Source: an uncultured Chloroflexia bacterium (GTDB taxonomy: Bacteria; Chloroflexota; Dehalococcoidia; UBA2979). Taken from it: DNA of 64,000 nt. The notes below the pieces were generated by a model. It searched no databases. It was not told the origin of the DNA and saw only the letters and a list, made by a program, of their open reading frames with translations. The translations under genes and the position numbers were made by a program. This document shows positions 1 through 64,000 of the stretch, one piece after another. The DNA lies in assembly GCA_963728205.1 (NCBI GenBank), contig CAVSIV010000006.1, positions 1,760,001 through 1,824,000 on the forward strand. The letters are read 5' to 3'. Within the stretch, counting starts at the first letter, position 1. Each line of letters starts with the position of its first letter.

Positions 1-312
1 AGCCGAATGCTGATCCTGTGCCCACCGCCGGATGAACAGCTGGCGATAACCCGATGGATCGAGGAAGGCAGCGCCCCGCTCGACAACTCGATTCGAAATG
101 CGAGGGCTGCTATGGGCTTCGCTGCCGAATACCGCACTCGCCTGATCGCCGATGTCGTCACCGGGAAGCTCGACGTGCGCGAGGCAGCCGCGCGGCTGCC
201 GGAGGAGACGGACGAGCCGGAGCCGCTCGATGACCTTGACCTACCGGACGAAGAGCTGGATGCCCTCGACGCCGACGAGGTGGAGGCTGAACTGGCGGAG
301 GCGATGACGTGA
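1..312 (+). CDS. hsdS: Type I restriction-modification specificity subunit HsdS, C-terminal part (5' end outside window)
   Basis: PPPDEQLAI...EYRTRLIADVVTGKLDVREAA matches the conserved HsdS C-terminal helix; acidic tail; stop overlaps hsdR start (GTGA). Confidence 0.85.
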   Translation, partial: SRMLILCPPPDEQLAITRWIEEGSAPLDNSIRNARAAMGFAAEYRTRLIADVVTGKLDVREAAARLPEETDEPEPLDDLDLPDEELDALDADEVEAELAEAMT

Positions 313-3268
313 CCTCGGATACCAGCGAGCGCGGGCTGGAGGCGCTCATCGTCGCCTCGATGACCGCCGCCGGGCAGTCGGGCGGCGGCTGGGTCGCCGG
401 TGAACCCCACGACTACGACCGCGAATACAGCGTCGACCTCGTGCAACTCGCCGCCTTTCTCGAGGCCACGCAGCCGGAGGTCGCCGAATCGCTCGCGCTC
501 GCAGAAGACGGCCCCACGCGTCGCGCCTTCCTCGCGCGGCTGCAGGGCGAGATCACGAAGCGCGGCACCATCGACGTGCTGCGCCACGGCATCAAGCACG
601 GTCCGCACCAGGTCGACCTCTTCTACGGGACGCCCTCGGAGGGCAACGTGCGCGCGCAGGAGCGCTACACCGCCAACCGTTTCTCCGTCACTCGCCAGTT
701 CCGCTACAGCCGGGACGAGACGCAGCGCTCGCTCGATCTCGGGCTCTTCATCAACGGGCTCCCCATCGCCACCTTCGAGCTGAAGAACAGCCTCACGAAG
801 CAGACCGTCGAGGACGCGATCGAGCAGTACAAGCGCGACCGCGATCCCCGGGAGAGGCTGTTTGAGTTCGGGCGCTGCGTCGTGCACCTTGCCGTGGACG
901 ACAAGGAGGTCTGGTTCTGCACTCACCTCCGCGGGAAGGCGTCGTGGTTCCTTCCCTTTAACCAGGGCTGGAACGACGGCGCCGGCAATCCGCCGAACCC
1001 GTACGGCCTCATGACCGACTACCTGTGGCGGCGCATTCTCACGCCGCGCAGCCTCACTGACATTCTCGAGAACTACGCGCAGGTCGTGGAAACGAAAGAC
1101 GACAAGACCGGCCGCAAGCGCTCCACACAGATCTGGCCTCGCTACCAGCAGCTAGACGTGGTGCGGAAGCTGCTCGCGGACGCGAGCTCGCGCGGCGCTG
1201 GACACCGCTACCTGATCCAGCACTCCGCAGGGAGCGGGAAGTCGAATTCGATCGCGTGGCTCGCCCATCAGTTGATCGGGCTGAAGCAGGGCAACGCCGA
1301 TCTCTTCGATTCGATCATCGTGGTGACCGACCGTCGCATCCTCGACCAGCAGATCCGCGACACCATCAAGCAGTACGCGCAGGTGCGCTCGACCGTCGGG
1401 CACGCCGAACGCTCGGGCGACCTCCGCGGGTTCATCGCCGAGGGCAAGAAGATCATCATCACCACGGTGCAGAAGTTCCCGGTGCTTCTCGATGATATCG
1501 GGAGCGAGCACCGCGGCCGGCGCTTCGCCCTGATCATCGACGAGGCGCACTCGAGCCAAGGCGGGCAGACCTCGGCGGCCGTCTCGCGCGTGCTCTCGGC
1601 GGTCGAGGCGGATGACGATGACGAGACGGTCGAGGACGAGATCAACCGCCTCATGGAAGCGAAGAAGCTCCTGCCCAACGCGAGCTACTTCGCCTTCACG
1701 GCGACCCCGAAGAACAAGACCCTCGAGATCTTTGGCAGCCCCGAGCCCCAGCCAGACGGCTCAGTGCGCCATCGCCCGTTCCACAGCTACACCATGAAGC
1801 AGGCCATCGACGAGGGCTTCATCCTCGACGTCCTGAAGTACTACACCCCGGTCGACAGCTACTACCGGCTCGTGAAGACGATTGACACCGACCCCGAGTT
1901 CGACACGAGGCGCGCCACCCGCAAGCTGCGGCGCTATGTCGAAAGCCACGACGTGGCGATCCGGCTCAAGGCCGAGATCATGGTCGACCACTTCCACGAC
2001 CGGGTGATCGGCCTTCGCAAGATCGACGGCCAGGCGCGCGCCATGGTCGTCGCCAGCGGCATCGAGCGCGCGATTCAGTACTACCGAGCGATCAGCGCAT
2101 ACCTGGCAGAGCGAAAGAGCCCGTACCGGGCGATCGTCGCCTTTTCGGGCGAGCACGAGTTTGCCGGAGAGAGGGTGACCGAGGCGAAGCTGAATGGATT
2201 TCCATCCAACAAGATCGCCGACAAGATCGAGGAAGACCCGTACCGGTTCCTCGTGTGCGCCGACAAGTTCCAGACCGGGTATGACGAGCCGCTCCTCCAC
2301 ACGATGTACGTGGACAAGATGCTCTCCGGCGTGAAGGCTGTGCAGACGCTGTCTCGCCTGAACCGCGCTCATCCCAAGAAGCACGACGTGTTCGTGCTCG
2401 ACTTCATGAACGATGTCGATACCATCCAGAAGTCGTTCGAACCGTACTATCGGACGACCATCCTGTCCGCCGAAACCGATCCGAACAAGCTCCACGACCT
2501 CAAGGCCGATCTCGACGGCTTCGAGGTCTACTCAGAAGCCGACGTCGAGGCGTTCGTCCACAGCTACCTCAGCGGCGCGGATCGAGACCAGCTCGATCCC
2601 GTCCTCGACGCGTGCCGCGGCCGCTATATCGAAGATCTGACGAAGACGGCCAGGTGCAGTTCAAGGGAAGCGCGAAAACGTTCCTGCGGACGTACGGGTT
2701 CCTCTCATCAATTCTTCCCTACATGAACGCCCAGTGGGAGCAGCTTTCTATCTTCCTGAACTTCCTCGTGCCGAAGCTGCCGGCGCCGGTCGAGGAGGAC
2801 TTCTCGAAGGGCATTCTCGACACGATTGACATGGACAGCTATCGGGTCGAGAAGCAGGCCGCGCGCGCCATCCGACTACGGGATGAAGATGCCGAGATCA
2901 ACCCGGTGCCCGCAGGACACGTTGGGGCCCACCCCGAGCCAGAGCTCGACCACCTCTCGAATATCCTTCAGAGCTTCAACGAGCACTTCGGGAACATCGA
3001 GTGGGCCGATTCCGACCGGATCGAACAACTGATCACCGTGGACATCCCTCAGCGCGTGGAAGCTGACGTTGCCTACCGCAACGCGCAGGAGCACTCCGAC
3101 GAGCAGAACGCTCGCATCGAGCATGACAAGGCGCTCATGAGAGTGATGACCGCAGTCATGCAAGACGACACGGAGCTCTTCAAGCAGTTTGCAGACAACG
3201 AGTCGTTCCGCCGATGGATGACGGACACGGTGTTCCGTCTGACCTACGATGGACCGCCGGCGGCATAG
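309..3268 (+). CDS. hsdR: Type I restriction endonuclease subunit R (one frameshift near 2635; ORFs 309-2726 and 2612-3268)
   Basis: Nuclease motif DLGLFINGLPIATFELKN; Walker A HSAGSGKSNS; IIDEAHSSQ; FTATPK; KFQTGYDEP; QTLSRLNR; C-terminal domain continues in the second frame. Confidence 0.92.
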
Positions 3269-3459
3269 GCATACTGTGGCAGTGGCCGTGTGCTGTTCAG
3301 TGAGACCGCCTCGGCTGAGGGCTCCTGCTTACAGCGTGCGCCGGTCCTGTCCGCGCTTTCCGGTCCCCGAACGAGCCTGGTTGGTGCGAGCTCCTCCGGA
3401 GCCTCGAGGCAGAGAATCACCATCTCGTGTGCTGGCACAGCCGGGAGCTGACGGCACCC

Positions 3460-5650
3460 TCAACCAGCATTCGCAGTCGCTCCGGGAGTCGCTTCTTCGT
3501 CCAGGAGTGCTCCCTCATCGACCCGTGCGCGCGTGTCTGCGACTGCAGACTCGAGCTCGATGGTCGCAGGCTGGAACAAATCGCCCGTGCGCAGGAAGAG
3601 CAGCTCGTCGTCGGGGGGGCTTCCCGTCGCCTGTCGCAGCGCGCCCGCGTATAGGGCGAGCTGCGGCAGGTACGGAGCCGCCACCTCGGCGAGCGACCGC
3701 CCGGCGACGTCGTCCGTCTTGAAGTCGATGATGTGCCACCGGCCGCCTCGCTCGTAGGCGAGGTCGATCGTGCCGTGGACGGGCACGCCGTCCCAGTGCC
3801 ACGAGAACGGCCACTCGAAGTGCGCGCGCGTCTCCGGGTCGCGCAGCGTCGCCGCGAGCGGGCTCGCTTCGAATCGAATCGAGCATCTCGCCGACCTCGG
3901 CGGCGATGCGCTCGATCGCGGCGTCCGCGATCTGCGGGTCGAGCGAGCGTGCCAGCGCGGCGAGAATCCGGGCGCGTGCCGGTCGTGAACCGCAGCTCGA
4001 TGGCGCGGTGCGCGAGGCTGCCGCGGAGCAGGGCGAGGCCGTCGCCGTGGCCGCCGAACCATCGCGACTCCTCGGGGGCGCGGAGGGCGGTCACCGGCGT
4101 GCTCGATCGCAGCGGGATCACGGGCGGCCGCGCGACCAGCGGGGGCACGAACTCCTGCTCCTCGGCCGCCGGCGGCGGCGCGACCGGGCGCGGAGCGGGG
4201 CGTCGCGCGATCGCGTCGAGGTCCACGGGCAGCGCGGGGCGAACGTCGATGCCGGCCGTCGCGCTCGCGGCGAGCGCGTCGAGCGCGAGCGCGAGCCAGC
4301 CGTGCTCGCCGCGTCCCGACTCGTCGCCGCTCAGGTAGAGCGCGTCGGCCGCCCGCGTCGCCGCGACGTAGAAGAGGCGCCGGTGCTCGGCGACCTCCTC
4401 GACGTGATCGCGCGCGAGCAGGTGCGCGTAGAAGCCGGGGCGGCGACGGCCCGTCTCCTCCGCGTCCTGCTCGGCGGTCAGCGTGAGCGAGATGCCGTCC
4501 TCGGTGCGCCAGCGCACCGCCTCGTAGCTGTCGCGCGGCGGCAGGTGGGCTTCCGGCACGAACACGACCGGGAACTCGAGCCCCTTCGCGCCGTGGATGC
4601 GTGAGGAGGCGGACCGCGTCGGAGTCGTCGAGGACCGCCTGTCCCTCGCGCGCCTCGAGCTCGTCGCGGCGGCGGCGCACGTAGGCGACGACCTCGTCGA
4701 GCGAGCGCCCCGCGAGCGTGCGGGCGATCGCCACGAACTTGCGGATGTTCGCGAGCGCCTGGTCGCCACCCGGGAGCGGCGCCCAGGCCGCCTCGAACGC
4801 GGTCAGGCCGAGCGCGCGTTCGAGCAGCGCGTCGGCGGGGACGGTCGCGGCGTCCTCGCGCAGCGCGTCGAGCACGACGGCGGCGTGGCGGCACCGTGCT
4901 CGCACGTCGTCGGGCAGCGCCGGCGGCGGCTCGCGGAGTGCCGGCAGCCAGCCGCGCGGCTCGTCGCGGAGGGCGAGCAGCGTCGCGTCGTCGAGCATGA
5001 AGAGCGGCGAGCGGAGCGCGCCCACCAGCGCGATGGCGTCGTCGGGCTCCGCGAGCCAGCCGAGGAGGTTCGCCAGGTCCAGCACCTCCTGGCGCGTGAA
5101 GAAGCCGGCGCCGGCGGGCGTCCGGTAGGCGACGCCGCGCGCCTCGAGGGCCTGCTCGAAGAGGTGCACGTTCGAGAGCCGGCGCAGCAGGATCGCGACG
5201 TCGCGCGGCCGCGCCGGGCGGTAGGTGGCGGCGTCGCGGTCCCAGACGGGCTGGCCCGCGTCGAGCAGCGCGGCGATCTCCGCCGCGACGGCGTCGGCCT
5301 CGACGCGCCGCCGGTCGTGGTCGGTCGTGGTGTCGCCCGCCGGCGTCCTCGTCTCCGATCGGCTGGATCGTGAGGTGCGGCGCGGGGGGTGAGGCGGCGC
5401 CGCGGCCGGTCATCGGCTGCATGGGCGCCTCGAACTCCTCGTGCGCCGTCGCCGAGCACCGCCGTGAAGAGGTCGTTCAGGATCGCGACCAGCGGGTCGT
5501 GCGCGCGGAACGAGCGGCTGAGCGGGTGACGCCGCCGCCCGTGCCGCCTCGATCTCGAGGTGGAGGCGGCGGAAGTGGCGCACGTCGCTGCCGCGGAAGC
5601 GGTAGATCGCCTGCTTCGCGTCGCCGGCGAGGAAGAGGTGCGGTCGCGGT
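3460..5650 (-). pseudogene. AddA/UvrD-family helicase with C-terminal RecB-type PD-(D/E)XK nuclease; N-terminally truncated and multiply frameshifted
   Basis: Motifs recovered across frames: HLFLAGDAKQAIYRFRG, TIHGAKGLEFPVVF, EHRRLFYVAATRA, and nuclease GTIDLAY...IIDFKTD...YLPQLALY. Walker A/B region absent. Confidence 0.82.
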
Positions 5651-5784
5651 TGCTTCGCGCGGGGGTCCTCGGTGGCGGCGTCCCCGGTCGAGGGCTCCTC
5701 GAGGTCGGGGGCGACGTCGACCTCCGGGGACTGCTCCTCGGTGGCGCCCACGGAGTCGTGCCGCTTCTTCTTGAAGATGCTCAC
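5650..5784 (-). pseudogene. 5' fragment (~40 codons) of the actinobacterial gene downstream of dut (DUF3710-like), fused in frame to the helicase fragment
   Basis: MSIFKKKR followed by an acidic tract is typical of DUF3710 N-termini; position directly after dut fits the usual DUF4193-dut-DUF3710 order. Confidence 0.6.
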
Positions 5785-5888
5785 TGCGCTGTCGTCCTCG
5801 GGTGTCGGTCGCGGGTGGGGGGTTCACCACGCTCTGCGGTTCGGGTCGGCCGGGCTTGCTGGCGGCCGTGGATCGTGCCGGTGCTGTA

Positions 5889-6372
5889 CTACTGCGGGCC
5901 CGAGGCGCCGAAGCCGCCGGTGGACCCGTGCCCAGTGTCCCCCCGGGTGCTGCCCGGAAGCGAATCCGCCTCCGCGAAGTCGCCGTGCAGGTAGGACTGG
6001 ACCACCAGCTGCGCGATCCGATCCCCCACGTGCACCGTGAAGGACTGGCTCGGGTCGAGGTTGACGAGGTTGACGAGCACCTCACCGCGGTAGCCGGAGT
6101 CGACCGTGCCGGGGGCGTTGACCACGGTCACTCCGTGCCTCGCCGCGAGACCGGACCGTGGATGGACCAGCCCCACCGTTCCGGGTGGGAGCGCGAGCGC
6201 AAGCCCCGTGGGCACCAGGGCCCGCTCCCCCGGTTCGAGCGTCAGCTCGACCACGCTCGTCAGGTCGGCGCCGGCGTCGCCGTGGGTGCTGTACGCGGGC
6301 AGGCGCGGCGTCCGGGTGTACTCGTCGGACGCTCACCGGGACCCGAGTGGGTGCGTCGTCCACGCGAGTCAC
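5889..6372 (-). CDS. dut: dUTP diphosphatase (frameshift near 6300)
   Basis: GDAGADL, HPRSGLA, NAPGTVDSGYRGE, DRIAQL, RGDTGHGSTG motifs. Confidence 0.95.
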
Positions 6373-6382
6373 CGCCCGGCGC

Positions 6383-6682
6383 TCAGGCCGCGCACTCCTT
6401 GCACACCAGGACACCGGACTTCTCGGTGGCGAGCTGGCTGCGGTGGTGCACGAGGAAGCATCGCGAGCAGGTGAACTCGTCGTCCTGGCGCGGGAGCACC
6501 CGCACCGAGAGCTCCTCGCCGGAGAGGTCCGCGCCGGGCAGCTCGAAGCCTTCGGCCTGTTCGGTCTCGTCGACGTCCACGCTCGAGGCGCGCTTGTCGA
6601 CGCGGCGGTTCTTCAACTCCTCGATGGAGTCCTCCGACATCTCGTCGTCGGTCTTGCGCGGTGCGTCGTAGTCGGTCGCCAT
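6383..6682 (-). CDS. DUF4193 family protein
   Basis: MATDYDAPRK...ELPGADLSGEELSVRVLPRQDDEFTCSRCFLVHHRSQL...CKEC. Confidence 0.9.
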   Translation of the reverse strand: MATDYDAPRKTDDEMSEDSIEELKNRRVDKRASSVDVDETEQAEGFELPGADLSGEELSVRVLPRQDDEFTCSRCFLVHHRSQLATEKSGVLVCKECAA

Positions 6683-6881
6683 GTGCTGATGTCCACCCTT
6701 CGTCGTGTCAACCCGGCCGTCACAACGCACGACGTGCCTCGTTTGTGCCCGCCCTGATGCCGTGCGCCGCGATTGTGCACCATCCGAGCCCCTGTCGTCA
6801 CACCGGGTCCACGGGACGGCCGCCCGAGACTCGCGACTCGCGGGCCCGCGGCGGGTGAGGTGCCGCCCGGTCCGCCGTCGG

Positions 6882-7757
6882 TCAGTGGTCCCGCGTCACG
6901 TGCTCACGGGTCAGGGTGCGCACGAGCTCGACGAAGGGACGCGCGAGGCCGGGCGCGACCGCCACGGTGAGGTCCCGTCCCGCATGCGGTCCACCGAGGC
7001 CGACGACCACGGCACCGGCCTCACGTGCGACGAGCTCGCCCGCGGCCCGGTCCCAGGCGTTGAGCCCGCTCTCGTAGTAGCCGTCGAGCCGTCCGCAGGC
7101 CACGGCGCACAGGTCGAGCGCGGCACTGCCGGCGCGACGGATGTCACGGACCTGAGGGAGCACCTCGAGGAGGATCCGTGCCTGCCGCGAGCGCACCTGG
7201 GCGTCGTAGCCGAAACCGGTTCCCACGAGGGCCAGTCCGAGGTCGCTCGCCCCGGTCGCCGCCAGGGCCACCGTGCCGGACGCAGTCGTCAGGCGGGCGC
7301 CACCTCCGACGTGGGCGTGGAAGAACTCACCGCTGGCCGGGTTCAGGACCGCCCCCGCGATGCTGCGCCACCCGCCCTCGACGCCCTGGTCACCCACGAC
7401 GGCGGCGACCGACACCGCGTACGCGGGAATGTCGTAGAGGTAGTTGACGGTGCCGTCGATGGGGTCCAGGACCCAGGTGACGCCGGAGGTGCCGACCGCT
7501 GCCCCCTCCTCCTCCCCGACGACCGCATCCTGCGGACGCCGTTCCCCGAGCAGGGTGATGAGCAGCTCCTGGCTCGCCTGGTCCATCTCCGTGACGACGT
7601 CGGTGCGGGTCGACTTGGCCGAGACCCCAAGGTCGCGAGGGCGCTCCTCGGTGACGAGGCGCCCGGCGGCCCGCGCCACGTCGCACGCGATCCGCTCGAG
7701 CTCGGCGGGGTCCACGCCCGTGGGGACCTCGGGTCGCGCGGGGGCCGGCTCGCCCAT
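6882..7757 (-). CDS. Inositol monophosphatase family protein (SuhB-like)
   Basis: DVVTEMD, GEEE, WVLDPIDGTVNY, RRAGSAALDL, WDRAAG. Confidence 0.92.
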   Translation of the reverse strand: MGEPAPARPEVPTGVDPAELERIACDVARAAGRLVTEERPRDLGVSAKSTRTDVVTEMDQASQELLITLLGERRPQDAVVGEEEGAAVGTSGVTWVLDPIDGTVNYLYDIPAYAVSVAAVVGDQGVEGGWRSIAGAVLNPASGEFFHAHVGGGARLTTASGTVALAATGASDLGLALVGTGFGYDAQVRSRQARILLEVLPQVRDIRRAGSAALDLCAVACGRLDGYYESGLNAWDRAAGELVAREAGAVVVGLGGPHAGRDLTVAVAPGLARPFVELVRTLTREHVTRDH

Positions 7758-8860
7758 CAGTCACTCCCGCACAGGGCCGGCCTGGCCGTCCGCAGGTTGG
7801 GGCAGCATCCGGGTGCGCACACCGACGGGCGGACGTCACCCGGCAGCCAGGTCTCGGGGACGACGACCTCGCCGCGGGCCTGGGCTGCCCGCTCGAGGAG
7901 GAGGTCGACCAGGCCGGAGACGAACTCCTCGTCGGTGTCGGGCGTGGCGGGTCGCAGGAACGGCAGGCCCACCCGCTGGGCCGTCGCGGCGGCCTCGGTG
8001 TCGAGGTCCTGGATGACCTCCATGTGGTCGGAGACGAAGCCGATGGGGATGACCACCACGGCACCGTCACCCTCCGTCGCGAGCTCCTCGATGCGGTCGT
8101 TGACGTCGGGCTCGAGCCACGGCTGGGAGGGAGGGCCGGACCGTGAGCAGAACACGAGCTCACCCGTCAGCCGGGTGCCCAGCTCGGCATTGACCTCGTC
8201 GGTGATCCGCCGGAGCAGGCGAAGGTGCTGGTCGACGTAGAGGTTTCCCTCACCGTCAGCCGGGCCGGAGGTGTCGTCCATGGCCAGCGGCACCGAGTGG
8301 GTGACGTAGAGCAGCCGGGCCGTCGACGGCTCGGCGAGGGTGCGGAGGGACTCGAGCACGGCACGGGTCCAGGTCCGCCCCACCGAGGGGTGCACGGCGT
8401 AAGGCCGCACCTTGTCGACGACGAGGCCGTCGGCGGCCGGTCCGACGTCGGCCACGGCGGCCGCGAGGTCCTCGCGGTACTGACGGCACGAGGAGTAGCA
8501 GGAGTAGGCGCTCGTGAGCAACGTCACGACGTTCCGGGCGCCGAGGTCGAGGGCTTCGTGCAGCGCGTCGGCGAAGAAGGGCTCGGAGTTGCGGTTGCCC
8601 CAGACCACCGGCACCTCGATGCCGCGGCGGTCCAGCTCGGCACGCAGGCGCCCGATGAGGTCACGGTTGAGGTCGTTGATGGGGCTTCGTCCCCCGCGGT
8701 CGAAGTAGTGCTCGCCGACGGCGACGAGGCGCTCCTCCGGGATGTCGCGCCCCGCCGTGACGCGGCGCAGGAAGGGCACGACCTCCTCCGGCGACTCGGG
8801 CCCTCCGAAGGAACCCAGCAGGACGACGTCGTAGGGCGCCAGGTCGGGGGTATGGGTCAT
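7757..8860 (-). CDS. hemH: Ferrochelatase (coproporphyrin ferrochelatase)
   Basis: SFGGPE, GGRSPIN, YSSCRQY, THSVP, WLEPDV, GFVSDHMEVIQDLD; TACCGT -10 six nt before the ATG. Confidence 0.93.
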   Translation of the reverse strand: MTHTPDLAPYDVVLLGSFGGPESPEEVVPFLRRVTAGRDIPEERLVAVGEHYFDRGGRSPINDLNRDLIGRLRAELDRRGIEVPVVWGNRNSEPFFADALHEALDLGARNVVTLLTSAYSCYSSCRQYREDLAAAVADVGPAADGLVVDKVRPYAVHPSVGRTWTRAVLESLRTLAEPSTARLLYVTHSVPLAMDDTSGPADGEGNLYVDQHLRLLRRITDEVNAELGTRLTGELVFCSRSGPPSQPWLEPDVNDRIEELATEGDGAVVVIPIGFVSDHMEVIQDLDTEAAATAQRVGLPFLRPATPDTDEEFVSGLVDLLLERAAQARGEVVVPETWLPGDVRPSVCAPGCCPNLRTARPALCGSD

Positions 8861-8970
8861 GGTGCAACGGTAGCCGGGGGTTTCTCGGCGCCTCGGCGTG
8901 GGATCCCCGATGCGGGGGGTTCGGCGTGGCATCGTCGGGTCCTGACGACGAGCGACATCGGGAGCCCGAC

Positions 8971-10147
8971 ATGCAGGACCTTCGCCTCATCGGCGTCCAC
9001 GAGGACGGCCAACACCTCCTGCTCACGGATGCGCAGGGCGCTCGCTTCCGGGTGTCCCTCGATGACGCCCTCCGGGCAGCGGCCAGGCGTGACCGGCCAC
9101 GCCTCGGGCAGCTCCAGATCGAGATCGACGGCGGCCTTCGGCCTCGAGAGGTCCAGGCGCTCATCCGGCGGGGCCTCTCGACCGAGGAGGTGGCCGACCG
9201 GGCCGGATGGACGGTGGAGAAGGTCCGCCGGTTCGAGGGGCCGGTGCTCGCCGAGCGCGAGCACGTGGCTCGCAAGGCCCGCGAGTGCGCCGTCGGGAGC
9301 CGGGGCTCCGGTCCGGTGACGCTCGCCGAGCGCGTCACCGAGCGGCTGCGGGACCGCGGGGTCGATCGCGACGCGGCGGAGTGGGACTCCGCGCGCGACG
9401 AGGACGGGGTGTGGTCGCTGAGCATGACCTTCCCCGCGGGAGGTCGCCAGCGCACGGCCACGTGGCACTACGAGCCACTCGGGGGGTCCGTGAGCGCGAC
9501 CAACGACGAGGCTCGCTGGCTGAGCGAGGAGGCCGCGCCGACCCGGGCGATCCCTGCCCCGCACCGGGCCGAGTCCTCCGACGAGCTCGACGTCTACGAC
9601 CTCGCCGCGGACGGTGGCCTGGACCGCACGAACAGGGACCGGGCCCCGCACGAGCCCATCGACCTGATGGCCGCGATGCGCGAGCACAGCGCCCGCGGAC
9701 GTCGCGGCCGTCGGCGTGCCTCACCAGCCCACACCCCCGGTGAGGACCGCCCTCGCCACGACGCCCTGCCACTCGAGGACCTCACCGCCCCCACGACCGA
9801 GGCCGGGCCTCCGCCGGCGGCGCGTGGCCGCAACACCGTCTCCCACCATCTCGAGCTGTCCCACGACCCCGAGGACTCCCACGAGGCGGTGGGCGGCTGG
9901 CCGGAGGACGACGCCGCGGGCCTGCTCGAGGTCCGTGACGCCGCCGAGAACGGGCCCGCCGAGGCGTCGTGCCCGGTCAGCCCGGTGGGACGGGTCGAGC
10001 ACCGGGACGGCACCCTGGCGCCGGCTGGCCACGCCGACGAGAACGGCGGGCCCCCGAAGCAGTCGACCGGCGCGCGCAAGGGGCGGCCCAGCGTGCCCAG
10101 CTGGGACGACATCGTGCTTCGGCACCCGTGGGAGCGGGCCGGTCTGA
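8971..10147 (+). CDS. sepH: Septation protein SepH (DUF3071); frameshift near 10115
   Basis: MQDLRLIGV, LRPREVQALIRRG HTH, RFEGPVLAER, and C-terminal RPSVPSWDDIV(F)G motif. Confidence 0.88.
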
Positions 10148-10208
10148 CACGGACGGGTCCGTCGCGGGAGGTCGACGCCGGGCGGTCGGTCGTCGGTCGC
10201 GCGAGACG

Positions 10209-10886
10209 TCAGCGTGGGGGTGGCACCGGGCAGACGTCGAGGTCGAAGGGCAGGGTGTCCGGTGACAGCGCCGCGGCGCGGGCCGCGTGGGAGTTCATCC
10301 GTCGCATGTAGTGCCGTCGGCACAGCACCTCGTACTCGACGAGACCCTGCGTCGTGGCGGCGGTGTCCCCCACCACCACCTGCTCCCCCTCGACGACCAT
10401 GACGCCGCCGACGATGCGAGCGTTGTGGGTGGCCTTCCGGCCGCACCAGCACAGTGCCTCGACCTGGAGCAGCTGGACCCGGTCGGAGAGCTCGATGAGG
10501 CGTCTGGAGCCGGGAAAGAGCTCGGTCCGGAAGTCCGCCGTGATCCCGAAGGCGTGCACGTCGATGCCCATCTCGTCGACGACGCGGGCGAGCTGCTCGA
10601 CCTGGTTCGGGGTGTAGAACTGCGCCTCGTCGCAGATCAGGTAGTCCACGCGCCCCCCGGACGTGAGCCGCTCCACCACGACGTCCCAGAAGTCGAGGGT
10701 GTCGTCGACCTCGATGGCCGAGGTCGACAGACCGAGCCTCGAGGAGAGCACCGAGTCACCCATCCGGTCGAGCTTGGTGAAGATCAGCCCCTGTCGCCCA
10801 CGGACACTGTTGTTGTGGTCCATCTGGAGGGCAAGGGTGGACTTGCCGCAGTCCATCGTGCCCGAGAAGAAGACCAGTTCCGCCAC
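10209..10886 (-). CDS. tdk: Thymidine kinase
   Basis: FSGTMDCGKST, ICDEAQF, FGITADFR, CWCG, YEVLCRRH. Confidence 0.93.
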   Translation of the reverse strand: MAELVFFSGTMDCGKSTLALQMDHNNSVRGRQGLIFTKLDRMGDSVLSSRLGLSTSAIEVDDTLDFWDVVVERLTSGGRVDYLICDEAQFYTPNQVEQLARVVDEMGIDVHAFGITADFRTELFPGSRRLIELSDRVQLLQVEALCWCGRKATHNARIVGGVMVVEGEQVVVGDTAATTQGLVEYEVLCRRHYMRRMNSHAARAAALSPDTLPFDLDVCPVPPPR

Positions 10887-10897
10887 GAGGGGACACC

Positions 10898-12097
10898 CTA
10901 GGCGACGGACGCGGCGGGCACGTGCACCAACGGGACCGACACCTCGTCGTCGCTCAGCGAGCCGTGCAGGCCGATGAGCGCGAGGAGCTCCGGGCGCGCG
11001 CGCCGCGAGTCGACGACCGCGTGCCGGCCCTGCATCGCGACCACGACGTCGCCGATCCGGGCCAGGTTGCCGGGAAGCACCGGACCGAACCACCCGGCGG
11101 CGACGGCTTCCGAGCGGGAGCGCACCAGCGCCGTGTCGCCGAGCACCTCGCGCCACGTGGCGAGGACGTCGGTCAGCGCACCCTGCTCGACGTAGAGCTG
11201 GGGCGCCCTCGCCTCCGCGGTCACGTGCCGGACCCCGGCCGCGAGCCGCGGGTCCTGGGCGACGTCGAGGCGCACGGCGTGCGGCACGTCGACCATGCCG
11301 TGGTCCGCCGTCACGCTGAGGGCACAGTCCGCTGGCAGTGCGGCCGCCAGACGGGCCAGCTCGCGGTCCACGGACTCCAGCTCCTCCCCCCACTGCCAGG
11401 AGTCACAGCCGTGGACGTGGCCCACCTTGTCCAGGTCGCCCCAGTACAGGTGCACGAGGGAACGAGGAGCCGCGCGGACCGCGCGGACCGTCGCGTCGAC
11501 CCGGTCGGCCAGCGTTGAGGCGGCCAGGAACCGTCCACCCCGCAGGGCGGCGTTGGTCAGCCCGGACCCGTCGAAGTAGCCGGGGCCGACCCGGGTGACC
11601 TCCACCCCGGCACGGGCCACGACCTCGAAGACGGTGTCGTGGGGCTGCCAGGTCCGCGGGTCCGGCCCGTCCTCCCAGGAGAGCTCGTTGAGCAGCCGGT
11701 CCGCGCCGGGCACGAGCACCTCGTAGCCGAGCAGGCCGTGCGCGCCGGCGGCCAGACCCGTGCCGAAGGTGCCCATGGACGTCGCCGTCGTCGACGGGAA
11801 CCCGCTGGAGAGCCGCACGGTCGTCCCGAGGTGCCGGCGCAGCCACGGAGCGTGGCCGGCGCGGCGCACGAGGAGGTCGTGGCCCAGTCCGTCGACGAGC
11901 ACCACCACCGCCCGCCGGGTCGGAGGCAGGTCGAACCCGTGGTGTGCGTGTGCTCGTCCCTGCTCCGACGACTCCGGGGGGAGCCAGGGCACGCCGAGGC
12001 TCACGGCGACGCTGGGCAGGACGTCGGCGAGGGCGGGCCCGGCCCCGACCGGCGGCCGGGCGGAGGGGTCGCCCGTGGAGGGCATCGGGTGGCTCAA
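10898..12097 (-). CDS. Alkaline phosphatase / nucleotide pyrophosphatase family protein
   Basis: VLVDGLG, FPSTTAT, DKVGHVHG, TADHGM, GLHGSL. Confidence 0.88.
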   Translation of the reverse strand: MSHPMPSTGDPSARPPVGAGPALADVLPSVAVSLGVPWLPPESSEQGRAHAHHGFDLPPTRRAVVVLVDGLGHDLLVRRAGHAPWLRRHLGTTVRLSSGFPSTTATSMGTFGTGLAAGAHGLLGYEVLVPGADRLLNELSWEDGPDPRTWQPHDTVFEVVARAGVEVTRVGPGYFDGSGLTNAALRGGRFLAASTLADRVDATVRAVRAAPRSLVHLYWGDLDKVGHVHGCDSWQWGEELESVDRELARLAAALPADCALSVTADHGMVDVPHAVRLDVAQDPRLAAGVRHVTAEARAPQLYVEQGALTDVLATWREVLGDTALVRSRSEAVAAGWFGPVLPGNLARIGDVVVAMQGRHAVVDSRRARPELLALIGLHGSLSDDEVSVPLVHVPAASVA

Positions 12098-12705
12098 CCC
12101 TGCCCGATGGCAGCGGAGAGGTCCCTCGCGAACGTGAGCGCGTGGGAGAGCGCGTCTGAGCCGTCGGCCGTGGCCGAGATGCGCAGCGCGATGTCGTCAC
12201 CGGTGATCGTGCCCTCGTAGCCGTGGTCACCCTCGCACTCCGGGTCCGAGCAGGACGCCGGCACGAGGTCGAGTCGCGCGACCGTCCCCCACCCGAGGGT
12301 GAGCGTGATCTCGCGTCCGAGGCTGCCGGGGACGTAGTCCTGGGGGTTCTCGACGACGTGGGTGAGCATGACCCCCCGCACGGCCGAGAGCGGGATCGAC
12401 TCGGTCGTGGCCGTCGCGACGTCCTGTGGCGCGGGCGGGTCGTCGGCGTGGTCGTCGGCGTGGCCGATGAGCAGCCTGCTCCGGGTGAGCACGAGCACGG
12501 TGATGTGCCGGCGCACCACGTCACGGTCGAACGTCGTCTCCAGGTGCACGAGGTGGTTCTCGATCGGCTCCCCGACGAGGGCGGCGGCGACGACGTCGGC
12601 CACCAACGCCGGGTAGTAGCCGGCCCGGTCGATCGCGGACATCAGGCCAGCGGGGAGGACGGGGGCGCTGCTGTGCGCCCCGCTGCTCGGAGATCCAGTG
12701 GTCAT
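12094..12705 (-). CDS. DUF5998 family protein
   Basis: AGYYP...HLETTFD...RRHITVLVLT...LTLGWG...CSDPECEGDHGYEG; usual neighbour of the phosphatase and GNAT/CoA ligase. Confidence 0.8.
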   Translation of the reverse strand: MTTGSPSSGAHSSAPVLPAGLMSAIDRAGYYPALVADVVAAALVGEPIENHLVHLETTFDRDVVRRHITVLVLTRSRLLIGHADDHADDPPAPQDVATATTESIPLSAVRGVMLTHVVENPQDYVPGSLGREITLTLGWGTVARLDLVPASCSDPECEGDHGYEGTITGDDIALRISATADGSDALSHALTFARDLSAAIGQG

Positions 12706-12750
12706 GCGCCCATTGTGCCCGCCCTCGCGGACGGCACGACCCGGCCCGGC

Positions 12751-15465
12751 TCAGGTCAGGGAGCGCCGACCGGGATCCGTCCGTCTCGGGGCCGGGGCGA
12801 CGACGATCTCGGCGTCGAGCACGTCGACTCCGCCCGCCCACGCGTTGACGGGGTTGAGGTGGACGCGCTCCACCTCGGGCAGGTGGTCGGCGAGGGAGGA
12901 GAGGCGGGCGACGAGGTCGGCGAGGGCCGCGCGGTGCACCGGGACGGCCCCCCGGTGGCCGTTCAGCAGCGGGGCCGCCCGCACCGACGAGATGAGGTCG
13001 GCGACGTCGACGTCGGTGAGCGGCGGGATGCGATGGGCGATGTCACCGAGCAGGTCGGTGGGCGGCCCGGCCAGCGAGAAGCTGACGACCGGGCCGAAGA
13101 GCGGGTCCTCCTGGGTGGTGAGGACGCAGATGACGCCGGGCAGGGCCATCGCCTGCACGAGGAGGTCGCCGCTGGCGAGGGCCCCGAGCCGCAGGCGCAG
13201 CGACTCGACGGCGGCCCGCACGGCCTCGGGCCCCTCGAGGTCGACCGCACCCCGGTCGCGTTGGGCTGGTGACGCAGCACCGGCGAGAGGGTCTTGACGA
13301 TGACGGGATAGCCGAGCTCGTCGGCGGCGGCGACCGCCTCGTCGGCCGTCGTGGCCCGTCTCGATGCCCAGAGCTTGATGCCGTACGCGTCGAGCAGCGC
13401 GGTGGCCTCCTCGCGGGTCAGCGCCCGCCCGTCAGGGGCCTCGGCGAGGACCTCGGCGACGACCCGCTGCGCGCGGTCGGGGTCGGTGCCGGCCGGCTCG
13501 ACGACATGCCCGCGGTCGCGGCTGCGCCACTGGGCGTACCGGGTGGCCGCCGCGAGGGCGCGGATGGCGTCCTCGGGCATGCCGTAGGCCGGGACGACCC
13601 TGCGGCGGTTGGTGTCGGCGCCGGCCCGGCCGTCACCTCGGTCGCCGTCCGGTCCGCTTGCCGGCGCGTCGTGGGGCGCGCTGTGCGTCGCCTCGAGCTT
13701 CTCGCTCACCCCGCTCATGCCGAGGAAGGTGGCCAGACAGGGCTTGTCGGACCCGGCGGCGGCGTCACGCACGGCGGCGATGACCTCGTCGTCGACGGTC
13801 TCGAGCGGCGGGATGAAGCAGGTGAGGACGCTGTCGACCTCGGGGTCGGCGAAGGCCGCACCGAGCGCGGCGGCGAACTCCTCCGCGCGGGCCGCGGCCG
13901 GGAGCGACACCGGGCCGTGGGTGACCTCGAGTCCCCAGCTGAGGGCCGACTGGGCCGAGAGCGAGCCGAGGGCGTCCGAGTTGCCGACGATGCCGACCCG
14001 CTGGCCCCGAGGCAGCGGCTGGTGCAGGAGGAGCTGGGCGACGTCGAAGAGCTGGTGGACGTTCTCGGTGCGGATGACTCCCGCCTGCCGGAGCATGGCG
14101 TCGAAGGCCTCGGGCGGCACCTTGGTGGCCCGGGTGCGGTGGCCCGGCGGGGCGCTGAAGGCCGAGACGCCCGACGAGACGACGATGACCGGCTTGGCCA
14201 GGGCCAGCTTGCGGGCGATGCGGGAGAACTTGCGCGGGTTGCCCATCGACTCGAGGTAGAGGCCGACCACGTCGGTGTCGGCGTCGTCGATCCAGTACTG
14301 CATGAGGTCGTTGCCCGAGACGTCGACGCGGTTGCCGGCCGAGGCGAAGACCGAGACACCGAGGCCGCGGCGGGCGGCGGACCCGAGGACGGCGATCCCG
14401 AGGGCGCCGCACTGGGCGAACAGCCCGAACGTGCCGCGACGAGGGACCTCGGTCGCGAGTGACGCGTTGAGGCGCACGTCGGGGTGGGTGTTGATGACGC
14501 CGAAGGAGTTCGGCCCGACGACCCGCAGCCCGCTGGCACGGGCACGGCGCCGCAGCGCCTCCTGCCGGACCACCCCCTCCTCGCCGCTCTCGGCGAAGCC
14601 TGCGGCCGCCACGAGGAGGGTGCGCACGCCCTTGCGGGCGCAGTCGTCGACGACGTCGAGGACCTTGTCGGCCGGGACGACGACCACGGCGAGGTCGACC
14701 GGGCCCGGCACGTCGGCGACCGTGGGGTAGGCCTTGACAGCGAGGACTCGTCGCCTCGGGTGGACGGCGTAGACGGGCCGGTGAAGCCGCCGTCGACGAT
14801 TCGGCGAGGAAGCGGTGGCCGAACGCGGCCTACGTCGGCTGGCGCCGATGACGGCGATCGAGCGGGGGAGGAGAGGGAGTGCACGCTCAGGGACTCGGCC
14901 CGGTGCTCGCGGGAATCGCACGAGGGTGAGCTGGTCGGTGGGGCGGATGTCGAAGGAGAGCTCGATGACCCCGTCCTCGACGTGCGTCACGTCGTAGCCC
15001 GCGTCCGAGAAGACGGCGAGCATCTTGCGGTTCTGCGGGAGCACCTCGGCGATGAACCGGGCGATGCCGAACTCCTGGGCGATGGCGGCCAGGTGCTCCA
15101 GGAGGACCGAGCCGATGCCCTTGCCCTGGTAGTGGTCACTGATGTTGAACGCGACCTCGGCGGAGCGAGCGTCGATGCGGTCGAAGCGCCCGATCCCGAT
15201 GAGCTCCTCCCGCATCGTGACCACGAGGGCGACCCGGTCGACGTGGTCGACGTTCGTGAAGCGGAAGACGTCGGAGTCGCTGAGCATCCGCAGGGGCGCG
15301 AAGAAGCGGAGGTAGATCGACTCGTCGGACTGCGCCGCGTGAAAACGTCGGAGGGCCTCGTCGTCGTCGGGGCGGATCGGGCGCAGGTGGGCCACGTGCC
15401 GTCGCGCAGCACGACGTCAGCCTCCCACTCGGCGGGGTAGCCTCGGCGGGCGCCGCGTCGTCCAT
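12751..15465 (-). CDS. Bifunctional GNAT acetyltransferase / acyl-CoA synthetase (CoA-binding, ATP-grasp); several frameshifts
   Basis: YPAEWEADVVLRDG, YLRFF, YQGKGIGSVLLEHL, VVGPNSFG, SAGNRVDVSGND, EDPLFGPVVSF. Confidence 0.88.
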
Positions 15466-15517
15466 GGACCCATCGTGCCACCCCGGGCACCGGCCGTCGT
15501 GGGGCAGACTGCGGCCC

Positions 15518-16157
15518 ATGGAGTTCCGCGAGGTGGTCCGACGTCGACGCATGGTCCGCCGATTCGACCCGGACCCCCGGTCGAGCCCGCGGTCCTCCGG
15601 GACCTGGTCTCGCTCGCCGTCCGCGCTCCCAGCGCCGGGTTCAGCCAGGGCTGGGACTTCGTCGCTGCTCGGAGGACCCCGCCGGACCGTGCCGCCTTCT
15701 GGGGCGCCACCCGCGGACCGGGGCGGCCTGGGCTCCGGACGACTGGTGGACCGGCGTGTCGGCGGCCCCGGTGCTGCATCGTGTGCCTGTCCGACCCCGG
15801 GGCCTACCTCGACCGCTACGCCGAGCCGGACAAGGGGTGGCAGGACCGCAGCGTCGAGCGCTGGCCCGTGCCGTACTGGGACACGGACACCGCCATGGCG
15901 GCCATGATCATGCTCCTCGGCGCGCAGGACCAGGGTCTGGGGGCACTGTTCTTCGGCGTGCCGGCCGAGCGCCACGACGACGTCCGGAGGCCCTCGGCAT
16001 CCCGGCGGGCGCCGGATCGTCGGCGTCGTGGCGCTCGGCCACGAGGCCGAACGCGTGTCCGGCTCCGCCCGGACCCGGCGCCGCCGCGGCGCTCGACGAC
16101 GTGCTGCACGTCGGGAGGTTCGGCGCGTCGGATCGGCGCACCGCGGCCGGTGCATGA
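15518..16157 (+). CDS. Nitroreductase family protein (frameshifted)
   Basis: MEFREVVRRRRMVRRF, RAPSAGFSQGW, YLDRYAEPDK, WPVPYWDTD, GLGALFFG. Confidence 0.85.
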
Positions 16158-16223
16158 GGATGGGAGCAACCCCTGCCGCCGCACCGCGGCGCTGAGACCG
16201 ATCCGGAGCCGAGCCCCACCCCC

Positions 16224-18671
16224 ATGGCCAAGCGCACGAGCACCCCGCCACCCGAGGACACCGACGAGCGCATCGTCGACATCGACGTCGAGGAGGAGAT
16301 GCGCAGCGCCTTCCTCGAGTACTCCTACAGCGTCATCTACTCCCGCGCACTGCCCGACGCCCGGGACGGCCTGAAGCCGGTACAGCGACGGATCCTCTAC
16401 GGCATGAGCGAGCTCGGGCTACGGCCCGACCGGCCCCACGTCAAGTCCAGCCGCGTCGTGGGCGAGGTCATGGGCAAGTACCACCCGCACGGCGACCAGG
16501 CGATCTACGACACCCTCGTGCGGATGGCCCAGTCGTTCACGATGCGGCTCCCGCTCGTGGACGGCCACGGCAACTTCGGCTCCCTGGACGACGGCCCCGC
16601 GGCCTCGCGCTACACCGAGGCCCGGATGGCGCCCGCCGCGCTGCTCATGGTCGCCGGGCTCGACGAGGACACCGTCGACTTCGTCCCCAACTACGACGAC
16701 TCCCTCACCCAACCCGGTGTGCTGCCGGCGGCCTATCCCCAACCTCCTGGTCAACGGCGCGAGCGGGATCGCCGTGGGGATGGCCACGAACATGGCGCCG
16801 CACAACCTCGTCGAGGTGATCGGCGCCGCGCGCCACCTCATCGACCACCCGGACTGCTCGCTGGACGACCTCATGCGCTTCGTGCCCGGGGCCGGACCTG
16901 CCCGGCGGCGGCCGGATCGTCGGGCTCGACGGCGTCCGGGACGCCTACCTCACCGGTCGCGGCACGTTCCGGACGCGGGCGAGCGCACGGGTCGAGAAGC
17001 TCACCCCGCGCCGGATGGGCATCGTCATCACCGAGATGCCCTACCTCATCGGCCCCGAGAAGGTCATCGAGCGCGTGAAGACCCTCGTCCAGGGCAAGAA
17101 GCTGCAGGGCATCAGCGACGTCAAGGACCTCACCGACCGCAAGCACGGCATGCGGCTGGTGTTCGAGATCAAGAACGGCTTCAACCCCGACGCCGTCCTC
17201 GAGCAGCTCTACAAGCTGACCCCCCTCGAGGACTCGTTCGGCATCAACAACGTCGCCCTCGTCGACGGCCAGCCACGCACCCTGGGCCTGAAGGAGCTGC
17301 TGCGCACCTACGTCGACTTCCGCATCGACGTCGTCCGCCGCCGCACGGAGTTCCGCCTGGCCAGGCGGCGCGACCGGCTGCACCTCGTCGAGGGCCTCCT
17401 CATCGCGATCCTCGACATCGACGAGGTCATCCAGCTGATCCGGTCCTCCGACGACACGGCCGAGGCCAGGGCACGCCTCATCTCGGTGTTCGACCTGTCC
17501 ACGCTCCAGGCCGACTACATCCTCGAGCTGCAGCTGCGCCGCCTCACCAGGTTCTCCCGCATCGAGCTCGAGTCCGAGCGCGAGGAGCTCCAGCGCCAGA
17601 TCGAGCAGCTGCGAGGCCATCCTCGGCGACGAGCGGCTCCTGCGCCGCACCGTGTCCGACGAGCTCGCCGACGTCGCGAAGGCCCACGGGACCCCGCGCC
17701 GCACGGTCCTGCTGGAGTCGGCCGGCGCGGCGGCCACCTCGGCCACGCCCCTGGAGGTGAGTGACGACCCGTGCTGGGTGCTGCTCTCCTCGACCGGCCT
17801 GCTGGCCCGCACGTCCAGTGGCGACCCCGTGCCGAGCGAGGGCGAACCGCGCTCGCCACGACGCCATCGTCGGTGCCGTGCGCACCACGGCGCGAGGCGA
17901 GTTCGGGCTGCTGACCTCTCGCGGTCGGATGATCCGGATGTCGGCCCTCGAGCTCCCGGCGCTTCCGCCGCTGGGAGGCGCGCCCAGCCTGTCCGGCGGG
18001 GCGCCCCTGGCCGTCTACGTCGACCTCCCGGCCGGTGAGGAGCCCGTGACGATCGCCCCGCTCGATCCCGACGGGGCGGGCCTCGCCCTGGGCACCGCGC
18101 ACGGTGTCGTCAAGCGGGTCGTCCCCGACCACCCCGCGCGCTCGGACTGGGAGGTCGTCGTCGCTCAAGGACGGCGACCGCGTCGTCGGCGCCGCGAGCC
18201 TGCGCGACGGCTCGGAAGACCTCGTGTTCGTGACCTCGGACGCCCAGCTGCTCCGGTTCCCGGCCTCCGCCGTGCGGCCGCAGGGTCGCGCGGCCGGCGG
18301 CATGGCCGGCATCCGGCTCTCCCCCGGCGCCACCGCCATGTTCTTCGGCGCCCTCGAACCCGGCGACGACGCCCTGGTGGTCACCTCCAGCGGGTCCTCC
18401 GCCGCGCTGCCCGGGACCGAGCCGGGCTCGCTCAAGGTCACGCCGTTCGCCGACTACCCCGCCAAGGGCCGTGGCACCGGCGGGGTTCGCGCCCACCGAT
18501 TCCTGCGGGGCGAGGACGCCCTCGTGCTGGCCTGGGTCGGGCGGGCACCGGTGCGCGCCTCCGGCCCCGGTGGGGTCGCGGTGGAGCTTCCCGGAGGCGA
18601 CCGGCAAGCGCGACGGCTCGGGAACGGCGTACCCGGTGGTCATCACCGGCCTGTCCTCGCCCGTGTCCTGA
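16224..18671 (+). CDS. parC: DNA topoisomerase IV subunit A (GyrA/ParC family); about 6 frameshifts
   Basis: [25 protein letters not shown], catalytic [29 protein letters not shown]-terminal pinwheel repeats; not linked to a gyrB. Confidence 0.88.
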
Positions 18672-18747
18672 GGACGCCCGACAGCGCTGGAGCCAGGCGT
18701 GTTACTCAATCGTTACGGCCAACCTTCGCCATGTCGTTGCGCCGATG

Positions 18748-18763
18748 CGTAAACGCTTTTACG
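18748..18763. promoter_or_regulatory. Putative LacI-family operator CGTAAA-CGCT-TTTACG
   Basis: Inverted repeat with an AAACG core, 70 bp upstream of the sugar-binding protein start; a LacI gene lies in the same cluster. Confidence 0.6.
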
Positions 18764-18833
18764 TTTGGACACGGTTCCCTCATCGCCGAGGCCACATCCC
18801 GTCTCGGCGCGACCAGTGAAATGGAGGCGGGCA

Positions 18834-20216
18834 ATGGCCCTCAACTCAAGGCGCCGCTACGCGGCGTTGACCGGAGTCGTCGCGGTGGCCCTCACCGTCG
18901 GCGCCTGCGGCAGCAGCGACGACGACAGCGGCGGCGACAGCGGCGGCGACACAGCCGCATCAAGCACCATCGACTGCACGCCCTACGAGCAGTTCGGCGA
19001 CCTCTCGGGCACCGAGGTGAGCACGTACTCGAGCGTGGTCGCCCCCGAGGCCGACGCCTACGAAGCAGCGTGGAAGCCGTTCGAGGACTGCACGGGCGTG
19101 GACGTGAAGGGCGAGTGGTCCAAGGAGTTCGAAGCCCAGATCGTCGTGCGCGTCCAGTCCGGCAACCCGCCGGACATCGCGCTGTTCCCCCAGCCCGGCC
19201 TGCTCCAGACGGTCGTCAACGACACCGGCGCGGTGCTCCCGGTCTTCCCGGAGACCGAGGCCGTCGTCGACGAGAACTTCTCCGAGGACTGGAAGGCCTA
19301 CGGCACGGTCGACGGGACCTACTACGGGTTCCCGAACTCCTCGAACTCCAAGTCGTTCGTCTGGTACTCCCCCGGCGCCTTCGCCGACGCGGGCTACGAG
19401 ATCCCGACGACGTGGGAGGAGATGATCGCGCTCTCCGACCAGATCGTCGCGGACAACCCCGACGGCAGCGTCAAGCCGTGGTGCGCCGGCATCTCCTCCG
19501 GTGACGCGACCGGCTGGCCGGTCACGGACTGGATCGAGGACCAGATGCTCCGCGACCAGGGCGCGGACTACTACGACCAGTGGGTCAACCACGACGTCCC
19601 CTTCAACGCCGCTGAGTCCAAGGAGGTCTGGGACAAGGTCGGCACCGTCCTGCGCAACGAGGACTACGTGAACGGTGGCTTCGGCAACGTCCAGACCATC
19701 GCATCGACGACCTTCCAGGACGGCGGCCTGCCGATCCTCGACGGGTCCTGCTACATGTACAAGATGGCCTCGTTCTACGCGGCCAACTGGCCCGAGGGCA
19801 CCGACGTCTCCGAGAACGGTGAGGTCTTCGCCTTCTACTACCCGACGAACGAGGGCTCGACCGAGAAGCCGGTCCTCGTCGGCAGCGAGTTCATCGCCGC
19901 GTTCGACGAGCGCCCGGAGGTCAAGGCGTTCACGACGTTCATGGCCTCGGCCGACTACGCGAACGAGCGGGCCAAGCAGGGCTACGGGTTCGTCAGCGCG
20001 AACCTCAACCTCGACGTCAACAACGTCGACTCGCCGATCAGCAAGCTGGCGGCCGAGCAGTTCCAGGACCCGGGAGCGCTCATCCGCTTCGATGGTGCCG
20101 ACCTCATGCCCGGCGCCGTCGGTTCGGGTTCGTTCTGGAAAGAGGCGACCGCGTGGATCGCCGAGGGCAAGGACACCCAGGCGGTCCTCGACTCGGTCGA
20201 GCAGTCCTGGCCGTGA
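18834..20216 (+). CDS. Carbohydrate ABC transporter substrate-binding lipoprotein (AglE/alpha-glucoside-like)
   Basis: Lipobox LTVGAC; GNPPDIALFPQPGL; KSFVWY; PWCAGISSGDATGWP; RFDGADLMPGAVG. Confidence 0.88.
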   Translation: MALNSRRRYAALTGVVAVALTVGACGSSDDDSGGDSGGDTAASSTIDCTPYEQFGDLSGTEVSTYSSVVAPEADAYEAAWKPFEDCTGVDVKGEWSKEFEAQIVVRVQSGNPPDIALFPQPGLLQTVVNDTGAVLPVFPETEAVVDENFSEDWKAYGTVDGTYYGFPNSSNSKSFVWYSPGAFADAGYEIPTTWEEMIALSDQIVADNPDGSVKPWCAGISSGDATGWPVTDWIEDQMLRDQGADYYDQWVNHDVPFNAAESKEVWDKVGTVLRNEDYVNGGFGNVQTIASTTFQDGGLPILDGSCYMYKMASFYAANWPEGTDVSENGEVFAFYYPTNEGSTEKPVLVGSEFIAAFDERPEVKAFTTFMASADYANERAKQGYGFVSANLNLDVNNVDSPISKLAAEQFQDPGALIRFDGADLMPGAVGSGSFWKEATAWIAEGKDTQAVLDSVEQSWP

Positions 20217-20224
20217 TCCGGCCG

Positions 20225-20240
20225 CGTGACGCACGTCACA
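20225..20240. promoter_or_regulatory. CRP/GlxR-like site CGTGA-N6-TCACA
   Basis: CGTGA CGCACG TCACA, one mismatch to TGTGA-N6-TCACA, in the intergenic region before the permeases. Confidence 0.4.
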
Positions 20241-20258
20241 CGATGAAGTAACGTCGTT

Positions 20259-20289
20259 GCTGGGACCCTCGCTCCGCGAGGGTCCCAGC
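20259..20289 (+). terminator. Intercistronic stem-loop (perfect 14-bp stem)
   Basis: GCTGGGACCCTCGC-TCC-GCGAGGGTCCCAGC directly after the binding-protein gene. Confidence 0.7.
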
Positions 20290-20320
20290 GGCGAGTCCTA
20301 CTCGGCACTACTTCACAGAG

Positions 20321-21514
20321 GTGAGTCCCCTGTCTGACATCAAGACCCCAGACAAGGCTGACGCGTCGCGAAAAGACGCCGCAGCCAACCCGCGCAAAGC
20401 CCCGATCAGCATCAGCGCCATGGCTGTGGGCATCTTCATGATCCTCGTGTTCGTCGGGGTCGTGGGGCTCATCGCAGCGAGCTTCTTCAACGCCGTCCCG
20501 GAGATCACCTGGCCCTCCTTCCTCGTCGACGCCAACAACGCCGCCGAGAAGCTCGGCCTCATGGTGTTCGTCGTCGCGCTGTTCGTCGCCGTGATGGCGC
20601 TCCTGCTGTTCATGGTGGACAGCCGCAAGCGGGTCCCCAACTGGACCGTGGCGATGGCCTTCGTCGGGCCGGCGCTCGCCGCCCTGCTGCTGGGCCTCAT
20701 CTGGCCGGGCACCAGCACGCTCATCCAGTCGTTCTTCGGGCGCTCCCCGTGGTACGACACCGAACGCAGCGAGTTCGTCGGGTTCGACAACTTCGCGACG
20801 CTGTTCACCACCTCCGAGTTCCAGGTCGTCCTGCGGAACACGATGATCTGGGTCATCCTCGTCCCGATCGTCGCGGTCGCGCTCGGGCTCATCTACGCCG
20901 TCCTCATCGACCGGACGCGCGGCGAGGCACTCTCCAAGGGCCTGATCTTCCTCCCGATGGCGATCTCCCTCGTGGGCGCGTCGATCATCTGGAAGTTCGT
21001 CTACGAGTACCGCTCCCCCGCCCGGCCGCAGATCGGGTTGGCCAACCAGATCCTCGTGTGGATCGGGCTGGAGCCGTATCAGTTCCTCATCAACCTGCCA
21101 TGGAACACGATCTTCCTCATCGTCGTCATGGTCTGGATCCAGACCGGTTTCGCGATGACGATACTCTCAGCCGCCATCAAGGCGATCCCCGACGACATCG
21201 TCGAGGCAGCCCGCCTCGACGGTGTGTCCGGCGCCCGGATGTTCCGCTACGTCACCATCCCGAGCATCCGTCCCGCGTTGCTCGTGGTCTGGGTGACGAT
21301 CACGATGACGACCCTCAAGGTCTTCGACATCGTCCGGACGATGACCGGCGGCAACTTCCAGACCAGCGTGGTGGCGAACGAGTTCTACACGCAGAGTTTC
21401 CGGCAGTTCAACTTCGGCCTCGGCGCCGCGCTGGCCGTGCTGCTCTTCGTGATCGTCATCCCGGTGGTCGTCTACCAGGTGCGACAGCTTCGACTCTCGG
21501 AGGACATTCGATGA
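20321..21514 (+). CDS. Sugar ABC transporter permease
   Basis: Multiple TM segments; EAA loop EAARLDG; LKVFDIV. Confidence 0.9.
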   Translation: MSPLSDIKTPDKADASRKDAAANPRKAPISISAMAVGIFMILVFVGVVGLIAASFFNAVPEITWPSFLVDANNAAEKLGLMVFVVALFVAVMALLLFMVDSRKRVPNWTVAMAFVGPALAALLLGLIWPGTSTLIQSFFGRSPWYDTERSEFVGFDNFATLFTTSEFQVVLRNTMIWVILVPIVAVALGLIYAVLIDRTRGEALSKGLIFLPMAISLVGASIIWKFVYEYRSPARPQIGLANQILVWIGLEPYQFLINLPWNTIFLIVVMVWIQTGFAMTILSAAIKAIPDDIVEAARLDGVSGARMFRYVTIPSIRPALLVVWVTITMTTLKVFDIVRTMTGGNFQTSVVANEFYTQSFRQFNFGLGAALAVLLFVIVIPVVVYQVRQLRLSEDIR

Positions 21515-22452
21515 CAACCTCGAACCCGGGTATGCCCGTCACCACCACGGAGAAGAAGCCGCCGGCCGGCCCACGCAAGCTGACCAAGGCCGAGATACGG
21601 GCGACGGAGACCAAGACCAAGCTCACCTCGCCCTGGGCCACGGGCATCGCGATCGTCATGGCGATCCTGTGGACGATCCCGACCCTGGGGCTGGCGATCA
21701 CCTCGATCCGCCCGCAGGCATCCATCCAGAGCAGCGGGTGGTGGACCTGGTTCACCAACCCCGAGTTCACCCTGGCCAACTACGACCAGGTGCTCACCGG
21801 GAGCAGCACCGCGTTCGCGACGTACTTCGTCAACACGCTCGTCATCACGGTCCCGGCCGTGGTCATCCCGATCACGATCGCGCTGCTGGCCGCGTACGGC
21901 TTCGCCTGGATCGAGTTCAGGGGTCGCGACCTGCTGTTCGTCGCCGTCTTCGCGCTCCAGATCGTCCCCCTGCAGGTCACGCTGATCCCGCTGCTGTCGA
22001 TCTACGTCGACATCGGGCTCGCCGGTTCGTTCTGGACGGTGTGGCTCTCGCACTCGATCTTCGCCCTGCCGCTGGCGATCTTCATGTTCCACAACTTCAT
22101 GAAGGACATCCCGCGATCGCTGGTCGAGGCGGCTCGGGTCGACGGTGCCGGTCACGTGCGGATCTTCTTCCGGGTCCTGCTGCCGCTGCTCGTCCCGGCC
22201 GTCGCCGCGTTCACGGTCTTCCAGTTCCTGTGGGTGTGGAACGACCTGCTCGTCGCGCTGACCTTCGCGGGCGGCTCGCCCAACGTCGCGCCGCTCACGG
22301 TCCGGCTGGCCGAGCTGTCCGGTTCACGCGGCCAAGACTGGCACCTGCTCTCGGCAGGCGCCTTCGTGGCACTCGTCGTGCCGGTGGCCATCTTCCTCTT
22401 CGGCCAGCGGTACTTCGTGCGGGGCCTGCTGGCGGGCGGTGTGAAGGGCTGA
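21511..22452 (+). CDS. Sugar ABC transporter permease
   Basis: EAARVDGA, FLWVWNDLL, QRYFVRGLLAG; ATGA overlap with the previous gene. Confidence 0.9.
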   Translation: MTTSNPGMPVTTTEKKPPAGPRKLTKAEIRATETKTKLTSPWATGIAIVMAILWTIPTLGLAITSIRPQASIQSSGWWTWFTNPEFTLANYDQVLTGSSTAFATYFVNTLVITVPAVVIPITIALLAAYGFAWIEFRGRDLLFVAVFALQIVPLQVTLIPLLSIYVDIGLAGSFWTVWLSHSIFALPLAIFMFHNFMKDIPRSLVEAARVDGAGHVRIFFRVLLPLLVPAVAAFTVFQFLWVWNDLLVALTFAGGSPNVAPLTVRLAELSGSRGQDWHLLSAGAFVALVVPVAIFLFGQRYFVRGLLAGGVKG

Positions 22453-22501
22453 CCCGGGCCTCCTCCGGGACGGTCTGCCACCACGAGGAAGGGCGGCTTG
22501 G

Positions 22502-23528
22502 ATCAGCACCATCACTGATGTGGCGCGGGTGGCCGGGGTATCGGTTGCCACGGTCTCCCGCGCCCTCAGGGGACTCGACCGGGTCTCCCCGGAGACGCGC
22601 GAGCGGGTCCTGCGGGTCGCGGAGGACCTGCACTACGTCGCCTCACCCACGGCCACGTCCCTCGCCTCGGGACGCACGCGGGTGGTCGCGGTCGTGGCGC
22701 CGTTCCTCACGCGGTGGTTCTTCGCGACCCTCGTCAGCGCCATCCAGAAGACCCTGCGCGCTCACGGACACCACGTCATGCTCTTCGACCTCGAGGACGA
22801 CGACTTCGACCAGCGACTCCCCCTGTCCCAGAACATGCTCTGGAAACGGGTCGACGGCGTCATCACCCTCAACATCCCGATGACTCCCGACGAGGTCGCC
22901 CTGGTGGAGCGTCTCGACCTGCCCCTGGTCGCGATCGGCACACCGGTCCAGGGTCGCGCCTGCGTGCGGATCGACGACGGGCAGGCAACGCGCACCGCCA
23001 TGGACCACCTCATCGGGCTGGGACACGAACGGATCGGCTACGTCGGCGCGGTTCCGGCGAACGCCGCGCACATCCGGACCCCACAGAGCCGGCTCGCCGC
23101 ATTCCGGTCGTCGCTGCGCGATGCAGGGCTGCCGTACCGCGACGACTGGGTGATCGCGTCGGACTGGACGGCGGATTCCGCGGCTCGCGACAGCAGGGCG
23201 CTGCTCGGCCTCGACAACGGTCCGACCGCAGTCCTGGCCGCCTCCGACGAGATGGCCATCGGGGTCCGCGAGTCGCGCCCGGAGCATGGGGATCGACGTG
23301 CCCGGCGACCTCTCGGTGATCGGCATCGACGACTACGTGCTCTCCGCCGTCCTCGGGCTGACCACGGTGAGGCAGGACGTGGCCGGTCAGGGGCACCTGG
23401 CGGCCGAGCTGCTGCTGCGCGCCCTCGTCGACGGCGAGCAGTGCTCGGACCAGGTGATCGTCCCGACCGAGCTGGTGGTCCGGGAGTCGACCGGTCCCGC
23501 GCCGGCGCTGGCCGCGTTGACGCAGTGA
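22502..23528 (+). CDS. LacI family transcriptional regulator (start uncertain; frameshift near 23275)
   Basis: TITDVARVAGVSVATVSRAL HTH; LGHERIGY; ASDEMAIG; VPGDLSVIGIDD; LVVREST. Confidence 0.9.
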
Positions 23529-23540
23529 GCCGGGCAGGGC

Positions 23541-25669
23541 TCAGGCGTCGATCCGCTCCCGGTCCAGCGCGTTCGCCGAGGAGATGATGAAGTCCTTGCG
23601 GGGACCGACGTCGCCTCCCATGAGCAGCTCGAACACGGTCGCGGCCGAGTCGAGGTCGGCAGCGGTGACCTTGCGCAGCGTGCGGTGTCGCGGATCCATC
23701 GTCGTCTCGGCCAGCTGGTCGGCATCCATCTCCCCGAGGCCCTTGTAGCGCTGCAGGGGCTTGGTCTTGCGGCCCCGCTTGGCCAGCGCGGCCATCGTGC
23801 GACGCATCTCGGTCTCGGAGTAGGTGTAGAGGACCTCGTTCGGCCTTGCTCCCGGCATTGACCACCTCGATCCGGTGCAGCGGCGGCACGGCGGCGTAGA
23901 CCCGCCCGGCCTCGACGAGCGGTCGCATGTAGCGGAAGAACAGGGTCAGCAGCAGGGTGCGGATGTGGGCTCCGTCGACATCGGCGTCGGTCATGATGAT
24001 GACCTTGCCGTAGCGCGCCGCATCGAGGTCGAAGCTGCGCCCCGACCCCGCGCCGATGACCTGGATGATCGCGGCGCACTCGGCGTTGCCGAGCATGTCG
24101 GTCACCGACGCCTTCTGCACGTTGAGGATCTTGCCGCGGATCGGCAGGAGTGCCTGGTGGTCGCTGCTGCGCGCCAGCTTGGCGGTGCCCAGGGCGCTGT
24201 CGCCCTCGACGATGAACAGTTCGGTGCGCTCGACGTCGTTGCTGCGGCAGTCGGCCAGCTTGGCCGGGAGCGAGGAGGACTCCAGCGCGGTCTTGCGGCG
24301 CTGCGTCTCCTTGTGCATCCGCGCGCTGATCCGCGACTTCATCTCCGCGGTGACCTTCTCGAGCAGCACCGCCGCCTGCTGCTTCTCCCCGCGCCTGGTC
24401 GAGGAGAGCCGCGCCGTGAGCTCCTTCTCCACCACCCGGGCCACGATCGCGCGGACGGCCGAGGTGCCGAGCACCTCCTTGGTCTGCCCCTCGAACTGCG
24501 GCTCCGCCAGGCGAACGGTGACGACGGCCGTGAGGCCGGCCATCGCGTCGTCCTTCTCCAACTTGTCGTTGCCGACCTTGAGGCGACGTGCGTTGGCCTC
24601 GAGCTGCTTCCTCAGCACCTTGAGCAGGGCCTGGTCGAAGCCGGCCAGGTGGGTGCCGCCCTTGGGGGTGGCGATGATGTTGACGAACGAGGACACCGTG
24701 GTGTCGTAGCCGGTGCCCCACCGCACCGCGACGTCGACACCGCACTCACGCTCGACCTCGGTGGGGGTCATGTGCCCGCGGCTGTCGAGGACGGGGACCG
24801 TCTCGGTGAAGGTGCCCGAGCCCTGGAGCCGCCACACGTCGGTCACGGGGGGGTCGGGCGCCAGGAACTCACAGAACTCCGAGATGCCGCCGTCGTGGAG
24901 GAAGGTCTCCTCCACCGGGTCGGGCGCCCCGCTCGTCGCGGATGACGATGGTCAGTCCGGGGACGAGGAACGAGGTCTGCCGGGCCCGGCCGAGCAGACC
25001 CTCGAGGTCGAAACCGGCGTCCTTGAGGAAGATCTGCCGGTCGGCCCAGTAGCGCACCCGGGTGCCTGTGACGCCACGGCGGGTCTTCCCCACGACGACG
25101 AGCTCGCTGTTGTCGGTGTAGGCCGTGAACTCGTGCTCCGGGTCCTTCCTCCCCTGCGCGCCCGCGACGTCGGAGAACACGCCCGGCTCGCCGCGCCGGA
25201 AGCTCATCGCCCAGGTCTTGCCACCCCGGTCGACCTCGACGTCGAGGCGGGAGGACAGCGCGTTGACCACGGAGGCGCCGACGCCGTGCAGGCCGCCGGA
25301 TGCCGTGTAGGACCCGCCCCCGAACTTCCCGCCCGCGTGCAGCCGGGTGTAGACGAGCTCGACCCCCGTGAGGCCGGTGCGCGGCTCGATGTCGACCGGA
25401 ACCCCGCGCCCGTTGTCGCGGACCTCGACCGAGCCGTCATCCTGGAGGATGACCTCGATGTGGTCGCAGTGACCCCCCAGGGCCTCGTCGACGGAGTTGT
25501 CGATGATCTCCCACAGGCAGTGCATGACACCCCGGGAGTCCGTGGACCCGATGTACATGCCCGGCCGCTTGCGGACCGCCTCGAGCCCCTCGAGGACCTG
25601 GAGGTGGTGCGCGGTGTAGTCGGTCGCGGACTTGCTGGTCGCGGTCTTCCGGGCGGTGGGACTGGGCAC
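23541..25669 (-). CDS. parE: DNA topoisomerase IV subunit B (GyrB/ParE family); frameshifts near 24915 and 23845
   Basis: LEGLEAVRKRPGMYIG, EIIDNSVDE, SGGLHGVG, VEGDSA, PIRGKILN, DADVDGAHI, QRYKGLGEM. Confidence 0.9.
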
Positions 25670-25906
25670 ATCCGGCAGCGTATCCGGCGGCTGCGACGGC
25701 TCCGCGCAGGCGCACCGCACGCGCTCACGCCACCAGGTGGTCCCGACCCGGCCCAGGTCACGATCCGGACATGACCGGGACCACAAGGGTGAACAGTGCA
25801 CGGCGGGAAGCATCTGCCGTGATTGACTGTTGCTATCAACCGCTGCCCGATCCGGGCCGCACCCCGTATGACGTGCTTGAACCTTGAGCGAGCCGAGGAG
25901 GCCGAC

Positions 25907-26122
25907 GTGAACGCCGCACTGGCACCCGCCCTGACCGCCACGGACCGATGCGACCGATGCAGCGCGCAGGCCTACGTCCGCGCGACGCTGCACGCCGGTG
26001 GCGAGCTGTTCTTCTGTGCCCACCACGGGCGGGAGCACACCCCCGCACTGGTCGGCCTGGCCGAGATCCACGACGAGAGCGAGCGACTCATGGAGTCGAC
26101 GTCGGCCGGAGACCACGGCTGA
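25907..26122 (+). CDS. Small Zn-ribbon-like protein (DUF7455-like)
   Basis: LTATDRCDRCSAQAYV...GELFFCAHH; conserved actinobacterial gene divergent from parE; GAGGAGG RBS. Confidence 0.8.
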   Translation: MNAALAPALTATDRCDRCSAQAYVRATLHAGGELFFCAHHGREHTPALVGLAEIHDESERLMESTSAGDHG

Positions 26123-26123
26123 G

Positions 26124-26618
26124 GTGGATGCCCTCGCCGACGACGTCGGCGTGATCGTTCCGACCCTGCTCGTCCTCGTCGGGCTCATCGGCATCGTCGT
26201 GCCGGTGCTCCCGGGTCTCCTGCTCGTCCTGGGCGGGGTCCTGCTCTGGGCGGGAATGGATGGGTCCGCCACGGCGTGGACCATCTTCGCGATCAGCGTG
26301 CTCCTCGCTGCGGCCGGTTTCGCGCTGCAGTACCTCGTCCCCGGCAGGCGGATGCGTCAGGCAGGGGTCTCCAACTCCACCCTCGTCCTCGCGGTGGTCA
26401 TCGCGATCATCGGCTTCTTCGTCATCCCCGTGGTCGGGGCGATCATCGGGTTCGTCCTGGGGATCTACGTCGTGGAGCTCGGCCGGAGCAAGGACCGGTC
26501 CCATGCCTGGGTGCGCACCAAGCACGCCCTGATCGCGGTCCTGCAGAGCGTCGGGATCGAGCTGCTCGCCGGGCTCGGGATCGCCGGCGTCTACGTCGTC
26601 GGGCTCACCGTCACCTGA
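26124..26618 (+). CDS. DUF456 family membrane protein
   Basis: GLIGIVVPVLPG, GFFVIPVVG...GFVLGIY, SVGIEL. Confidence 0.8.
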   Translation: MDALADDVGVIVPTLLVLVGLIGIVVPVLPGLLLVLGGVLLWAGMDGSATAWTIFAISVLLAAAGFALQYLVPGRRMRQAGVSNSTLVLAVVIAIIGFFVIPVVGAIIGFVLGIYVVELGRSKDRSHAWVRTKHALIAVLQSVGIELLAGLGIAGVYVVGLTVT

Positions 26619-26727
26619 GCGGCACCTGCCGGGCGAGGACGGCGAACTCCCCCGCCCCGTGCGGCGGTCGGCGAACGGGCCGGTCGATTCTCGCCTGTCT
26701 AACCTCGGTGTCCACCTCGTGGGACGG

Positions 26728-27115
26728 TCACATGTTCTGGCGGCGGTCCCAGCGCTCGTCGAGGCGCTCCATGAAGGAGGGCTTGCCCCGCTTCTTGCCC
26801 CCCTTGGCCCCCTGGCGCGGGAGCGCCGTCGGACCCGACCGCCGCGAGGTGGCCCTTGCGCGGTGGGGTCACCGCGAACACTGCAGCCGCCACCATGACG
26901 GCGAAGCCGACGGCCCCGACCCACATCGTCGTGTTGACCCCGACGAGCACGAGGCCCAGCCCGGCGAGCACCCCGACGGCGCCCACGACCCAGCGTCGTC
27001 GCTGCAGCGAAGCCAGCGTGCTGCCCTGCATCTGCGAGGCGAACTTCGGGTCTTCGGCAGCGAGCGCCTGCTCCATCTGCTCGAGCATCTTCTGCTCATG
27101 GTCTGAGAGGGGCAC
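26728..27115 (-). CDS. DUF3040 family membrane protein (frameshift near 26820)
   Basis: PLSDHEQKMLEQMEQALAAEDPKFA, two TM helices, C-terminal FMERLDERWDRR. Confidence 0.85.
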
Positions 27116-27170
27116 GGATCCTCCCGTGGTCGGCCCGGCGCCGGATGGACGCCATGTTGTCCCTGAGCCT

Positions 27171-28428
27171 TCAGGATATGTCGCGATCGGGTCGGGCGGT
27201 AGTCGATGTGTCACGTGAGATGAGACTCGCCGGTCGAACCGACCCCGACCCGAACCGTGCCCTGGCCCTGTCGACCGCCTTGTCGGCGTCGCGCCACCCG
27301 TGTTCCGGCTCCCCGATGACTCCCTGGATCGGGGCGACGCGTGCCTCGACGAGCTTGTCGAGGCGCACCCCGACGAGGCGGATCCGGGCGCGCTGGAGCC
27401 CCAGCGCGTCGAAGAGCCCCACCGCCGCCTCGTGGATGGCGCGGCCGCTGTCGGTCGGCTCCCTCAGGGTCCGTGACCGCGTGATCGTCGTGAAGTCGCT
27501 GAACCGCACCCGCAGCGTCACCGTGCGACCCGTGAGCCCGGCGGCGCGCATCCTCGCGGCGGTGCGTTCACTCAGGGCCAGGAGGCGCCGGTGGATCTCC
27601 TGCGGCGTCGTCGATGTCGAACTCGAACGTCTCGTCGCTCCCGATGCTCTTCTCGCGGTGCTCACGCTCGACCGGTCGCGGGTCGCGGCCCCAGGACAGG
27701 TCGTGCAGATGAGTTCCGGTGGCATCTCCGAGAGCTCGGACCAGCGTCGTGACGGGAGTGTGGGCGATGTCGGCGACGGTGCGCAGCCCGAGCCGGACCA
27801 GCGCCTCCTCGGTGCGCTCCCCCACTCCCCAGAGGGCACCGACCGGCAGCTGCTGCACGAAGGGGACGACCTCGTCGCGGGGGACGACGACCATCCCGTC
27901 GGGCTTGGCGAGGCCGGAGGCCAGCTTGGCGACGAACTTCGTCGAGGCCACCCCGACCGAGCAGGTGATGCCCTGCTCGTCGTGGACGGTGTCCCGGATC
28001 TGTTGCCCGATGACCGCGGGAGGGCCGAGCCGACGGACGGCGCCGGAGACGTCGAGGAAGGCCTCGTCGAGCGAGAGCGGCTCGATGACCGGCGTCACGG
28101 CACGGAAGGTCTCCATGACGGCGGCGGAGATCGCGGCATACAGCCGGTGCTCGGGAGGCAGCACCGTCGCCTGAGGACACAGCCGGCGTGCCCGTGCCAT
28201 CGGCATGGCAGAGGTCACCCCGAAGCGCCGGGCCTCGTAGGTCGCCGAGAGCACGACTCCCCGGTTGCCGCCCCCGATGATGACCGGCGTGCCGACGAGG
28301 TCAGGGTGCGAGAGCAGCGTGGCGTTGGCGTAGAAGGCGTCCATGTCGACGTGCAGCACCGTGCAGCCGGTGTCGTCCGGAGGGTCGGTGGCGGCCCTCT
28401 CCGGGAGGGCGAACTGACGGCGACTCAT
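27171..28428 (-). CDS. dinB: DNA polymerase IV (frameshift near 27600)
   Basis: LHVDMDAFYA, SATYEARRFGV, catalytic PLSLDEAFLD, KLASGLAKPDG, ALWGVG, little finger VRFSDFTTITRSRT. Confidence 0.93.
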
Positions 28429-28443
28429 CGTCGGGGCGGAGGG

Positions 28444-29226
28444 TCAGCCCCGGGTCGCGAGGACGTGGCGCACACTGCCCAGCGCTCCGAGGAGCGGGTG
28501 ATCGGGGTGCCGGCTCGCGAGGTCCTCGAGCTCGAGGAGGGCGACCCGGTCGGCCTCGGAGTCGACGAGCGCGGAGGGCACGAGGTCGCTGAAGATCCGC
28601 GCTCCGTGGCTGTCGAACGGCTGGAGTCCGTGGGCCGCGAGCAGGTCGAGGATGGTCGCCTCGTCGAACCGCCGCGGCGCGGGGTCGTCCTCGCCCCACC
28701 GGCCGTCGGGCCGGGTGAGGACGGCGCTGGCCCGCTCGAACTGGCCGGCCAGCGCACGGGCCAGGGCGGCGTGCAGCCGCTGTGCGACGACGAGGGAGAG
28801 GGTTCCCCCCGGTGCCAGGACGTCGGCCACCCCCGCCAGCGCGGCATCGGGGTCGTCGACGACCTCCAACGTGCCGTGCAGGCAGACGATGTCGTATGCC
28901 GGTGGGCTGTCGCCGCCGAGGTCGCGCACCGAGTCGGTGTCGCCCTGGACGGCATGGACCCGGTCCTCGACGCCTCGCTCGGCGGCCCGCCGGCGAAGGG
29001 AGGCGAGGGCGTCCGGGCTCGGGTCGACGACGGTGACGTCGTGTCCGGCCTCGGCGAGCGGGACGGCGATGCCTCCGGTGCCACCCCCGAGGTCGAGGAC
29101 GAGCAGCGCCCGCCCCAACCGGGTGCTCCGGTCCAGGGCGAGCTCCTCGAGAGCCGCCCACACCGCGGCGGTGCGCAACCCGGCAGGGGGTCCCGGCGTG
29201 CGGGTGCGACCTCGCTCGTCGGCCAC
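28444..29226 (-). CDS. Class I SAM-dependent methyltransferase
   Basis: VLDLGGGTG, VVDPSPDALA, CLHGTLEVVD; usual dinB neighbour in actinobacteria. Confidence 0.85.
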   Translation of the reverse strand: MADERGRTRTPGPPAGLRTAAVWAALEELALDRSTRLGRALLVLDLGGGTGGIAVPLAEAGHDVTVVDPSPDALASLRRRAAERGVEDRVHAVQGDTDSVRDLGGDSPPAYDIVCLHGTLEVVDDPDAALAGVADVLAPGGTLSLVVAQRLHAALARALAGQFERASAVLTRPDGRWGEDDPAPRRFDEATILDLLAAHGLQPFDSHGARIFSDLVPSALVDSEADRVALLELEDLASRHPDHPLLGALGSVRHVLATRG

Positions 29227-29268
29227 GGCTGCTCCTGGGAAGGTCGGGAAGGTGCTGTCAGAGCCACC

Positions 29269-32200
29269 CTAGTGTCCTGAGCTGCCCGGGCTGGCGTGCC
29301 ACAGCTTGCGTGACGGCATGGCGGGGGCGGAGGTGCTCGCCGCCCCGTCGAGACCCGGTGCACCCCTGCCGGAGCGGGGATCGGCGCCCGGTGGCCGGGT
29401 GTCGGCATAGGGGGACTGTCGAAAGCCCGAGGCGTGCACGAGCACCCGGCGGCCGGTGCGCTGGTCCCGCTCTCGCGCCGCCTCCGCGGTGGCCTCCGCG
29501 CGGGCCCGGGCGTCCTCCTCCCCGGCCTCGACCGCCGCCCACACCCCGGCCGCGCCCCCGGTCTGCCACGCGTCCCAGAGCGAGGCGAGCTCCCAGGCGC
29601 CGGTTGCCCGGATCGACACCCCGCGGTCACCGGTGCGGCGCACGACACCACGGACGAGGAGGAGCCAGGAGTGGAACACCACCCCGGCGTAGGGCCCCTG
29701 GACGTCTTCGAAGAAGGTGCAGTCCGAGGGTCCGGTGCCGTCGTCGAGGGTGAGGAAGACGACCCGTCGGCCCGAGCGCACCGGCGGGGTCTGGGTGGCC
29801 ACCTTGACCCCCGCGACCCACACCTCGCTGCGGCTGCGGGATGTGAGCAGGTCACGGCTGCGGGTCACCCCCAGGGCACGCAGCATCGGCTCGTAGAACT
29901 CCACGACGTGTGCGGAGACGTCGAGCCCGAGCACGTCGAGCTCGGCACGCACCCGCTCCGGGCCGGTCATCTCCGGCAGGCCGGTGCCGGAGGTGAGCCG
30001 TGGCCGGTCGCCGAGGTCGAGGGTGAGCTGCACCTGCTGGTCGCGGGCGGGGACGACCTCGCGGGCCGCCTGCGACTGGGCCGCGGCCCGCTCGCGGACG
30101 TCGACCGGCGAGCTCCCGACCTCGCGCTGCGGGGAGATGCTCGGGACGGCGAGGCGCCGGCTGCTGCGCGCCGGGCCTGCTCCCCCACGCTCCCAGCGCT
30201 CGAGCTCGGCGACGTGCAGCAGGAGGTCGCGGCGGGTGACCCGGCCCCGGCGCCCCAGCCCGGAGGACCCGCCCATCGCGTGCAGCGCGTCGAACGCACC
30301 GGCGAGGACGAGCCGCTCGGTCACCGGTCGGCTCACCCGGGCCCGGGTCCAGAAGTCACCGAGGTCGGCGTAGGGCTGGCCCGCGACGATGCGCGCGACC
30401 TCGGCGGCACTGATCCCCTTGACGTCGGCGAGGGACAGCCGGATGCCGTAGGGCTGGTGGGGGCGCCGCCATCCCGGCACCTCACCCGTCGAGTGAACAG
30501 AACACGCCGCCTCGAGCGGCCCGGACGCGGCGTGTTCTGTTCTCTCGACGGGGTCGGCGGGGTCAGCGGGGTCAGCAGGACCGTCGACGGGCTCGACACG
30601 GTAGGTGTCACCGGAGGCGTTGACGTCCAGGCCCAGGACGGGGATCCCGAAGGACCGGACGTCGTCGAGGATGAGCCGCTTGGGGTACATCCCCGGGTCG
30701 TGGGTGAGGACGCCGGCGAGAAAGGCCGCGGGGTGGTGGGTCTTGAGCCATGCCGAGTGGAACGTCGGGAGGGCGAACGCCGCGGCGTGGGCCTTGCAGA
30801 AGCCGAACGACGCGAAGGAGCGCAGGACCTCCCAGATCGCGTCGCGGTCCCCGGCGGAGTAGCCACGCGCCTTCGCGGCCGGTCGCCACCACGCCTCGAC
30901 CTGCTCCTGCCCCGCGGGGGTGCCCATGGTGCGGCGCACCTCGTCGGCCTGGGCCAGGCTCACCCCGGTCGTCTCGGCGACGATGAGGAGGACCTGCTCG
31001 TGGAAGACGACGACGCCCTCGGTCTCCTCCAGCGCCGGGACCAGGCTCGGGTGCAGGAAGCGCCGCTCGCTCCACCCGTGGCGGCTGTTGAGGAACGGGG
31101 TGATCATGTCGGACTTCACGGGCCCGGGCCGGAAGAGCGAGATGTCGACGATGAGGTCGTCGAACGCGGCGGGGCCGAGCTTGCCCACGAGCTCGCGCTG
31201 ACCGGGGCTCTCGATCTGGAACATCCCCAGGGTGCGGGTCGTGCGAATCAGCTCGTAGGTCGCGGCGTCGTCCCGGGGCACCTGGGCCTCGTCGTCGAGG
31301 TCGACCCGCTCCCCGGTCACCCGCTCGACCTCGGCGACGGCATGGGCCATCGCCGACTGCATCCGGATGCCGAGGACGTCGAGCTTGAGGAAGCCGAGGG
31401 TCTCGACGTCGTCCTTGTCGAACTGGCTCATCGGGAACCCCATCCAGCTCGCCTCCACGGGGGTGCGGTCGAGCAGGCCGGAGTTGGACAGCACGATCCC
31501 GCAGGGGTGCAGGGCGATGTGCCGGGGCAGCCCGTCGAGGGCCTCGACGAGGTCGAAGAAGGCCGCGAGCCGGGGGCTGTCGAGGCCACGGCTGCGCAGC
31601 TCGGGAAGGTCGGCGATGGCGTGCCGGGCGTCCTTGGCCCGGATGTGCGGGAACGCCTTGGCGATCTCGTCGATCTCCACCGGTGGCAGTCCCAGCGCGG
31701 CACCGACGTCGCGGACGGCGTGCCGCACCTTGTAGGTGTCCATCATCGACACGCAGGTGACCCGGTCGCCGCCGAAGCGCTCGAGCACCGCCTCGTAGAT
31801 CTCGGTGCGGCGGGCGGACTCGACGTCGACGTCGATGTCGGGGAGCTCGGCCCGCAGCGGGGAGCAGAACCGCTCCATGAGCAGCCGGTGCCGGATCGGG
31901 TCCACCCCGCTGATGCCCAGGAGGTGGTTGACCAGGCTGCCGGCCCCCGATCCGCGGGCCGCGACCCGCACTCCGCGGGCCCGGATCAGGTCGGTGACCT
32001 CGGCGACGGTGAGGAAGTAGGTGGGGTAGCCCAGGGCCCGCACGACGGCGAGCTCCTCGTCGAGCCGGTCCAGGACGACCTGGTGCTCGGACTCCCGGGC
32101 CGCGGGGTAGCGCCACCCGACCGCGGCTCGACAGCGCTGCGCGAGGACCACCATCGGGTCCTCGTCCGGGGCGATGCCGAGGATCTCGGCCTCCGGGAGG

Positions 32201-33288
32201 TGCACGGCACCGATGCCGAGGTCGGTGCCGGACTGCTGGGCGCACTCCTCGCCGAGGAGGGCCGTCATCGCGAGGAGCCGCTGCGAGCGGGCCCGGTCGC
32301 CACCGGTGACCTCGAGGGCTCGGGTGCGCATCGTCGCCGCGTCGGCCAGGTGGCCCGCGTCGGTGACCCGGTCGAGGTGGCGGGAGTCGAGCACCACGAG
32401 GCGCCTCGCGGCGTCGAGCAGGTCGACGGTGCGCACCTGGTCGGGGTCGGCGTGCCGGACCGCGGCGGAGAGGACCGCCGGCACCCCTGCCTCGTCGGCG
32501 AGCCCCAGCAACCGGGCCGCGTGCGAGCGACAGCCGGGAGTGCCCTCGGGACCGCCCTGCAGGACGACCTCGACCGCCAGGCCGTCGCGGGGCAGGAGCG
32601 CGCGCCAGGACCGCAGCAGGTGCTGCGCGAGCTCGCGGTGCCCGGCGAGCAGGGCCCGGCCGACATCGGAGTCGGGGCCGAGAAGCACGAGCAGCCGGCT
32701 CCCCTCCTCGTCGGGTCGAGGTGACACCGCCCGCGGTTCCGTGCAGGAGCACCTCGACCCCGCCGCGTCCTCTCCCGGTCGAGGTGACACCGCCCGCGGT
32801 TCCGCGCAGGAGCACCTCGACCCCGCCGCACCTCCGCGAGCCCATCGCGCGAGGAGGTCGGGGGTGGTCACCGGGGTGCCGCGCTCACCCCGCAGGTGGG
32901 TCTCGGTGACGAGCCGGCACAGCGCGGCCCACCCGGCACCCGCGGCGACTCCCCCGGCCCGGCCCCGGGCGAGCACGGTGGCTCGCGGTCGCCTCGGGTC
33001 GACCAGGGCACCGCCGCGCACCGGGGCGCGGGTGCGCGAGGTCGAGAGGGGCCTCGACGATGACGTCGGCGCCTCGACGGCGAGGTCGACGCCGAGCACG
33101 GGAGCGATCCCTGCCCGGTCGCAGGCCGTGGCGAACCGCACCGCGCCGTAGAGCCCGTCACGGTCGGTGAGCGCGAGGGCGCCCTGCCCCTGGGCCGCGG
33201 CACGCTCGACGAGGTCCTCGGGCATGGATGCGCCGTAGCGCATCGAGAACCCCGACGCGACGTGGAGGTGGGTGAAGTCGTCCATCAC
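29269..33288 (-). CDS. dnaE2: Error-prone DNA polymerase III alpha subunit (DnaE2/ImuC)
   Basis: PHP HLHVASGFS/ALTDRDG; RGSGAGS; catalytic PDIDVDVE; KLDVLG; FGFCKAHA; OB fold QTPPVRSGRRVVFLTLDD; C-terminal LWHASPGS; SOS box upstream. Confidence 0.92.
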   Translation of the reverse strand: MMDDFTHLHVASGFSMRYGASMPEDLVERAAAQGQGALALTDRDGLYGAVRFATACDRAGIAPVLGVDLAVEAPTSSSRPLSTSRTRAPVRGGALVDPRRPRATVLARGRAGGVAAGAGWAALCRLVTETHLRGERGTPVTTPDLLARWARGGAAGSRCSCAEPRAVSPRPGEDAAGSRCSCTEPRAVSPRPDEEGSRLLVLLGPDSDVGRALLAGHRELAQHLLRSWRALLPRDGLAVEVVLQGGPEGTPGCRSHAARLLGLADEAGVPAVLSAAVRHADPDQVRTVDLLDAARRLVVLDSRHLDRVTDAGHLADAATMRTRALEVTGGDRARSQRLLAMTALLGEECAQQSGTDLGIGAVHLPEAEILGIAPDEDPMVVLAQRCRAAVGWRYPAARESEHQVVLDRLDEELAVVRALGYPTYFLTVAEVTDLIRARGVRVAARGSGAGSLVNHLLGISGVDPIRHRLLMERFCSPLRAELPDIDVDVESARRTEIYEAVLERFGGDRVTCVSMMDTYKVRHAVRDVGAALGLPPVEIDEIAKAFPHIRAKDARHAIADLPELRSRGLDSPRLAAFFDLVEALDGLPRHIALHPCGIVLSNSGLLDRTPVEASWMGFPMSQFDKDDVETLGFLKLDVLGIRMQSAMAHAVAEVERVTGERVDLDDEAQVPRDDAATYELIRTTRTLGMFQIESPGQRELVGKLGPAAFDDLIVDISLFRPGPVKSDMITPFLNSRHGWSERRFLHPSLVPALEETEGVVVFHEQVLLIVAETTGVSLAQADEVRRTMGTPAGQEQVEAWWRPAAKARGYSAGDRDAIWEVLRSFASFGFCKAHAAAFALPTFHSAWLKTHHPAAFLAGVLTHDPGMYPKRLILDDVRSFGIPVLGLDVNASGDTYRVEPVDGPADPADPADPVERTEHAASGPLEAACSVHSTGEVPGWRRPHQPYGIRLSLADVKGISAAEVARIVAGQPYADLGDFWTRARVSRPVTERLVLAGAFDALHAMGGSSGLGRRGRVTRRDLLLHVAELERWERGGAGPARSSRRLAVPSISPQREVGSSPVDVRERAAAQSQAAREVVPARDQQVQLTLDLGDRPRLTSGTGLPEMTGPERVRAELDVLGLDVSAHVVEFYEPMLRALGVTRSRDLLTSRSRSEVWVAGVKVATQTPPVRSGRRVVFLTLDDGTGPSDCTFFEDVQGPYAGVVFHSWLLLVRGVVRRTGDRGVSIRATGAWELASLWDAWQTGGAAGVWAAVEAGEEDARARAEATAEAARERDQRTGRRVLVHASGFRQSPYADTRPPGADPRSGRGAPGLDGAASTSAPAMPSRKLWHASPGSSGH
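30485..30552. repeat. Palindromic element inside dnaE2 (26-bp arms with 1 mismatch, 16-nt loop)
   Basis: CCCGTCGAGTGAACAGAACACGCCGC ... GCGGCGTGTTCTGTTCTCTCGACGGG. Confidence 0.9.
32713..32829. repeat. Two tandem 63-bp units inside dnaE2, each bounded by GGTCGAGGTG...CACCTCGACC
   Basis: Units start at 32714 and 32777; translated as the 21-aa repeat AAGSRCSC(A/T)EPRAVSPRP(G/D)E(D/E). Confidence 0.9.
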
Positions 33289-33291
33289 CGC

Positions 33292-33711
33292 TCAGGCCGT
33301 GCGGACGGGAACCAGCCGCCGCGGTCGGTGTGCCGAGGGAAGGCCCAACCGGGCCGCCGCGAGGTCCACGAAGGTCTCGGCGTCACGGAGCAGGTCGTCG
33401 GCCTCGCGGGCGCTGACCCGCACCAGCCCCGTCTCGACGCCGACACGCTGCCCGGTGACCGCGGAGAACCGCTCCGACCACTCGGTGAGCTCGGGCGCGA
33501 CGCGCGAGGTCAGCGACCAGACGTCGTGCGGGCCGGTGCGACTGGCCGCGGGGGCCGTGGCCGACCCGGCGGCGACCAGCGCGGCGGCGGCGCGCAGCGC
33601 GGCCAGCGAGGCGGCGAGGTAGCGCTCGGAGGCGAGCGAGGCGGTGTACCCGCCCGTGATCGCCTCACGCGATCGGTCCAGGAGGTCCAGGGTGGTGGCA
33701 GCGTGACTCAT
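33292..33711 (-). CDS. SAV_6107-family HEPN domain protein
   Basis: ERYLAASLAALRAAAALV...VWSL..RVAPELTEW..F...READDLLRDAETF. Confidence 0.8.
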   Translation of the reverse strand: MSHAATTLDLLDRSREAITGGYTASLASERYLAASLAALRAAAALVAAGSATAPAASRTGPHDVWSLTSRVAPELTEWSERFSAVTGQRVGVETGLVRVSAREADDLLRDAETFVDLAAARLGLPSAHRPRRLVPVRTA

Positions 33712-33721
33712 CGGGTCTCCT

Positions 33722-34045
33722 CTAGTCGTGGGCTCGCAGGAGGAGCCAGTGGTCGTCGTCGCGGCCGAGGTCGAAGACCCCCGCCGGGCCCGAGGGAGGA
33801 GCCGCCTCCACCCGCCAGACCTCGCGCTGGGTGCTCGGGACACCGGTGGAGGGCTGGTCACCCACCTCACGCCACCACGCCCGGCGTTCCTGCCACGAGG
33901 AGAGCACGGCGCACACGGTGTAGCGGCGCCCGCGCCAGACGAAGTCCCGCGGTGCCCCGCCGTCGGCAGTGGATGCCGCAGCGGGCCTCCCGGCTCCCGC
34001 ACCGGAGCCACGGACCGTGACGGGTTCGTCGTGCCGACGCACCAT
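33722..34045 (-). CDS. DUF6504 family protein
   Basis: MVRRHDEPVTV...PRDFVWRGRRYTV..VLSSWQE..AWW...EVWRVEA...GVFDL...WLLLRAHD; GGAGG RBS. Confidence 0.8.
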   Translation of the reverse strand: MVRRHDEPVTVRGSGAGAGRPAAASTADGGAPRDFVWRGRRYTVCAVLSSWQERRAWWREVGDQPSTGVPSTQREVWRVEAAPPSGPAGVFDLGRDDDHWLLLRAHD

Positions 34046-34112
34046 GGCGACCTCCGGCGAGCAGGGCCGACCGGCCGGCGACCCTGCGGAGGCGCCGGCA
34101 ACCGGCCGAACG

Positions 34113-34146
34113 GTGATCTGGTCGAACACGTGTTCGACCAGATCAC
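34113..34146. promoter_or_regulatory. LexA (SOS) box TCGAAC-ACGT-GTTCGA (34122-34137) within a perfect 34-bp palindrome
   Basis: GTGATCTGGTCGAACACGTGTTCGACCAGATCAC matches the actinobacterial consensus TCGAAC-N4-GTTCGA exactly. Confidence 0.9.
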
Positions 34147-34147
34147 T

Positions 34148-34169
34148 ACTGTAGCCCGCCCCCCCGACA
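34148..34169 (-). promoter_or_regulatory. PafBC / RecA-NDp promoter TGTCGG-N10-TACAGT driving DUF6504-HEPN-dnaE2
   Basis: Minus strand reads TGTCGG GGGGGCGGGC TACAGT, an exact match to TGTCGG-N10-TA-N3-T. Confidence 0.8.
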
Positions 34170-34249
34170 CCCCGTCAAGCCCGTTCCGGGCACAGCAGGC
34201 CACCCGCAGGGGGCAGCGCGGCGGGCTCCTCCACCCCTACGCTGTGCCC

Positions 34250-34819
34250 ATGCCGAACGAGCAGGCGGGTGGCGTCGGCGGCGCCCCCACCGGGATCGAG
34301 CCCCTCCCCCCGGGCGAGCCACCGGCGCGCGACCTCACGACCCACCCCCTCGTCTCCCGGGTGCTCGAGACCCTGGCGCTGCACCACGTGCGACCCGAGC
34401 TGCGACAGCTCCCCGAGGCGGCGCGCACCGCGAAGGCCGCGGCCGCGGCCCTGGGGGTGTCCCCCGCCGAGATCGCCAACAGCCTCGTCTTCGCCGCGAC
34501 CCATGACGACGGAGCGCTCGGTCCCCTCCTCGTCCTGACCTCGGGGGCCCACCGCGTCGACACCGCCAAGGTCGCCGAGCTCGCCCACCTCGTCTCCCTC
34601 GACCGGGCCGACCCCGCGTTCGTCCTCGAGCACACGGGGATGGTCATCGGAGGGGTCGCACCGGTCGGGCACCCGGAGCACATCCGCACCATCATCGACG
34701 TCACCCTCGGGCGCTACCGCAGGGTCTGGGCCGCCGCCGGCCACAGCCACACCGTCTTCGCGACCACCTACGACGAGCTGATCCGGGTCACCGGTGGACA
34801 CCCGATGGACGTCGCCTGA
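34250..34819 (+). CDS. YbaK/EbsC family aminoacyl-tRNA deacylase
   Basis: ARTA..AAAALG..IANSLVF, SGAHRVD, TGMVIGGVAPVGH, WAAAG. Confidence 0.88.
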   Translation: MPNEQAGGVGGAPTGIEPLPPGEPPARDLTTHPLVSRVLETLALHHVRPELRQLPEAARTAKAAAAALGVSPAEIANSLVFAATHDDGALGPLLVLTSGAHRVDTAKVAELAHLVSLDRADPAFVLEHTGMVIGGVAPVGHPEHIRTIIDVTLGRYRRVWAAAGHSHTVFATTYDELIRVTGGHPMDVA

Positions 34820-34873
34820 GCGCGTCGTGCGACGACGACGCAGGTCGTCAGAACCACCGCCTAGGGTGGCGGC

Positions 34874-35593
34874 ATGAGCGAACCCACGGACATCATCCTG
34901 CTCGGCGGCCTCTGGCTCGACGGGACGATCTGGGACGACGTCGTCATCGCCCTGGAGTCCCTCGGCCACCGCGCGGTGCCCCTCACCCTCCCCGGCCAGG
35001 GCGACGGCGCGAGCAGTGCGGGGCTGGAGGACCAGGTCGACGCCGTGCTCACCGCGGTCGACGGGGCACCGGGGCGGGTCGTCGTGGTCGGGCACTCCGC
35101 CGCGTGCACCCTCGCATGGCTTGCCGCCGATGCCCGCCCGGGCGCCCTCGCCGGCGTGGTGCTCATCGGCGGGTTCCCCTCCGCGGACGGCGAGCGCTAC
35201 GCCGACTTCTTCCCCATGCGCGACGGCGCGATGCCCTTTCCCGGCTGGGAGCCCTTCGAGGGCCCCGACTCCGCCGACCTCGACGAGACCGCACGGGCGC
35301 GCATCGCCGACGGTGCCGTCCCGGTGCCCGAGGGCGTGGCCCGTGGGGTGGTCCGCCTGCGCGACGAGCGACGGTTCGACGTGCCCGTGACGCTCATCTG
35401 CCCGGAGTTCACCCCGAGCCAGGCCCGCGAGTGGATCGACGGCGGAGACCTCCCCGAGCTGGCCCGCGCCCACGACCTCCGGCTCGTCGACCTCGACACC
35501 GGGCACTGGCCCATGGTCAGCGCGCCGACCACGCTCGCGGTGGCCATCGCCGCCACGACCACAGGTCCGCCACCCAGCGCCACGACGGCCTGA
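34874..35593 (+). CDS. Alpha/beta hydrolase
   Basis: GLWLDG..W, VVGHSAA nucleophile elbow, TGHWPM. Confidence 0.85.
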   Translation: MSEPTDIILLGGLWLDGTIWDDVVIALESLGHRAVPLTLPGQGDGASSAGLEDQVDAVLTAVDGAPGRVVVVGHSAACTLAWLAADARPGALAGVVLIGGFPSADGERYADFFPMRDGAMPFPGWEPFEGPDSADLDETARARIADGAVPVPEGVARGVVRLRDERRFDVPVTLICPEFTPSQAREWIDGGDLPELARAHDLRLVDLDTGHWPMVSAPTTLAVAIAATTTGPPPSATTA

Positions 35594-35655
35594 CGCGCAC
35601 CTGCGACCTCAGCGGACCGTTCGGCGACGGGTCATCCCATGCCGCGACGCGCGTG

Positions 35656-36561
35656 TCACAGCGAGAGGTTCTGGTGCACCTCGAGCGTCGCCGTCGAGCG
35701 GTTCATCGTGATGAAGTGGATGCCGGGCGCACCCTCGTCGAGCAGCCGCTGCCCGATCTCGGTGGCGATCTGCACGCCGACCGAGCGCACCGCCTCGGGG
35801 TCGTCCTTGACCGCCTCCAGGCGAGCGACGAGCCCGGGTGGCAGGGGCGTGCCCATGAGCTCGGACATCCGGGTCACCTGGCGCAGGTTGGTCACGGGCA
35901 TCAGCCCGGGCGTGATCGGGAGGGTGCGGCGCGCCGACACCCGGTCGCGCAACCGCAGGTAGGACTCGGGATCGAAGACCATCTGCGTGATCGCGAACTC
36001 CGCTCCCGCGTCGGCCTTGCGCACGAGCACCTCGACGTCGTGGTCGAGGCCGGGGCTGTCCGGGTGCACGTCGGGGAACGCGGCCACACCGATGGTGAGG
36101 TCCCCCAGCCCATGGATCAGCTCGACGAGCTGGTCGGCGTGGTCCAGTCCCTCCGGGTGCCGGACCCACTCGCCCCGGGCGTTGCCGGGCGGGTCGCCGC
36201 GCAGGGCGAGGATGTTGCGGATGCCGGACGCGGCGTACGCTCCGACGACCTGCCGGACCTCGCGGACGGACGCACCGACGCAGGTGAGGTGGGCGAGGGG
36301 GGTCAGGGAGGTCTCGTCCGCGATGCGAGCCGTCACCCGAACGGTGCGGTCCTGGGTGGTACCCCCGGCGCCGTAGGTCACCGACACGAAGGCCGGCCGC
36401 ACCCGCTCGAGACGTCGGATGGCCATCCACAGCGCGGCCTCGGACTCGTCGTCCTTGGGCGGGAAGAACTCGAAGCTGATCGAGGGGGCGTCCTGCGCGA
36501 GCCGCGCAGGAATCGAGGCGACCAGGTGCGCCGGACGCCCGCCTCCTCCGTAGTGAGCCAT
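35656..36561 (-). CDS. metF: Methylenetetrahydrofolate reductase
   Basis: SFEFFPPK, FVSVTYGAGG, AHLTCV, LALRGDPP, AITQM, HFITMNRS. Confidence 0.93.
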   Translation of the reverse strand: MAHYGGGGRPAHLVASIPARLAQDAPSISFEFFPPKDDESEAALWMAIRRLERVRPAFVSVTYGAGGTTQDRTVRVTARIADETSLTPLAHLTCVGASVREVRQVVGAYAASGIRNILALRGDPPGNARGEWVRHPEGLDHADQLVELIHGLGDLTIGVAAFPDVHPDSPGLDHDVEVLVRKADAGAEFAITQMVFDPESYLRLRDRVSARRTLPITPGLMPVTNLRQVTRMSELMGTPLPPGLVARLEAVKDDPEAVRSVGVQIATEIGQRLLDEGAPGIHFITMNRSTATLEVHQNLSL

Positions 36562-36647
36562 GGCGGTGAGGGTAGTCCAGCACCGACACCGTAGGCTCCT
36601 GGCAGCCACGATCCGACCGTCGACCCGTCCGCCAAGGGGGTGCGCCC

Positions 36648-37733
36648 GTGACCAGTCCCCTCGAGGACGTCGACCTCCCTGCCCGGATCCAGGCGTGCCT
36701 GGACCGCGAGCTCGACACGCAGGCCGCGACACTCGCCGAGCTCGGGCCCGACGTGGAGGAGCTCCTCGTCGCGATCGCTGACCTCCTGAGAGGGGGGAAG
36801 CGGCTCAGGGCGGCCTTCCTCTACTGGGGTCACCGTGCCTCGGGGCGTCCCGACTCCGAGGCGCTCGTGCGGCTGGCGAGCTCGATGGAGCTCTTCCAGG
36901 CGGCCGCGCTCATCCACGACGACGTGATGGACGACTCCGACACCCGGCGCGGGCTCCCCGCGGCGCACCGCGTCTTCGCCGCCGGGCACCTGGAGCGGGG
37001 GTGGAGTGGGGATCCCGACCGCTTCGGCCTCGCCGGCGCCGTGCTGGCCGGCAACCTGTGCCTCGCGTGGTCCGACGAGGTCTATGCCACGTGCGGGCTG
37101 CCGGCCGCCGACGTCGCGCGTGGGCGGCCGGTCTTCGACCTCATGCGCACCCAGCTGATGGCCGGGCAGTTCCTCGACGTCGTCGAGTCGATGCGCCCCT
37201 GGGCCGGGCTGGATGCCGGGGAGCGGGTCGAGCGGGCGACCAGGGTCATCCGCTACAAGAGCGCGAAGTACAGCGTGGAGCACCCGCTGCTCATCGGGGC
37301 GACGGTGGGCGGACTCGGCGGGGCGGACCTCGATGCGCTCTCGGCCTACGGCCTGTCCCTCGGCCAGGCCTTCCAGCTGCGCGATGACCTCCTCGGCGTC
37401 TTCGGGGACCCTGCGCAGACGGGCAAGCCGGCCGGTGACGACCTGCGCGAGGGCAAGCGCACGGTGCTCCTGGCCCACACGCTGGCAGGCTCCGGCCCCG
37501 ACTCCCGCGACCTCGTGGAGTCCCTGGTGGGCCGCGCCGACCTCGATGACGAGCAGGTCGGGGCGATCCGGGAGGTGATCACCGACTCCGGAGCCGTCGA
37601 GGTGATCGAGCGCGAGATCCAGGCCCTGGCGTCCTCGGCCCACGCGGCCCTGGCGTCCGCGGCCGGGGTGGCTGCCGACGCACGAGGCGCGCTGGCGCAG
37701 CTGGTCGAGGTCGCGACCGCCCGTTCGGCCTGA
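36648..37733 (+). CDS. Polyprenyl (geranylgeranyl) diphosphate synthase
   Basis: GGKRLR, LIHDDVMD..DTRRG, GQFLD, FQLRDDLLG, DDLREGK. Confidence 0.92.
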   Translation: MTSPLEDVDLPARIQACLDRELDTQAATLAELGPDVEELLVAIADLLRGGKRLRAAFLYWGHRASGRPDSEALVRLASSMELFQAAALIHDDVMDDSDTRRGLPAAHRVFAAGHLERGWSGDPDRFGLAGAVLAGNLCLAWSDEVYATCGLPAADVARGRPVFDLMRTQLMAGQFLDVVESMRPWAGLDAGERVERATRVIRYKSAKYSVEHPLLIGATVGGLGGADLDALSAYGLSLGQAFQLRDDLLGVFGDPAQTGKPAGDDLREGKRTVLLAHTLAGSGPDSRDLVESLVGRADLDDEQVGAIREVITDSGAVEVIEREIQALASSAHAALASAAGVAADARGALAQLVEVATARSA

Positions 37734-37748
37734 GGGGTCTCCTCCGGC

Positions 37749-38132
37749 CTAGAAGGCCTCCTCCATCGCACGGCGGCGGACCTCGGTCTTGAACCCCGCG
37801 AGGATCGCGTCGATGGGGGCTCCGGGCACCGGAAGGGTGTCGTCCGGGGTGTGCAGCCAGCGGATGATCTCCTCGTCGTTCATCCCGCCGTCGGCGAGCA
37901 CCGTGAAGGTGCCCTTGAGCTCAGGGAGCGGACCGTCGGGCCCGAGGAAGCGGCCAGGGACGGCGACCACGCGCCGCTCGCCGACGCGCAGCGAGAGCAG
38001 TTCCCGGTCGGCGAGGAGCTGGCGGACCGACGAGAGCGAGATCCCGTACCGCTCGGCGATGTCGGGGACCGTGACCCAGCTGTCGACGAGGTCCTCGGTG
38101 TCGTGGTCGGGTCGGCTCGGTTCGTCGCTCAC
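37749..38132 (-). CDS. Rv2175c family DNA-binding protein
   Basis: WVTVPDIAE HTH, LKGTFTVLADGG..EEIIRWL, KTEVRRRA; syntenic between the prenyl synthase and the PASTA kinase. Confidence 0.85.
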   Translation of the reverse strand: MSDEPSRPDHDTEDLVDSWVTVPDIAERYGISLSSVRQLLADRELLSLRVGERRVVAVPGRFLGPDGPLPELKGTFTVLADGGMNDEEIIRWLHTPDDTLPVPGAPIDAILAGFKTEVRRRAMEEAF

Positions 38133-38250
38133 GGTGGACAGGGTGTCACACGGGCACTGCGCGGCGCCCCGGACACGACTGCCCCCCGAGAAACCGCAGG
38201 GTGCGCGCCACGGGCTCGACTTCGGTAGCGTGAGCCCCAAGCTCATCATC

Positions 38251-38266
38251 TGTCACATCCGTCACA
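38251..38266. promoter_or_regulatory. CRP/GlxR-like site upstream of the LysM-SLT gene
   Basis: TGTCA CATCCG TCACA, one mismatch to TGTGA-N6-TCACA. Confidence 0.45.
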
Positions 38267-38281
38267 CCTGAGGACGACCCC

Positions 38282-39437
38282 ATGGCCATCGCTGCCACGC
38301 CAGCCGCCGCCCCGCCCACCGCCGCGTACCTCCCTGCTCGGTCGCGGCGTCGAACGCCGCGCCACACGGGTGGACGACGCACCGGGTCCGCAGCGGGGAC
38401 ACCCTCATCGGCATCGCCGCCCGCTACCGGAGCACGGTCGACGTCATCGCGACGCGCAACAACATCCGCAACCGCTCCCACATCGTCGTGGGCACCACCC
38501 TCAGCGTCCCCAGGACCTCTGCGGCGGCCAGAAGACCACCACCGGGAGTCCACCCCGGCGGCGTCGTCCCGCGTCCACGTCGTGCGCAGTGGCGACACCC
38601 TCATCGGCATCGCCGCGAAGTACCACGTCAGCCTCGCCTCGGTGCTCAAGGCGAACCACCTCTCCATGCGGTCGACGATCTACGTCGGCCAGAAGGTCAA
38701 GGTCCGCGGTGCCGCGACCACGACGAGCGCCGCGAAGGCATCCACGAGGAAGCCCGCACCGCCGCGAAACCCAGCGCCACGAGCTACAGGGTCCGCGCCG
38801 GCGACACCCTCGGCGCCATCGCCCGCGCGCACGGCACGACGGTCTCGGCGATCACCAAGGCCAACGGGATCTCCTCGCGGTCGCTGATCCACCCGGGGCA
38901 GACGCTGAGCCTGCCCGGGGCCAAGAAGCCGGCCGCCGCGGCGAAGAAGACGTCAGCCGTCCCGGACACCTACCTGGGAGTCACCTATCCGAAGAAGGTG
39001 GCCGAGGCTGCCGCTCACAACCGGGCGGTGCTGGCCAAGCGCAAACACCCAGCCGCAGTGCGACCAAGGACCTCATCATCGCCACCGCCCGCAGGCACGG
39101 GGTCGACCCCAAGCTCGCCCTCGCCATCGCCTGGCAGGAGTCGGGGTGGAACCAACGGGCGGTCTCCCCCGCCAACGCGGTCGGCGTGATGCAGGTCATC
39201 CCCGCCGGGGGGCAGTGGGCCTCCGACCTCACCGGCCGCAGGCTGGACCTCCTCGACACCGAGGACAACATCACCGCCGGGGTCGTCATGCTCCGGGCGC
39301 TCGGGCGGTCCACGTCGAGCACCGAGAATGCCGTGGCCGCCTACTACCAAGGGCTGACCTCCCTGCGCGAGCGGGGGATGTACACCGACACCGGCCGCTA
39401 CGTCGACACGGTCATGGCGCTGCGCAAGACCATGTGA
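38282..39437 (+). CDS. LysM (x3) + SLT lytic transglycosylase; several frameshifts
   Basis: Three GDTL..IA LysM repeats in alternating frames; AIAWQESGWNQ, AVGVMQVIP, AAYYQG. Confidence 0.85.
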
Positions 39438-39489
39438 TCACGGACGGAGGGTGGCCGAGATGGTGTCTGGCGCTACGTACACTCGTGCG

Positions 39490-41403
39490 GTGTCATCCAC
39501 CGGCGACGCCCTCATCGGCAGCACCCTCGACGGGCGCTACCGCGTGCTCCGTCGGATCGCCGACGGCGGGATGGCGACGGTCTACCTCGCGATGGACGAG
39601 CGCCTCGAACGGGAGGTCGCGCTCAAGGTCATGCGGCCGCACCTCGTGCACGACGAGAGCTTCGTCACGAGGTTCCGGCGTGAGGCCCGGGCCGCGGCGT
39701 CGCTCTCCCACCCCAACGTCGTGGGGGTCTTCGACCAGGGCCGGGACGGCGACCACATCTTCCTCGCGATGGAGATGGTCGACGGGCAGACCCTGCGCGA
39801 GGTCCTGCAGGCCGAGGGTCCGCTCTCCCCGAGGGCCGCCCTCGACATCCTCGAGCCAGTGCTCATGGCCCTCTCGGAGGCCCATCGCGAGGGCCTGATC
39901 CACCGCGACGTCAAGCCCGAGAACGTCATCATCAAGGACAATGGCGCCGTCAAGGTCGCCGACTTCGGCCTCGCCCGCGCCGTGTCGAGCCAGACGATGA
40001 CGAGCTCATCGGGGGTGCTCCTGGGCACCGTGGCCTACCTCTCGCCCGAACAGGTCGAGCGGGGTGTCGCGGATGCCCGTTCGGACGTCTACGCGGCCGG
40101 TCTGATGCTCTTCGAGATGCTCACCGGGACGAAGGCGTTCACGGGCGAGACCGCCATCCACGTCGCCTACCAGCACGTTCACGGTGGGGTGCCCGCGCCC
40201 TCGGACCGGATCGCCGGCCTCCCTCCCGCCCTCGACGAGCTGGTCGCGGTGGCCACCGCGCGCGACCCCGATGAGCGACCCACGGACGCGGGTGACTTCC
40301 TCGAGCTCGTCCAACGGACCCGCGCGTCCCTGGGCCCAACCGATCTCGACTCGCGCCCCGCCGGGTTGGCGGCGGAGCAGGCCGCGAGCACCCCCACCGC
40401 GACCGCAGCCCTGCCCGTGGACGACCCCGCGACGCCGGCGTCCGGCGCCGAGGTGGGGACGCAGGGCGACACCACCGCGCTGTCGGTGTCGCCACCCCTG
40501 CGGGGCGTCGTCGTCGAGTCGCCTCCGCGGCGGCGTCGCTGGTGGCCCGCGATCCTCGCCTCGATGCTCATCGCCGCGATCACCGCGTGGTTCTTCGTGC
40601 TCGGGCCCGGCGCGACCTCGGCCGTGCCCGCCGTGCAGGGGCAGACCCAGGACCAGGCCGTGGCGGCCATCGAGGCGGTCGAGCTCGACGCCGTGGTGAG
40701 CGAGGCCTTCGACGAGGAGGCTCCCAAAGGTGAGGTGATGTCGGTCGATCCCCCGGCCGGCACCAACCTTCGCCGCGGCACCGACGTGCAGCTGATCGTG
40801 TCCAAGGGCCCGGAGCGGTATGCCGTGCCCGAGGTCGTCGGGACGACGCTGGCCGAGGCCCGGCTCCGGATCGCCGACGCCAGCCTCGCCGTGGGCGAGG
40901 TCACCGAGTCCTTCAGCGAGAAGGTGCCCGACGGCCAGGTGATCTCGACCGACCCAGAGCAGGGCGCCGAGCAGAAGAAGGGCACCGAGGTGGCGCTCAC
41001 CGTGAGCAAGGGGCGCAAACCGATCACGGTCCCCGACGTCACCGGCGCGAGCTCGTCGGCGGCGGCGAAGCAGCTCACCGAGCTGGGCCTGACCGTCGAC
41101 GCCACGGAGCAGGAGAACAGCGACACCGTGGCCGAGGGCGACGTCATCCGGCAGAGCCCCGCCGACGGCACCCTCTTCAAGGGCGACGAGGTCAGCCTCG
41201 TGGTGTCCAAGGGACCGGTCATGGTCGACGTCCCCAACGTCGTCGGTCAGCAGCTCACCGAGGCTCGGAAGGCCCTGGAGGACGTGGGCTTCACGGTGGA
41301 GGTGCGCAAGGCACTCGGCGGGTTCTTCGGGACCGTCCGACTCCAGGACCCGGCGGGCGGCACGGCACCCAAGGGCAGCACCGTCACGCTGACGATCGTC
41401 TGA
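39490..41403 (+). CDS. PASTA-domain Ser/Thr protein kinase (PknL-like)
   Basis: GGMATVY, VALK, HRDVKPEN, DFGLAR, YLSPEQ; TM helix; four PASTA repeats; leaderless TACACT-N6-GTG. Confidence 0.92.
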   Translation: MSSTGDALIGSTLDGRYRVLRRIADGGMATVYLAMDERLEREVALKVMRPHLVHDESFVTRFRREARAAASLSHPNVVGVFDQGRDGDHIFLAMEMVDGQTLREVLQAEGPLSPRAALDILEPVLMALSEAHREGLIHRDVKPENVIIKDNGAVKVADFGLARAVSSQTMTSSSGVLLGTVAYLSPEQVERGVADARSDVYAAGLMLFEMLTGTKAFTGETAIHVAYQHVHGGVPAPSDRIAGLPPALDELVAVATARDPDERPTDAGDFLELVQRTRASLGPTDLDSRPAGLAAEQAASTPTATAALPVDDPATPASGAEVGTQGDTTALSVSPPLRGVVVESPPRRRRWWPAILASMLIAAITAWFFVLGPGATSAVPAVQGQTQDQAVAAIEAVELDAVVSEAFDEEAPKGEVMSVDPPAGTNLRRGTDVQLIVSKGPERYAVPEVVGTTLAEARLRIADASLAVGEVTESFSEKVPDGQVISTDPEQGAEQKKGTEVALTVSKGRKPITVPDVTGASSSAAAKQLTELGLTVDATEQENSDTVAEGDVIRQSPADGTLFKGDEVSLVVSKGPVMVDVPNVVGQQLTEARKALEDVGFTVEVRKALGGFFGTVRLQDPAGGTAPKGSTVTLTIV

Positions 41404-41410
41404 GCAGCCG

Positions 41411-42334
41411 GTGACCCCTCCTGCCGGCCACCCGCGGCTGGCCACCGCACTGCTCGTCGGTGTCACCGCCGTGTGGGGCTCGACCTTCTTCCTCATCCGC
41501 GACCTCGTCGAGACCGTCCCGCCAGCGGACTTCCTCACGGTGCGCTTCGGCGTCGCCGCCGTCGTCATGGTGCTGCTCTTCCGGCGCCAGACGATGGCGC
41601 TGACCCGCCGCGAGCTGCGGGTCGGCGTGGTGCTGGGCGTGCTCTACGGGCTCGCCCAGGTGCTCCAGACGTTCGGCCTGCAGACCACCGACGCGTCGGT
41701 GTCGGGCTTCATCACCGGCACCTACGTCGTGCTGACACCCGTGCTGGGGGCGGTGATCCTGCGCGATCGGATCGGACGCGTCACGTGGATCGCCGTCGGG
41801 CTCGCGACGGTCGGCCTGGCCCTGCTCTCGCTCAACGGCCTGGCGGTCGGGGTCGGCGAGGCCCTCACCCTCGCGTCGGCCGTGCTGTATGCCGCGCACA
41901 TCGTCGCCCTCGGCCACTGGTCCACGCCCGGCGCGGCGGTCGGTCTCGCCACCGTCCAGGCGGCGACGATCGCGGCGGTGACCGGCATCTGGGCGATCCC
42001 GGGAGGCCTCACGCTCCCCGCAACCGGCGGCCAGTGGGCCTCCCTGCTCTACATGGCGCTCATCGCCGGCGCGCTCGCGCTCTGGGCCCAGACCTGGGCG
42101 CAGGCACACCTCACCGCCACTCGGGCGGCGATCGTCATGGCACTCGAGCCGGTGTTCGCGGCCTTCTTCGCGGTGCTCCTGGGCGGGGAGAGCCTCACCC
42201 GGCGGATGCTGCTGGGAGGGGCCTTCGTCGTGTCGGCGATGTACCTCGTGGAGCTCCGCGGCGGGCCCCCTCGGGACCCCGAGGCCTCTGCTGCCGACGA
42301 TCCGCCGGTCGAGGCCCTCCACCACGACGTCTGA
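41411..42334 (+). CDS. DMT/EamA family transporter
   Basis: VWGSTF, ~10 TM helices, LEPVFAA. Confidence 0.88.
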   Translation: MTPPAGHPRLATALLVGVTAVWGSTFFLIRDLVETVPPADFLTVRFGVAAVVMVLLFRRQTMALTRRELRVGVVLGVLYGLAQVLQTFGLQTTDASVSGFITGTYVVLTPVLGAVILRDRIGRVTWIAVGLATVGLALLSLNGLAVGVGEALTLASAVLYAAHIVALGHWSTPGAAVGLATVQAATIAAVTGIWAIPGGLTLPATGGQWASLLYMALIAGALALWAQTWAQAHLTATRAAIVMALEPVFAAFFAVLLGGESLTRRMLLGGAFVVSAMYLVELRGGPPRDPEASAADDPPVEALHHDV

Positions 42335-42355
42335 GCGCCGCCGGTGCCCGGCCGC

Positions 42356-42679
42356 TCAGCTGTCCGCGCGGCAGCGCAGCGCCCAGGGGCGCGCCTCGAG
42401 ACGCTCGTCGCCGATCGGCCGGCCGCACACCTCACAGCTGCCGTAGGTGCCGTCCTCGGTCTTCCCGATGGCCACCCGCACCTGGTCCAAGGTGGCCAGG
42501 AGTCGTTCCTGGACCGCCACCGAGGTGAGTCGGTCGACGGCGATCGAGGTGCCCTCGCCGATGCGCTTGCCGAAAGAGATCGACCCGGTGTCGCCGGTCG
42601 GGCGGGTCAGCACGGCGAGCTCCTCGACCAGCGACCTCTCCTTCTCGAGCAGGAGGTCGCGCGCCGTGGGGGTGTCCAT
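42356..42679 (-). CDS. TraR/DksA C4-type zinc finger protein
   Basis: GTYGSCEVCGRPIGDERLEARPWALRC. Confidence 0.85.
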   Translation of the reverse strand: MDTPTARDLLLEKERSLVEELAVLTRPTGDTGSISFGKRIGEGTSIAVDRLTSVAVQERLLATLDQVRVAIGKTEDGTYGSCEVCGRPIGDERLEARPWALRCRADS

Positions 42680-42688
42680 GGGCTGACC

Positions 42689-43768
42689 CTAGACGGTGTC
42701 GCTCCCCCGCGACCGCTCAGCGGCGGACCCGCGCAGCACGGCCCTCGCTGCGTCGATCGCGACGTCCGTCCCCGCGTCGTCGACGTCGAGGTGCCAGACG
42801 GCCCGCACGGCGGCCGGCCCCACCGCGTAGGTGCGCACTCCGCGCTCGAGGAGCGCGGCGACGGCGTCCGCGGACGAGAGGCCGGTGGCCCCCACGTCGA
42901 GGACGACGATGTTGGTCTGCACGGTCGAGGGGTCGACGACGCCCGGTGCGGCCTCCGCGCACGCCACGGCGAAGCGCCGCGCCCTGGCGTGGTCGTCGGC
43001 GAGCCGCCCGACGTGGTGGTCGAGCGCGTAGAGGCCCGCCGCGGCCAGGATGCCGACCTGCCGCATCCCCGCGCCGTAGCGCTTGCGCCACACCCTCGCC
43101 TCGGCCATCCGGTCCGTGGAGCCGACGAGCAACGACCCGATCGGAGCACCGAGCCCCTTGGAGAGGCAGACGCTGACGGTGTCGAACTGCCCCCCGTACG
43201 CCGAGAGCGGGACACCGCTGGCCACGTGGGCGTTCCACAGCCTGGCCCCGTCGAGGTGCATCGCGACGCCGAGGGGCTGCGTCGCCTCGCGCACGGCACG
43301 GATCGCCTCGAGGGGCTGCACCGTGCCACCCCCGAAGTTGTGCGTGTTCTCGACGACGACGAGAGCGGTCTCGACCTGGTAGGGACCGACGCCTGTCGTG
43401 ACGAGCGACATCGGGCCCGCGGGGTCGAGCAGACCCCGCTCGGCCGGCCAGGACCGGCTCGTGATCCCGGAGAACGCCGCGGCGGCCCCGAGCTCGGCGC
43501 GGAGCACGTGCGCCAGGGAGTCGGCCACCAGCTCCTGCCCCGGTGAGACGTGCAGGCGCACCCCGAGCTGGTTCGCCAGGGAACCGGTTGGGCTGAACAA
43601 CCCGGCCTCGTGGCCGAGCAGCTCGGCGACCCGCTGCTCGAGCAGACGAACCGTGGGGTCCTCGCCGAACACGTCGTCACCGACGTCGGCCCACGCCATG
43701 GCCTCGCGCATCGCCGGGGTGGGCCGGGTGAGGGTGTCCGAGAGGAGGTCGGCGGCATACCCGCTCAT
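42689..43768 (-). CDS. ltaE: Low-specificity L-threonine aldolase
   Basis: SDTLTRPT..MR, VGDDVFGEDPTV, ENTHN, HLDGARLWNA, SKGLGAP, MRQVG. Confidence 0.9.
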   Translation of the reverse strand: MSGYAADLLSDTLTRPTPAMREAMAWADVGDDVFGEDPTVRLLEQRVAELLGHEAGLFSPTGSLANQLGVRLHVSPGQELVADSLAHVLRAELGAAAAFSGITSRSWPAERGLLDPAGPMSLVTTGVGPYQVETALVVVENTHNFGGGTVQPLEAIRAVREATQPLGVAMHLDGARLWNAHVASGVPLSAYGGQFDTVSVCLSKGLGAPIGSLLVGSTDRMAEARVWRKRYGAGMRQVGILAAAGLYALDHHVGRLADDHARARRFAVACAEAAPGVVDPSTVQTNIVVLDVGATGLSSADAVAALLERGVRTYAVGPAAVRAVWHLDVDDAGTDVAIDAARAVLRGSAAERSRGSDTV

Positions 43769-43776
43769 GCCGGTCT

Positions 43777-45129
43777 TCAGTCCTGGTTGAGCATCTCGGC
43801 CACGAGGAACGCCAGCTCGAGGCTCTGCTGGTGGTTCAGCCGGGGGTCGCACACCGACTCGTAGCGCTGGCTGAGGTCGGCGTCGAGGATCTTCTCCGAG
43901 CCTCCGATGCACTCGGTGACGTCGTTGCCGGTCAGCTCGACGTGGATGCCTCCCGGCACCGTGCCGAGCCCCTGGTGGACCTCGAAGAAGCCGCGCACCT
44001 CCTCGACGACGTCCTCGAAGTCGCGGGTCTTGTAGCCCGAGGCGGACTCATAGGTGTTGCCGTGCATGGGGTCGCACACCCACGAGACCGTGGCCCCGGA
44101 CGCGGTGACCTTCTCCACGATGTGGGGCAGTGCCTCGCGCACGCGTCCCGCCCCCATCCGCGTGATGAAGGTGAGGCGTCCCGGCTCCCGGTCGGGGTCG
44201 ACCCGGTCGATGATGCGCAGCAGGTCGTCGGTGTCGGCGCTCGCCGAGACCTTGACTCCCACCGGGTTGCGCACGGTCGACACGAAGTCGATGTGTGCTC
44301 CGTCGAGGTCGCGGGTGCGCTCGCCCACCCAGACGAAGTGGCCCGAGGTGTCGTAGAGCTCACCGGTGCGCGAGTCGACCCGGGTCATCGGCCGTTCGTA
44401 GTCGAGCACGAGGGCCTCGTGTGCCGAGAAGAACTCGGTGCTGCGCATCGCCTCGAAGTCGGCGCCACAGGCATTCATGAACTTCATCGCCTTGTCGATG
44501 TCCTTGGCGAGCCGCTCGTAGCGGACGTTCGCGGCGTTCGCGACGAAGCCCTTGTTCCAGTCGTGGACGTGTCGCAGGTCGGCGAAGCCGCCCGTGGTGA
44601 AGGCGCGCACGAGGTTGAGCGTGGCGCTGCTCGCGTGGTAGGCGCGGACCAGCCGCTGGGGGTCCGGGGTGCGTGCGTCGAGCGTGAACTCGAAGTCGTT
44701 GACGATGTCTCCGCGGAAGGCCGGGAGCGTCACGCCGTCACGGGTCTCGGTGCCGCTGCTGCGTGGCTTGGCGTACTGCCCCGCCATCCGGCCGACCTTC
44801 ACGACGGGAACGGATGCGCCGTAGGTGAGGACGGCGGCCATCTGCAGGATCGTCTTGACCCGGTCCCGGATGTTGTCGGCCGTGGCGGCCGCGAAGGTCT
44901 CGGCGCAGTCCCCGCCCTGCAGGACGAACGCCTCGCCCCGGGCCACCGAGGCCATCCGGTCCTTGAGCACGTCGCACTCCCCCGCGAACACGAGGGGTGG
45001 ATAGCTCGCCAGGGTCGCCACCGCGTCGTCGAGCGCCGCGCGGTCGGGCCAGACCGGCTGCTGGGCCGCAGGCAGGTCAGCGCCCGCGGCGAGCCGCTGG
45101 AGGGGGTCGGTGTCGGTCGGCGTGCTCAC
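43777..45129 (-). CDS. Class II DAHP synthase
   Basis: QGGDCAE, RMAGQYAKPRS, WVGERTR, CDPMHGNT, CDPRLN. Confidence 0.93.
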   Translation of the reverse strand: MSTPTDTDPLQRLAAGADLPAAQQPVWPDRAALDDAVATLASYPPLVFAGECDVLKDRMASVARGEAFVLQGGDCAETFAAATADNIRDRVKTILQMAAVLTYGASVPVVKVGRMAGQYAKPRSSGTETRDGVTLPAFRGDIVNDFEFTLDARTPDPQRLVRAYHASSATLNLVRAFTTGGFADLRHVHDWNKGFVANAANVRYERLAKDIDKAMKFMNACGADFEAMRSTEFFSAHEALVLDYERPMTRVDSRTGELYDTSGHFVWVGERTRDLDGAHIDFVSTVRNPVGVKVSASADTDDLLRIIDRVDPDREPGRLTFITRMGAGRVREALPHIVEKVTASGATVSWVCDPMHGNTYESASGYKTRDFEDVVEEVRGFFEVHQGLGTVPGGIHVELTGNDVTECIGGSEKILDADLSQRYESVCDPRLNHQQSLELAFLVAEMLNQD

Positions 45130-45181
45130 GGGCCAAGGATAGGTGCCGCCCGACCCGTTCGCCGACGGGCCCGTATGCCGG

Positions 45182-45916
45182 TCAGCCCGCCGAACCGCTC
45201 ACCGGGTCGTCCTCGAGCCCGTGGGAGAGGGCGAACCTGACGAGTTCGACGCGGTTGTGCAGGTGCAGCTTGCCGAGGGTGTTCTGGACGTGGTTCTGCA
45301 CGGTGCGGTGCGAGAGGTGCAGCTCCTTGGCGATCTCCTTGTACGACATCCCGGTCGCCACGAGCCGGAGCACCTCCGTCTCGCGCTCGGTGAGCTCGGG
45401 GATCGGCCGCGACGCCGCCTCCTGCGCAGGTTCCGAGGGCTCCGCGGGGTCACTGGCCATCCGCCGGAACTCGCCGAGGACCAAGCCCGCGAGCCCCGGC
45501 GTGAAGACGGCTTCACCGCGGGCCGTGGCCCGTACGGCATCGACGATCTCCGCCGCCGAGGCCGACTTCACGAGGTAGCCCGTCGCCCCCGCCTTGATCG
45601 CCGCGAGCACGTCGCGCTGCTCGCCGCTGGCGCTGAGGATCAGCGCTCTGGTGGGCACGTCCCCGAGCGCCCGGCAGACCTCGTCGCCGCGCATCCCGGG
45701 GAGGTTGAGGTCGAGCACCAGGACGTCCGGGCGGGTGGCACGGGCCCGGCGGACCGTTGCGGGGCCGTCACTCGCCGTTGCCACGACCTGGAGTCCGTGC
45801 GCGACGAGGTCTCGTTCGAGTGCCGACAGCCAGAGCGGGTGGTCGTCGGCGACGAGCACCGTGACGGGTCGGTCAGCCGACCGCCCGTCGCGTCTCGTGG
45901 GCTGCTGCCCGGTCAT
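45182..45916 (-). CDS. NarL/LuxR family response regulator (MacR-like)
   Basis: VADDHP, LDLNLPG, GATGYLVK, LTERETEVL...RTVQNHV. Confidence 0.9.
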   Translation of the reverse strand: MTGQQPTRRDGRSADRPVTVLVADDHPLWLSALERDLVAHGLQVVATASDGPATVRRARATRPDVLVLDLNLPGMRGDEVCRALGDVPTRALILSASGEQRDVLAAIKAGATGYLVKSASAAEIVDAVRATARGEAVFTPGLAGLVLGEFRRMASDPAEPSEPAQEAASRPIPELTERETEVLRLVATGMSYKEIAKELHLSHRTVQNHVQNTLGKLHLHNRVELVRFALSHGLEDDPVSGSAG

Positions 45917-47091
45917 CGGCGCTCCGCGGGGGGTCGGGGGATGGCGATCCGCACGACGCAGCCGCCTCCGGGTCGGGTGGTCCAGGTCGCCGTGCCGCCC
46001 AGGTCCTCGACCCGACCACGGATCGAGGAGCTGACGCCGAGCCGTCCGGAGTCGGCGGCGCCCAGCAGGTCGGAGACGTCGGCCCCGAGGCCGTCGTCGC
46101 GGATCGTGAGCTCGATGCCCGAGGGGTCGCCCTCGAGCAGGACCCACGCCCGGGCGTCCCTGCCGGCGTGTCGGTCGACGTTGTCCAGCGCCGCCGCCAC
46201 CGCGGCGTCGACCTCGGTCGCCACGGCTCGCTCCAGTGGTACGGCGTCGGCCGGCACCACCACGGTGACGCCCGGGCGCTCCCGGGCGGTGAGCAGGTGG
46301 CGCAGGTCGACCTCGTCCTCGGCGCGCAGGTCCGGTGGGGTCGCCGGGAGGTCCGGAGCCCCCGTGCCGGAGACGAACCGCCGCAGCGAGCGCTCCTGTT
46401 CCGCCGCGAGCACCGCCAGCTCCGCAGCCTCTCCCCCGAGCTCGGCGCCACGGCGGTGGATGTAGGCCAGCGACTGCAGGACCCCGTCGTGGACCACACG
46501 GGCGATCCGCTCCCGCTCGCGGAGCCGCTCCTGCTCGAGGAGCACCTGCTCCTCGCGCTCCAACCCCGTGCGCGCCAGGTCCACCGCCAGGCCGACGAGG
46601 CCCCCGAGCAGCACGAGCAGCACGATGTTGTGGATCGTCGACTGGGTGGGCTGCCCGACCTCCACGAGGTCGGCGAGGGCGATGACCGCCGCGGCGAGCA
46701 ACCCGCCGCGGGCACCCGCGACCACGGCGCCCCCCGCGACCGACCCCGCCACCCAGATCGTGGGGATGGTGAACTGTCCGGCCGCGATCGCCTCGGGCGA
46801 CTCGGCGAGCATCGTCGCGAGGATCCCGAGCACCGAGATCGAGACCTCGATGACGATGATCCGCACGGTGCGCCGGCGATAGGCCAGCAACCCGATCGAC
46901 CAGGCAGCCATCACCCCAAGGACGACTGCTGCCACCCAGGGCCGCACCATCGTCTCGTGCCGGTCCCAGGCGAGCCAGGCGGCGTAGACGACCGCCAACG
47001 GCCGGAAGACGTCGAGGCCGCGGTGGAAGGACTCCACCACGACCGGCTCGCGCCTGCCGGTTCGGGGCGAGCGCGGCCCCAGCACTCCCAT
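45913..47091 (-). CDS. Sensor histidine kinase (MacS-like, HisKA_3)
   Basis: TM N-terminus; ERERIARVVHDGVLQ; NVDRHA; DDGLG; GVSSSIRGR. Confidence 0.88.
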   Translation of the reverse strand: MGVLGPRSPRTGRREPVVVESFHRGLDVFRPLAVVYAAWLAWDRHETMVRPWVAAVVLGVMAAWSIGLLAYRRRTVRIIVIEVSISVLGILATMLAESPEAIAAGQFTIPTIWVAGSVAGGAVVAGARGGLLAAAVIALADLVEVGQPTQSTIHNIVLLVLLGGLVGLAVDLARTGLEREEQVLLEQERLRERERIARVVHDGVLQSLAYIHRRGAELGGEAAELAVLAAEQERSLRRFVSGTGAPDLPATPPDLRAEDEVDLRHLLTARERPGVTVVVPADAVPLERAVATEVDAAVAAALDNVDRHAGRDARAWVLLEGDPSGIELTIRDDGLGADVSDLLGAADSGRLGVSSSIRGRVEDLGGTATWTTRPGGGCVVRIAIPRPPAERR

Positions 47092-47102
47092 GACGGGACC
47101 GA

Positions 47103-47909
47103 TCAGCTCGCGCGCCGCCGGGGACCGTCGTCGTCCTCGAGCCCCTCGGCGTCGAGGGCTTCCTCCAGCTCGGACACGGCTCGACCGGGTCGGGCCGCCT
47201 CTGCGACCTCCTTGGCCTTGTTCTTCTTGTCGCGCGCGATGCGCTCCTTCATCGCCGCGGCGTACATGTCGACGTACTCCTGGCCGGAGAGCTCCATGAG
47301 GGCGTACATCAGCTCGTCAGTCACAGAGCGGAGCACGAAGCGGTCGCCGGACATGCCCTCGTACCGGCCGAAGTCCAGCGGCTCACCGATGCGCACACCG
47401 ACCCGGATGAGCTTGGGGATCTTCGTTCCCGTCGGCTGGGCCTTGTCGGTGTCGACCATTGCGACGGGGATGACGGGAACGCCTGCCTCGAGCGCCATCC
47501 TCGCGACCCCGGTCTTGCCCTTGTACAGGCGTCCGTCCGGACTGCGGGTGCCCTCGGGGTACAGGCCCAGGAACTCTCCCCTCCCGAGGACCTTCATGCC
47601 CGAGCGCAGGGCTGCCTCGCTGGCGCGCCCGCCGGAACGGTCGACGGGGAGCTGACCGACCCCCTTGAAGAACGCGGCCGTCATCCGGCCCTTCAGCCCC
47701 ACCCCGGTGAAGTAGTCCGCCTTGGCGAGGAACGTCATCCGCCGCGGCACGACGAGGGGCAGGAAGATCGAGTCCGAGAAGGACAGGTGGTTGCTCGCGA
47801 AGATCGCGGCCCCCTCCTCCGGGATGTGCTCCGATCCCTCGACCCACGGCCGGAACAGCAGTCGCAGGATCGGCCCCAGGACCACCGTCTTCAAGAACCA
47901 GTAGAACAC
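47103..47909 (-). CDS. Lysophospholipid acyltransferase (PlsC family)
   Basis: NHLSFSD, YPEGTRS, KGKTG. Confidence 0.92.
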   Translation of the reverse strand: MFYWFLKTVVLGPILRLLFRPWVEGSEHIPEEGAAIFASNHLSFSDSIFLPLVVPRRMTFLAKADYFTGVGLKGRMTAAFFKGVGQLPVDRSGGRASEAALRSGMKVLGRGEFLGLYPEGTRSPDGRLYKGKTGVARMALEAGVPVIPVAMVDTDKAQPTGTKIPKLIRVGVRIGEPLDFGRYEGMSGDRFVLRSVTDELMYALMELSGQEYVDMYAAAMKERIARDKKNKAKEVAEAARPGRAVSELEEALDAEGLEDDDGPRRRAS

Positions 47910-48024
47910 CCGACCACCCTTCCAGAGCGTGTGCGCCGACTCTAGTGCACAGGGTCGCACGCTCGTCCCGGTCGGCGCGCGTGCGAAGATCATCCTGGCA
48001 AGGCCCCCTCCGAAGGAGCACCTC

Positions 48025-48662
48025 GTGACCGATCGTGCCGGTGGCATGGACGAGCGGGATGTCGACGAGCTCTTCGCCTCGATCATCTCCCGCTGGGACT
48101 CGCCCCTGCCCTCGGCCCAGGACCCCCTGACGGACGCCGCCGACCCGCGGCCGAGGAACCCCACCGGTCCGACCCCACCGCCGAGGCCGAGTCCACCGCC
48201 GAGCCCGACGAGCCGACCACTCCCGACGCGTCTGCGCCTCCCGAAGGAACTGACCCGTCCGCTGCGCCCCAGGAGAAGCCGACCCGTCCGTCGTGGGTCA
48301 ACCCCTCCCCGATGGATGCCGTGCTGCCGCCCACAGCCTGGCGAGCCCCGGTGCCCACCCCCACGGGGGACGCGACGACCCGCCCCGGGGCCGACGCCGA
48401 GCCCGAGACGTCCGACGACGAGCACTTCGAGCCACCGGACGTGCGGCTGCCGCCCCAGGAGGACCTGCACTTCTGGGGTGCGGTCCTCGGGCTCGTCGCC
48501 GGGCCGCTCATGCTCCTGTACGTCGCCATGGCCCGTCCGTTCCACAGCACGAGGTGGTTCATCGCCGCGGTCGTCGTCTCCGTGCTCGGGTTCACCCTCC
48601 TCGTGCTGCGCCAACCCCGGCACCGGGACCCGACGAGCGGCGATGACGGAGCACGGCTCTGA
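48025..48662 (+). CDS. Hypothetical membrane protein (frameshifted)
   Basis: DVDELFASIISRW N-terminus, Pro-rich linker, EHFEPPD motif and two TM helices; pattern recurs at this locus in actinobacteria. Confidence 0.65.
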
Positions 48663-48678
48663 CCCCACCGACGGCGGC

Positions 48679-49373
48679 TCAGCCGACGGCGAGGTCCACC
48701 CACGTGGGCAGGTGGTCGCTCGCTGCGGCGAGCGCGGCTGCCGGCACGAGCACCTCGCGGTGCGGAAGAACCCGCAGGTCGGGCGAGGCGAGCACCACGT
48801 CGAGCCGACGACGAGGCGAGCGGGCCGGGTAGGTCGGCCCTCGGGGTGACACCGGCCGCAGCGAACCCCCCGCCAGCAGGGCCGCGAACGCCGGCCCGTT
48901 CTCGTCCTCGTTGAGGTCGCCGGCGACGACGAGGCACCTCCCGTCCCGAGACCACACCCTCGAGGATCCGACTCGACGTGGGAGAGACGCTCCTCGGGCC
49001 GGAGACCGAGGTGCACCGACACGACCACCACTCGGCGCTCGTCCTGCGTGGCGAGCTCGGCCACGGCATACCCCCTCGTCCGGTCCGGCCACCGCACCGG
49101 GAGCCGGTGGTGGTGGACCCGCTCGGCGCGGACCCGCTCCGAGACGAGGATGGTCGTGCCCCCGCTCCCGCGGTGCCCACCGGGCCAGGACATCGAGCAG
49201 GCCCGCGCGAAGCGCGCCACCCGCACCCCGGACAGGAGCCGTCGGGGGACCTCCTGGAGGCAGAGCACGTCGGGGTCGATCGCCCGCACGACGCGAGCCG
49301 CGAGGTCGTGGTCGTCGAGGAAGTCACGGGTGTTGTACGAGGCGACCCGCAGCCGCTGCACGGGGTCGGTCAA
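48679..49373 (-). CDS. Endonuclease/exonuclease/phosphatase family protein (frameshift near 48960)
   Basis: RVASYN, LCLQE, SVHLG, AGDLNE, SDHLP. Confidence 0.85.
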
Positions 49374-50345
49374 CCGGACGACGCGTCGGTGCGGGCGAGG
49401 TCCGCGGCGCCGACGAGGCCCGCCTCGTTGCCCATCTCGGCGGCCACGATGCGTGCCTCCGGCCGGTAGCCGCGACCGGTGAGCTGGCGCCTGAACGCCT
49501 CGCGCGCCGGGTCGAGGAGGAGGTCACCGGCCGCGCTGACCCCGCCACCGACGACGAACGTGCCGGGGTCGAAGGCCGCCGCGAGGTCGGCCATGCCGGT
49601 GCCGAGCCAGCGGCCGATCTCACCGATCAGCTCGACCGCGAGGGGGTCTCCTTCCCGTGCGGCCTGGGTGATGAGGGGACCGGTCAGGTCCTCGGGTCGA
49701 CCCTGGACGCGGTCGAAGAGGTCCGACACCACGGGACTGCCGTTCATCATCAGGGTCCTGGCCTCACGCACCAGGGCGTTGCCCGACGCGTACTGCTCCC
49801 AGCAGCCGCGGTTGCCGCACTCGCAGCGACTGCCGTCGGGGACCACCCGCATGTGACCGAACTCCCCCGCGATCCCGAACCTCCCCCGGATGACGTTGCC
49901 GTTGATGACGATGCCACCCCCGATGCCCGTGCCGAGGTTGACGAGCATGAGGTGGCTCTCGCCGCGGCCGGCCCCGTAGCGGTACTCGGCCCACACCGCC
50001 GCGTGGGCGTCGTTGTCGATGAACACGGGGAGGTCGACCCGTCGACCGAGGGCGTCCCGCAGCGGTTCGTTGCGCCAGGACAGGTGCGGGGCGAAGACGA
50101 CCGTGGCGTGGTCGGCGGCCACGAAGCCGGCGGCCCCGATGCCCACCGCACCGACGTCGGGGACGGCCTCCCGGAGCTCCTCGATCACCGAGACGATGGT
50201 GTCCTCGACGACTCGAGGGCTCTTGGACCGGTCCGGGGTGTCCCGCCGGGTGCGCAGCGAGGACGTGACCGGACTGGTCGACGACACCACCTGCCACCTT
50301 CGTCCCACCGATGTCGATCCCGATGGACAGCACGGACTCAGCCAT
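49370..50345 (-). CDS. glk: ROK family glucokinase (frameshift near 50250)
   Basis: IGIDIGGTKV, NDAHAA..AE, GTGIGGG, GEFGH, CECGNRGCWEQY. Confidence 0.92.
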
Positions 50346-50813
50346 GTGGAGCCTCCTCGGACACCTCGATGTCGACGACCGGGACCGGTCGTGCTGCCGG
50401 CGGGGACGCAGGCCTGTTCCGCGGCGGCGGCCGGCCGGACCCGTCGCCCCGCTCGGGGTGGTCCTGCGGAGCCGCGTGCTCGCGACCGGCAGCGAGGTCC
50501 GCCAGGACGCTGGCCGCGACCGCGGCCAGGTCGGCCAACCGAGCCAGCGTCTCCGGGCTCAGGGACCGGACCACCGCCGCGGAGCGGCACAGCGGACACC
50601 ACTGGCAGAACGGGTCGTGATCGCCGCCCGGCGCCGGCGCCGGCGCTGGCCTCGTCCGGGCTGCGCACGCCCGTGCGGCTCCCGCTCGGCCCCCGCGGGT
50701 GCAGCGTCCTCGGGTGGCACCGCCTCGCGTGCCGCGCGCCTCAGGCTCTCCAACAGCCGGGCAGCCTCGTCGGCGACGGAGCCCACCTGCTCGTCCCACT
50801 GGTCAGCGTCCAC
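50338..50813 (-). CDS. Conserved hypothetical protein (SCO2127/DUF5304-like; frameshifted)
   Basis: VGSVADEAARL and CQWCPLCR motifs; lies between ArsA and glk. Confidence 0.65.
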
Positions 50814-52029
50814 TGGCCCACAGCTCCTCGTCGCGCTCGAAGCGCACCCGCAGCTCGCCCCGACCGACCGCGGCATCGACGACGGTGCACCGGCGCAGGA
50901 CCGAGGGCAGCGTGACGACCCGCCGTTGTCCGCCCACCTCGAGCACGAGGTCGTCCTCCCGTCGGGACACGGCCACCTCTCCGGCCGACACGAGCGGGAG
51001 AGGCAGGGTCAGCACGAAGCGCTCGCCCTCGGCGGCGACGTCCATACGAGGCACGTCGACGTCGGACACGAGGTCTGCCGGCACCGCCCCGGGCGCGGCG
51101 AGCGTGGCCTCCGCGAGGTCGGCCAGCGCGTCAGGGCCGATGGGTTCGCCGGCGAGGTAGGGAACCCTCATGAGCGGGATGCCGTGGAAGGACTCCTGGA
51201 CCATGGCGACGCCGCTCTCCTGCGCGGCAGCCCAGGCGGAGCGCCACCCGTCGCTGTCGCCCTCGCTCACCGGTGGGATCAGCCGGTTGACGACCACGGC
51301 ATCCACGGCGTACCCGTGGAGGGAGAGCGAGGTGAGCACCCGCCGGCTCTCGGCGATCACGACGCGTTCGGGAGTGAGGACGATCCGCACGCTGGCGCGC
51401 GGCGAGGTGAGCAGCGAGCGGATCTCGACCATGAGGTCGCGCCAGGCCCGCAGCACGAGCACCACCTCGGGGCCGGGAGCGGGGACGCCGGTGGCCGCGG
51501 AGGCAGCCGGCCGGAGCACCGTGAGGAGCTTGCGCTGGGCCGGGAGCAGGCGGTCGAGGTGCCACCCGAGCACCTCCGGAAGGGCGAGCAGCCGAAGGGT
51601 CTCGGCCGTGGGGGCGCAGTCGACGACGACGAGGTCCCAGCGGTCCTGCTCCGCCTGGTGGGCCAGCACTGCCAGTGCGGTGACCTCCTCGGCACCCGGG
51701 AGGGAGGTCAGCTCGTCGGCCACGACGGCATCGACGCCCATCGCGTCCAGGACGCGCAGCAGGTAGTCCCGCACGACCTGCCAGTCCGCCGCCACCGAGG
51801 TGTGGGCACCCACGGCGAGGGCGTGCAGTCCCGGCTCCACCTCATGGGTGTCCTGCCAGGTGCGTGCCTCTCGCAGGTCGACGTCGAGAGCGTCCCCCAG
51901 GCTGTGGGCGGCGTCGGTGGACATCACGAGGGTCCGCAGGCCCGAGCGTGCGGCCCGAACCGCCGTGGCGGCGGCGGTGGTGGTCTTGCCGACTCCGCCC
52001 TTGCCCGTGACGAGGACGATCCGTGGCAT
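50803..52029 (-). CDS. ArsA/GET3 family ATPase with C-terminal HSP20-like domain
   Basis: GKGGVGKTT, STDAAHSLGD, DCAPTAETLRLL. Confidence 0.9.
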   Translation of the reverse strand: MPRIVLVTGKGGVGKTTTAAATAVRAARSGLRTLVMSTDAAHSLGDALDVDLREARTWQDTHEVEPGLHALAVGAHTSVAADWQVVRDYLLRVLDAMGVDAVVADELTSLPGAEEVTALAVLAHQAEQDRWDLVVVDCAPTAETLRLLALPEVLGWHLDRLLPAQRKLLTVLRPAASAATGVPAPGPEVVLVLRAWRDLMVEIRSLLTSPRASVRIVLTPERVVIAESRRVLTSLSLHGYAVDAVVVNRLIPPVSEGDSDGWRSAWAAAQESGVAMVQESFHGIPLMRVPYLAGEPIGPDALADLAEATLAAPGAVPADLVSDVDVPRMDVAAEGERFVLTLPLPLVSAGEVAVSRREDDLVLEVGGQRRVVTLPSVLRRCTVVDAAVGRGELRVRFERDEELWASGR

Positions 52030-52036
52030 GAGCCGC

Positions 52037-52480
52037 TCAGCCCTCGACGCGCTTCTTGAGCTCGGAGAGCGCGGTGTTGATGATGTGCTTCTCGGCCTTG
52101 CGCTTGAGCATCCCGATCATCGGCATGGTGAGGTCGACCTCGAGGTCGTAGGTGACCAGGGTCCCGGCGCCGCTCGGTGCGAGGGTGTAGCTGCCGGTGA
52201 GGCCCTTGAGCAGGTGGGCGCGCACGAGCCGCCACGACACCACCCCGCTGCCGTCGTCGGCGACGTCCCACTCGTACTCCAGGACGTAGTCATCGCGGAT
52301 CGCCCCGGCGTCCAGGACGAACTCCACGTGGTCGGCCCACCCGTCGCCGTCGCTGCTGAGCACGGTGCACTTCTTGACCTGCTCGGCCCACTCGGGGTAG
52401 CGCTCGAAGTCGGCGATGACGTCGAGGATGTCCCCCGGCGAGGCGGTGATCTCCATCGTGGACTGGGTGCGGTCGGCCAT
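52037..52480 (-). CDS. SRPBCC/cyclase family protein
   Basis: IADFERYPEW, DDYVLEY, GSYTL, KRKAEK..I.TAL.ELKKRVE. Confidence 0.88.
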   Translation of the reverse strand: MADRTQSTMEITASPGDILDVIADFERYPEWAEQVKKCTVLSSDGDGWADHVEFVLDAGAIRDDYVLEYEWDVADDGSGVVSWRLVRAHLLKGLTGSYTLAPSGAGTLVTYDLEVDLTMPMIGMLKRKAEKHIINTALSELKKRVEG

Positions 52481-52531
52481 GGCAGGGAGGTTACCCGCTC
52501 GCGGGGGTCCTAAGGTTGTGGGTCAGACCAC

Positions 52532-54346
52532 GTGCGTCGACCGAAGGAGCTCACCGTGATCGAGAAGTCAACCCCCCTCGTGCTGCCAGCGACCGACGAA
52601 GGAAGCCTCGCAGACGTCCCCGGTCGCTGGGCGAGCACCGAGCCCGGACGAGTGACGTTCTCGGTGCGCTCCGGCGGAGGCTGGACCGATGTGACCGCGG
52701 CCACCTTCGCCGCCGACGTGGCTGCCCTGGCCAAGGGGTTCATCGCCGCTGGCGTGGCACAGGGGCAGGCCGTGGCCATCATGAGCCGCACGCGCTACGA
52801 GTGGACCGTCGCGGACTTCGCCCTGTGGTCGGTGGGGGCGGTGCCGGTGCCGATCTACGAGACCTCCTCGCCCGACCAGGTCCAGTGGATCCTGCGCGAC
52901 TCGGATGCGGTGGGCGTGCTCGTCGAGACCGCGAACCACCGGGCGTCCGTGGAGCAGGGGCGGGGCGAGCTCCCGGAGCTGGCCCACGTGTGGGTCATCG
53001 ACCAGGGCGACATCGACACCCTCAGTCTCGACGGCAACGACGTCGAGGACGCGGAGCTGGCGGCGCGACGGGCAGCCCTGAGCCGCAACGACCTCGCGAC
53101 GATCATCTACACCTCCGGAACGACCGGTCGTCCCAAGGGCGTCGAGCTGACCCACGGCAACTTCCTCACCCTCTCGGAGAACACCGCGCAGAAGCTCGCC
53201 GACGTGGTCGCGAGCCCCGGTGCCTCGACCCTGCTCTTCCTGCCCGTCGCGCACGTGTTCGCGCGGTTCATCGAGGTCCTCGCTGTCACCGCCGGAGTCC
53301 GGATGGGGCACTCCTCCGACCTCAAGACGTTGATGGAGGACTTCGCGGCGTTCCAGCCCACCTTCATCCTCGCGGTCCCGCGCGTCTTCGAGAAGATCTT
53401 CAACTCGGCGGAGGCCAAGGCCCACGCAGGCGGCAAGGCCAAGATCTTCGACGGCGCCGCGGCGGCGGCCATCGCGTGGTCGGAGGCCCTGGACAGCGGC
53501 ACGGTGCCCTTCGGTCTGCGGGTGCGGCACGCGGTCTTCGACAAGCTGGTCTACGCGAAGCTCCGTGAGGCCATGGGCGGCAAGGTGGAGTACGCCGTGT
53601 CCGGTGGCGCACCGCTCGGCACCCGCCTGGGGCACTTCTTCCGCGGGATCGGCGTGACGATCCTCGAGGGCTACGGGCTCACCGAGACGACGGCCCCCGC
53701 CACGGTCAACCAGCCGGATGCCCTGCGGATCGGCTCCGTCGGCCAGCCACTTCCCGGGGTCGACATCCGGATCGCCGACGACGGCGAGATCTGCATCCGT
53801 GGGATCAACGTCTTCCACGCCTACCACAGCAACGAGACCGCGACCGCGGAGGCCATCCGCGACGGCTGGTTCCACACCGGTGACATCGGGGAGCTCGACG
53901 ACGACGGCTTCCTGCGGATCACCGGGCGCAAGAAGGAGATCCTCGTCACCGCGGGTGGGAAGAACGTCGCTCCGGCCGTGCTCGAGGACAGGCTGCGGGC
54001 CCACCCCCTGGTGTCCCAGTGCATCGTCGTCGGCGATGGCCAGCCGTTCATCGCGGCCCTGGTCACCCTCGATGCCGACATGTACCCGGGGTGGGCGGCC
54101 AACCACGGCCTCGAGGCGGTGCCCTTCGCGGCGGCCCGCACCAACGAGCAGATCCTCGCGGAGATCCAGCTCGCCGTCGACGACGCCAACACCGCGGTCT
54201 CCAGGGCCGAGTCGATCCGCAAGTTCGCGATCCTCGATGCCGACTTCACCGAGGAGTCCGGCCACCTCACCCCGTCGCTCAAGCTCAAGCGCAACGTCGT
54301 GATGCGCGACTTCGAGGACGAGGTCGCGGCCCTCTACGGTGGCTGA
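52532..54346 (+). CDS. Long-chain fatty acid-CoA ligase (FadD15-like)
   Basis: YTSGTTGRPKG, EGYGLTET, TGDIG, GRKKE, TPSLKLKR. Confidence 0.92.
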   Translation: MRRPKELTVIEKSTPLVLPATDEGSLADVPGRWASTEPGRVTFSVRSGGGWTDVTAATFAADVAALAKGFIAAGVAQGQAVAIMSRTRYEWTVADFALWSVGAVPVPIYETSSPDQVQWILRDSDAVGVLVETANHRASVEQGRGELPELAHVWVIDQGDIDTLSLDGNDVEDAELAARRAALSRNDLATIIYTSGTTGRPKGVELTHGNFLTLSENTAQKLADVVASPGASTLLFLPVAHVFARFIEVLAVTAGVRMGHSSDLKTLMEDFAAFQPTFILAVPRVFEKIFNSAEAKAHAGGKAKIFDGAAAAAIAWSEALDSGTVPFGLRVRHAVFDKLVYAKLREAMGGKVEYAVSGGAPLGTRLGHFFRGIGVTILEGYGLTETTAPATVNQPDALRIGSVGQPLPGVDIRIADDGEICIRGINVFHAYHSNETATAEAIRDGWFHTGDIGELDDDGFLRITGRKKEILVTAGGKNVAPAVLEDRLRAHPLVSQCIVVGDGQPFIAALVTLDADMYPGWAANHGLEAVPFAAARTNEQILAEIQLAVDDANTAVSRAESIRKFAILDADFTEESGHLTPSLKLKRNVVMRDFEDEVAALYGG

Positions 54347-55700
54347 CCCGGCTCCTTCCGCGGGTCACCTCTCTGCGGTCCGAGTCCTGCCGTGGGTGCT
54401 CGGCACGGCCTGGCTGGCATGGTTCGGCGTCCTCCAGTGGAGCGTCGTGCGGTTTCGGGTCCCCATCGTGGTGACCCTCACGCTGTGCACCGTGCTGCTC
54501 GCCTGGTGGCTCGTGCGACGGGTGGAGGTGCCGCTGCCTCGCCGGCTGGCGCCGCTCGTGCTGCTGGGGTCGATCGCGGTCGGCGTCACGGTGCCCCTGT
54601 TCACCTACCTTCGGGGCGGCTGGGTGACCCTCGCCCTGGCACTCATCACCGTCGGCGGCCTGGTCTGCGCCGCCCTCCTCCTGAACCCGCACCCGTGGGC
54701 GGCGCGAGCCGCGTTCGGGGTCGCGGTCCTGACCCACGTCTCCCTCTCCGTCGTGGCGATCATCGGTGACCCCGCCCCGAGGATCGACGTCTGGGTCGTC
54801 CTCCAGCAGGGCTCCGACGCCCTCGGCCGGGGCGAGAACCTCTACACCCAGCAATGGACCGACTCCCCCGGTGTCCAGGACTTCTTCCCCTACCTCCCCT
54901 GGATGGCTGTGCTCGTCGCTCCGGCCCGGTGGCTGGCCGGCGACGTCCGGTGGGCCCTCCTGCTGTGGTCGGTCATCCTGTACGTCGGGCTCTGGGCCCT
55001 CGCGCGCGGAAGGGTCGAGCGGGCCGCCGCGGTCACCGCCGTCCTCGTGCTCGCGCCGGGCAGCCTGACCCAGATCGACCAGTCGTGGACCGAGCCGGTG
55101 CTGGCGGCCGCGCTCGTCTGGTGGGCCGTGCTGGTCCGGCGTGGTCACGCGTGGTGGGCGGTCGTCCCCCTCGCCCTGGCGTGCGCGAGCAAGCAACACC
55201 TCGCGCTGCTCGCCCCGGTGCTGCTCGCCTGGCGACCGTTCGGGGTGGCCCGCACGCTGGTCACCGGCGGGGTCACCGCCCTGCTCCTGCTCCCCTGGGT
55301 GCTCGCCGACCCGGGCGCCTTCGTCGGCGACACGGTGACCACGCTGCTGGAGTTCCATCCGATCCGGTTCGCGAACACGTGGTACCTGTACTTCCTCAAC
55401 GAGTGGGGCGTCACCCTGCCGTTCGCCGTCACCGCGACGGTCATGGTGGGGGTCGTCGCGGTGGCGACATATGCCGTGTGGCGACGCCAACCACCGCTCG
55501 CCGAGGTGCTGCGCTGGCTCGCGCTGGTGCTCGCAGTGGCGAACCTCGTCAACAAGCAGGCGTTCTACAACCAGTACTGGTTGGTCGGGGCTCTCGTCGC
55601 GGCGTCCCTCGCGCTGCCCCGCGAACCGGACCGGGGGCCGGACCGGGGGCTAGGCCTCAGGAGGCAAGAGAGCGCAGGTGCTCCCGCCACTCCCCGGTGA
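54339..55700 (+). CDS. Polytopic membrane protein, GT-C/GT87-like glycosyltransferase
   Basis: ~11 TM helices; RIDVW...GENLY...FPYLP; SKQH; NKQAFYNQY. Confidence 0.6.
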   Translation: MADPAPSAGHLSAVRVLPWVLGTAWLAWFGVLQWSVVRFRVPIVVTLTLCTVLLAWWLVRRVEVPLPRRLAPLVLLGSIAVGVTVPLFTYLRGGWVTLALALITVGGLVCAALLLNPHPWAARAAFGVAVLTHVSLSVVAIIGDPAPRIDVWVVLQQGSDALGRGENLYTQQWTDSPGVQDFFPYLPWMAVLVAPARWLAGDVRWALLLWSVILYVGLWALARGRVERAAAVTAVLVLAPGSLTQIDQSWTEPVLAAALVWWAVLVRRGHAWWAVVPLALACASKQHLALLAPVLLAWRPFGVARTLVTGGVTALLLLPWVLADPGAFVGDTVTTLLEFHPIRFANTWYLYFLNEWGVTLPFAVTATVMVGVVAVATYAVWRRQPPLAEVLRWLALVLAVANLVNKQAFYNQYWLVGALVAASLALPREPDRGPDRGLGLRRQESAGAPATPR

Positions 55701-56953
55701 GGTTCTCGCGCGTGGTGCCCAGCACGTCGCGCAGCGCCCGGTCCGTGGCGGCGCGCACCTCGGCGTCTGACCCGGTGCTCGAGGCGGCCACGACGAAGCG
55801 GCGCAGCGCGGCCTCGCCGTTGCGGGCGGCGATGAGCTCGACCGCCTGCCACGAGGCGAGATAGGCCACCTCGATGTCGCCGTTGGCAGGGTCGACCTCC
55901 TCGCGCCCCGGCAGCCGGGTCGGCGCCGATCCGGCGCGCACCGCGGCCGCGAGCGGAGCGGTGAGCCGGGAGACCGGCAGTCCGGCGTACCGGTAGCCGA
56001 CGTGGTCCGCGTAGCCCTCCGTCACCCAGGGCTCCGCACGGCCGGGGACGGTGGACCGGACGGCGACGTGGGTGAGCTCGTGCGCGAGGACGACCTGCCG
56101 TCCGGCCGGCGTCAGCCTGGCGAACGCTCCCGGGTCGAGGATCACGCGGTCGCCCGTGGCGGTGCCTTCGGCGCCCACCGGGCCCTCGGTCGTGGCCGCC
56201 ACCGCCGCTTCCGGCGAGGTGCGCCCCAGGACGCGGTCCGCCTCGGCCTGCGTGGCCGGCGCCAGGACGAGCACGCGATCGGGCACCGTCCACGTCGTCG
56301 CGAGGTCTGCACGGGCGCGCTCCACGGCCGCGGCATGCTCGGCGAGGACGTCGGCGTCGACCGTTCCGACGACGACGGCGTGCGGGCTGCGCTCGACGAC
56401 CGCGCCCGGAAGGGCGAGCCACGGCGCCGTCGACCCCGGGCCCGGCGGGACTCTCGGAGGCGACGAGCCACCCATCGCCCGAGCGCACCAGGGCGGAGGT
56501 GGTCGTGGCCGTACGGTCCCCGGTGTCGACGCCGACCACCCGGTAGTGCAGCACCGTCTCGACGGTGACGTCCTCGGCCGGAGGCGACACGTCGGCGGGG
56601 GCCGTAAGCACCCGGAACTCGGTGTGGCGGACCCGGTCGAGGCCGAGGTCGACGGCCGTGTCGAACGCCGCGAGCTGTCGCCGCCCTTCGGGTGATGGCG
56701 GGCCGGCGACGGTTGCGGCATAGGCCTGCCTGTCCCCCGTCGTCAGGGCGATCTCGCGCGCGGTGAGCACGGCGTCGATGGCGGCGCGGTCGCCGGCGAC
56801 GAGGCCGGACTGCCCAGCGGGCGGGGCGGCGTTGAGTGACGAGCCTCCCGTGGGCGTGGCTGCCCCCTGGGTGCCGCCGCCCCGCTCCTGCCCGGCGCAC
56901 CCGGCCAGCAGACCCGACACCCCGAGAATCACGACGGCGAACACCGCTCCCAT
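55657..56953 (-). CDS. Secreted lipoprotein with HExxH (peptidase MA-like, Rv2189c-like); frameshift near 56460
   Basis: Lipobox LLAGC; VLAHELTHVA; WVTEGYAD. Confidence 0.75.
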
Positions 56954-57058
56954 TCGCGCAGCCCGGGGGGCCGTGGTGGGCGCGCGCCCGAGCCGTGAAC
57001 GGTCGATGGGCGGGAGCGGTGGGCACACCCCATCGTAGGAAGGCCCGGCAGGGCGCCG

Positions 57059-57355
57059 TCACCCCACGGCCCGACCACCGTCCGGGCTCTGCGACGGAGT
57101 CGGCGTGGCCGCACCCCACACCCGGTGCCCCGGGTCGAGCCTGGCCCTCAGCCGCGACGCGGAGTCGGCATCGACCAGGCCCGCCCCCACCAGCCTGGTC
57201 ACCGCCGCGCGCTCCTCGGCGTCGAGGCCGTGGTCGGGCGGCGGGGCATGCGCCGTGAGCTCGAGCAGCACCGGCACCATGCAGTCGCCGCAGTGCAGCT
57301 CGCGCACCGGGCAGGTGCGGCACTCGACCGTCAGTGCGAGGTCGTTGGTCGTCAT
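57059..57355 (-). CDS. Small Cys-rich protein (CxxC-x6-CxDC)
   Basis: VECRTCPVRELHCGDCMVPVLL...LDAEERAAV..L..AGLV; GGAG RBS. Confidence 0.75.
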   Translation of the reverse strand: MTTNDLALTVECRTCPVRELHCGDCMVPVLLELTAHAPPPDHGLDAEERAAVTRLVGAGLVDADSASRLRARLDPGHRVWGAATPTPSQSPDGGRAVG

Positions 57356-57387
57356 GCGTCTCACTCCCTTCCGAGTGGTCTGCGTCC

Positions 57388-57409
57388 ACGCTATGGGCGG
57401 GCACCGACA
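57388..57409 (-). promoter_or_regulatory. PafBC / RecA-NDp promoter TGTCGG-N10-TAGCGT for the small Cys-rich gene
   Basis: Minus strand reads TGTCGG TGCCCGCCCA TAGCGT. Confidence 0.72.
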
Positions 57410-57474
57410 GGGCCGCGGACCGTGTCGGAGCAGCTCCCGGTCTCCGGCCGCGGCGCCGCGCGCCTCACTCGTGC

Positions 57475-57496
57475 TGTCGGTACCGGCGCCTACCGT
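57475..57496 (+). promoter_or_regulatory. PafBC / RecA-NDp promoter TGTCGG-N10-TACCGT (leaderless) for the DEDD nuclease
   Basis: TGTCGG TACCGGCGCC TACCGT, with the ATG 7 nt downstream. Confidence 0.8.
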
Positions 57497-57503
57497 CGGC
57501 GAC

Positions 57504-59223
57504 ATGACGATGGTCCAGGGCACGTTCGACGACCTCGGCACCGCACTGTCCACCGTCACCTTCGTCGTCGTCGACCTCGAGACCACCGGGGGGAGCCCCG
57601 CCGAGTGCGGCATCACCGAGATCGGCGCCGTCAGGGTGCGCGGCGGCGAGGTCCTCGGCGAGTTCCAGACCCTCGTCAACCCCGGCACGGCCATCCCCGC
57701 CTTCATCTCGGTGCTCACCGGCATCACCGACTCGATGGTCACCGGAGCACCTCGCATCGAGGCCGCCCTGCCGGCCTTCCTCGAGTTCGCGGCCGGGTCG
57801 GTGCTCGTCGCGCACAACGCGGGCTTCGACATCTCCTTCCTCAAGGCCGCGGCACGGCGCACCGACCAGGAGTGGCCGGGCTTTCCCGTGCTCGACACGG
57901 TGCACCTGGCCCGCCAGCTGGTGCGCCGCGACGAGGTGCCCAACCACCGCCTCTCCTCGCTGGCCCGCCTGTTCCGGGCGGGCACGACCCCCGACCACCG
58001 GGCCCTGCACGACGCCAGGGCCACCGTCGACGTGCTGCACGGCCTCATCGAGCGCGTCGGCTCGCTCGGCGTGCACTCCCTCGAGGAGCTGCTCGACTAC
58101 ACCGCGCAGGTGTCGCCGGCCCGCCGCCGCAAGCGTCACCTCGCCGACGGGCTGCCCGATGCCCCCGGCGTCTACCTCTTCAAGGACGGTCAGGGCCGGG
58201 TGCTCTACGTCGGCACGTCGGTCTCCATCCGCACCCGGGTGCGCTCCTACTTCACCGCGTCCGAGCACCGTCGCCGGATGGGTGAGATGGTTCGCATCGC
58301 CGAGTCCGTGAGCCCGGTGGTCTGCGCCACCACGTTGGAGGCCGAGGTGCGTGAGCTGCGGCTCATCGCCCAGCACAAGCCGCGCTACAACCGGCGCTCC
58401 CGGCATCCCGAGCGGGCCCTGTGGGTCAAGCTCACCGTCGAGCCCTTCCCGCGGCTGAGCATCGTGCGCACGGTCGCCGACGACGGCAGCAGGTATGCCG
58501 GCCCCTTCGGCTCGCGCTCGGCCGCACAGGCCGCGGTCGCCGCCGTGCACGAGGTGCTCCCGCTGCGCCAGTGCCTGGAGCGGCTCTCCCCCACTAGGCC
58601 ACGATCGGCCTGCGCCCTTGCCGAGATGGGCCGCTGCGGGGCTCCGTGCACCGGCGCCCAGAGCGTCGACGACTACGCCCGCGTCGTCGACCGGGCGGTC
58701 GAGCTGCTCGCCGGCGACACGCGCGAGCTGCTCACCGCCCTGCGTGCCCGGTTGGCCGAGCTCGCCGCTGCCGAGCGCTTCGAGGACGCCCAGGTGGTGC
58801 GCGACCGGCTGGTCGCCCTCGTGCGCGGCACCTCCCGCTCCCAGAGACTCGACCCTCTCGCCCGCATCGGCGAGCTCGTGGCCGCCCGCCGCTCGACCCT
58901 GGGCGGGTGGGAGATCGTGTGCGTGCGCCACGGGCGCCTGGCGGGCAGCACCACGGCGCCTCGCGGGGCCGACCCGATGCCCTACGTCGAGGCCCTCCGG
59001 GCCAGCGCCGAGGTCGTGGCCCCGGCTCCACCGCCCTCCACCGCCGCCACCGCCGAGGAGAGCGAGAAGATCCTGCGCTGGCTCGAGTCGCCGGGGGTAC
59101 GCATCGTCGACGTCGACGGGATCATGGACCTGCCCGGTCGGCGGGTCGGCAGCGGTGCGAGCCGAGCTCGAGCCGCTGGAGACCTCGCGGCGAGCCGCGC
59201 CGGGGTTCGCCGGCACCCGGTGA
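57504..59223 (+). CDS. DEDD exonuclease + GIY-YIG (UvrC/Cho-like) protein, Rv2191-like; frameshift near 59120
   Basis: VVDLETTG, AHNAGFD, HRALHDA; PGVYLF...LYVG...RVRSYF; KPRYN; Cys cluster; UVR-like ERFEDA. Confidence 0.9.
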
Positions 59224-59264
59224 GGCCCACCCCGCGGCGCGGGGCCGGCGGCTAGTCTGAGTCG

Positions 59265-59546
59265 GTGATCACCGCCATCGTCCTCATCAGCGCCGACGTC
59301 GACCGCATCCCCGAGGTCGCCCAGGAGATCGCCGACCTCGACGGCGTCACCGAGGTCTACTCCGTCGCCGGCGACGCCGACCTCATCGCGATGGTGCGGG
59401 TGCGCCAGCACGAGGAGCTCGCCGACGTCATCGCCGACCGCCTCAACAAGGTCACGGGCGTCACGGGCACGGCCACGCACATCGCGTTCCGCACCTACTC
59501 CGCGCACGACCTCGAGGCCGCCTTCAGCCTCGGCATCGACGACTGA
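59265..59546 (+). CDS. Lrp/AsnC ligand-binding domain protein
   Basis: ITAIVLI...GVTEVYSVAG..DLIA...THIAFRTYS. Confidence 0.88.
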   Translation: MITAIVLISADVDRIPEVAQEIADLDGVTEVYSVAGDADLIAMVRVRQHEELADVIADRLNKVTGVTGTATHIAFRTYSAHDLEAAFSLGIDD

Positions 59547-59570
59547 GGGCCACGCCTCCCCCGCTCCCGC

Positions 59571-61163
59571 TCAGCGGACGAGGTCGCGCCGGCGGAAGCC
59601 GGTGAACCCGATCGCGAGGAACGCCACGGTCACCATGCTGACCCAGAGCAGGCCGGTCCAGTCGGCGTCGGAGACGGTGACGTCCGGGACGTGCCAGAAG
59701 GGGCTGATCGCCAGGGCCCAGTCGGGAAGCCCGAACGTGGGCCCGAGCAGGGTCAGCCCGAACGACGACAGCACCCCGACCCAGGCGGCCAGGATGATGA
59801 CCGGCCGGGCGCCGACGACCGCCACGGACACGCTGACGATCGCCCACACCGCGGGAACCATGGCGACCGCCTGCAGCACGCCGTCGCCGAACGCGACCCC
59901 GATGTCGGCGCTGGATGCGACGGCGGCGATGAGCGTGCCCGCGAGCAGGACGAACGCGCTGCACGCGGCCAGCGCAACGGCGACGCTGGAGGCGAAGTAG
60001 CGGGGGCGCGTCACGGCAGTGGCGATGATCGGCTCGACCCGGTCGTCCATCTCCTCGGAGCGGACCCGGAGCACGACCTGGACCGCCGGGACGGCGGCCA
60101 GGATGCCGACGAGGCTGAGGATCGTCACGAGGAAGGCCGAGATGAGCTGGTCGGGGCTGGCCGCGCCGGCGGCCAGGAACTGCTGCACTCCGGTGTCGGA
60201 GGCGAGGATGTCCTTGACCGATGTCGTGAAGTACCCGAACACCAGGCCGAGGGCGGTGAACGCCGCGGTCCAGGTGATGAACGACCCGCGGCTCAGCCGG
60301 AGCGCCAGCGCCAGCGGCGTGTGCATCGTGCCGCGGCCGGGGCCGGGCCGCGGCGCGACCGCTCCCTGACCGAAGTCGCGGCGGGCCTGGAGGGCGAACG
60401 CCACGGCCAGCAGGACCGCCGCCAGGGCGACCGCGAGCAGGAGGGGCCACCAGGTGTTCCCGGTCGCCGGTCGCGTCTCGGTCATCCACCCGAGCGGGTT
60501 CACCCAGATCGTCCACTCCGGCGCCTCGAGGGAGTAGGCGATCCCCCGCAGCATGAACAGCACGCCCAGGGCTCCGACCGCCATCGAGCTGGCGGTGCGG
60601 GCGTCGGACCCGAGCTGGGCCGTCACCGCCGCCAGGGCGGCGAAGAGCCACCCGGTGGCGGTGAAGGTCGCGGCGAGCAGCATCGAGGCCTCCCACGCGC
60701 CACCCGAGAGCACCGTGGCGAGGCCGACCACGATGCCGAGCGCGAGCGACCCGAGGTAGGCCAGGCCGACCGCGGTCATCAGCCGGCTCCCACGACCCAG
60801 CACCCCGGAGGCGAGCAGCTCGGCTTGCCCCGAGTCCTCCTGCCCTCGCGTGGCACGGGTGACGGCCAGGATCGCCCCGAGCGCTGCGAGGAAGCCGCCG
60901 AGGGCAAGACTGCGCCAGGCGTTGAACCCGTCGACCGTGCTGAGGTCGTAGGCGGGGCCGAAGATGAGCCCGAGCGCGGGGTTGGCGCCGATCGCCCCGG
61001 CGAGGGCGGCTCGGTCCTGCTCGGTCGGGAAGACGAATGCGTAGACGAGCACCGACGAGGTCGACAGCGCGGTCGTCAGGACGATCCACGGAACGAGCAG
61101 TCGTCCGTCGTGCTTGAGGGTGGTGCGCAGCAGGGGCGCGGTGCCGGTGAGTGCCAGGCTCAT
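59571..61163 (-). CDS. ABC-2 type exporter permease (tetronasin-resistance-like)
   Basis: ~12 TM helices; [13 protein letters not shown]; ISPFWH; GFRRRDL. Confidence 0.85.
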
Positions 61164-62071
61164 CGGGTGGCCCCCGGGTCGGCGTCGTCGTCGTACAGCC
61201 GGAGGAAGAGGCTCTCCAGCGAGGGGGGCTCCACGGTGAGGGACTGGATGCCGTGCCGGGTCAGCAGGCTCATCGCCTCCTGCACCCGGCTCGACTCGAT
61301 CGTCGCCGCCAGGCGGTGCCCGTCGACGTGCACGTCGTGCAGCGTGTCGAGCTCCTCGGCGGCGGGAACCCGGTCGAGGACCGCGTGCAGCGAGGTGCGG
61401 GTCTGGCCACGCAGCTCGGTGAGGCTGCCGCTCTGCACGATCGTGCCGTCGCGGATGATGCTCAGCCGGTCGGCGAGCGTCTCGAGCTCGGCGAGGATGT
61501 GGCTGCTCAGGAGCACGCTGGCGCCGCGGGACTTCGCCTCGCCGATGACCTCCTGGAACACGTTCTCCATCAGCGGGTCCAGCCCGCTGGTCGGCTCGTC
61601 GAGGATCAGCAGCTCGACGTCCGAGGCGAGCGCGGCCACGATGGCGACCTTCTGCCGGTTCCCCTTGGAGTACTGGCGACCGCGCTTGGTGGGGTCGAGC
61701 TCGAAGCGCTCGACGAGGTCGGCCCGGCGTGCCTCGTCCAGGCCCCCGCGCATCGCGCCCAGGAGGTCGATGGCCTCCCCACCGCTCATCCCCGGCCACA
61801 GTGCGACGTCCCCCGGCACGTAGGCCAGGCGCCGGTGCAGATCGACGACGTCGTGCCACGGGTCACCTCCGAGCAGGCGAACGGACCCGCCGTCCGCCCT
61901 GAGGAGCCCGAGCAGCACGCGGATCGTCGTGGACTTCCCTGCCCCGTTGGGCCCGAGGAAGCCGTGGACCTGGCCGCGCTCCACGGTCAGGTCCAGCCCC
62001 CGCAGGGCCCGGACGCTGCCGAAGGACTTGGTCAGCCCCTCGACCTCGATGACCGCGTCGTCGGTGCCCAT
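61160..62071 (-). CDS. ABC exporter ATP-binding protein
   Basis: [30 protein letters not shown]. Confidence 0.92.
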
Positions 62072-62214
62072 GGGTCCTGCCTTCGGTGTGGGGGGTGGAG
62101 GTTCCCGGGGAGCATACCCAGTAAATCCACACCTGAGGAAACAAATTCGGCACACACCTGCCACGAGGGCCGGGCGAGCCCGTCGGGCCCCGTCCCGGAC
62201 CCGCGCCGCAGCCG

Positions 62215-63288
62215 TCAGGCTCGGTGGCCCCCCGTGGCCTCCACCCAGTCGAGAAGCAGCCGCTGCCCGGCGCCGGAGTCCAGCACCTCCTCCGCCCGAT
62301 CCGCACCGAGGCGCACCGCGGCAGCCAGGCCCCCTCGGGTGGGTGCACCGTCGCCCAGCCCCGCCGCGACGGCCAGGGCCATGCCGGCGTTGAGCACGAC
62401 CGCGTCGCGCACCGGCCCGGGGTCACCGGCCAACAGCCGCCGCACGACCTCCGCGTTGTGCTCCGCGGACCCCCCGCGCAGCGACTCGACGGGGCTGCGC
62501 TCGATCCCGACGTCGTCCGGGTCGAGCACGAGCTCGGTGACCTCCCCGTCACGCACCCACCAGACGGTCGAGGTGGTGGCGAGGGTGAGCTCGTCGAGAC
62601 CGTCGTCCCCCCGGAACACCGCGGCGGTTCGACCGCGATCGGCGAAGACACCGGCCATGAGCGGGGCCATCCGGAGGTCGGCGACCCCCACCGCGGCATA
62701 CGTCGGCTGCGCCGGGTTGGTGAGCGGGCCGAGCGCGTTGAAGGCCGTGCCCACCCCGAGGTCGCGACGGGCCACCGCGGCGTGGCGCATCGAGGGGTGG
62801 AAGGCGTTCGCGAAGCAGAAGGTGATGCCCACCTCGGAGGCGACGGCCGCGACCTGCTCCGGGGCGAGGGTCAGCGAGACGCCCAGCGCCTCGAGCACGT
62901 CGGCGGACCCAGAGCTCGAGGAGGCCGCTCGGTTCCCGTGCTTGACGACCCGCACGCCGCTGGCCGCCACGACGATCGAGGCCATCGTCGAGATGTTGAC
63001 CGAGTGCAGACGGTCCCCGCCGGTGCCCACGACGTCGATGCTCGGTCCCGGCACCTCGATGCGGGTCGCGTGCTCGAGCATGACGTCGGCCAGGCCGCGC
63101 AGCTCCTCGACGCTCTCCCCCTTGGCGCGCAGCCCGATGAGGAAGCCCGCCAGCTGCGCCGGGGTCGCCTCCCCGAGCATGACCTCCGTCATCGCCCACC
63201 GGGCCTGCGCCGAGGAGAGGTCCTCGCGGCGCAGGAGCAGCGTGAGGATGTCCGGCCAGGTCGAGTCGTCCGGATCCGCTGAGGTCAC
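62215..63288 (-). CDS. trpD: Anthranilate phosphoribosyltransferase
   Basis: DVVGTGGD...NIST, KHGNR..SS.SGSAD, LGPLTNP, DGLDEL. Confidence 0.94.
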
Positions 63289-63290
63289 GG

Positions 63291-63740
63291 TCAGGCGACC
63301 GCGGCCCGGGCGCGGGCCAGCTTCGCGATGGCCTCGGACACGGCGATCGGGTCGAGCGGGTGCGGCACCGCCTCGTCGGCGAGGGACCAGCCGGCGAGCC
63401 ACCCGTCCTGGGGCCTCCCCGTGAGCACGAGGATCGGGGGGCACTCGAAGATCTCGCTCTTGAGCTGGCGGCACAGGCCCAGCCCGCCCATCGGCGCCGC
63501 CTCGCCGTCGAGCACGACGACGTCGTGACCTCCCGCGTCCATCGCCTCGATGACCGCCTCCTGGGTGGCGCACTCGCGCCAAGCGACGATCTCCACGTCA
63601 CGGGCCGGTCGGCGCCCGGCCGCGGCGCGGACCGCGTCACGGGTGGTGATGTCGTCGCTGTAGAGGAGGACCGAGATGCGTTGGATGCCGTCGGTCGCGC
63701 CGCCCGGGTCCGGGGTCACGGAGTCGTGCGAAGTGGTCAT
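63291..63740 (-). CDS. Orphan receiver-domain-like protein
   Basis: [35 protein letters not shown]; conserved between trpD and ctaE. Confidence 0.75.
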
Positions 63741-63834
63741 GGCGGCATGCTACCGGTGGACCCGATCGACAGATGTCTAGTCTTTCGGGGGGTCGGCGCA
63801 GCGCGAGCACCAACTCTTCGCCATAATGGCTCCC

Positions 63835-64000
63835 GTGGCGACTCAAGCACCGGCTCTGACCGAGCCCAGAGGACCTGTTCCGTCCATCCCGGGGCAGGGC
63901 CCTGCGACCCGTCCGAACATGGTCGCGGTCGGGACGATGGTCTGGCTGTCCAGCGAGCTCATGTTCTTCGCGGCACTGTTCGCGTTCTACTTCACCATCC
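63835..64000 (+). CDS. ctaE: Cytochrome c oxidase subunit III, 5' part (runs off window)
   Basis: [29 protein letters not shown]; CATAAT -10 seven nt before the GTG. Confidence 0.9.

Follow-up and report, generated by a model that had tools for sequence, protein, structure and literature searches.

Organization of the locus

Pfam annotation of the window, the 64-kb stretch of DNA analysed in this study, revealed five co-oriented genes on the minus strand, encoding a DUF6504 protein, a SAV_6107-type HEPN protein, DnaE2, a class I SAM methyltransferase and DinB (Table 1). In gene order, the genes of the window are separated by 10, 3, 42 and 15 nt. The corresponding medians for relatives, 17, 8, 54 and 18 nt (n = 76, 66, 67 and 66), derive from heuristic gene calls and include outliers. 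No terminator-like site was detected between the operon genes, the only two sites found both lying inside dnaE2. The close same-strand spacing of the first three genes, on which the original prediction was built, was borne out by the Pfam matches and the gap count. The start it gave for DUF6504, at 34169, was not: the ATG at 34045 is where both the Pfam match and every aligned relative start, and it has GGAGG 6 nt upstream; the segment 34046-34169 is promoter, operator and leader.

Table 1. Features of the five-gene unit and its upstream region (positions within the window)
Feature	Position	Strand	Evidence
imuB-C (Pfam DUF6504), 107 aa, standalone ImuB C-terminal domain	33722..34045	-	PF20114, hhalign, AF2
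SAV_6107-type HEPN protein, 139 aa, without Rx4-6H motif	33292..33711	-	PF18726, AF2, PDB fold search
dnaE2 (DnaE2B-like error-prone C-family polymerase), 1339 aa, lineage-specific insertions	29269..33288	-	Pfam, NCBIfam, tree
Class I SAM-dependent methyltransferase (CmoM/SmtA-like), 260 aa	28444..29226	-	Pfam Methyltransf_12/25/11
dinB, Y-family polymerase, possible C-terminal RecA-NT-like motif; split by one-base insertion near 27604	27171..28428	-	IMS, IMS_C
RecA-NDp-like promoter motif TGTCGGGG-N8-TACAGT	34148..34169	-	Exact fit to consensus
LexA (SOS) box TCGAACACGTGTTCGA	34122..34137	.	Actinobacterial consensus

All related loci of sufficient length share the five-gene order, which is more than chance would give (HEPN 74/74, DnaE2 74/74, methyltransferase 67/67, DinB 66/66), so that the linkage expected in relatives was indeed found. 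The loci compared were the best-scoring 80 of 249 confirmed relatives and all belong to one family, Intrasporangiaceae; the conservation may partly reflect shared ancestry.

Promoter region

Upstream of DUF6504, the sequence TGTCGGGGGGGCGGGCTACAGT is followed by the perfect palindrome TCGAACACGTGTTCGA. The RecA-NDp promoter consensus is TGTCGGKG-N8-TANNNT and is linked to PafBC. The window motif, TGTCGGGG-N8-TACAGT, is an exact fit to this consensus, and TACAGT is likely the -10 element. Allowing one mismatch, the motif occurs three times in the window (0.61 expected) and in 49 of 79 related loci. The palindrome lies just downstream of the predicted -10 element and is a LexA box of the actinobacterial type. 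Allowing one mismatch, the 64 kb contain no other match (0.16 expected); one or more matches arose in 15 of 100 shuffles. In 78 of 79 loci, the 260 nt ahead of DUF6504 contain a LexA box with no more than two mismatches. Both elements point to a DNA-damage promoter ahead of the cassette, as had been proposed, and the operon is possibly driven additionally by a RecA-independent promoter.

DUF6504 and DnaE2

The original prediction proposed that DUF6504 and HEPN, two uncharacterised small proteins, jointly replace ImuA' and ImuB in an undescribed mutasome. Sequence comparison identifies DUF6504 as the ImuB C-terminal domain (ImuB-C) in the form of a standalone protein, and not as an unknown protein. 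PF20114 matches the window protein with an E-value of about 1e-19 to 2.4e-19 and also the extreme C-terminus of four of five bona fide ImuB proteins; the best of these matches (E 3.8e-7, 30.7 bits) is the only one above the curated cut-off of 24.2, the others have E-values of 0.0018, 0.0033 and 0.058, and the ImuB of B. glumae, also among the five examined, gave no match. DUF6504 and the ImuB C-termini align motif by motif in hhalign (E 6.6e-4, probability 27%). AF2 predicts an all-beta protein of six strands (pLDDT 77), and no PDB relative was found by sequence or by fold; the published work on these modules likewise reports no PDB fold for ImuB-C (PMC12926913).

The window DnaE2 contains the PHP, DNA_pol3_alpha, finger, HHH_6 and OB domains. 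It scores 592 bits against the NCBIfam error-prone polymerase model and 579 bits against DnaE1, both under cut-off. The polymerase motifs PDIDVD and KLDVLG are intact, and the PHP domain has substitutions at its metal ligands (SMRYG, TDRDG and GVDLA vs SMLDG, TDHGN and GIEAY in DnaE1). Conservation extends to QLxLDLG (aa 1087-1093) and the C-terminal KLWHASPGSSGH. In a quick tree, the window copy falls together with the copies that are linked to DUF6504 in Arthrobacter, Agreia and Nonomuraea (SH-aLRT 99), apart from five ImuA/ImuB-linked DnaE2; the label 'DnaE2B' reflects a partial comparison, because the tree held no actinobacterial ImuA'/ImuB-linked DnaE2.

A domain search across the 64-kb window and the 20-kb loci of relatives found no ImuA/ImuB match and no second IMS-domain gene in the window, in agreement with the claim that ImuA' and full-length ImuB are missing there. 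In M. tuberculosis, dnaE2 and imuA'-imuB are unlinked. As only 64 kb of the source genome is visible, an imuA'-imuB pair elsewhere might run this DnaE2 and leave the standalone ImuB-C redundant or regulatory; we consider this improbable, and the grouping of the window DnaE2 with DUF6504-linked copies speaks against it.

Relation to published mutasomes

The occurrence of a standalone ImuB-C together with DnaE2 was pointed out in 2013 (PMC3765255) and again in 2019 (PMC6511836). In 2026, Timinskas et al. (NAR; PMC12926913) defined and modelled the 'DnaE2B-[ImuB-C]' and 'DnaE2B-PolY-[ImuB-C]-RecA' modules, with AF3 ipTM values of 0.84-0.89; as described there, both types occur only in Actinobacteria, in genomes without imuA/imuB, and RecA rather than a small protein takes the place of ImuA. 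Thus, the core idea of a DnaE2 set without the ImuA'/ImuB helpers is right but already in print, and the locus cannot be called an undescribed system. The joint replacement of ImuA' and ImuB by DUF6504 and HEPN is supported by the absence of both from the window, the tight spacing and the conserved linkage, and the literature searched contained neither 'DUF6504' nor a text pairing 'HEPN' with 'dnaE2'. It is nevertheless unlikely: the identity of DUF6504 with ImuB-C refutes it in part, systems of ImuB-C and DnaE2 without ImuA/ImuB are published, the models as described assign ImuA's role to RecA, and three other actinobacteria have DUF6504-dnaE2 pairs without HEPN.

The DnaE2B-PolY-[ImuB-C]-RecA module shares with the window operon a standalone ImuB-C upstream of a DnaE2 unlinked to ImuA/ImuB, an actinobacterial character, a RecA-NT-like PolY tail and SOS-type regulation, whereas the window adds the HEPN and methyltransferase genes and its dinB is frameshifted. 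The DnaE2B-[ImuB-C] module, published for Arthrobacter alpinus (ALV45565/ALV45564), was seen here on plasmids of Arthrobacter sp. YA7-1 and Agreia and on the chromosome of Nonomuraea gerenzanensis. These loci likewise have a related DnaE2 (46.9-49.7% identity between the window protein and the Nonomuraea and Arthrobacter copies) directly behind DUF6504/ImuB-C, but lack HEPN and an adjacent DinB or methyltransferase; their DnaE2 is without the window's KLWHASPGSSG tail, and, unlike in the window, an SRAP gene adjoins the Arthrobacter and Agreia pairs. The canonical ImuA'-ImuB-DnaE2 mutasome (M. tuberculosis; imuA-imuB-dnaE2 as on a Shinella plasmid) resembles the window in its SOS-inducible error-prone DnaE2 and in the ImuB-C domain, a predicted DnaE2-binding element. 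It differs in having ImuA', in a DnaE2 of another clade and in a dead ImuB polymerase domain, whereas the Y-family module of the window is a separate, catalytically intact DinB.

HEPN protein and methyltransferase

The HEPN protein matches PF18726 (HEPN_SAV_6107) above the Pfam cut-off (E 2e-24). AF2 models it as a helical bundle (pLDDT 90), and the top-ranking folds in the PDB belong to HEPN proteins (2hsb, probability 0.99, TM 0.51-0.55, E 0.096). No R-x(4-6)-H pattern was found among the invariant HEPN residues, and judging by its sequence the protein is non-catalytic. It shares a helical HEPN-like fold, actinobacterial occurrence and the lack of Rx4-6H with its family, which Anantharaman et al. 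(2013; PMC3710099) list as 'HEPN-M (SAV_6107)' among the families without this motif; their table gives no gene context for it, whereas the window copy is embedded in a mutasome operon. According to the same survey, many HEPN proteins are RNase toxins preceded by the gene of a small partner, which would suit a toxin-antitoxin-like or defence pair of DUF6504 and HEPN, apart from the polymerase. Such a pair is very improbable, considering the missing Rx4-6H motif, in the window protein as in the family as listed, the absence of an MNT partner at the window locus, the upstream gene being ImuB-C, found elsewhere next to dnaE2 in loci that lack HEPN, and the LexA-box control of both genes.

The HEPN placement is kept down to 38% DUF6504 identity. 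The co-occurrence of DUF6504, HEPN and DnaE2 is constant among the Intrasporangiaceae loci compared, but HEPN is no general partner, since the Arthrobacter, Agreia and Nonomuraea pairs have no HEPN gene between DUF6504 and dnaE2. In Nonomuraea, 5.7 Mb separate the HEPN gene from DUF6504-dnaE2; it has a bldD-like neighbour there and is preceded by two LexA-like boxes (0.36 expected; two or more in 11 of 200 shuffles). The family is large (at least 2952 proteins at E <= 0.001 in a word-limited search). The nearest solved structure to the methyltransferase is CmoM 8joz (E 2e-18), its NCBIfam CmoM score of 83 bits being far under the cut-off of 366. Neither HEPN between imuB-C and dnaE2 nor the methyltransferase between dnaE2 and dinB was found in the literature searched.

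The chances are nearly even that both proteins are passengers, products of independent SOS or housekeeping genes whose co-transcription in this family is incidental, and that the working machine consists only of ImuB-C, DnaE2, DinB and RecA. The family size, the unlinked Nonomuraea copy with LexA-like boxes of its own and the resemblance of the methyltransferase to a tRNA-modifying enzyme are consistent with this. In addition, the published Tessaracoccus lapidicaptus module has consecutive accessions (ImuB-C VEP41449, DnaE2 VEP41450, PolY VEP41451; PMC12926913), which, as given, leave no room for extra genes. On the other side, the HEPN gene sits exactly between those of ImuB-C and DnaE2, for which mutual binding is predicted; the gaps are 10 and 3 nt in the window, and the position is kept in all 74 loci, a placement that is typical of complex subunits but no proof. 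HEPN may act with ImuB-C/DnaE2 in an accessory or regulatory role, the weakest step of our explanation, and the methyltransferase is more probably a passenger.

DinB

The DMDAFY and SLDE motifs claimed for DinB are present, but the gene is frameshifted here by one base: relative to three related loci (L001, L002 and L023) it carries an extra C, which splits it into two frames. The first, 28428-27568, covers the IMS catalytic core with the thumb, and the second, ending at 27171, covers the little finger (IMS_C). The gene is a single ORF in 64 of 67 related loci, including L001 (98.9% identical). As the window contains further split genes, the insertion is likely an assembly indel. The tail is conserved as PIQG[VL][IL]..GWRDA.RAVDRA..RFG.G.VRPA.L; a PDB profile search with it returned nothing, and its alignment with E. 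coli RecA residues 14-27 (hhalign E 0.078, 14 columns) hints weakly at a RecA-NT-like motif.

Possible mechanism

The five-gene unit is probably a LexA-repressed operon and a member of the predicted 'DnaE2B-PolY-[ImuB-C]-RecA' mutasome class. Upon DNA damage, the operon would be derepressed. Based on published AlphaFold models of homologous systems, the ImuB-C beta-barrel may bind the PHP domain of DnaE2; DinB would serve as the Y-family module, and its C-terminal RecA-NT-like motif may recruit RecA in place of ImuA'. Contact with the clamp may be made by DinB and/or the invariant QLxLDLG of DnaE2. HEPN and the CmoM-like methyltransferase would be lineage-specific co-transcribed genes. DnaE2, with its degenerate PHP proofreading site, would then extend across lesions and give rise to induced mutations. 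If the dinB frameshift is real, the strain would have only DnaE2 and ImuB-C.

Operon organization

Between 34169 and 27171, the minus strand carries five co-oriented genes, separated in gene order by 10, 3, 42 and 15 nt (Table). The closely spaced DUF6504-HEPN-dnaE2 arrangement of the original prediction is borne out, with the methyltransferase gene and dinB following on the same strand. The DUF6504 gene does not begin at 34169, as was first proposed; the ATG at 34045 marks the start of the Pfam match and of the N-termini of all aligned relatives (M-V/A-R-R). Downstream, the operon is flanked by a DUF3040/SCO2097-family gene, and upstream by a divergent YbaK-like gene, a hydrolase gene and an MTHFR gene. 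Elsewhere in the window (G+C ~72%), a stretch of lower G+C content (0.65-0.70 vs ~0.72) that contains an ABC-transporter permease lies between two topoisomerase genes and may have been acquired. Also present in the window are an ORF with an eCIS_core domain and a gene for the R subunit of a type I restriction enzyme.

Table. Window coordinates of the operon and other features. Counts refer to the closest relatives, from one family: loci with enough downstream sequence that carry the gene in the same orientation and order.
Feature	Position	Strand	Description	Loci
DUF6504 protein	34045-33722	-	107 aa; PF20114, E 2.4e-19 (1e-19 in another run)	
SAV_6107-type HEPN protein	33711-33292	-	139 aa; PF18726, E 2e-24	74/74
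dnaE2, DnaE-type polymerase	33288-29269	-	1339 aa; PHP, DNA_pol3_alpha, finger, HHH_6, OB domains	74/74
Class I SAM methyltransferase	29226-28444	-	260 aa	67/67
dinB	28428-27171	-	Y-family polymerase	66/66
DUF3040 gene			downstream flank	60/61
Leader	34046-34169		promoter-like motif and palindrome	
LexA operator	34122-34137		perfect TCGAAC-N4-GTTCGA	
QLxLDLG of DnaE2	30008-30028		aa 1087-1093	
C-terminal motif of DnaE2	29272-29307		KLWHASPGSSGH	
PHP region of DnaE2	~32700-32840		aa ~150-197; ~22-aa tandem duplication, GSRCSC.EPRAVSPRP twice	
RecA-NDp-like motif	57388-57409	-		
RecA-NDp-like motif	57475-57496	+		
ORF with RNase_T exonuclease domain	57039-59252			
Topoisomerase IV/gyrase A-like gene	16158-17761	+	split over frames	
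GyrB/ParE-like gene	23544-26356	-	split over frames	
Stretch of lower G+C	18700-21500		ABC-transporter permease	
Type I restriction enzyme R subunit	291-2723	+		
eCIS_core-domain ORF	55660-56742	-		

Identity of the DUF6504 protein

DUF6504 comprises small proteins that stand alone (215 of 259 candidates have E <= 0.001), and the best 150 of 946 representative clusters are all 87-319 aa long. Because its conserved pattern, P..F.WRG..Y.V … W.ERR.WW … VWRVEA … G.GV[FY]DL … W.L.R..D, resembled the C-terminus of ImuB, it was compared with five annotated ImuB proteins from imuA-imuB-dnaE2 operons of proteobacterial plasmids. The Pfam DUF6504 model matched the extreme C-terminus of four of the five: those of Roseateles (residues 430-503 of 507; E 3.8e-7, 30.7 bits, the only one above the 24.2 cut-off), Shinella (427-500 of 504; E 0.0018), Sphingomonas (399-454 of 475; E 0.0033) and Aliiroseovarius (414-479 of 492; E 0.058). 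The ImuB of Burkholderia glumae had no match to this model. When the DUF6504 alignment was compared profile to profile (hhalign) with the C-termini of the five ImuB proteins, the motifs aligned in order (E 6.6e-4, probability 27%, 50 columns); against one single ImuB the match was weaker (E 0.031).

The AlphaFold2 model of the DUF6504 protein is all-beta with six strands (pLDDT 77, pTM 0.67). Neither the profile against PDB sequences nor the model in a PDB fold search (E <= 0.001) gave a match, which agrees with the novel beta-barrel fold described for ImuB-C (PMC12926913). According to PMC3765255, a C-terminal tryptophan and basic residues of ImuB-C are conserved. Among 8000 scored candidates, five DUF6504 proteins of at least 276 aa were found, none with a Y-family domain; they look like mis-called or fused ORFs and are weak evidence on fused forms. 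By these profile comparisons, the DUF6504 protein, taken as uncharacterised in the original prediction, is the ImuB-C domain in standalone form.

Conservation and distribution

Species-representative genomes were scanned with a 36-sequence DUF6504 alignment. At least 598 stretches matched; among the matches listed, 249 were confirmed as relatives, and the best 80 of these 249 were kept. The named loci of these 80 all belong to Intrasporangiaceae/Dermatophilaceae (Ornithinibacter, Oryzobacter, Fodinibacter, Phycicoccus, Nostocoides/Tetrasphaera, Janibacter, Pedococcus, Arsenicicoccus and Knoellia), with DUF6504 identities from 38% to 100%. Median gaps between the genes of the relatives are 17, 8, 54 and 18 nt, as given by heuristic gene calls with outliers.

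Beyond the Intrasporangiaceae, the distribution is drawn from four records of a plasmid collection that includes some whole chromosomes. On plasmids of Arthrobacter sp. YA7-1 (L081) and Agreia sp. COWG (L085), DUF6504 lies directly 5' of a related dnaE2, and no HEPN, methyltransferase or DinB gene accompanies the pair; the ImuB-C/DnaE2 module is therefore also plasmid-borne. Genes for SRAP (SOS-response-associated peptidase) adjoin both pairs, and one of the plasmids is typed as conjugative. The chromosome of Nonomuraea gerenzanensis likewise has DUF6504 directly 5' of dnaE2 without HEPN, and on a Citricoccus plasmid no dnaE was found within 7 kb after DUF6504. The linkage expected in relatives thus holds for the five-gene order across the Intrasporangiaceae, but not for HEPN in the Arthrobacter, Agreia and Nonomuraea pairs. 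Since these pairs lack it, HEPN, as judged from gene neighborhoods, does not belong to ImuB-C/DnaE2 systems in general.

Promoter region

The leader of the operon contains TGTCGGGG-N8-TACAGT, which fits what we take to be the consensus of the RecA-independent damage promoter, immediately followed by the perfect palindrome TCGAACACGTGTTCGA. Under the LexA-box consensus that we assumed, this palindrome is the sole match with at most one mismatch in the 64 kb (0.16 expected); the promoter-like motif has 3 matches in the window vs 0.61 expected. Of 79 loci, 78 have a LexA box with at most two mismatches within 260 nt 5' of DUF6504, and 49 have the promoter-like motif. At the same loose threshold (<=2 mismatches), LexA-like boxes also occur within the cassette in 15 of 67 loci. 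The damage promoter predicted before the cassette was accordingly found, as a candidate RecA-independent motif plus a unique perfect LexA box. With this operator at its promoter, the operon falls within the putative LexA (SOS) regulon, and LexA binding and induction are predicted.

Both additional RecA-NDp-like motifs in the window stand just 5' of the RNase_T exonuclease domain of an ORF (57039-59252), which may be another damage-inducible gene.

The polymerases DnaE2 and DinB

The polymerase aspartates of DnaE2 are intact (PDIDVD, KLDVLG), and the metal ligands of its PHP domain are substituted relative to DnaE1, leaving a degenerate PHP site. The protein scores about equally with the NCBIfam error-prone and replicative models, below the cut-off of both. 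A quick maximum-likelihood tree (19 sequences) placed it (SH-aLRT 99) with a Streptomyces plasmid copy and the DUF6504-linked copies from Arthrobacter, Agreia and Nonomuraea, apart from five ImuA/ImuB-linked DnaE2 and two DnaE1. This would assign DnaE2 to a clade without ImuA/ImuB association, in a tree composed without actinobacterial ImuA'/ImuB-linked DnaE2. The sequence QLxLDLG, invariant in all 34 aligned proteins, presumably fits the clamp-binding consensus and is a candidate clamp-binding motif. The conserved C-terminal KLWHASPGSSGH is shared with the Nonomuraea copy; the plasmid copies of Arthrobacter and Agreia lack it, as do the ImuAB-linked DnaE2 compared. Besides its tandem duplication, the PHP region is rich in indels among relatives, and the alignment reaches 1754 columns for proteins of ~1300 aa.

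Within the window, dinB alone encodes an IMS domain. Its catalytic motifs DMDAFY and SLDE are present, as was predicted, but the ORF is not intact here: the little-finger domain lies in a different frame from the catalytic part, owing to one extra C near 27604 relative to three aligned relatives. In the species-level relative L001, which is 98.9% identical to the window over 17.4 kb, dinB is one 418-aa ORF, and it is unbroken in 64 of the 67 loci holding both parts (split in 3; 13 loci without data). Both topoisomerase genes are likewise broken up, each over two or three frames, and 23 gap openings separate the window from L001 within the 17.4 kb, which suggests an indel-rich assembly. The dinB frameshift is thus probably an assembly indel, and a pseudogene is the less probable reading.

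The DinB tail is conserved (PIQG[VL][IL]..GWRDA.RAVDRA..RFG.G.VRPA.L). It aligned best, and weakly (E 0.078, 14 columns), with residues 14-27 of Escherichia coli RecA (ALGQIEKQFGKGSI), which lie in the N-terminal oligomerisation motif; the tail profile had no match in the PDB, and DinB no match to Pfam DUF4113. A RecA-NT motif on Y-family polymerases is described by Timinskas and Venclovas 2019 (PMC6511836). On a Streptomyces avidinii plasmid (L094:7456-8709), a locus without DUF6504, the gene after dnaE encodes a Y-family homolog whose match to the catalytic IMS domain covers just its end (profile positions 82-147), consistent with the inactive scDinB2-type partner already published.

The HEPN protein and the methyltransferase

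The HEPN protein scores 86.4 bits with PF18726 (cut-off 27.2), and its AlphaFold2 model is a confident helical bundle (pLDDT 90). Its nearest PDB folds are HEPN proteins, with weak E-values (2hsb: E 0.096, prob 0.99, TM 0.51-0.55). By score and modelled helical fold, it qualifies as a member of HEPN_SAV_6107. RNase activity of the HEPN protein is unlikely, since neither the protein itself nor the set of invariant columns contains an R-x(4-6)-H pattern. A DUF6504-HEPN toxin-antitoxin pair of the HEPN-MNT type was also considered and rejected: the Rx4-6H motif and an MNT partner are both missing, and the neighbors are ImuB-C and DnaE2. In one table of the 2013 HEPN survey (PMC3710099), the SAV_6107 family is listed with no gene context and no Rx4-6H motif.

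Searches by tblastn with the HEPN proteins of the window and of Nonomuraea gave a sole HEPN_SAV_6107 match in the plasmid collection, that of Nonomuraea. This gene lies 5.7 Mb from the DUF6504-dnaE2 pair and adjoins a bldD-like gene. Two LexA-like boxes, with one mismatch each, precede its likely start by ~270-320 nt (L083:8458-8513, NZ_LT559118.1; 2 matches vs 0.36 expected in 18 kb, and at least 2 in 11 of 200 shuffles). From this one observation, HEPN may be an independent SOS gene.

The invariant position in 74 of 74 operons and the boxes before the unlinked Nonomuraea homolog lead us to a tentative and rather improbable reading: SAV_6107-type HEPN proteins, which form a large actinobacterial family, would belong to the SOS regulon, and in Intrasporangiaceae one of them would have become a fixed third small subunit, or gatekeeper, of a DnaE2 mutasome lacking ImuA'/ImuB. 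Translation of HEPN would then fall between those of ImuB-C and DnaE2, and the protein would control the assembly or access of the error-prone polymerase.

The methyltransferase is closest to CmoM/SmtA (8joz, E 2e-18) and belongs to broadly distributed actinobacterial clusters; its structure and cluster comparisons revealed no tie to DNA.

Relation to known mutasomes

No ImuA/ImuB was found in the 64-kb window or in the 80 loci of up to 20 kb, and tblastn with five ImuB and three ImuA, all proteobacterial, gave no match in the window. The canonical ImuA'-ImuB-DnaE2 cassette was therefore rejected, as ImuA' and a full-length ImuB were not found near dnaE2 in the window. The central idea of the original prediction, a DnaE2 system without ImuA'/ImuB, appears to be right within the window and these loci.

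The system is not undescribed, as had been claimed; three papers already describe the class computationally. Aravind et al. 2013 (PMC3765255) defined ImuB-C and noted solo ImuB-C in DnaE2 operons, with or without DinB. Timinskas and Venclovas 2019 (PMC6511836) reported ImuA-less variants with standalone ImuB-C. Timinskas et al. 2026 (PMC12926913) split DnaE2 into groups A, B and X, with DnaE2B occurring in genomes without ImuA or ImuB, and predicted two modules found only in actinobacteria: DnaE2B-PolY-[ImuB-C]-RecA (Tessaracoccus lapidicaptus; AF3 ipTM ~0.84) and DnaE2B-[ImuB-C] (Arthrobacter alpinus; ~0.89), in which ImuB-C was modelled on the PHP domain of DnaE2. Like the first module, the window has a standalone ImuB-C next to dnaE2, and a DnaE2 whose polymerase site is intact and whose PHP site is degenerate. 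Complex formation is predicted by the AF3 models of the published homologs. On gene content, the operon belongs to this published class of predicted ImuB-C/DnaE2 systems.

The terms "HEPN" and "DUF6504" are not mentioned in the available portions of these three papers, including the partial supplement of PMC12926913. A literature search returned no paper naming DUF6504 and none combining HEPN with dnaE2, and the family-wide insertion of HEPN and a methyltransferase into the operon was not found in print.

DnaE2 mutasomes drive mutation in response to DNA damage, including mutations to drug resistance in mycobacteria. No experimental tests of mutasomes without ImuA'/ImuB were found in the literature; they are known from comparative genomics and AlphaFold models. 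In sum, from this locus it emerges that such a system is maintained as a single LexA-box operon throughout one actinobacterial family; the locus also adds two conserved genes, for HEPN and the methyltransferase, that lie outside the published schemes. As a passenger, HEPN would leave the locus an ordinary member of the published class; as a subunit or regulator, it would provide a first function for a family that is widespread and uncharacterised, and a new point at which induced mutagenesis is controlled.
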